Origin: an uncultured virus (IMG/VR IMGVR_UViG_3300038423_000132)
Taxonomy: Duplodnaviria; Heunggongvirae; Uroviricota; Caudoviricetes
Reading direction: 5' to 3' (one strand)
Length of the DNA stretch: 20,000 nt
IMG/VR virus record: IMGVR_UViG_3300038423_000132
The notes beneath the pieces were generated by a model. It made no database searches and had not been told where the DNA came from. It was given only the letters and a program-made list of their open reading frames with translations. Position 1 is the stretch's first letter; each line of letters starts with the position of its first letter. Of the stretch, positions 1 to 20,000 are shown piece after piece. The position numbers and the translations under genes are program-made.

Positions 1-66
1 CGCGGCAACCGTGGTGGGCGTCGCGGGCAGTGGTAAACCAAAAACCAAATCAAGGAGAAGACTCTC

Positions 67-426
67 ATGGGAATCAAGTTTCAGGTTCTGAAATACGTCC
101 CGAGCATTGGCGCTCCGGATGCGGTTCTACTCAACTCGGTGATGAGCGGCAACTATGTCCCCGGGCAGGGCGGAACGACTGTCGATCTCAACCCAGGCAC
201 GTTCTCTGACCCCAACAGTGTTGGCGTTCTCGGCGAGCCGCTGAATCAGCCGACCACGCCTCCGTCAATCGAATCGTGTCAGTTGGCGGCCGGCGTGTAC
301 GCGCAACTCACGCCGGGTGCGACACTGGCGACGAACAAGATCAGCCTGTGGACCAACAACAATGCGGAACTGGGGAATACGGCCTATCCGGCGGGCACGC
401 TTGTGGTGAAACTGCCACTCAGGTAG
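67..426 (+). CDS. Small phage structural protein (head/decoration-type), 119 aa
   Basis: AAGGAG RBS upstream of ATG 67. Gly/Thr/Asn-rich, beta-type composition. First complete gene of the virion block; function inferred from context only. Confidence 0.6.
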   Translation: MGIKFQVLKYVPSIGAPDAVLLNSVMSGNYVPGQGGTTVDLNPGTFSDPNSVGVLGEPLNQPTTPPSIESCQLAAGVYAQLTPGATLATNKISLWTNNNAELGNTAYPAGTLVVKLPLR

Positions 427-447
427 GGGTGAGTTACGGCCAACTTT

Positions 448-3400
448 TTGGGGTCCGCGACCGTAATAAGTCGCATGTTAGGCATGGTCGATCAGGATGA
501 CAGTAGCAACCTCCCTAGTGGTCTGTCTGCCCAGGTCCGCAACTGCTGCTTTGACTCTATGACTTCTGTTCGCACCCGCGACGGGATCAATACCACGATG
601 CAGGGCGAGCATGAAAGCCCGATCACGGGCCTGATCGGGACGCTCTACACGCCGGAAACCGCTGCGCAGAACTTCCTCCAGGTGCCCACCATCTTCGACA
701 TGACCGGCGCTCTTCAGTACGAGAGCCCAGTCGGCTCGGGCGAGATGGTTCCCTTCCCGCTAAATTCCACGTTCACGCCTCCAGCGAACGCCCACATGAT
801 CTCCGTGCAGACGGGGAACAAAATCTTTGCGGCGTTCTCCGATCTCAACGTGCCGCTGTCAAGCATGGCGGTGATCGATCCCCTAACAAAAGCCGTGTGG
901 CCCTATGGCCTAAAGCCTTTCGGATGGGTTTGGACGGCCAACACCCCGGTTCTCGCGGGAGAGGTGTGCACGCCCACAGCGCCGAGCGGAAACGGCCATA
1001 CCTACCTCTGCACGCAGGCTGGAGTCACGGGGAACAACGAGCCGCTGCCTTGGCCGACCGCCGAAGAGGCGATCGTCAATGACGGGTCCGCAAAGTGGAA
1101 AGAGTACACGGCGGTCATGGCGAACCGGCTTTCCCCGCCTCCCGTGCCAGTGCTTGCGCTGGCCGGCGGTGGGACCATCGCAGCGACCCAGGACGTGTAC
1201 GTCGTCATCACGCTGGTCAACACGATGGGCGAAAGCCTTCCCTCGACGCCGACGTTCATCGAAACTCTGGCGGCTTCCACAACGGTCAACGTGCCATTGC
1301 CAACGCTGACTCTCGGCTCTTTGCCTGGCTGGATGCAGGAACTCGGGGCCAGTTACATCCCGACCGGCTGCAACATCTATGCGGCCATTGTGGCTCACGG
1401 GTCATCGGCACCGCCACTGTCGACCTACCAAAAGGTCAACGTCGGCGTTCAGGCTCTTGGCTCGACTTACGGGATCACCGCCGCGGGAGCAGGCGTCGCC
1501 CCGCCATCGCTCTGCACTGCCCGCGTGGTTCCCGGCCAACTCCCCACGCCAGATGCGCAGGTTCAGATTCAGAGGATTCCGGTCGGCTCGACGGTTGCTC
1601 CGCCGAATGCTCCAGGGCTGGCACTTGCGGCCGGAATAGTCGCCATCCACCGCACCTTTTACGTGGCCCTAACGCTCGTCAATGCGGCTGGAGAAACAAC
1701 TCCGGGGGCCATGGCCAACATCACCACGACTGGCAACAATCAAGGTGCGCAGGTATTTCTCGCAAGCAACTACGGCCCGACCGTCACAGGAGTAAATATC
1801 TACGCGACAGATGTGGCCGAAGGCAGCGCTCCGCCTCTGGTTAGCTCTCTAAACTTTCAAGGAACCTTCGCTCTCGGATCGTCTCCGATCATTACCGGAG
1901 CTGGCGGAGGGGCAAATCCGCCATCTGCCAATACGGCCACTCTTCCAGGAGGACTCTTCCCTGCCGGCCGTGACATCTACGTCGCACAGACTTACAAAAA
2001 CAGCGCGGGCGAGACTACTCTCGGGCCGCTCAATTCAATCATCAATTCCAACGGCGACGATGCCGTGCTCGTCACAATCGCCGTGCCCCAGGACGAGAAC
2101 AACAACGACCTCTACACCATCGCCTCAGTGGGCATCTACGAAGCGGACGTGCCCACTGGAGATCCTGCGCCTCCATCGACAGCCTTCTCCCTCGTCGGCT
2201 ACTACCAGAACACGAATCAGCCGTTCATTCTTGAAACGGCCGCGGGCGCCAACCCTCCCATCGTGAATGGGACTGGACCGGGCGGGGCTATCGTGGCCGA
2301 CACGGCGACTGGCGGGATCAACGGAACGCAGGGCTATCGTTACGCGGCCATCATGTACATGAACCAGAACTACACGGTCTCAGGGTTCACGGCCGCTTCG
2401 GTGATCCAGTACGACGTGGATGAGGATGGTTGGGAACTCGGAATCTTCAAGGTCGCAACTGGACCTGCGTATGTGCTCGGACGTGCAGTTGCGTTCAGCG
2501 TGGCTGATGGATCGAATGCTGGCCCGTTCTGGTGGATCGGCAATGTCAACCTACAGATCCCATCACAGAATTTCGTTTACCCCCAGACCTTTCTTTCGGA
2601 CACGGTAAACCAGAGCTCGACGTTCTTTCTCGACAACGTAACGACCAACGGGACTTTCAACTTTACCGACGAGTATCTGACCAGTTCGAACAACGTCACC
2701 GACAGGCTTGATGTGATCTGGCCGAATCAGGCGGTCCACTGCACCTACTGCCCGAGTGTCGATCGCATCTTCCAGGCTGGAGTTCCAGGCTACTACTCCG
2801 GCTGGTGGGTATCGCTCGCCGGCGATCCCGAGTCCTACTATTCGGACCTGAGTTACATCTCGGTTGGATCAGACGATGGCGAGCGCGCGTGGGGAACGAT
2901 TGAGTATCGCGGCACGGTCTACGGACTCCGCGATAGGTCTGGGTACACCTTCACGGCGAATCCCAATAACCCGCAGACCTGGACAGCAACAAAACGGTGG
3001 AGCGAGCGCGGCCCGTGCGGTCCAAGAGCGTTCGATGCCTGCGGCGACTTCCTGATCTTCGTTCACAGGAGCGGAATCTATCGGTACACCGAGACGACGC
3101 CGGAGTTGGTGACCAAGGAGATTCCCTACTTCTGGAAGACGATCAACTGGCTCGCGGCCAACGTCATTTGCTGCAAGATCGACCAGGAGAAGCACGAAGT
3201 CCACATCCTCGTGCCGGTCGGAAACTCGACGGTGCCCAATCAGGAGGTTGTGCTCAACTATCTCGAGGGCTGGAATCAGCCGGTGCACTTCTCGACCTAC
3301 TCTCAAAAAGAGATCGCCGTTGCCGAGGTGCGGAAGTTCTCGATCAACGATGTGCAGGCTTTTGTTTGCGATCGCATCGAGCGCACGCTGCCAAACCCAA

Positions 3401-3906
3401 CTCCGTTCCCGCAGGGGCAGGCCGGCGTTCCGTTCCTCGATTCGAGCTACTTCACTTCTCAGTTTGTCTACGGATCGAGCGCGGCTGATGGGACGGTGCA
3501 GGCGGTGACGCCTGGAACGTTCTCCGACAATGGGGCGGGAATTGACTGCGTGTACGAAACCGTCTCGCCTGAAACCACGATGGCGCTCTCGAAGATCGAG
3601 GGGTTCACTTTGAACGCCCGAGGCAACGGAACGCTTTATCCCTACTTCCTGGCCGGTCGCACGATGGTGACGGGCAATGTCCCGCTTGGCCCAGTGAATC
3701 CGATGGTCATTCCGTGCAGGCCAATTCAACTCGACATCATGGAGAGCGAGGGGTTGAGCCGCATGGTGCCAAGCCGAATCTCGGAAAGATGGCGGATGAG
3801 GTTCAGCAATGGTAAGGTTCCGGGCGCGTGGTTTGCGCTCAAATGGCTGGCTATCTACTCGATCCCAATGTTCCAGGCCCGCGAGGAGAGTGAGTTAGGT
3901 GGCTGA
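448..3906 (+). CDS. Large tail / DNA-stabilisation (tail nozzle-like) protein with internal repeated beta modules, ~1152 aa
   Basis: Long ORF with strong codon bias. N-terminal 'LGMVDQDDSSNLPSG...RNCCFD...VRTRDG' and a propeller-like C-terminal half (SLAGDPESY, VGSDDGE, GPCGPRAF, LIFVHRSGIYRY) resemble P22 gp10/T7 gp12-type proteins. It lies upstream of the GNAT-like and ejection genes. Start codon uncertain (TTG 448 or ACG 436). Confidence 0.7.
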   Translation: MGSATVISRMLGMVDQDDSSNLPSGLSAQVRNCCFDSMTSVRTRDGINTTMQGEHESPITGLIGTLYTPETAAQNFLQVPTIFDMTGALQYESPVGSGEMVPFPLNSTFTPPANAHMISVQTGNKIFAAFSDLNVPLSSMAVIDPLTKAVWPYGLKPFGWVWTANTPVLAGEVCTPTAPSGNGHTYLCTQAGVTGNNEPLPWPTAEEAIVNDGSAKWKEYTAVMANRLSPPPVPVLALAGGGTIAATQDVYVVITLVNTMGESLPSTPTFIETLAASTTVNVPLPTLTLGSLPGWMQELGASYIPTGCNIYAAIVAHGSSAPPLSTYQKVNVGVQALGSTYGITAAGAGVAPPSLCTARVVPGQLPTPDAQVQIQRIPVGSTVAPPNAPGLALAAGIVAIHRTFYVALTLVNAAGETTPGAMANITTTGNNQGAQVFLASNYGPTVTGVNIYATDVAEGSAPPLVSSLNFQGTFALGSSPIITGAGGGANPPSANTATLPGGLFPAGRDIYVAQTYKNSAGETTLGPLNSIINSNGDDAVLVTIAVPQDENNNDLYTIASVGIYEADVPTGDPAPPSTAFSLVGYYQNTNQPFILETAAGANPPIVNGTGPGGAIVADTATGGINGTQGYRYAAIMYMNQNYTVSGFTAASVIQYDVDEDGWELGIFKVATGPAYVLGRAVAFSVADGSNAGPFWWIGNVNLQIPSQNFVYPQTFLSDTVNQSSTFFLDNVTTNGTFNFTDEYLTSSNNVTDRLDVIWPNQAVHCTYCPSVDRIFQAGVPGYYSGWWVSLAGDPESYYSDLSYISVGSDDGERAWGTIEYRGTVYGLRDRSGYTFTANPNNPQTWTATKRWSERGPCGPRAFDACGDFLIFVHRSGIYRYTETTPELVTKEIPYFWKTINWLAANVICCKIDQEKHEVHILVPVGNSTVPNQEVVLNYLEGWNQPVHFSTYSQKEIAVAEVRKFSINDVQAFVCDRIERTLPNPTPFPQGQAGVPFLDSSYFTSQFVYGSSAADGTVQAVTPGTFSDNGAGIDCVYETVSPETTMALSKIEGFTLNARGNGTLYPYFLAGRTMVTGNVPLGPVNPMVIPCRPIQLDIMESEGLSRMVPSRISERWRMRFSNGKVPGAWFALKWLAIYSIPMFQAREESELGG
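1129..2280 (+). repeat. Three diverged ~115-135 aa protein-level repeats in the tail protein
   Basis: Recurring YVxxTxxNxxGE(S/T)...(N/G)IYxxxVxxG..PP...GxxPP: DVYVVITLVNTMGES, TFYVALTLVNAAGET, DIYVAQTYKNSAGET. Confidence 0.75.
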
Positions 3907-4708
3907 TAACAAGAGCCTGATCGAGTCGGCGTGCAAGGGGAACGTGAACGACCTGCGCACGCTGCTTCTCCAGTTCAACGATCAATTCGAGATCCACAAC
4001 CAGGCCACGGGTACGAACTGGGTCAGCCCGACATCGGGAGTGCAAAAGCCGTCAACAACTCCGCCTCCCGCCGCGACAGCAGCCGCCTCGGGCGCGAATG
4101 GGACCATCGCCATCCAGATCACGAACCCGGCGCAAGCCGCCAAAGCGACGATCTATCACAGGATCAGATATTCCCCCGTGAAGAACTTCTCTCAAGGCGT
4201 GACGGAGTTGCCGCCGTCTCCGGCGAGTACCGTCAGCATTCCCGCTCCCGGGGAGACGCACTTTATTGAACTCAGTTCCAGCTACGACGGATCGACATGG
4301 AACGCTCCCCGGCTCATTCAGCAGACAGCGGTCGCCGCGGGGCTGCAGTCGAGCGCAGCGTGTGAGCCGGCCACGGTTCTGAACAACTGGAATTACGCGA
4401 ACGTCGTCGGTGAGGGATCAGCAGGCGTAGCGCCGGTCATCCGGGTTTACGGTCCCAACGGGCCGTACAGCGGATACACGGCTGGACGGGGAACGGCGCA
4501 GGTTAGCCGGCCATCGGCCACGATTCTCAATTACAGCTACAAGCAGAATCAGATTGTGGCGTTCGACGGCAAGCGGTTTCAACTGGCGTCTACTCTGCCG
4601 GGAGCGATGAAGGATTCATGGGAGCCGGTGGGACAAGCGGGAACACAGGAATCGCCAGGCGGCGGTGGGAACATGGGTGGAAACGGCGGGAGGCTGACCG
4701 CGATATGA
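3899..4708 (+). CDS. Tail-associated virion protein (FN3/Ig-like beta region, Gly-rich C-terminus), 269 aa
   Basis: GTG start after GAGGAG, overlapping the end of the upstream gene. Beta-rich 'IYHRIRYSP...IELSSSYDGSTWN'. Ends GGGGNMGGNGGRLTAI. Confidence 0.55.
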   Translation: MADNKSLIESACKGNVNDLRTLLLQFNDQFEIHNQATGTNWVSPTSGVQKPSTTPPPAATAAASGANGTIAIQITNPAQAAKATIYHRIRYSPVKNFSQGVTELPPSPASTVSIPAPGETHFIELSSSYDGSTWNAPRLIQQTAVAAGLQSSAACEPATVLNNWNYANVVGEGSAGVAPVIRVYGPNGPYSGYTAGRGTAQVSRPSATILNYSYKQNQIVAFDGKRFQLASTLPGAMKDSWEPVGQAGTQESPGGGGNMGGNGGRLTAI

Positions 4709-4977
4709 GTTGGGATCTGAAGCACCACGAGTTCGACCACACGGTGCAGCGGCACTACGCCGTGCTGCACGATCCGGCGACGGGCGCGGAGCACCATCTG
4801 ATTATTCTCACCGGCCACGATGCGTGCCCAACCTGCGGACACGTGCAGCCAAAAACCAACACGGGCGAGATCGACTTCCAGGCGATTCTGAAAGAGGAAC
4901 TGGCTGCGCTCGAAGCGAGCCATGCGCAGAGCGTGGCCTACGCGAAGAAGTTCAACGTTCCAAGGAAGGCGAAATGA
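4705..4977 (+). CDS. Small His-rich protein with CPTCG motif, 90 aa (MSWDLKHHEF...)
   Basis: ATGA overlap with the upstream stop (4705-4708), GGGAGG upstream, and ATGA overlap with the downstream gene. The true start is internal to listed ORF 4618..4977. Confidence 0.7.
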   Translation: MSWDLKHHEFDHTVQRHYAVLHDPATGAEHHLIILTGHDACPTCGHVQPKTNTGEIDFQAILKEELAALEASHAQSVAYAKKFNVPRKAK

Positions 4978-5423
4978 GCAAGACCATCCTCCGGCTGGCC
5001 GAACCGCGCGACATGCCAGCGTTGCTGCACAAGCTGGCCGAGCAGAACCTCCGCGACAAGACGCGCTACCCGATGCCCGAGATATTCGACGAGGACGGTC
5101 GGCAGGCCGACAACGTGCCACTGGCCTATGTGATTGAGCATTGCGGAGAGGTTCTTGGGGGCACGACATTCGAGTCGAAGGGGCTCGAAATGATGTTGAT
5201 CGGGATCGATCCTCGCGTAACAGCGACGATCGCGCGTGAGTCGCCCGGCATTCTCTTCACATTGAAGGCCATGGGCTTCAACTGGATTCGCTGTTTGGTC
5301 ACACGCTCGATTCTCAAAGCTGGCCGCCGAAAGGCCAAGGCCAACCCCGTAAGTGCCGCGATGAAAGCAGCAGGGTTCAGGCGCGACGATACACGATTCG
5401 CCAGTTTCTTCAGGGAGGTGTAA
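4974..5423 (+). CDS. GNAT-fold (acetyltransferase-like) phage protein, 149 aa (MSKTILRLAEPRD...)
   Basis: ATGA coupling at 4974. 'ILRLAEPRDMPALL', 'YVIEHCGEVLGG' and '..MKAAGFRR' follow the GNAT pattern. Position between tail and ejection genes matches T7 gp13/P22 gp14. Confidence 0.6.
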   Translation: MSKTILRLAEPRDMPALLHKLAEQNLRDKTRYPMPEIFDEDGRQADNVPLAYVIEHCGEVLGGTTFESKGLEMMLIGIDPRVTATIARESPGILFTLKAMGFNWIRCLVTRSILKAGRRKAKANPVSAAMKAAGFRRDDTRFASFFREV

Positions 5424-5424
5424 G

Positions 5425-5997
5425 TTGTCGAGAGCCCAGGAATCTCAAGTCGAAGGCACGGCCACAAATCAGAACGCGGGCTATTACAACGATGCCCAAA
5501 ACTCCTATGCCGCTGCCCAGGGTGACGTCGAGGACTACAAGGACCAGCTCGCTAAGTACAAGGCGAGCAACCCCTACGTCCAGGGCGGCCAGTTCCAGAC
5601 CACAACAAATCAGATGCTGGCAGACACGGCGGACGCCGGCGCGCGCGCGGCCGGAGAGCGGCTGCAGAGTCAAGCCCTACGCACCGGGCAGAACAGCGCG
5701 GGCAGTGTAGCAGCGACCGAGCAGATGGAGCAGCAGGGCACGCGGACGCTATCGGCCGATGAGGCCAGAGCCAACCAGGAGCGGATCGTGGCTGGCGCGG
5801 GATACGGCCGGAACGTGCTTCAGGCCACACAGGCACCAGCAGAGATGGAATCCCGGCTCGCCGGGCAGCAGGCCGAAGCCGCTGGAGGCGTGCTGAACAC
5901 TGCACAGAAGGCCGGCGAAACGCCGTCTTGGTGGGATCAGTTTGGAGATGAAGCCGCGAAGGGGTTCGGACAAATGGTATTCGGACCGAAGGGATAG
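5425..5997 (+). CDS. Putative DNA-transfer / ejection (internal virion) protein, 190 aa
   Basis: TTG start after GGAGGT. Ala/Gln/Gly-rich helical composition with an amphipathic C-terminus. Synteny with podovirus ejection genes. Confidence 0.6.
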   Translation: MSRAQESQVEGTATNQNAGYYNDAQNSYAAAQGDVEDYKDQLAKYKASNPYVQGGQFQTTTNQMLADTADAGARAAGERLQSQALRTGQNSAGSVAATEQMEQQGTRTLSADEARANQERIVAGAGYGRNVLQATQAPAEMESRLAGQQAEAAGGVLNTAQKAGETPSWWDQFGDEAAKGFGQMVFGPKG

Positions 5998-6003
5998 GGG
6001 AGA

Positions 6004-7335
6004 GTGGCGACGATGGCAGGCGATCCAAGTCAATTTTTATCGGAAGACGAACAGTATGGCGCCATGCTGGGCCGGCTTCTCAACCCTCCCCCGGAGGCTG
6101 AGCAGCAGGTCGCACAGAATACGGCGCCAGCGGCTCCGGTCCAGAGACCTGCGCTCGCTCCCGCACAACCTGTGCCATCACCATCGCCAGCGGTGCCGCC
6201 AAAGCCAGCGACGCCGAACGCTGTCTCTCCGAACACGCCATCGTTCTACCAGCGCGGGCAACAGGGCGCACTGAACATGGCCGACCAGGACGCCCGAACG
6301 GTTACGGCGTTGGAGAACCAGCCGAACGCCGCGACTGAGAATAAGCTGCTCGAAGCGCAACGCGTCGCCCTGGCACAGCCTCTGAATCCTCAAGACCAAG
6401 GCTATCGCCCCGGAATCGGAACCAGAATCGCACGCGGACTGGCCGCGGCCCGCAAGGGTGGTATCGCCGGGGCCATTGACCCAACCGCAGTAGGAGCAAC
6501 CGCTTACGGCGCACCCAACCGCCAATTCGACATCGACACCGCGCGCCGGCAAGCGCAGGCGACCGTCCTTCAGTCCGAAGAGGACCGCAACATCGCCAAC
6601 GAGAAGGCAGAAAGCGAGCGGATCAAGGATGTCGGGACGGCGGCCGGCAGGGTTGGAACTGCCTACGGCGGTGTGGCCAGGGACGCCACGGCGCAGCAGA
6701 GCGCTGAGCAAAAGAGCCAATACGAAGGCCAGATCGCCGACCTTCGCCAGCAGCTCGCTAACCAAGGCGGCGTGCCCAAGACCTACGAGCAGGCCGTAAT
6801 CGCCTCGCAGATCGATCCAGACCCGCAGAAGCGGCAGGGATACGCCGCCGCAGCGAAGCAAATCGCCTCCCAGGAAGTCAAGAGGTTCCAGTACGCCAAC
6901 CGGGCGGTTGGAGGCGGCGAAGACGATCCCCGGCGCCAGCCGCTCATCGACGCTGCAACCGCACAGGTTGACAAGCTCAACACTTACGAGTGGGATCCTG
7001 AAGCCCAGAACGGCGCGGGCGGATTTTACGACCCGCACAGCGACGGGACAAAAACATACTCCCCGGCCGAGTTCACGGCGATGAAGAACGCGATCGCTAC
7101 AAAGCTGGACGCGCAGCTTACCCAAAAGAAGATGCGCCCGCTCGGCGTCCGGTTTACCGTCGCGGCGACGACTCCCGGCGGCGCACCCGCCGCGGCACAG
7201 CCAGGCGCGCCAGCCGCTCCCGCGCAGACTGCGCCATCCGCCACGACGGTTACACAGGGCCAGGTCTACAAGGGATACAAGTACCTCGGCGGCGATAGGG
7301 CGAACCCGAAAAGCTGGCAGCAGGTCCAGCAGTAA
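6004..7335 (+). CDS. Putative ejection (internal virion) protein, 443 aa
   Basis: Ala/Gln/Pro-rich with coiled-coil segments. C-terminal 'GQVYKGYKYLGGDRANPKSWQQV' is a motif type I recognise from podophage internal proteins. TAATG coupling to the next gene. Start may be GTG 6004 or ATG 6013. Confidence 0.6.
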   Translation: MATMAGDPSQFLSEDEQYGAMLGRLLNPPPEAEQQVAQNTAPAAPVQRPALAPAQPVPSPSPAVPPKPATPNAVSPNTPSFYQRGQQGALNMADQDARTVTALENQPNAATENKLLEAQRVALAQPLNPQDQGYRPGIGTRIARGLAAARKGGIAGAIDPTAVGATAYGAPNRQFDIDTARRQAQATVLQSEEDRNIANEKAESERIKDVGTAAGRVGTAYGGVARDATAQQSAEQKSQYEGQIADLRQQLANQGGVPKTYEQAVIASQIDPDPQKRQGYAAAAKQIASQEVKRFQYANRAVGGGEDDPRRQPLIDAATAQVDKLNTYEWDPEAQNGAGGFYDPHSDGTKTYSPAEFTAMKNAIATKLDAQLTQKKMRPLGVRFTVAATTPGGAPAAAQPGAPAAPAQTAPSATTVTQGQVYKGYKYLGGDRANPKSWQQVQQ

Positions 7336-10300
7336 TGGGCAGCGCAGCGGTCCAACTCGCCCCGTGGGAAGAGGCGGCGCAGCAGACCCCTCCGTGGGAA
7401 GAGGCTGCACAGGCGCAGACCAAAGCCGCGCCATCTCCCTACCCTCCCGGCACTCCCCCTGCAGCCCAACCATTTAGCGACCAGGACGCCGCGCGGTTCA
7501 CGCGGCCAGCCGGAACATCTGTTCCTCCAACCTTTTACAACAGAACTCCAAATACACCTAGCACGCAAAGTGCTGCACAGCCTCCATCCCCTCCCGGATT
7601 CTGGTCTTCGGTCGTTAAACCTGCCGCATCTTCGTTCGCGCGCGCTGTTGGTTTGCCTGGCTCCGTCGAAGAAGCTGCGCAACAGCAGGAGCAGCGACAG
7701 GCTGAGTTGCGCGCCCATCCCGTAAAAGGCACCATCGAGGCTCTCGCCGGTCCCCCTGGACAATTTGCGGAGGGGCTGTACGCGGGCGCAAAGCGCATCA
7801 CCGGCGAGCTGAAAGAGGGAGGCGAGGCGCTCGCAGAGGGCCAGCCTGGCTTCGCGGCGGTCCATGCGGTCCAGGCGATCCCATTCGTCGGTGCGGGGAT
7901 CCAGACCGGCGTTCAGCAACTCGGGCCGAACGAGCTGATAAACCCAGCGGAAGTTGGCACGGTCCTTGGCACAGCCGCCCAGGTTGCCCCCATGCTTTTG
8001 GGCGGAGGCGGTGAAGCCCGTCCAAAACTCAACCTCGGCGTTTACACCCCTCACGAGCCTCCGATGCTCCCGCTTCCCCCGGCAGAGCCTGAGTACGTGG
8101 GCGAGCCGGAAGCCCCTCCGCAGCCAGCAGGCATCCCTGACGCCGAGGTGACGCCGTGGGAGGAGGCTAAGCAGGCGCAACTGCCGGCCACGACATCGGC
8201 CGGACTCCGCCCGCCGCCGCCCGTCAACCGCGCCGAGGCCGTCGAGCGCACGACGCCGCCTCCGCAGTTCGCGCCGCGGCCAGCGCCGACCGCCGCTCGG
8301 GGAATGATCGTCGACCAGCAGGGGAATGTGCTCCCGGTGCGCCCCGGTCTGCCGCCGCCGGTTGAGACGGCCGGCCGGAAGACGCCGATCATCGCCAAGC
8401 CTGTCCCGCCGACCGTCCAGCCCGGGCCCGTCGCTCCAAGGTTGGCCACGCCCGCTGTGATGGCACCAGCGCCCGCGCAGGCTGTCCCTGTACAGGCCGC
8501 GCCCTCCCCGGCAGGCCAACCCACCATCCTGCAGCCGAACGCCCCACAGGGCCAGCCAGAGGCCCAGCGGCCTGTGGTTCAGGCAAGCACCGAACCGGCC
8601 GAGATCCGGCAATCGGCCGCGGAGCAGAAGCCGGTCCTCAAAGACATGGCCGAGACCGCCGTCGAGGGGATCCCCGGCGCCAAGGTCGAGGGGATGCGGG
8701 TCAAGGAGCCAGAGGCCGTCGAGAACAAGGAGGACCGCGGCAAGCCACCGGAGACCATCGTTGACCACCTCGGGGCTCGAGTCTCGGCTCCCACGCCAGA
8801 GGCGGTTGAGCAGATCAGGCAGAACATCGAGAGCCAGCTTCCGGTTCGAAGTGCCGACAAGATCGATTCGAACGGCGTGAATGCCGACCAATACGCCGTG
8901 CAGACCGGGATGCCGGGAGAGCCGAACCAGCAGTCTGAACTCCAGGTTGTGACCGCGCCGGTCGCCGAGGCCATGAAGGCCACGGACGACCTGTACGACC
9001 AGCAGAAGAAGGCGCTGGCGGCCGGGGACCAAGCCAAGGCCGATGAACTGGGCGCGCAGATCGCCGCCAAGATGCAGGACGCCCAACAGCCGGAGCTCCA
9101 GGGCCGCGCCGTGCTGGCCGAGTCGCCGGAGCAGACGCAGCTTGGCAACCCACCGCCCAAGGCGGGCGATACCGTCGCCTACCAGACCAACGGCGGGAAG
9201 ACGCGGAACGCGAAGGTCGTCCGGGTCGACGGCCAGGACGCCTACCTGCGCGACGGGTACGCGACGGTCAAGAAGCCGATCGCAAGCCTGAAACCGGCAG
9301 GCGCGCCCGCCGCCGCGCCAGTGCCGCAACCCGCCGCACCCGCGCCAGCAAAGGCCGCGCCCGTTGCGCGCGCCGCCGCCGCGCCGCCGCCGCCCGTCCA
9401 GCAGGGCCAGCCAGCGCCCGGCACGCCCCGCCCGGTTGGAGAGCCGATCCGGGCCCGCATCGATCAGATCAAGGACCTTGAGGCCAAGGGCCAGAAAGTC
9501 GTCATCTTCTCTGCCGAGGCCGACAACCCGGCGGTCAAAGAGGCTTTGACCAAGGCAGGTCTGGGCAACCTGCCGGTGACGAATATCAAGGGGCCGGACT
9601 TCGGCGCGCTGCTCGACAACGATGTAAACGTGGAGCGGAACGGGACCGGGCCGATGACGATTCCGCCCGTGGTGCCCGGAAAGTCTCTCTACGTCGATTT
9701 CGACGGAACGCTGTTCATGGAGCCGGGAGAGAGAACAGGAGCGCAAGCCAATGCCATTGAACCTCGGAACGGCGGCCAGCCATCAGGCCCTTCAGAAGCA
9801 AGTGGTGGTGGGGAGAAAATCAATGCCAATGAAATCGCAGGCAATGCGCCGCGCGCTGTGGGCCAAGGACCCCAAGGTGGCGCAGGAGTTCGAGAACGAG
9901 ACACCGAAGGGCGCGGTACTGCCGGAGCGATTGCACCCGCCGTCGAAGAAAAGCCACTGGGTCAGCCGGGCGGTGGGGAGAAACCGGAAAAAGTAACGAC
10001 CACCAAATACAAGTACGGCAACACCCAGGCCGACATCCCGCGCGGCTCGGAAGCCGGGAAAGCGCTCGCGGCTGCACGCGCCAAGATCGCCCCGGATGAC
10101 CTGATGCCTACCAGCAACACATCGGATGGCGGAGGTCTCGAAGAAGATTCCCATGTGACCGTCCGGTACGGGATTGACAGCGACGACACGAGCGGCATTC
10201 GGACGCATCTTGAGAAGCAGACACCGTTCGAGGCATCTCTGGGCAAGGTCACATCGTTTCCGCCGAGCGAACATTCGGACGGAGCAGCACCGATTGTCGT

Positions 10301-13250
10301 GGCAGTCGAGTCTCCCGAACTCCGTAAGTTGGAGAAAGAACTCGACAAGCACGGCGCATTTGTTGAGCGTAGCTTCCCCGAGTACAAGCCCCATGCGACT
10401 CTCGCCTACGTGAAACCGGAGGCGGCCCAGAAATATGTGGGGATGCCCGGAACTGAGGGCAAGAAGTTCACGGTCAACAGCATCTCGATCACGGATAAGA
10501 ACGGCGATTCTGTCTCGGTCCCGCTCAAAGGCAAGCACGCCCCCGCCTTCTACAGACCCAAGCCCGCGCCCGCTCCGGTAGAGAAGCCAGCCGCGCCGGT
10601 CAAGACGGAAGCGGATGCCGTCGCGCCGGGAACTGCGCCGCCGACTGAGTTGGAGAACCTGGCCTCCGCCGAGCAGGCCGCCAAGGAGCCAAAGGAAACG
10701 CCGTCCGCTCTCGGCTCGACGACCTACGCTGGCGGTTTCCTCGATCCCGAACTCTTCAAGACGCTCTTCCCCGACCTGGCTGAGCGATTCAAGAACTGGG
10801 CCACAGACGAGATCACTCCCGGCGACACGCAGCGCGAGATGATGCGCGAGACCCGCGGCGAGCGTGACCGGCAGGTTGCTGCAATCGCCAAGAAGCTCCA
10901 GCCGTCGCGGAACTCATGGACGTTCCGCCCGCGCTCCGACTCCACCAAGTTCTTCAATGCTGTCGAGAGCGGGGATCTTTCCTCCCTCGATCCCAAAGAC
11001 CGCGCGCTGGCCCAACTGTTCAAGGGTGGATTCGAGCCGCTCATCAAGGAGATTCAGGAGCTAAAGCCCCAAGTCCTGCAATCCCTGATCGAGAACTACT
11101 TCCCGCACATCTGGGAGCAGCCATCGATGGCCGCGAAGACCCTCCGTGCGGTCATGTCCGGGCGCCGCCCGTTCGCCGGATCCGGTTCATTCCTCAAGCA
11201 GCGTACCATTCCCACCATTCAGGACGGCCTCGACATGGGCCTCAAGCCAGTGTCGTGGAATCCTGTCGATCTGTTCCTGCGCAAGTATTCGGAGATGAGC
11301 CAGTTCCTGATGGGACACAAGACGCTGGAGATGATGAAAGAGGCCGGGACCGCAAAGCAGGTTATGGTTGGCAAGAAAGCTCCAGACGGATGGCGGCAGT
11401 TGGACGACAGGATCAGTACGATATTCAGCTACGATGATGACGACCATCTCTTCATTCGCGGCCATTACTACGCCCCTCCCGATGTAGCCAAGGTCTTCAA
11501 CAACTTTGTCTCCCGTGGTCTCGCCGGCCGCTCCGCGCTCTACGATGTGCTGCGCTGGACGAACAACAACCTCAACTCTCTGCAGTTGGGCATCTCCGCG
11601 TTCCACGCCTCGACCACGGCGGTCAACGCCGCAACCAGTGAAGTCGCTCTGGGAATCCAGAAACTGAGCGAGGGGAAACCCCTCGAGGCGGCAGGTCACA
11701 TCATCTCCGGGGCGACTGTAGCTCCCAGCGTAATCCGCACAATGGTCAACGGCTCGCGGATGATGAACGAATATCTCAGCCCTGGCAGCTATCGAAAGTT
11801 CGCGGCAGAAGCGTCTGCTGTTGCCGAGGCGGGCGGCAGGGCCAAGATGGATGTGGTTCCCATGACCGCCTTCCGCAAGACTGTGAACGCATTCAGGAAC
11901 GGCGCAGTGGCAGAGGGGCTGCTCTCCCTCCCAGGCACGGTACTCCAGACTACCATCGCTCCGGTCATGGACTACATGGTGCCCCGTGTGAAACTTGGAG
12001 CCTTCTACGACATGGCCCACGACATTCTGGATGAGGCTGCCGAGCACAACTGGGATGAGGAGGCGACGCGCCGGAAGATGCAGCGGGCGTGGGACTCGGT
12101 AGACAACCGCTTTGGCCAACTGGTCTACGACAACCTCTTCTGGCATCGCGCTCTTCAGGACACCCTCATGCTGGCCAGCCGGTCAGTAGGATGGAACTTT
12201 GGCGACATACGCGAATTGGGCGGAGGCATCAAGGATATAGGGCAGCAAGCTGCAGGCGTCTTTCAAGGGAAAATGCCGGAGGTTACTCCCAGGATGGCCT
12301 TCGCTTTTGCGCTGCCGCTGGTCACGGGCCTGATTGGCGGAGTGCTGACCTATCTCTGGACCGGCCACAAGCCGGATACGTGGAAGGACTACTTCTACCC
12401 GAAGCGGCAGGATGGAACGCGAGTCTCGATCCCCGGTTACATGAAGGATGTCATAGGCTTTGCGCAGCATCCTATCGGCACAGTGACCAACAAGATGAGC
12501 CCGCTGCTTGAGATGACGGCCGAGGCGATCAACAACCGCGACTTCTACGGCACTGAGATCCGGCACACGGATGACCCCTATGTGAAGCAACTCCTTCAAG
12601 TCTCTCGGTGGGCGGCGGGACAGACCGAACCCTTTGCTATCTCCGGCGGTCAGAAACTGCTGGCCAAAGAGGGGGAGGATACCACGTTCCGGTGGGCGCA
12701 TCCCGTCGAGTCGGTAGAGCGCATTGCCGGCGCGGCCGTCAGACACCCCGGCGATCTTGCGCTTGGTCAACTCGGGTTCCAGCCGGCACCGGCCTTCATA
12801 CAAAACTCGAAGGCACTCAACATGGCCCGCGAGTATGGACAGGCTAATCGGCCATCGGGAACAAAGACGCAGGCAGAGGCTGAGAAGTCCCAGGCCATGC
12901 ACACGATCGAGGATATGTATCGGGCGAAGCAAGTCAACCAATCGGTGATCGACGAGTACAAGAGATCTGGGGTAGTCAACGAAAACGATCTTGTGCGCGC
13001 AAGATTCTATGCTCGCACCGATCCATTGGTGGCAGCCGTGCGCTCTCTGCATTCCGACCAGGCGCTCAACGTGTACCTGGCGGCCACGCCAGCAGAACAG
13101 AAGACGCTGCGGCCATTGATCGAATTGAAGAATCGGGAGATACCAAAGGACACCCCCACCGATCAGCAGCAGCAACTCAAGGATGCCTACCGCAAGGCCC
13201 TGCATCCGCAACCGAAGTTTACGGGACCGAGCACCGGACCCGCCGCGTAG
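7335..13250 (+). CDS. Giant polyvalent ejection-type protein (RelA/SpoT-like, SH3-like, permuted HAD-like, 2H phosphoesterase and LPD38-like C-terminal regions), 1971 aa
   Basis: Uninterrupted 5.9-kb ORF, third and largest of the ejection-type genes. Motifs: RVK..DHLGARV..ELQVVT; GEPI..VVIFSA..VTNIK..VDFDGTL; HVT/HAT pair; C-terminal 'SPLLEMTAEAINNRDFYGTEI'. Confidence 0.8.
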   Translation: MGSAAVQLAPWEEAAQQTPPWEEAAQAQTKAAPSPYPPGTPPAAQPFSDQDAARFTRPAGTSVPPTFYNRTPNTPSTQSAAQPPSPPGFWSSVVKPAASSFARAVGLPGSVEEAAQQQEQRQAELRAHPVKGTIEALAGPPGQFAEGLYAGAKRITGELKEGGEALAEGQPGFAAVHAVQAIPFVGAGIQTGVQQLGPNELINPAEVGTVLGTAAQVAPMLLGGGGEARPKLNLGVYTPHEPPMLPLPPAEPEYVGEPEAPPQPAGIPDAEVTPWEEAKQAQLPATTSAGLRPPPPVNRAEAVERTTPPPQFAPRPAPTAARGMIVDQQGNVLPVRPGLPPPVETAGRKTPIIAKPVPPTVQPGPVAPRLATPAVMAPAPAQAVPVQAAPSPAGQPTILQPNAPQGQPEAQRPVVQASTEPAEIRQSAAEQKPVLKDMAETAVEGIPGAKVEGMRVKEPEAVENKEDRGKPPETIVDHLGARVSAPTPEAVEQIRQNIESQLPVRSADKIDSNGVNADQYAVQTGMPGEPNQQSELQVVTAPVAEAMKATDDLYDQQKKALAAGDQAKADELGAQIAAKMQDAQQPELQGRAVLAESPEQTQLGNPPPKAGDTVAYQTNGGKTRNAKVVRVDGQDAYLRDGYATVKKPIASLKPAGAPAAAPVPQPAAPAPAKAAPVARAAAAPPPPVQQGQPAPGTPRPVGEPIRARIDQIKDLEAKGQKVVIFSAEADNPAVKEALTKAGLGNLPVTNIKGPDFGALLDNDVNVERNGTGPMTIPPVVPGKSLYVDFDGTLFMEPGERTGAQANAIEPRNGGQPSGPSEASGGGEKINANEIAGNAPRAVGQGPQGGAGVRERDTEGRGTAGAIAPAVEEKPLGQPGGGEKPEKVTTTKYKYGNTQADIPRGSEAGKALAAARAKIAPDDLMPTSNTSDGGGLEEDSHVTVRYGIDSDDTSGIRTHLEKQTPFEASLGKVTSFPPSEHSDGAAPIVVAVESPELRKLEKELDKHGAFVERSFPEYKPHATLAYVKPEAAQKYVGMPGTEGKKFTVNSISITDKNGDSVSVPLKGKHAPAFYRPKPAPAPVEKPAAPVKTEADAVAPGTAPPTELENLASAEQAAKEPKETPSALGSTTYAGGFLDPELFKTLFPDLAERFKNWATDEITPGDTQREMMRETRGERDRQVAAIAKKLQPSRNSWTFRPRSDSTKFFNAVESGDLSSLDPKDRALAQLFKGGFEPLIKEIQELKPQVLQSLIENYFPHIWEQPSMAAKTLRAVMSGRRPFAGSGSFLKQRTIPTIQDGLDMGLKPVSWNPVDLFLRKYSEMSQFLMGHKTLEMMKEAGTAKQVMVGKKAPDGWRQLDDRISTIFSYDDDDHLFIRGHYYAPPDVAKVFNNFVSRGLAGRSALYDVLRWTNNNLNSLQLGISAFHASTTAVNAATSEVALGIQKLSEGKPLEAAGHIISGATVAPSVIRTMVNGSRMMNEYLSPGSYRKFAAEASAVAEAGGRAKMDVVPMTAFRKTVNAFRNGAVAEGLLSLPGTVLQTTIAPVMDYMVPRVKLGAFYDMAHDILDEAAEHNWDEEATRRKMQRAWDSVDNRFGQLVYDNLFWHRALQDTLMLASRSVGWNFGDIRELGGGIKDIGQQAAGVFQGKMPEVTPRMAFAFALPLVTGLIGGVLTYLWTGHKPDTWKDYFYPKRQDGTRVSIPGYMKDVIGFAQHPIGTVTNKMSPLLEMTAEAINNRDFYGTEIRHTDDPYVKQLLQVSRWAAGQTEPFAISGGQKLLAKEGEDTTFRWAHPVESVERIAGAAVRHPGDLALGQLGFQPAPAFIQNSKALNMAREYGQANRPSGTKTQAEAEKSQAMHTIEDMYRAKQVNQSVIDEYKRSGVVNENDLVRARFYARTDPLVAAVRSLHSDQALNVYLAATPAEQKTLRPLIELKNREIPKDTPTDQQQQLKDAYRKALHPQPKFTGPSTGPAA
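9823..9996 (+). CDS. Nested small basic protein, 57 aa (MPMKSQAMRRALWAKDPKVAQEFENETPKGAVLPERL...), in the +1 frame inside the giant gene
   Basis: GGAG (9812-9815) sits 7 nt before ATG 9823. By my count 48 of 57 codons end in G/C, versus about half in the host frame over the same bases. Resembles small phage 'MPFKSxAQRR...TPKGKxLP' proteins. Confidence 0.7.
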   Translation: MPMKSQAMRRALWAKDPKVAQEFENETPKGAVLPERLHPPSKKSHWVSRAVGRNRKK

Positions 13251-13264
13251 TACAGGAGGACGCA

Positions 13265-13879
13265 ATGCCGAACGGACGCAAGCCCGGGTGGAGGCCGCCG
13301 CCCGAACCGAAGAAGGAACGCCGGCCGCGTATGAGCCTTGAGCAGCGACGTGTACTCCGTGCCGAGAGAAAGGCTGCGCAGGAGCCTGGGTACATCCCTG
13401 TGCCCCCCGAGAAGCCCCACGTACCGAAGATCATGGACCCCGATCCCAACATCTTCCCACCCAAACTGCGGCGCGTGCTGCAGTATTACCTCGACACCTG
13501 GCCCCGCGACCTCGACAAAGCAGCAAGGGCAGCGTGGATGCTGCCAGATGAATTCAGGGAGCATCTGAAGTCGCCGGGCGTGAAAGAGTATCTGCGGCGG
13601 GAAGAAGAGAAGATCGACGAGAAAGCAGCCGATCGGAGGGCAGAGGCTCGCGTACTCACTGAAGATCATCTCGACGCGATGACGGTTGGCATCCTCGAAA
13701 ACCCGACCATTCCTCCAGCGCAGAAGGTGCGCATGATCGAAGTTGGCTACAGGCGGTTTGGTATGCTGAAGGACCGCGTTGAAGCGACGGGCGCAGGCGG
13801 TGCTCCGCTGGCATTCGAGCTAATCAGGATCGGCCAGAAAAAGGAACACGATGGCGACTCTGGCGATTCCTCTATTTAA
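13265..13879 (+). CDS. terS: Terminase small subunit
   Basis: AGGAGG RBS. Directly upstream of and overlapping TerL. C-terminal 'IEVGYRRFGMLKDRVEATGAGGAPL' matches the TerS 'LELLGKHLGMFxDRVExTGxxGGP' pattern. Confidence 0.75.
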   Translation: MPNGRKPGWRPPPEPKKERRPRMSLEQRRVLRAERKAAQEPGYIPVPPEKPHVPKIMDPDPNIFPPKLRRVLQYYLDTWPRDLDKAARAAWMLPDEFREHLKSPGVKEYLRREEEKIDEKAADRRAEARVLTEDHLDAMTVGILENPTIPPAQKVRMIEVGYRRFGMLKDRVEATGAGGAPLAFELIRIGQKKEHDGDSGDSSI

Positions 13880-15533
13880 TCCAAAGATAGAACTCCAGCC
13901 TAAACAGGGAGAGGTCTTCGATCTTGTCGAGGGCAATGAATCCACCTGGATTGGTGCTGGCGGAGGACGCGGGGGCGCTAAAAGCCGTTGCATCCAGTCT
14001 GTGATGCTCGCACGGCGGCTCCAGTTTCCGGCCACCATCGGCGCAATCGTAATGCGCAACTCCGACCAGGTGCGCAAGTACCACGAGGAGCGGATGCTAG
14101 CGGCGTGGCCGCAGCTTGAGCGGTGCTACGTCAGCACTAAACGCAAGATCGTTCTTCCCTTCCGCGAAGGTCTTCCCTCTGAGATTCACTTTCTCTACGC
14201 TGAAACCCTAAAGGATGTGATCCGTGTCTTTCGCTCCGCCAATTACTTCGATATTGGCATCGACCAGGCCGAGCAATTTGCCGAAGAAGAGCTCAGAGAG
14301 ATAAAGCAGGCCGCTCGGTGGCCAGACGTGCCAGAAGGAACATGCAAGTTGATCGTCGGTTTCAATATGGGCGGCGTGAGCATCGGCTTTTTCCGTAAGG
14401 TCTTTCACGACTTAGAATACCTCCCTAACGAAAATCCCAAACGGTACGCCTTCGTTCACTTCCGGCCCTTTGACAATTCACAATGGAGCCTTCCTGCGCT
14501 TCGGGCTGACGGGCTTACAGAGGAAGATTACTACTCGTGGCCAGAGACAAAGCGTCGTGAATACTGTGGGACACGTTCGGACTACGGCAAGGAGCTTCTC
14601 AGCCAGGACCCTGCGCTGGTGCAGCGCGACTTCGACGGCTCATGGGATTCCCTCGAAGGTGCTTTCTTCACGCGCTCGTGGGACCGCAATGCGAGCGTGC
14701 GTGCTCCAGAGGAAATCGATAGCATCATCAAACCATGGTGGGAGCGGTGGCTATCACAGGACTGGGCGCGCGGACACTACTGCGTCACCTATTGGCACGC
14801 GATGGGCGAGATGTCTCCAGAGGAGATCAAGAAGCATCTGGGGTGGGATGTGCGCTTCGCGCTGAAGGTGATCGTCACCTACAGGGAGTACGTGGCCGGC
14901 GGCGAGGCGGCGCCGGACTCCGGAGGCAACCGGGAGTTGGACGAAGAGGACATCGCTCGACAGATAGTCGAACGTACCCCATCGAGCGAACGCGCCAACC
15001 TCTCAGACTTCTTTCTGTCACCGGATGCCTTCGGTAAAAAGTCAAGCAAAAACACGATCGCTCAGACCGAGGGCGAAATCCTCATGGCGAGCGACATGCC
15101 ATATCCCCGGCACGCCGATGACGAGCGCATTACCGGCTGGAGCCTGATGTCGAAGCTCATGTTGGCTACCAAACGCAAGGGCTCGCGGGGAGAGGAGGTT
15201 TGGCTGATGTCGGTTAACTGCGTTGAGTTGGTATCTGCTATTCCACTCCAGATGCGTGACCCGAAGAAGCTGGAGGATGTTCTAAAAACGGATTTGAGCA
15301 CGGCGAAGATCGATCAGGATTGTATGGACGCAGCACGCTACGGACTGAAGAGTAAGCTCCAGCCGGGACAAAAGCCCAAGGAAGTTGAGGCCGAGGAGAA
15401 ACTGCGGGTACTGCAGGAGAGCGGTCTCGATGAGCACAGCCTCGGGATTTACAGGATCAGATATTCTCAAGAGGCCCGGGAGCCGGAAGAGCCTGCGCGG
15501 ATGGGTCGCGGCCGGGCAACACGGCGTATTTAG
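13851..15533 (+). CDS. terL: Terminase large subunit
   Basis: Adenine-binding 'LQPKQ', Walker A 'GGGRGGAKS', Walker B-like 'IGIDQAEQF', coupling-like 'FNMGG', 'DNSQW', 'RDFDGSWD', RNase H-type nuclease 'SQDWARGH', 'RITGW' and 'DCMDAARYG'. Confidence 0.92.
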   Translation: MATLAIPLFNPKIELQPKQGEVFDLVEGNESTWIGAGGGRGGAKSRCIQSVMLARRLQFPATIGAIVMRNSDQVRKYHEERMLAAWPQLERCYVSTKRKIVLPFREGLPSEIHFLYAETLKDVIRVFRSANYFDIGIDQAEQFAEEELREIKQAARWPDVPEGTCKLIVGFNMGGVSIGFFRKVFHDLEYLPNENPKRYAFVHFRPFDNSQWSLPALRADGLTEEDYYSWPETKRREYCGTRSDYGKELLSQDPALVQRDFDGSWDSLEGAFFTRSWDRNASVRAPEEIDSIIKPWWERWLSQDWARGHYCVTYWHAMGEMSPEEIKKHLGWDVRFALKVIVTYREYVAGGEAAPDSGGNRELDEEDIARQIVERTPSSERANLSDFFLSPDAFGKKSSKNTIAQTEGEILMASDMPYPRHADDERITGWSLMSKLMLATKRKGSRGEEVWLMSVNCVELVSAIPLQMRDPKKLEDVLKTDLSTAKIDQDCMDAARYGLKSKLQPGQKPKEVEAEEKLRVLQESGLDEHSLGIYRIRYSQEAREPEEPARMGRGRATRRI

Positions 15534-15861
15534 AACTCCGCTCCATCCGCTCACCCATAAAATGCCCGCTGATTAAGTGACATTTCCAGCAAGACCATAC
15601 CGTATTCTCCTCGGTGAACTCCCCGCCGGCGCCCTTGCTCTTGATGTGCGCTAGGTGTCCTATCACAAACAGATCTCCGCCCCACGGTAAGATCCTGTCG
15701 CCGCTACACTCTGGGTGCTTCCTGACCTCGCAGCGGCCTTGCGCCCGCTCGTATACTGCCAGCCTGACGGCCATCTTCTCTTGGGCTGTCGGCTGCCCGC
15801 GGCGTGTGCCGGGCCTACGCTTGCGTGGCGGGGCGTAGCGTTTGATCGGGCTTCGTCTCAT
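15457..15861 (-). CDS. HNH endonuclease-family protein
   Basis: Basic N-terminus, 'VYERAQGRCE...C', 'HLAHIKSKGAGGEFTEENTVWSCWKCH'. Likely start ATG 15861 after GGAAGGA. Confidence 0.75.
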   Translation of the reverse strand: MRRSPIKRYAPPRKRRPGTRRGQPTAQEKMAVRLAVYERAQGRCEVRKHPECSGDRILPWGGDLFVIGHLAHIKSKGAGGEFTEENTVWSCWKCHLISGHFMGERMERSSKYAVLPGRDPSAQALPAPGPLENI

Positions 15862-15901
15862 TGTCCTTCCCTGACGCGCTCTTCGGGGCGCGGTTTCGTG
15901 T

Positions 15902-16201
15902 CTAATCTTCCATCCCACAGCCCTGCCCGAGTGGCAAGCACTTTCGTATCTGCTCGATCAACATCTTGGTAACGGAGCCATCCCTGTCTTCCGCAATCCA
16001 TTCGGGACGGATGTAGTGCAGGGGACGCTTCAGCAAACCGCAAGAAGTCTCACCGGAGTGGTCCACTTCAAGAGCACGACAGATTTCATCTTCCGGCGAA
16101 TTCATCAACGCCACGCTTGCGTCACAGGGACCGCGACGGCAACATTCCCCGCATCGATTACAGGAAGCGCGGAAGGGCGGCTTCTGAATGATTGCGAACA
16201 T
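15902..16201 (-). CDS. Cysteine-cluster (YkgJ/CxxCxxCC-like) protein
   Basis: 'CNRCGECCRRGPC...CRAL...CGL...GQGCG'. GGTGAGG RBS before ATG 16201. Confidence 0.7.
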   Translation of the reverse strand: MFAIIQKPPFRASCNRCGECCRRGPCDASVALMNSPEDEICRALEVDHSGETSCGLLKRPLHYIRPEWIAEDRDGSVTKMLIEQIRKCLPLGQGCGMED

Positions 16202-16205
16202 CGCC

Positions 16206-16703
16206 TCACCCGCGCCCCGGCTTGCCGTCGGCGGGCGCATTGGCGCGGGCGGCGAGCTTGCGATTGATATGCTCTATAAGCAATTTATCGGCATGTCGCG
16301 TCTGTTGATATGGTTCAAAGGTTTCCAGCGTAAACGGCGCACTCAGCCGCTCGATGGTCTGCTCCGCCACGCGCAGCTTCGCTTCCAGATCCCAGATGCG
16401 CATAGCCGCTTCTTTGCGTTTAACGTAAGGGCCGAAATGTCCCTGCGCTTCTTTGATCTGGCCCGCGATGAGATCATAACTTCGCAAATCCTCGGGTATC
16501 TTCGGCTCGCTCATCGTGCCCACCTGATCTCTGCGATCACGTCGCGGGCCTTGCAGTACGCGCAGCTTCGCTTCCAAGGCGGCGTAATCTTCATACATAC
16601 AATACGGGCCATCCTTCTGCTCATATAAGACGGCGATTGGATTCTCGCCTGCGCTGAATGAATTCTCAATTTTCTTGTTGTATCGTTTTATGTTCATCGT
16701 CAT
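16206..16703 (-). CDS. Hypothetical phage protein with two 'GPY...LEAKLRV' modules (possibly two fused genes)
   Basis: ATGA coupling at 16703. Internal RBS-like AGGTGG plus ATG at 16514. Duplicated motif. Confidence 0.55.
   Translation of the reverse strand: MTMNIKRYNKKIENSFSAGENPIAVLYEQKDGPYCMYEDYAALEAKLRVLQGPRRDRRDQVGTMSEPKIPEDLRSYDLIAGQIKEAQGHFGPYVKRKEAAMRIWDLEAKLRVAEQTIERLSAPFTLETFEPYQQTRHADKLLIEHINRKLAARANAPADGKPGRG
16369..16576. repeat. 19-bp exact direct repeat ACGCGCAGCTTCGCTTCCA (16369-16387 and 16558-16576)
   Basis: Read directly from the sequence; lies within LEAKLRV codons on the minus strand. Confidence 0.85.
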
Positions 16704-16891
16704 GGATTTGGCTCCGTTCTCCCCGTTTCGCAGCCGCATTGTCGGCAGAAAGCCGTCTCGGGGCGTGGCTTACCATACGGGACATTGATTGTGTAGTGCT
16801 TACCGCAGTTAGCGCAGCGAACCGGAACGGTATAGAACTTCTCTTCGGGCTGTGCTTGTTCAAAAGGGCCACCCAATGTATGTATGCTCAT
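16700..16891 (-). CDS. Zn-ribbon protein, 63 aa
   Basis: CANC...CRQC motif; ATGA overlaps at both ends. Confidence 0.7.
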   Translation of the reverse strand: MSIHTLGGPFEQAQPEEKFYTVPVRCANCGKHYTINVPYGKPRPETAFCRQCGCETGRTEPNP

Positions 16892-17223
16892 ACTATCCTC
16901 TTCCAGCCGCGCCTAAGCTCGGACAGTCGCTCTTGCTCATGAACCTGTATCTCTGCCGCGATCACCACATCCTTATTGATCGCCAGTTGCAGCCATGCTA
17001 TTGCCATCTCTGCGCGTTCGATCTCCTTCTTGCGGGCCTCGGTGAACTCGCGGGCGGAGTGCCATGCGGCAGGAGCATCCAAACGATGTGATCGTTCAAA
17101 TTTGGCGTTGATGTTTCCGCTGAGAATCCAGTGGCCGCCATTCGGCCGCTTTACAAGCACACGATTACCGTCATAGTGAACGTCAACCCACTGCTCCCGC
17201 ACGTACTTCTCGTCTTCGTTCAT
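16888..17223 (-). CDS. Hypothetical phage protein (MNEDEKYVREQW...)
   Basis: GGAGGG RBS, ATGA overlap at 17223-17220, C-terminal coiled coil. Confidence 0.65.
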   Translation of the reverse strand: MNEDEKYVREQWVDVHYDGNRVLVKRPNGGHWILSGNINAKFERSHRLDAPAAWHSAREFTEARKKEIERAEMAIAWLQLAINKDVVIAAEIQVHEQERLSELRRGWKRIV

Positions 17224-17408
17224 CTGCATACCCTCCAGGCTGCCCAGACCGCCCACCACGCGGCGCCGATCAGCAGCGCGGCTCCAATCTCCAGCCCGAG
17301 CGCCCACGCGACGCCCCTGAAGAAACTCAGGAACTCGCGCAGGGCATGTCGCATCATCTCATCCGGCGTGGGCACGTGCTGCCAGTAGACCACAGTGTGT
17401 GTGTTCAT
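17220..17408 (-). CDS. Small membrane protein, 62 aa
   Basis: ATGA overlaps at both ends; hydrophobic 'FFRGVAWALGLEIGAALLIGAAWWAVWAAW'. Confidence 0.65.
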   Translation of the reverse strand: MNTHTVVYWQHVPTPDEMMRHALREFLSFFRGVAWALGLEIGAALLIGAAWWAVWAAWRVCR

Positions 17409-17776
17409 GCGGCGAGTCCTTTCCACTCCATCCAGCGGCTCTGCAACTCGGCTTTCGCTTCGGGGGTTCGCAGGCGGTCAAAGCATGTGGCAGACATCCG
17501 GGGGAAAATATTCTCTTGCATGTCTTCCCAGAGCATGCCCCCGAGCACTTCCCCGTCGCATGAAAACGCTTTGCGGATCTCAGAACAAAGTAGACAGGTA
17601 TTGATTCTCCAGAATTCGCCGTCGCTCTTGCCGCTCGCACTGTGATATTTCGCACCCACGGAGATCGCGGCGCCGCATTCGGAGCATCTATGGGGCTTGC
17701 GGGCGATTCGAATCGATTCATCGAAGAACTCGCAGAATTCTTCAGGGCCTATCAAACATACATTGCAGTCGCTCAT
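17405..17776 (-). CDS. Zn-finger phage protein (ARKPHRCSEC...TCLLC)
   Basis: Several CxxC pairs; common phage 'RKxHxCxECxxxIxxGxxY...TCxxC' pattern; coupled overlaps. Confidence 0.75.
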   Translation of the reverse strand: MSDCNVCLIGPEEFCEFFDESIRIARKPHRCSECGAAISVGAKYHSASGKSDGEFWRINTCLLCSEIRKAFSCDGEVLGGMLWEDMQENIFPRMSATCFDRLRTPEAKAELQSRWMEWKGLAA

Positions 17777-18195
17777 GGCTTCCCCGCCTCCTCTAGTAGT
17801 GAGTCCGGTACATCGAAGAATCCCAGTGCGCCTTTAACTGGGATCGGTTCAAGAAATGCGACAGGATCGCGCAAGAGAAACCCATACTTGCCGTAGAACC
17901 ACGGTGATTGGGATTGCGTAACGCATCCCACAATTTCAACTGACCCGACAATGCAACCCGCTGACCGCGAGAATACCTCGCGTGGGTTGTCGTCAGCTAG
18001 TAGATCGTCCATCCCGGCGCGCACAATCCCGTCGATGCAGTTAATGTCCTCACGCACATCGCGCTCAACATACCAAGTGGATGCATGGAGCAGTATGCGG
18101 CCCCGAAGTCGGGTAGGCCATTCTCGGTTTTCGATGTCCTTGCCGAGATGCAGGATGGCCCACCACCACGGCGCTCTAACGCTCAATGCTTTCAC
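17773..18195 (-). CDS. ASCH (PUA-like) domain protein
   Basis: 'MKALSVRAPWWWAI..GKDIENREWPTRLRGRILLHAS...G.IVGSVEIV.C...SPWF.G.YGFLL.DP...PIPVKGALGFF' is the ASCH signature. Confidence 0.9.
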   Translation of the reverse strand: MKALSVRAPWWWAILHLGKDIENREWPTRLRGRILLHASTWYVERDVREDINCIDGIVRAGMDDLLADDNPREVFSRSAGCIVGSVEIVGCVTQSQSPWFYGKYGFLLRDPVAFLEPIPVKGALGFFDVPDSLLEEAGKP

Positions 18196-18518
18196 TTCCC
18201 CGCCCCCTCTCCGCGCGGCGCGGCGGCTCGCTGTAGCCGGTCAATCTCCGCTGCGATTAGCGCACCCGCTTTGACGAGATTTCGGATCGGACTCGTAGAC
18301 GGCTTCCAGTCGCCAATCTCCCACGGCCAGCCCGGAGCCAAGGCAATTCTCCTGTCGTCCATCGACGTGCCTCTTTCCCGCAGGACGGCGGCAAGCAAGT
18401 AGCCCTTGGCAGCATCGGCCATCTGCCCGGCTGCGTGCTTATCATCGTGCTCTGCCGTCCAGCCCTCGACATCGATCTGCCGCTGGCGTTCCTGCGCAAT
18501 CAACTCTGCTCCGTTCAT
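18192..18518 (-). CDS. Conserved helical phage protein (ERxRQ..EGWT.EHDD.H...WPW...WKP...LVKAGALIAAEIDR), function unknown
   Basis: Motif set typical of a widespread phage hypothetical family; GAGGAG RBS; coupled overlaps. Confidence 0.8.
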   Translation of the reverse strand: MNGAELIAQERQRQIDVEGWTAEHDDKHAAGQMADAAKGYLLAAVLRERGTSMDDRRIALAPGWPWEIGDWKPSTSPIRNLVKAGALIAAEIDRLQRAAAPRGEGAGK

Positions 18519-18712
18519 CGTCCTATCTCCTCGCTCAACCGCGCCAGTTCCGCGCAGTCAGCCCTGTTCGCCAACATGTCGTCATCGATTCGGCGCAGCA
18601 CCTTCTCGCGGGTCGCTCACGTTTCCGCCTGTGCGCCCTCGGTGCATCTGACGGCCAGATTGCACGCGCGGGCCAGCCGGCCGATGCGGGTCACTTCGGG
18701 TTCAATGTCCAT
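18515..18712 (-). pseudogene. 66-codon reading frame interrupted by one in-frame TGA (18619-18617)
   Basis: AGGAG RBS before ATG 18712. Translates MDIEPEVTRIGRLARACNLAVRCTEGAQAET*ATREKVLRRIDDDMLANRADCAELARLSEEIGR*. Its final TGA forms an ATGA overlap with the next gene. Confidence 0.5.
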
Positions 18713-18902
18713 CGTGTTTCTCCTGTCCCTGCGCTAGCTTCGCTTCTAGCGCAGCATGTCGGCGGTAAATGTCGGCTTGGGTATGCCAGAAACCTATCTC
18801 CACTATGTCCTCGGGATGTGCGCGGGCCGCTCCCTGTTCGCACTCTTTCGCAAGCCGCTCTAGGCGCTTCGACTCTGACTCCGACTGCCCCGGCATGGTC
18901 AC
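18702..18902 (-). CDS. Hypothetical protein, ~65 aa
   Basis: GGAGGA RBS; GTGA overlap (alternative start ATG 18896); ends with AALEAKL as in the 16206-16703 modules. Confidence 0.6.
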   Translation of the reverse strand: MTMPGQSESESKRLERLAKECEQGAARAHPEDIVEIGFWHTQADIYRRHAALEAKLAQGQEKHDGH

Positions 18903-19228
18903 TCCTCCAATCCATTGAGCGCCGCACAGATCGCCGCTTGCGCTCTACGCACATCATCATCTCCATCCGATCCCCACATTGTGCGACGAGAGTAATCCGC
19001 CAGAGCGAGTCTCGCGGTATCCAAAAACCCGGCCAGGCCGACGATCTGCGTTCTGTGATCCACGTATGTCACGAAGGGTCCATCTTCTTGTTCAACGCAC
19101 GCGGCGCTGCACTGCCCTTGCGTTGTGCGTGCGTGACGCGGCTCAAATCGGCGTATCCTTGCTTCAGCCATCGTTCCTCCTCCTGCCCCGCAATCTATCG
19201 CGGCGATCTTCTTATCCCGTTCGGTCAT
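18899..19228 (-). CDS. Hypothetical phage protein with 'EQEDGPFVTYVDH' module
   Basis: GGAGGT RBS before ATG 19228; motif resembles EQKDGPYCMYEDY in 16206-16703. Confidence 0.6.
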   Translation of the reverse strand: MTERDKKIAAIDCGAGGGTMAEARIRRFEPRHARTTQGQCSAACVEQEDGPFVTYVDHRTQIVGLAGFLDTARLALADYSRRTMWGSDGDDDVRRAQAAICAALNGLEE

Positions 19229-19242
19229 GGGTCAACCTCCGC

Positions 19243-19428
19243 TCACAAATGTATGGGCGTGTCGGATTTTATTCCTCCGTTGTTCCAGCGCGCCGCCCAT
19301 GCTTCCGGCGTGTAGTCCTCCGGATGAGGACCCCAAGTTGACCACAGCCTACGCTCCAGTGCAGTCATCGGAGGTTTTCTCCACGCGGTCAACCGCTCAA
19401 CGAATTGACGGACGCGGCTGCGCTTCAT
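19243..19428 (-). CDS. Hypothetical protein, 61 aa
   Basis: ATGA overlap with the HNH-AP2 stop; fills the gap in the coupled array. Confidence 0.55.
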   Translation of the reverse strand: MKRSRVRQFVERLTAWRKPPMTALERRLWSTWGPHPEDYTPEAWAARWNNGGIKSDTPIHL

Positions 19429-19937
19429 GCCAGCCTCGCAAACTCACCGTGGTACTTCAGCGCAGCGGGTACCCAGAGCTCCGTGTGCGCCGCCTGCGCT
19501 GTATCCCGATATCCAAGGCGCAAATAGCCGATGTCTGTCTTGATCTGGGCGCGATACTTACCATTCTTTGTTCGGTATACGCCCTTGAATCCCGTGGTGT
19601 TGTTTTTCATTTTCCGCTTGTTTCTTTGTTGTTCGGAATCGTCGGCCATCCTTAGATTTGATCTGCGGTTGTCGAGAGTTTTCAGTGGGTCTCTGTGATC
19701 GCCTTCTGACTTGTCTCCGTAACCGAGTCCGAGAATCAGTCGGTGCATGTATATGCGATACCTCTTCCCGTTTACCGTCTTGGTGTTTGTGACTGCATAG
19801 AAAATCATCGTCCCGGGCCGTCGATGAGCGCGCCATTTGTAGCACGAAAGCCACTCGTAGTCGGCCGCGTCCGCGATCGTAACTTGCCCCTGCGTCAACG
19901 GGATTTCGCGGTATGATGTTTCTGGTGGGGTTGTCAT
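19425..19937 (-). CDS. HNH-AP2 domain (homing) endonuclease
   Basis: 'IPLTQGQVTIADAADYEWL..YKW', 'YMHRLILG', 'GDHRDPLKTLDNRRSNLR', 'NNTTGFKGVY...KYRAQI...LGYRDTAQAAH...AALKYHGEFA'. GGAGG RBS fits ATG 19937 (alternative start 19946). Confidence 0.92.
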   Translation of the reverse strand: MTTPPETSYREIPLTQGQVTIADAADYEWLSCYKWRAHRRPGTMIFYAVTNTKTVNGKRYRIYMHRLILGLGYGDKSEGDHRDPLKTLDNRRSNLRMADDSEQQRNKRKMKNNTTGFKGVYRTKNGKYRAQIKTDIGYLRLGYRDTAQAAHTELWVPAALKYHGEFARLA

Positions 19938-20000
19938 CGGACTCATCCTCCGGTTGGCTGAAGTAGCGCCGGGCGTTCGTTGCGCTCGACAGCCCCATAT

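Follow-up and report, generated by a model that had tools for sequence, protein, structure and literature searches.

A viral polyvalent protein with RelA/SpoT-like, permuted HAD-like and 2H phosphoesterase domains ahead of a family-wide C-terminal module

The protein P0001 (1971 aa) is encoded on the plus strand at positions 7335..13250 of the window, the stretch of 20,000 nucleotides of viral DNA that was analysed. It is, on the whole, probably best explained as a polyvalent protein that joins a virion or ejection module to a cassette of enzymes acting on entry into the cell. P0001 combines more than two disparate biochemical domains in one chain (RelA/SpoT-like (RSH), SH3-like, HAD-like, 2H and a helical module), and its relatives show both a variable domain composition and the markers of the class; this supports counting it among the phage polyvalent proteins defined by Iyer et al. 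2017 (J Bacteriol), as set out in the main text of PMC5512222. Three features appear to be new here: the permutation of the HAD domain, its consistent pairing with an RSH-like domain (often together with a 2H domain) and the unannotated C-terminal module.

The gene at 7335..13250 (+) is real and consists of one open frame, as a preliminary description of this DNA had proposed, and an identical copy of P0001 is present in the IMG/VR-type viral record G001. The ATG of the gene shares bases with the stop codon (TAA) of the preceding ORF (TAATG), a 443-aa gene (6004..7335, +) that is translationally coupled to the P0001 gene and kept in close relatives: in both L007 and L015, its homologues are found directly 5' of the big gene. 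The 443-aa protein has no Pfam or PHROG match. On the other side, a 204-aa gene (13265..13879, +) has an AGGAGG 6 nt before its ATG and is found directly 3' of the big gene in 14 loci; its product matches no family in Pfam or PHROGs and is, from its position in the small-terminase-subunit slot, a putative small terminase subunit. The terminase large subunit (TerL; 13851..15533, +; phrog_2, E 2.1e-20) lies two genes 3' of the P0001 gene, at the end of the tightly packed plus-strand block that contains it, and is conserved 3' of the big gene in L002-L005 and L012. The P0001 gene thus sits in a virion and packaging neighbourhood, a late structural/packaging block. A search for tRNA genes found none, and an ESM Atlas search with a neighbouring 1152-aa protein returned viral hypothetical clusters only.

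Five of the six features named in the preliminary description are found at about the positions it gave them; the exception is an LPD38-like end, discussed below with the C-terminal module.

This module (aa ~1141-1971, about 870 aa; 10755..13247, +) is the constant part of the family. It is present in at least 731 metagenomic proteins (E <= 0.001) and contains an invariant ENYFPHIW motif (aa 1253-1260). In the AF2 model it is mostly helix (mean pLDDT 80.9, pTM 0.77), which confirms the long helical C-terminal region that had been predicted. All three thirds of the module are matched by 120 of the 120 relatives listed (the best of the 731), whereas the cargo segments of P0001 are found again in just 2 to 18 of these proteins. 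Cargo that is swapped on a constant module is the signature of phage polyvalent proteins, and a survey of homologues for such swapping, suggested in the preliminary description, therefore bears out its proposal of a polyvalent protein with exchangeable cargo. Among the best 120 of the 731 proteins, the Pfam cargo consists of PF13563 (2H) in 17, ddrB-ParB in 8, SLT in 7, GGDEF in 6, ART-PolyVal in 6, Zeta toxin in 4, RelA_SpoT in 3, SNF2 in 3 and others; these counts come from precomputed Pfam annotation, which was re-scanned and confirmed on 16 of the 120. Relatives of P0001 carry ART-PolyVal, ddrB-ParB, LPD1 and InPase, markers that are all absent from P0001.

The module itself has no Pfam or PHROG family. 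LPD38 (PF18857) has no Pfam match in P0001 and one match, at E 0.055, in 33 related modules. Sixty-one BFVD structures match the module at E <= 0.001 and many of these are named polyvalent-protein-associated; one neighbour is named LPD38 (E 3.7e-5) and others LPD, and these names are what the proposed LPD38-like end now relies on, as Pfam gives it no support. Foldseek (PDB) and VIA-wide searches with the module model returned low-probability solenoid or helical-bundle rows, the best with Z 6.4 over 66 residues, which speak neither for a gp16-like fold nor against one. No match was found when either the module or the minimal family member (L017) was compared by tblastn with 50,697 phage records. 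Family members do occur as prophage genes in Trichlorobacter thiogenes ATCC BAA-34 and Megasphaera paucivorans DSM 16981; a search with the cargo of P0001 gave no match in five module-bearing bacterial genomes. Within the module, a strongly hydrophobic single helix (aa 1652-1677; 12288..12365, +; Kyte-Doolittle 19-residue peak 1.94) is conserved in the consensus of alignment A4 and is a candidate membrane-inserting segment.

The front part of P0001 starts with a Pro/Ala/Gln-rich region (aa 1-422; 7335..8600, +) with a combined Pro, Ala, Gly and Gln fraction of 0.53 and no Pfam match. It includes a short conserved sub-region (aa ~107-240) and, at aa 171-189, a moderately hydrophobic stretch; among the 120 relatives listed, this N-terminal region is common only to P0002 and P0010. 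The same residues make up 0.83 and 0.52 of two further linkers (aa 666-700 and aa 801-890), compared with 0.28-0.39 within the RSH-like, HAD-like and 2H domains and 0.46 within the short SH3-like segment, in agreement with the Pro/Ala-rich linkers first described.

The first enzyme domain (aa ~423-590; 8601..9104, +; Pfam core at aa 455-541) is a divergent RelA/SpoT synthetase-type nucleotidyltransferase. P0001 itself scores below the threshold of PF04607 (E 0.031, 15 bits, cut-off 27). A profile built from the domain finds P0043, P0009 and P0027 with E-values of 6e-56, 5e-36 and 8e-30, and the same regions of these three proteins are recognised by Pfam as RelA_SpoT with 28.8, 28.2 and 26.9 bits, respectively; the homologous domain of P0290 reaches 31.9 bits, and seven of eight homologous segments have weak RelA_SpoT matches. 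Membership of the RSH family is therefore transitive, and it is at this level of sequence homology that the RelA/SpoT-like domain proposed earlier is confirmed. Residues R455, K457, K465, D477 and E535 are invariant in all 16 aligned sequences, and R482 and Q537 are conserved in at least 90% of them. P0001 thereby keeps RxK...K, DxxGxR and ExQ, which we take to be the catalytic and ATP-binding motifs of synthetase nucleotidyltransferases.

The RSH-like domain is followed by a short segment (aa ~606-660; 9150..9314, +) that is predicted to form a small SH3/Tudor-like beta-barrel: in the AF2 model it has four strands with pLDDT >90, and fold searches relate it to Tudor, SH3 and KOW barrels (Foldseek E about 0.01; VIA Z up to 7.8, rmsd 2.0 over 53 residues). 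In L067, L012, L082 and others, barrels of a similar kind lie ahead of the HAD domain. The SH3-like domain of the preliminary description is thus confirmed as a small barrel of this type.

Next comes a circularly permuted mini-HAD phosphatase-like domain (aa ~697-800; 9423..9734, +). Its motif II is V722-I-F-S-A, motif III K752 and motif IV D761, while motif I (D788-F-D790-G-T792) is found at the C-terminal end of the domain. Alignments A2, A3 and A6 all show the order VxIF[ST]A, TNxK, D and then VDxDxT, and the motif residues are invariant in 15 of 15 sequences except for the S/T position (S726 in P0001). As this order, II-III-IV-I, is not the canonical one, the domain is, as had been suspected, a permuted variant of HAD, with motifs II-IV ahead of motif I. 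A profile link joins it to a stand-alone family with canonical order (alignment A5; hhalign probability 98.9%, E 2e-17), whose members align with the permuted domain over motifs II-IV only and have their own motif I upstream. The mini-HAD is common to 2657 clusters; among the best 150 relatives, 130 have the canonical order and 15 are permuted. No Pfam HAD family is above threshold in the P0001 domain or in 92 relatives; the sub-threshold matches of these 92 are to LNS2 (15), HAD_PNKP (6), NT5C (3), HAD (1) and Hydrolase_6 (1), the best HAD-clan match having an E-value of 1.6e-4. Searches of PDB sequences and profiles with the RSH-to-HAD segment and with alignments A1, A2 and A5 gave nothing significant. 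The AF2 model of the domain is alpha/beta with pLDDT >90; fold searches with a combined SH3 and HAD model had their rows filled by SH3/Tudor matches alone. ESM feature neighbours of the mini-HAD all belong to the HAD clan, which we regard as a lead only. From its motifs, the profile link to an unannotated family and the sub-threshold matches, we consider the permuted HAD domain confirmed at the sequence level.

The third enzyme domain is a 2H phosphoesterase (aa ~891-1066; 10005..10532, +; PF13563 and phrog_755). PF13563 matches it with E 7.5e-10 and 39.5 bits (cut-off 27), and both HxT motifs (H940-V-T942 and H1020-A-T1022) are invariant in 17 of 17 sequences, so that the 2H assignment made before is confirmed. 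The domain is also related to Acb1: PF23474 scores 28.5 bits on the isolated segment, just above its cut-off of 27, and 24.5 bits on full-length P0001, below it, with PF13563 ranking higher in both scans, and hhalign aligns the domain with the Acb1 domain of P0299 at 75.9% (E 2.3e-5) with both motifs in register. Searches of PDB sequences and profiles with the 2H segment gave nothing significant. With the catalytic motifs kept in all three enzyme domains (2H 17/17, RSH 16/16, HAD 15/15), all three are expected to be active.

The three enzyme domains recur in combination. Of 121 family proteins, 17 have the HAD domain and every one of these 17 also has the RSH domain; RSH, HAD and 2H occur together in 11. 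An independent survey of the best 150 mini-HAD proteins includes 26 that are longer than 900 aa, of which 16 have RSH, 13 have 2H and 10 have both, and in all 27 multi-domain proteins of this survey the RSH domain is N-terminal to the HAD domain. The 2H domain is optional beside RSH and HAD and its position varies. P0299 joins a mini-HAD to a bona fide Acb1 domain (52.8 bits). A different grouping of the cargo may be considered, in which RSH and HAD are coupled and together make, or limit, a single nucleotide product and the 2H is a separate add-on. The pair could carry out a two-step synthesis of a 3'-phosphorylated nucleotide, or it could be a synthetase with a built-in hydrolase, the type represented by long RSH enzymes and by toxSAS/SAH pairs. 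The constant company of RSH, its fixed order and the optional 2H favour this idea; however, the counts are drawn from related sequences and not from independent events, 7 of the 24 family proteins with RSH have no HAD, and stand-alone mini-HADs without RSH are common (83 of the 150 proteins, at <=250 aa). We regard such a coupled pair as possible, with clearly less than an even chance.

Rather unlikely, in our view, is that the cargo is an RNA end-healing kit and does not serve to destroy signals. In that case, where host anticodon nucleases or HEPN-type RNases have left 2',3'-cyclic phosphate ends, the 2H domain would open them and the HAD domain would remove the phosphate, as PNKP-type or 'Swiss-army-knife' HADs do, readying tRNA or mRNA for religation. 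This would agree with the sub-threshold Pfam matches of the mini-HAD, the closest of which include HAD_PNKP (6 of 92 relatives), with the fusion of one mini-HAD relative to a LigD 3'-phosphoesterase domain and with the repeated fusion of 2H and HAD; the succession of a 2H enzyme and a HAD phosphatase is also described for phage RNA repair in the relevant part of a review of jumbo phages (PMC7824862). On the other hand, Pfam finds no RNA ligase domain in P0001 or in 30 relatives, the main text of PMC5512222 states that polyvalent 2H versions are never associated with RNA ligases, and the obligate RSH partner would be left unexplained.

That P0001 is packaged in the virion and ejected with the DNA is suggested by the gene order around distant relatives. 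In L017 and L019, genes for tail tubular protein A (phrog_394), tail tubular protein B (phrog_376, E 1e-201) and an internal virion protein (phrog_418) are followed by a 482-aa gene, the family member and then a tail fibre gene (phrog_1640). Tubular protein B of L017 matches those of T7-like pelagiphages, where internal virion proteins fill the same interval. The L017 member itself matches phrog_342 ('internal virion protein with endolysin domain') with E 1.1e-5, mostly outside the shared module. In L052, a member of a 'DNA ejection' family (phrog_598) is encoded two genes 5' of the family member, and an SLT domain is present in 7 of the 120 relatives listed (N-terminal in P0032, the one checked). 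The position of distant relatives in the slot of T7 gp16 supports packaging and ejection of P0001, by inference only. The podovirus ejection type of the preliminary description accordingly stands in part: there are relatives in the internal-virion slot of T7-like gene orders, but these have 34-35% identity to P0001 in the module, and PHROGs recognise no tail, tubular or internal-virion gene in the window or in the complete clade relatives G002-G004. PHROG annotation of the complete relative G002 shows recombination and replication genes and no recognised structural gene; a search with phrog_376 was silent in G001-G005 and in control genomes alike. The module profile found nothing (hmmsearch) among the internal virion proteins of pelagiphage HTVC203P, and P0001 has no significant sequence or solved-structure match to gp16-type proteins.

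These results bear on whether P0001 is delivered at all. It might be a large accessory protein of the cytoplasm, made late or early, or else a scaffold or head-internal protein that does not get into the host cytoplasm, with enzymes that act in the producing cell only; in favour of this, TerL is the sole structural family recognised in the window by PHROGs and Pfam, and the module matches no solved ejection protein. We nevertheless consider it improbable, as the gene is translationally coupled inside a late block beside terminase genes, relatives are encoded between internal virion proteins and the tail fibre, some relatives have SLT domains, and the string of small domains together with the ART-PolyVal, ddrB-ParB and InPase markers of relatives fits the class of proteins predicted to be injected. 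The reading as a tape-measure protein is rejected: AF2 predicts a compact body of helices (pTM 0.77) and not an extended coil, there is no chaperone/frameshift pair 5' of the gene, and the relatives are found in podovirus-type gene orders.

For the preferred reading, a polyvalent protein with an ejection module and enzyme cargo, we propose the following as the most probable course of events. The rear ~870 aa would be the structural part that sits inside the virion and joins in genome ejection, by analogy to T7 gp16. The front ~1100 aa resemble beads on a string, with small domains separated by disordered Pro/Ala-rich linkers, a build that would let the cargo thread into the cell with the DNA. 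The cassette would comprise an RSH-type pyrophosphokinase or nucleotidyltransferase (always N-terminal to HAD), the SH3-like barrel, the permuted mini-HAD as phosphomonoesterase and the Acb1-related 2H phosphodiesterase, and it would act on entry, ahead of any phage gene expression. With ATP as donor, the RSH domain may pyrophosphorylate either a nucleotide (alarmone-type) or the 3' end of an RNA and thereby reprogramme or stall the host. The 2H domain may cleave nucleotide species that are cyclic or carry a 2',3'-cyclic phosphate, whether these are immune signals or the ends of RNA, and the HAD domain may strip the terminal phosphate left by 2H-type reactions or by the RSH product.

A more daring version, which we think unlikely, is that the RSH-like domain and the permuted mini-HAD form a virion-delivered two-enzyme unit that makes or erases a nucleotide or RNA end with a 3'-(pyro)phosphate, of a kind as yet undescribed in phage-host conflict, with the Acb1-like 2H domain removing cyclic-nucleotide immune signals in parallel and the HAD permutation being an adaptation to unfolding and refolding during passage through the tail. 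Such a unit would, for example, act on a 3'-phosphorylated alarmone-like signal or reverse the tRNA 3'-pyrophosphorylation caused by host toxSAS defences.

If virions do carry enzymes that destroy or counterfeit nucleotide signals, CBASS, Pycsar, type III CRISPR, Thoeris and alarmone systems could be disarmed before any transcription, a stage of infection that is hard to study. Precedents have been reported for phage proteins that are injected and block defences, namely Ip2 and Ip3 of T4 (available text of PMC12373910) and Gp15 of ICP3 (available text of bioRxiv 10.1101/2025.07.23.666291). The family is large (at least 731 module proteins and 2657 mini-HAD clusters) and almost wholly unannotated; its prophage members in cultured bacteria open the idea of 2017 to experiment, and the permuted mini-HAD and its pairing with RSH are concrete new handles for biochemistry.

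Among known systems, the closest are the polyvalent proteins of Iyer et al. As described in the main text of PMC5512222, these also carry many unrelated enzymatic domains in one large polypeptide, are encoded within the structural modules of phages and are predicted to be injected with the DNA, as is predicted here. The components of the phage type listed there are RelA/SpoT, 2H, GGDEF, InPase, DdrB-ParB and LPD38, and the 2H domains are proposed to degrade nucleotides of defence systems, with RNase action as an equal alternative. As RelA/SpoT, 2H and the idea of an attack on defence nucleotides are already contained in that text, the concept is not new, and the preliminary description went too far in proposing P0001 as a candidate for an undescribed system: RelA/SpoT, 2H, GGDEF and InPase have been known from phage polyvalent proteins since 2017 (PMC5512222). 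By whole-word search, the main text of PMC5512222 mentions neither HAD nor SH3-like domains, nor any permutation, and the conserved order of RSH before HAD, with or without 2H, is not part of the description given there. The ~870-aa module of P0001 is outside every Pfam LPD model.

The internal virion protein D of T7 (gp16) is, like the P0001 family, large and mostly helical, and its gene has the same slot as those of the L017 and L019 members, with the tail tubular and internal virion genes on one side and the tail fibre gene directly after it. P0001 has one conserved hydrophobic helix in its module as a further likeness. The SLT domain, which is N-terminal in gp16, is shared with some family members but not with P0001 itself, and gp16 lacks the ~1100 aa of enzymatic cargo.

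Acb1, the anti-CBASS 2H phosphodiesterase, shares the 2H fold and the two HxT motifs with P0001. However, the P0001 domain scores higher with the generic PF13563 and is embedded in a protein of 1971 aa, whereas Acb1 is a small free protein. Where the literature pairs Acb1 with the word 'polyvalent', the term is, as far as the available text indicates, apparently used in the sense of host range.

Small alarmone synthetases and toxSAS have the same conserved residues in the synthetase nucleotidyltransferase motifs. The P0001 copy differs in reaching only 15 bits for PF04607 and in having neither an HD hydrolase domain nor an antitoxin; unlike in toxSAS, the RSH domain of the P0001 family precedes a HAD phosphatase whenever HAD is present.

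A phage circularly permuted haloacid dehalogenase was not found described in the literature searched, nor is a permuted HAD described in the available part of PMC7824862. The nearest enzymes are the capless HAD phosphatases (HAD_PNKP, NT5C and LNS2), which are the only families with recurrent sub-threshold matches to mini-HAD relatives and which share all four motifs with P0001, including the DxDxT nucleophile; the P0001 domain differs from them in being minimal (~100 aa) and in having motif I moved to its C-terminal end.

The polyvalent gene (7335..13250, + strand) is a single unbroken ORF that encodes 1971 amino acids. Its ATG at 7335 overlaps the TAA of an upstream 443-aa ORF as TAATG, and because of this overlap we favour the longer form of the protein over P0002 (1865 aa), a database entry for the identical protein in which the start is placed 106 residues later. 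The next ORF starts at 13265, is preceded by AGGAGG and overlaps the gene of the large terminase subunit (TerL; 13851..15533, + strand; phrog_2, E 2.1e-20). Start/stop overlap, AGGAGG and overlap with the TerL gene therefore place the polyvalent gene in a tightly coupled late block. Among the neighbouring ORFs of the window, PHROGs recognised only TerL and, beyond the terminase region, an HNH endonuclease encoded in the reverse direction (19425..19946, - strand; phrog_99, E 5.3e-29), Pfam matched none, and no tRNA genes were found in the window. An identical copy of the polyvalent gene is present in a second viral record (G001, 22.7 kb, 35% complete according to CheckV).

The C-terminal module (residues 1100-1971) matches at least 731 proteins at E <= 0.001 (among 8000 candidates scored). 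In the best 120 of these, each third of the module is matched in all 120, while the cargo segments of the window protein are found in few: the RelA/SpoT-type nucleotidyltransferase (RSH) domain in 16, the HAD phosphatase-like domain in 10, the 2H phosphoesterase in 18 and the SH3-like domain in 2. Precomputed Pfam cargo of the same 120 relatives, with labels verified on 16 proteins, consists of 2H (17), ddrB-ParB (8), SLT (7), GGDEF (6), ART-PolyVal (6), Zeta toxin (4), RelA_SpoT (3), SNF2 (3), RadC (2) and single cases of GNAT, histidine phosphatase, InPase and others. ART-PolyVal, ddrB-ParB, LPD1 and InPase, all domains defined for polyvalent proteins, are present among the relatives. A constant module with swapped cargo is thus established, and the assignment to the polyvalent class made in the preliminary description, whose observations are largely correct, is right.

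No Pfam or PHROG family matched the module. An AlphaFold2 model built on 33 sequences is mostly helical (pLDDT 80.9, pTM 0.77), in agreement with the long helical region described earlier, and includes a single conserved, strongly hydrophobic helix (aa 1652-1677). The proposed LPD38-like end was not confirmed by Pfam: LPD38 was found in only one of 33 related modules, at noise level (E 0.055). One neighbour in BFVD is named LPD38. Comparison of the model with solved structures gave no convincing match; 61 BFVD models matched at E <= 0.001, many labelled 'Large polyvalent protein associated domain-containing protein', others Zeta toxin, ART-PolyVal, RelA/SpoT or helicase, and including proteins of Cellulophaga phage phi19:3, Ralstonia phage Alix, Escherichia phage PTXU04 and Microbacterium phage Shocker. 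Across 64 genome loci the module ranges over prophages and metagenome-assembled contigs of Acidobacteriota, Nitrospirae, Geobacteraceae and others. Among its occurrences in bacterial genomes (L110, L115, L120 and L127) are two cultured strains, Trichlorobacter thiogenes ATCC BAA-34 and Megasphaera paucivorans DSM 16981, as well as contigs of 3-5 Mb, which point to likely prophages; three matches are on short contigs in bins labelled Thermoplasmata or archaeon (L114, L128, L148). The combination of RSH, HAD and 2H was not found in five module-bearing bacterial genomes with the query used.

The identities of the cargo domains, at sequence level for the HAD domain, and the conservation of their catalytic motifs are established, by different routes for each domain. 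The 2H phosphoesterase is the sole domain detected directly: PF13563 (cut-off 27) scores 36.2 bits on the full-length protein and, on aa 833-1102 alone, 39.5 bits (E 7.5e-10), phrog_755 agrees, and both HxT motifs (H940-V-T and H1020-A-T) are invariant in 17/17 family sequences. The Acb1 model PF23474 reaches 24.5 bits on the whole protein and 28.5 bits on aa 833-1102, and the 2H profile aligns to the bona fide Acb1 domain of the database protein P0299 (52.8 bits to PF23474) with both motifs in register (75.9% probability, E 2.3e-5). A related 2H domain, 42% identical, is found in gp321 of the jumbo Tunturiibacter phage Tunturi_5 (L093, PP885688.1 261501-265589; 1362 aa, annotated 'MutT/NUDIX hydrolase'); given this identity and the flanking head-tail connector and minor tail genes, gp321 is probably another virion-module polyvalent protein.

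The RelA/SpoT-like domain scores weakly on its own (PF04607, E 0.031, 15 bits), and the same weak match recurs in 7/8 homologous segments from other contigs; it is recovered transitively, as its local profile finds the relatives P0043, P0009 and P0027 (E 6e-56, 5e-36 and 8e-30), and it is precisely in the matched regions of these proteins that Pfam locates RelA_SpoT (28.8, 28.2 and 26.9 bits). R455, K457, K465, D477 and E535 are invariant in 16/16 sequences, and we take them to belong to the RxK...K, DxxGxR and ExQ synthetase motifs. The SH3-like domain is borne out by an AlphaFold2 model that covers aa 601-812 and was computed from 15 sequences; it predicts two parts well, with a disordered Pro/Ala linker between them. 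The first (aa ~606-660) is modelled as a small barrel similar to Tudor/SH3/KOW domains (Foldseek E about 0.01; VIA Z up to 7.8, rmsd 2.0 over 53 residues); SH3/Tudor matches filled both fold-search lists, which thus speak to the barrel and not to the HAD part.

The second part (pLDDT above 90) is an alpha/beta domain that, judged from its sequence motifs, is a circularly permuted mini-HAD, as had been proposed. Invariant among 15 homologues of aa ~697-800 are V722, I724 and F725 (followed by S or T, then A), T749-N-x-K752, D761 and the terminal V787-D788-x-D790-x-T792, giving the motif order II, III, IV, I. Searching viral contigs with the permuted domain also retrieved the canonical order: the II-IV region, with GVDFDGTL upstream, occurs in stand-alone proteins (L078-L081; 113-128 aa) and in a 2743-aa protein (L082, L083). 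In a profile-profile comparison the permuted and the canonical stand-alone sets match each other with 98.9% probability (E 2e-17); the 80 aligned columns span motifs II-IV and no more. The four motifs, the feature neighbours in ESM space (all HAD-clan, 0.91-0.93; a lead only), the sub-threshold Pfam matches of 92 relatives, exclusively to the HAD clan (LNS2 15, HAD_PNKP 6, NT5C 3, HAD 1, Hydrolase_6 1), and the alpha/beta model are the basis for placing the family in the HAD superfamily; PDB profile searches with the mini-HAD alignments were empty. A word-indexed search found 138 stand-alone members, none with a Pfam annotation and one named HAD phosphatase by JGI. Such stand-alone mini-HADs (e.g. 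L079:180-518; P0122-P0241) are encoded on phage contigs, are minimal (~113 aa) and have canonical order; small fusions combine the mini-HAD with InPase, NADAR, LigD 3'-phosphoesterase or a true Acb1 domain (P0299). Among 1.84 billion representative proteins, searched exhaustively with the profile, 2657 matched at E <= 0.001, 274 of them at E <= 1e-10; the best 150 comprise 130 canonical proteins (motif I upstream), 15 that align collinearly with the permuted profile, and 5 fragments or unclear cases.

The preliminary description had also proposed a podovirus ejection protein, and here the evidence is indirect and divided. Module relatives are encoded at 58 IMG/VR loci. In close relatives the polyvalent gene is followed by a 204-aa ORF and TerL; L007 has homologues of all four ORFs directly upstream in the window (269, 237, 190 and 443 aa), L015 only of the 443-aa ORF. 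In two more distant relatives (L017 and L019; 34-35% identity in the module) the family fills the gp16-type slot of a T7-like gene order: tail tubular A (phrog_394), tail tubular B (phrog_376; E 1e-201 and 1e-137), internal virion protein (phrog_418), a 482-aa gene, a minimal family member (1241 and 1312 aa) and tail fibre (phrog_1640). Tubular B of L017 has 211 matches in phage records, T7-like pelagiphages best, and in HTVC203P annotated internal virion proteins occupy the interval between tubular B and tail fibre. The L017 member matches phrog_342 ('internal virion protein with endolysin domain'; E 1.1e-5) over aa 218-578, overlapping the module only from aa ~461, and at L052 a 'DNA ejection' family (phrog_598) lies two genes upstream of the family member. 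On the other side, the internal virion proteins of pelagiphages gave no match to the module profile, and PHROGs recognised no structural genes in the complete 63-69 kb relatives from the same clade as the window, G002-G004 (L095-L097 for G002), where phrog_376 went undetected and control genomes were equally silent. G004 has direct terminal repeats; what PHROGs did recognise in G002-G004 are SbcC-like, Bet/RecT-like and RecE-like recombination genes, a radical SAM gene and a primosomal protein, leaving a 1574-aa ORF unrecognised. Packaging, ejection, enzyme activity and substrates are what we infer, and we consider it probable that the protein is virion-borne and that its enzymes would act in the newly infected cell.

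For such a protein, destruction of cyclic-oligonucleotide immune signals by the 2H domain, as first suggested, is a tentative but serious candidate function. RSH and HAD may be a coupled unit whose target is a single 3'-(pyro)phosphorylated product, a reading that we regard as rather unlikely. The two domains do travel together: among 121 C-terminal family proteins (P0001, the window protein, and the shorter P0002 included), iterated local searches found RSH in 24, HAD in 17, 2H in 18 and all three in 11, HAD being accompanied by RSH in 17/17, with RSH always first and 2H on either side of HAD. In an independent set, the best 150 of the 2657 mini-HAD proteins, RSH is N-terminal to HAD in 27/27; the 26 proteins >900 aa include 16 with RSH, 13 with 2H, 10 with both and 12 with the C-terminal module, while the 83 of <=250 aa have neither RSH nor 2H. 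The sequences are related to one another and these counts are therefore not independent events. The pairing persists through changes in order, permutation and insertion of other domains. P0290 (677 aa) combines RelA_SpoT (31.9 bits) and 2H with a canonical HAD, and P0299, of 306 aa, has a mini-HAD and a true Acb1 domain. Two giant proteins, P0246 (4063 aa) and P0248 (3902 aa), have RSH, permuted HAD, SNF2 helicase domains and the module, P0246 additionally 2H, GGDEF and an Eco57I/N6 DNA methylase. RNA end-healing by 2H and HAD together is improbable. Cleavage of immune signals, the coupled unit and end-healing are mutually compatible.

Polyvalent proteins were defined, and predicted to be injected, by Iyer et al. 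2017 (PMC5512222), who list RelA/SpoT, 2H, InPase, DdrB-ParB and LPD38 among the phage-type components and likewise report GGDEF domains. With RelA/SpoT, 2H and injection already in that paper, the claim of an undescribed system is not correct. In its main text 'haloacid', 'SH3' and 'permut' are absent and 'had' occurs only as a verb; our literature searches turned up neither an account of a phage HAD with circular permutation nor a paper tying Acb1 to polyvalent proteins in the sense of Iyer et al. Injected proteins that block defences are described for T4 (Ip2 and Ip3; PMC12373910), and the ejectosome protein Gp15 of ICP3 is described as an inhibitor of the CBASS effector CapV (bioRxiv 10.1101/2025.07.23.666291). 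Compared with these systems, what is new is the permuted mini-HAD, its linkage to RSH and often to an Acb1-like 2H, and the large unannotated C-terminal module that marks this protein family.

Follow-up and report, generated by a model that had tools for sequence, protein, structure and literature searches.

A conserved small gene probably encoded out of frame within the inter-module spacer of a polyvalent-type phage giant gene

Bacteriophage lambda encodes Rz1 within the Rz gene, in the +1 frame. Another gene-within-gene arrangement is seen with the ShiLan-type HNH endonuclease, which sits out of frame in the DNA methylase genes of actinophages. In PMC11855218, the host frame is described as stop-free, the insert is thought to form a tolerated loop, and gene callers are stated to miss it. 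The nested gene described here is a variation on these known arrangements. Its host resembles the genes for polyvalent proteins, known from phages and conjugative elements, which Iyer et al. 2017 (PMC5512222) present as giant polypeptides joining several domains of disparate biochemistry, with virion or packaging genes alongside.

The window analysed in this study is a 20,000-nucleotide stretch of DNA from an uncultured tailed phage, and the features of interest within it are collected in Table 1. We consider it highly probable, from the sequence comparisons set out below, that the ORF at 9751-9996 on the plus strand genuinely codes for a protein and is nested, in the +1 frame, within the giant gene at 7335-13250. 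Two proteins would thus very probably be made from the same stretch of DNA.

Table 1. Coordinates of the embedded ORF, its candidate start signals, and the surrounding genes and modules in the window.
Feature	Position	Strand	Basis or remark
Host gene, 1,971 codons, polyvalent-type phage giant gene	7335..13250	+	Single open frame throughout
Conserved upstream module, ends ...LYVDFDGTLF	9432..9719	+	HAD-like by motif only
Shine-Dalgarno-like AGGAG	9737..9741	+	9 nt ahead of ATG 9751, read from sequence
Giant-frame shadow, low-complexity Gly/Ala/Pro/Glu-rich spacer, aa 806-890	9750..10004	+	Translation
Embedded gene, long form, 81 aa	9751..9996	+	ORF listing; +1 frame relative to host gene
Shine-Dalgarno-like GGGGAG	9810..9815	+	7 nt ahead of ATG 9823, read from sequence
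Core (short form) of the embedded gene, 57 aa	9823..9996	+	Homology to free-standing small phage proteins
2H phosphoesterase module, begins KYKYGNTQADIP	10005..10490	+	Pfam PF13563, E 8e-9
Terminase large subunit (TerL) gene	13851..15533	+	PHROG 2, E 2.1e-20

The first-pass annotation of this DNA had noted a GGAG sequence (9812-9815) that precedes ATG 9823 by 7 nt and thereby opens a 57-aa ORF in the +1 frame, as well as a second AGGAG/ATG pair at 9751 in the same frame. Both were recovered on rereading the sequence, the second with a spacing of 9 nt, and the two start codons share a single stop codon (TAA, 9994-9996). The 57-aa form begins with MPMKS, continues through a TPKG..LPE segment, and ends in a basic tail. 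Its codon usage was also as noted: a recount gives 48 of 57 codons ending in G or C from ATG 9823 (64 of 81 when counted from 9751), and the host frame is without its codon bias over the nested ORF, where 27 of 58 codons end in G or C versus a fraction of 0.75 in the remainder of the giant gene. Across the shadow, the third-position GC content (GC3) of the giant frame drops to 0.47-0.55. Over positions 9765-9944, the nested frame has GC contents of 0.67, 0.47 and 0.78 at its first, second and third codon positions, which is the pattern of the giant frame elsewhere. High GC3 in the +1 frame is not rare by itself, and it is the drop in giant-frame GC3, together with the comparative data, that carries weight. 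Similarly, a hydrophobic-poor spacer has an open +1 frame by default, so that openness alone is weak evidence.

The nested layout is not an artefact of assembly, because the sequence is identical in contigs of four further sequencing runs. No differences were found between positions 9000-10500 and those contigs in the parts covered, and one contig of 4,085 nt spans 9329-10500. No variant letters appeared in four sequencing runs compared over the region. DNA of this phage also recurs in samples from peat and wetlands. A promoter and terminator scan of 9300-10300 gave no promoter-like site and nothing else of relevance.

The nested protein has many free-standing relatives. A likeness to small phage proteins of the MPFKSxAQRR...ETPKGKxLP type had been proposed, and it proved to be real when homologues of the 57-aa peptide were sought: the core is 69-77% identical to six called phage proteins of 45-65 aa (E 4e-12 to 1e-7), and a phmmer search of 1.84 billion representatives returned 119 matches at E <= 1e-3, of which two (P0050 and P0106) look like chance. 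In nearly all of these matches the motif is located at or near residue 1. Family members are basic, approximately 45-60 residues long, and follow the pattern MP[MFLY]KS-AQRR...TPKG-KLPE with a subsequent Lys/Arg tail. Twenty columns are invariant in the family alignment (A1), and the window copy is off consensus at two conserved sites, with AMRR for AQRR and KGAV for KGKK. In the ESM Atlas, the nearest clusters consist of hypothetical proteins from viruses, 52-59 aa in length, with scores of 0.93-0.94. In the data seen, the family is large, unnamed, without a Pfam model, and exclusively viral.

These matches bear on the simplest alternative, in which the ORF is a by-product of a G+C-rich, low-complexity spacer whose +1 frame has no coding meaning. 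Spurious ORFs are abundant in high-GC phage DNA, there are 149 ORFs of at least 50 aa in the 20 kb, and 72 of the 1,915 +1-frame windows of the giant gene match the nested count of at least 48 G/C-ending codons. However, the free-standing homologues, with E values down to 4e-12, come from phages with 33-45% GC, the family is represented 119 times, and selection is frame-specific (see below). The homology searches refute this alternative, whose probability we regard as vanishingly small.

Searches of the family libraries were largely negative. The nested protein has no family in Pfam (E <= 1) or NCBIfam, and no HNH or other domain was found in it with Pfam, NCBIfam or PHROGs. We took DUF3008 (PF11450) to be a possible family for the small protein, a lead that also appeared as 15% of the members of one ESM Atlas cluster scoring 0.83. 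This candidate was rejected: Pfam searches of 13 and then 82 family members (the 82 at E <= 0.05) gave nothing relevant and no DUF3008 match, and the window protein had no Pfam match either. Of all the library families, PHROG 1375 alone comes near the small protein, and it has no assigned function. It matches two of seven close homologues at E 1.5e-4 and three of 33 longer relatives at approximately 5e-5, whereas the window's own protein reaches only E 0.16.

Among 50,697 GenBank phage records, tblastn with the window peptide gave 13 weak matches (best E 0.5), and the same search with a consensus-like relative gave none at E <= 0.01. When proteins of similar length were searched, the nested protein of the window was itself not among the matches. 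A scan of genome contigs produced four matches, all in metagenome-assembled bins, and the nearest record, a 22.7-kb fragment, carries a nested copy only. An AlphaFold2 model based on 88 sequences predicts two helices, spanning residues 30-39 and 41-50 in the long form (pLDDT >90). Foldseek comparison of this model with the PDB gave nothing at E <= 0.001 (best E 4.6), and a profile search of PDB sequences with the small protein gave nothing at E <= 1.

Both free-standing and nested forms of the gene are represented among 49 viral loci retrieved with the small ORF. At most of these loci, neither of the remaining forward frames is open across the small ORF. In five (L001, which is near-identical to the window, L002, L003, L010 and L044), the small ORF lies inside an open frame of 1,337-2,795 codons, and in five others (L012, L016, L028, L036 and L037) it is overlapped by frames of medium size (196-451 codons). 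Conversely, among 41 viral loci with a 2H module, an intact +1-frame MPxKS ORF lies just upstream of 2H in nine and downstream in one; a hidden Markov model (HMM) of the small protein built from seven sequences detected it in eight of 42 sources, and a broader model in 11 of 42. The proposed screen of related giant genes for the same +1-frame ORF thus revealed recurrence, with 12 distinct nested instances in giant or 2H-domain genes, the window included.

The start signals recur along with the ORF. All 12 nested instances have a purine-rich, Shine-Dalgarno-like motif 5-10 nt before the MPxKS start codon, the weakest of which is in L010, and the start codon is ATG in ten and GTG in two (L062 and L089). 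The giant-frame residues around these signals differ between instances. An in-frame upstream ATG with a Shine-Dalgarno sequence is located 22-24 codons before the MPxKS core in eight of the 12, with motifs ahead of the equivalent of ATG 9751 in L002, L003, L051, L062, L063, L066 and L089. Rather than lacking homologues, or having relatives with stop codons in this frame, the small ORF is accompanied by relatives in which both the frame and its start signals are retained.

Conservation of the start site also bears on the possibility that the small-protein sequence is reached by a +1 slip of ribosomes out of the giant frame, yielding a truncated giant fragment that ends in this sequence. The nested frame is indeed +1 relative to the giant frame and is already open from 9658, which is 55 codons before ATG 9823. 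In addition, the internal Shine-Dalgarno-like motifs resemble those that stimulate frameshifting in prfB and dnaX. However, free-standing family members carry the motif from Met1, and in the nested copies the start codon is fixed at the beginning of the motif. The nested frame is closed only 6 (L072) and 17 (L044) codons upstream of the ATG, which leaves little room for a shift site. Moreover, the Shine-Dalgarno spacing suits initiation, and the giant frame is without the stop codon that a prfB-type +1 site needs. Frameshifting is therefore a very unlikely source of the small protein.

Frame-specific selection also sets the two readings apart. The small gene had been proposed to be the constrained frame, with the giant protein reading through it, and the suggested frame-specific dN/dS check favours the nested frame. 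In the flanks, differences between relatives at giant codon positions 1, 2 and 3 number 108, 79 and 251, versus 54, 28 and 22 in the nested region, where giant first positions are nested third positions. This phase switch is significant in the pooled data (chi-square 46, p = 1e-10) and in each of three independent pairs (p = 0.0017, 7e-6 and 0.0047), and in the 2H module the substitutions again fall on giant-frame third positions. By the Nei-Gojobori method, dN/dS of the nested frame is 0.19, 0.19, 0.10 and 0.13 in four comparisons, versus 2.97, 2.64, 8.10 and 1.49 for the giant frame over the nested ORF, with the tests covering three independent sequence pairs and short alignments of 41-53 codons. 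Because dN/dS values of overlapping frames are not independent, the giant-frame values above 1 reflect nested constraint and not positive selection. The N-terminal extension of the 81-aa form shows the same trend in the nested frame (dS 0.23-1.76 versus dN 0.03-0.18). On these alignments, the nested reading is better conserved than the giant reading of the same DNA.

The arrangement is nevertheless not universal. None of 109 related giant proteins contains the small peptide in frame (best E 0.11), and an out-of-frame shadow is recognisable in 17 of the 109 with an HMM built on 12 shadows (a narrower regular expression found five). Four loci (L052-54 and L057) have a +1 ORF that keeps the N-terminal extension and C-terminal tail while the MPxKS core is absent, and here substitutions are spread evenly over the three phases (20/19/23). 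Different spacers, with no +1 ORF before 2H, are found in P0156 and L055/L056. As far as these relatives indicate, the nested arrangement is dispensable.

One might therefore ask whether the ORF is a relic of a captured or inserted small gene, untranslated and slowly decaying, with the giant protein as the sole product. The core-less loci with flat phases show that the nested gene can vanish while its host persists, and 92 of the 109 related giants are without a shadow. In contrast, the low nested dN/dS (0.10-0.19), the phase switch in three independent pairs, and the retention of Shine-Dalgarno motif and start codon in 12 of 12 copies despite differing giant-frame residues around them argue for a functional gene. 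In addition, copies of a second nested subtype that share only 24-37% identity with the window core are still intact. We consider decay of an untranslated relic quite improbable. Over an alignment of 81 aa, the window core shares 52-67% identity with free-standing copies, more than with the second nested subtype. This suggests more than one transition between free-standing and nested forms.

The host gene appears to encode one protein, although its true start is uncertain, as a database copy of the giant protein (P0129; 1,865 aa) starts 106 codons later. The small gene had been placed between a HAD and a 2H domain. The 2H assignment holds, with the Pfam family 2_5_RNA_ligase2 covering aa 940-1052 and NCBIfam TIGR02258 matching at E 5.9e-5, which is under that model's cut-off. 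The HAD label does not stand on the same footing: the upstream module does contain a DxDGT-like sequence, DFDGT, but Pfam gives no match, the match to the HAD-IIIA model TIGR01662 is faint (E 0.063; 13.4 bits for a cut-off of 44.6), and nothing among PDB sequences falls below E 0.49. The upstream module is nevertheless conserved and collinear in six relatives (P0130, P0131, P0133, P0147, P0156 and P0159), which align from this module to 2H around a variable spacer. This one-frame alignment, together with giant-frame constraint on both flanks, indicates that the host is a single gene.

An alternative is that the small gene is real but that read-through by the giant frame is incidental, the two halves of the giant ORF being separate proteins owing to a cut in the spacer or a split gene. 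In L051, L063 and L066, a 2H gene of 673-704 codons does follow a separate upstream ORF (778 codons in L063). Furthermore, high GC3 in the nested frame is enough to keep the giant frame open by default: stop codons in the -1 frame need T at nested third positions, which is rare at such composition, so that giant-frame openness is partly compositional. However, the small ORF is internal to the 2H gene in the split forms as well, approximately 75 codons past the start of that gene, and in the six relatives a single frame covers the upstream module and 2H, separated by nothing but the spacer. The -1 frame is open across about four and closed in about ten of some 14 distinct stand-alone copies at GC >= ~0.54, in a tally made by eye against 12 of 12 nested copies that are open by definition. 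Separate products from the two halves of the giant ORF are thus unlikely.

We favour a model in which a translated small gene is embedded in a translated giant gene, and infer independent initiation with both products made. On the giant mRNA, ribosomes would initiate at ATG 9823, behind its Shine-Dalgarno motif, to produce the 57-aa protein, and ATG 9751 is probably a second independent start that gives the 81-aa form. Meanwhile, ribosomes in the giant frame would read straight across the nested gene and produce the Gly/Ala/Pro/Glu-rich spacer between the upstream module and 2H. The sequence of this spacer would be dictated by the small gene, which is presumably tolerated because the spacer needs no fold.

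The genomic context of the family offers a weak indication of its role. The packaging module is directly downstream of the giant gene, with TerL 3.9 kb downstream of the nested ORF, and a TerL-like gene is present in the retrieved flanks of 14 of the 49 loci. Free-standing family genes are often beside head and packaging genes: six of 22 stand-alone loci have a neighbour in the PHROG category 'head and packaging' (TerL, portal, MuF-like minor head protein or major head protein), with 84 of the 101 neighbouring ORFs at these 22 loci having no PHROG match. In one relative of 532 aa, the motif is joined to a PHROG 220 sequence ('minor head protein and DNA pilot', E 3e-27). We tentatively suggest that the small protein might assist virion assembly or packaging as an accessory associated with nucleic acid or with the head.

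A broader and more doubtful idea is that the small gene serves as a portable junction of polyvalent genes, in which many linkers would be live or decayed shadows of small genes and the giants would grow by reading through their neighbours. High GC3 would ease out-of-frame read-through of small neighbouring genes, and conserved nested DNA shared by otherwise divergent giants could provide a homology patch for the gain, loss or swap of modules. There are hints in this direction. The position of the shadow relative to the 2H motif varies among giants, and shadows also occur in giants without detectable similarity to that of the window (L010 and L044). In L002, the stop codon of the nested ORF marks the exact point after which an extra module of 1.79 kb begins; the 150 nt beyond this module have 97% identity to L003, versus 74% upstream. 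The core-less remnants would also fit, as would the suggested repeated transitions between free-standing and nested forms. The earlier suggestion that the nested gene is a trace of polyvalent proteins absorbing neighbouring genes is compatible with the data.

Because gene callers allow one gene per stretch, annotations of the giant genes leave out the small protein nested in them. The analysis indicates that a conserved spacer motif in widespread phage counter-defence proteins is the shadow of another gene and not a linker, and that domain analyses of polyvalent spacers need rereading in light of gene shadows. The small-protein family is also a target for experiments, being large, without a Pfam model, and often encoded near packaging genes.

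Compared with known systems, the locus combines features of several. It shares with lambda Rz/Rz1, the embedded spanin genes of PMC5295617 and PMC6139136, a small same-strand gene of a tailed phage that lies wholly within a larger one, in the +1 frame and with its own start signals. In line with this architecture, the ORF at 9751-9996 is entirely inside 7335-13250, its start signals are kept in relatives, and the embedded frame is under purifying selection. The two lambda proteins are subunits of one complex, a kind of functional link that for the window's pair would be conjecture. A further difference is that the widespread member of the pair is the embedded gene, which also exists in many free-standing copies, and that the host frame over it is a low-complexity spacer under relaxed constraint.

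The ShiLan-type insertions (PMC11855218) offer the likeness of a pre-existing gene located out of frame in a host gene whose own frame has no stops. As with those insertions, host homologues without the insert at the same site exist, namely P0156 and L055/L056, with L052-54 and L057 being core-less. However, what is inserted in the ShiLan case encodes a homing endonuclease and thus counts as a selfish mobile element, placed within an enzyme domain, whereas the window's gene is located in an inter-module spacer. Insertion of a homing endonuclease was rejected here, as the gene has only 57-81 codons and no HNH or other domain.

With regard to polyvalent proteins, relatives of the giant protein (109, of 1,084-3,450 aa) join 2H with GGDEF, RelA/SpoT, ART-PolyVal, ParB, Zeta-toxin or helicase domains, and the homologue in L002 has a weak LPD1 match. 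In the window's protein, 2H is the only Pfam domain recognised. The description in PMC5512222 treats spacers as linkers, the passages searched make no mention of small genes embedded in them, and the word 'overlap' is absent from its text, whereas the window's spacer would hold an independently coding small gene. Finally, the two frames of one stretch under asymmetric constraint recall viral overprinting (PMC8227390, PMC3494269). The classical form of overprinting has a new frame arising within an old gene, whereas here the short frame is the one that is old and widespread, with the spacer of a giant gene superimposed on it. Such reversed overprinting might be useful for studying how constraint is shared between two frames.

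The giant ORF of the window contains a second ORF in its +1 frame (see the table), and start signals, composition and substitution patterns were used to examine which of the two frames is constrained. As observed in the first-pass annotation, both candidate start codons have a Shine-Dalgarno (SD) sequence, with AGGAG 9 nt upstream of ATG 9751 and GGGGAG 7 nt upstream of ATG 9823, and the codon bias follows the nested frame. Specifically, 48/57 nested codons carry G or C at the third position, compared with 27/58 giant-frame codons across the same span and 0.75 elsewhere in the giant gene. A sliding profile of GC1, GC2 and GC3 shifts from the giant to the nested frame between ~9675 and ~10034. 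Composition alone is insufficient evidence, because +1-frame windows with high third-position GC are not uncommon across this Ala/Pro/Gly-rich gene (72 of 1,915).

Principal features of the window
Feature	Position	Strand	Description
Giant ORF	7335-13250	+	1,971 residues
Nested ORF, long form	9751-9996	+	81 residues, +1 frame of giant gene
Nested ORF, short form	from ATG 9823	+	57 residues
Terminase large subunit (TerL) gene	13851-15533	+	PHROG 2, E 2.1e-20

The absence of stop codons is likewise weak evidence by itself. A giant-frame stop needs a T in the third position of a nested codon, where high GC3 makes that base rare, and the +1 frame is open by default across spacers that lack hydrophobic residues. 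Among ~14 distinct free-standing copies of the small gene (from loci of at least ~0.54 GC), ~4 leave the corresponding frame open across the gene and ~10 close it.

Stronger evidence comes from three independent pairs of loci (window-L058, L051-L063 and L066-L089), which were aligned in the giant frame and scored for differences per codon position in 20-codon windows. In the flanks, the differences at giant positions 1/2/3 number 108/79/251, as expected where the giant frame is coding. The counts become 54/28/22 across the nested ORF, where differences concentrate at nested third positions and spare the giant-frame wobble position. This contrast is significant for each pair (p = 0.0017, 7e-6 and 0.0047) and when pooled (chi-square 46, p = 1e-10). 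For ungapped core codons, Nei-Gojobori dN/dS is 0.19, 0.19, 0.10 and 0.13 in the nested frame; the values of 2.97, 2.64, 8.10 and 1.49 for the same stretch in the giant frame are a by-product of nested-frame constraint and no evidence of positive selection. The frame-specific comparison suggested in the first-pass annotation therefore favours the nested frame (0.10-0.19 versus 1.49-8.10), and the N-terminal extension of the long form behaves in the same manner as the core. The phase switch and dN/dS together bear out the central proposal of that annotation: the nested small gene is very probably the constrained frame, with the giant protein reading through it.

A short segment at the end of the nested ORF, GAAGAAAAGCCACTGGG (window 9930-9996, with equivalents in L062, L052 and L057), is nearly invariant at the DNA level in these four divergent loci. 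Its nested-frame translation is KKSHW and its giant-frame translation EEKPLG, and the segment is too short for the constraining frame or factor to be assigned.

An assembly frameshift is excluded as the source of the overlap, because contigs from four other runs (peat or wetland metagenomes) have 0 differences over the parts of 9000-10500 that they cover. DNA near-identical to this region occurs in 7 runs, these four among them, at half or more of sampled words; 5 of these remain without two possible source samples, and all are labelled peat or wetland metagenome.

The host gene is judged to be a single gene, since both flanks evolve as giant-frame coding sequence. The window is phage DNA of 61% G+C with genes on the + strand, and the giant protein has one confident domain, a 2H phosphoesterase (PF13563, E 8e-9, residues 940-1052); a match to Acb1 falls under its cut-off. 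Codons 1-106 (window 7335-7652) combine a low GC3 (0.43-0.68) with a high GC2 and encode a Pro/Ala/Thr-rich stretch, and P0129, a database copy of the giant protein (1,865 aa), begins downstream of them, which makes 7335 only a putative start of the gene. Thirteen more ORFs in the window (94-1,152 aa; 448-7335, 13265-13879 and 16188-19655) have no PHROG or Pfam match at E <= 1e-3. TerL alone is recognisable, which points to a phage lineage that is barely characterised.

Searches with back-translated patterns yielded 49 viral loci of the small gene. In most, especially those of low GC, the small ORF stands alone with the other forward frames closed over it. In L001, L002, L003, L010 and L044 a larger open frame of 1,337 to 2,795 codons surrounds it, and the small ORF always occupies the +1 frame. 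L001 is near-identical to the window, and only the giant proteins of L001, L002 and L003 are detectably similar to that of the window (tblastn, E <= 1e-3); the nested arrangement thus extends to giants that seem unrelated. A further screen, seeded from the 2H module, gave 41 viral loci. An intact +1 ORF with the family motif MPxKS is located directly upstream of 2H in nine of these (L050, L051, L058, L062, L063, L064, L066, L072 and L089) and ~600 nt downstream of the 2H start in L074. With duplicates removed and the window included, there are 12 distinct nested instances, which form two sequence subtypes (MPMKS...AKDPKVAQEFE..TPKG and MP[YFA]KS...NQSSKG.KLPEKAP).

All 12 carry a purine-rich, SD-like motif 5-10 nt upstream of the MPxKS start codon (weakest in L010); this codon is GTG in L062 and L089 and ATG in the other ten. 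In eight, a further in-frame ATG, likewise preceded by an SD, lies 22-24 codons upstream and opens a conserved extension (MNSxTAQSSLPIQLQ; MPLNLGTAASHQALQKQ in the window). A genuine long form thus probably starts at ATG 9751.

Related giant proteins P0130, P0131, P0133, P0147, P0156 and P0159 align from a conserved upstream module (9432-9719 in the window) to 2H around a variable spacer. No in-frame copy of the small protein was found within 109 related giants (best E 0.11). An HMM of the shadow, the giant-frame translation across the nested ORF, detects it in 17/109, at variable positions relative to the 2H motif. In P0141, P0149, P0177, P0178, P0196 and P0197 it lies hundreds of residues before or after the motif rather than directly upstream, so the small gene has no fixed association with the 2H module.

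Relatives carry the polyvalent gene in either split or fused form. The 2H gene of L051, L063 and L066 is short (673-704 codons) and preceded by a separate ORF, yet the small gene is still nested ~75 codons past the start of the 2H gene. In L063, the preceding ORF (7272-9608, 778 codons) ends where the 2H frame (9596-11617) opens. The giant gene of L002 has an extra 1.79-kb module (6159-7947, weak LPD1 match) that starts exactly after the nested stop codon. Downstream of it, 150 nt are 97% identical to L003 (6151-6300), versus 74% upstream, and ~8 nt can be aligned to either side of the junction, which looks like a recent module exchange at the nested-gene end. At the same site, L052 (9588-9800; likewise L053 and L054) and L057 (9795-9992) have a +1 ORF of 65-70 codons without the MPxKS core. 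These ORFs retain the N-terminal extension MQN(N)LG.AA...KQK.AG and the C-terminal tail KKSHW.S...KKK followed by a stop; substitution phases between L052 and L057 are flat (20/19/23). They may be decayed or remodelled copies.

Homologues of the 57-aa peptide, which the first-pass annotation proposed to search for, exist. A word-indexed search yielded six called proteins of 45-65 residues (69-77% identity, E 4e-12 to 1e-7), and exhaustive phmmer against 1.84 billion representatives gave 119 matches at E <= 1e-3. The motif is at or near residue 1 in nearly all of the latter (45-100 residues; a few longer, up to 532). Two, P0050 and P0106, are apparent chance matches to unrelated repeat proteins. 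Pfam and NCBIfam have no model covering the family, and the only PHROG touched is 1375 (no function assigned), at borderline scores. The nearest ESM Atlas entries are viral hypothetical proteins of 52-59 residues; a lead from that resource to DUF3008 was dropped when a Pfam scan of 82 family members did not support it. No close relative was found in the GenBank phage records searched, and only four relatives occur in genome bins.

An AlphaFold2 model built from 88 sequences (mean pLDDT 75.8) has two short helices (long-form residues 30-39 and 41-50, pLDDT above 90), an extended TPKG-LPE segment and then a C-terminal basic helix. Neither a structural nor a sequence relative was found in the PDB. 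Among 22 free-standing loci, 6 have a PHROG 'head and packaging' neighbour (TerL, portal, MuF-like minor head protein or major head protein), with 84/101 neighbouring ORFs lacking any PHROG match, and at least 14 of the 49 loci have a TerL-like gene in the retrieved flanks. One family member, P0128 (532 aa), combines the motif at residue 1 with a C-terminal PHROG 220 'minor head protein and DNA pilot' match (E 3e-27). Other longer relatives (111-503 aa) have an unannotated C-terminal part. According to the available text of their founding paper (PMC5512222), packaging and injection are proposed for polyvalent proteins themselves. The neighbours, the PHROG 220 fusion and this packaging point weakly to a virion-assembly or packaging accessory, which perhaps binds nucleic acid. 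No 2H homologue was found within the flanks of free-standing copies, so a 2H partnership is unsupported by distribution.

Fully embedded +1-frame genes are textbook in phages, with lambda Rz1 in Rz as the standard case. The available text of another report (PMC11855218) describes a methylase gene that reads through an HNH gene lying out of frame within it. The word 'overlap' is absent from the available text of the founding polyvalent-protein paper (PMC5512222), and the literature searched gives no account of such a nested gene in polyvalent proteins. In contrast to lambda Rz1 and the HNH insertion, the embedded gene here comes from a small-protein family that is old and widespread, the host-frame sequence covering it is a spacer under relaxed constraint, and the same layout is found repeatedly within a class of giant polyvalent genes.
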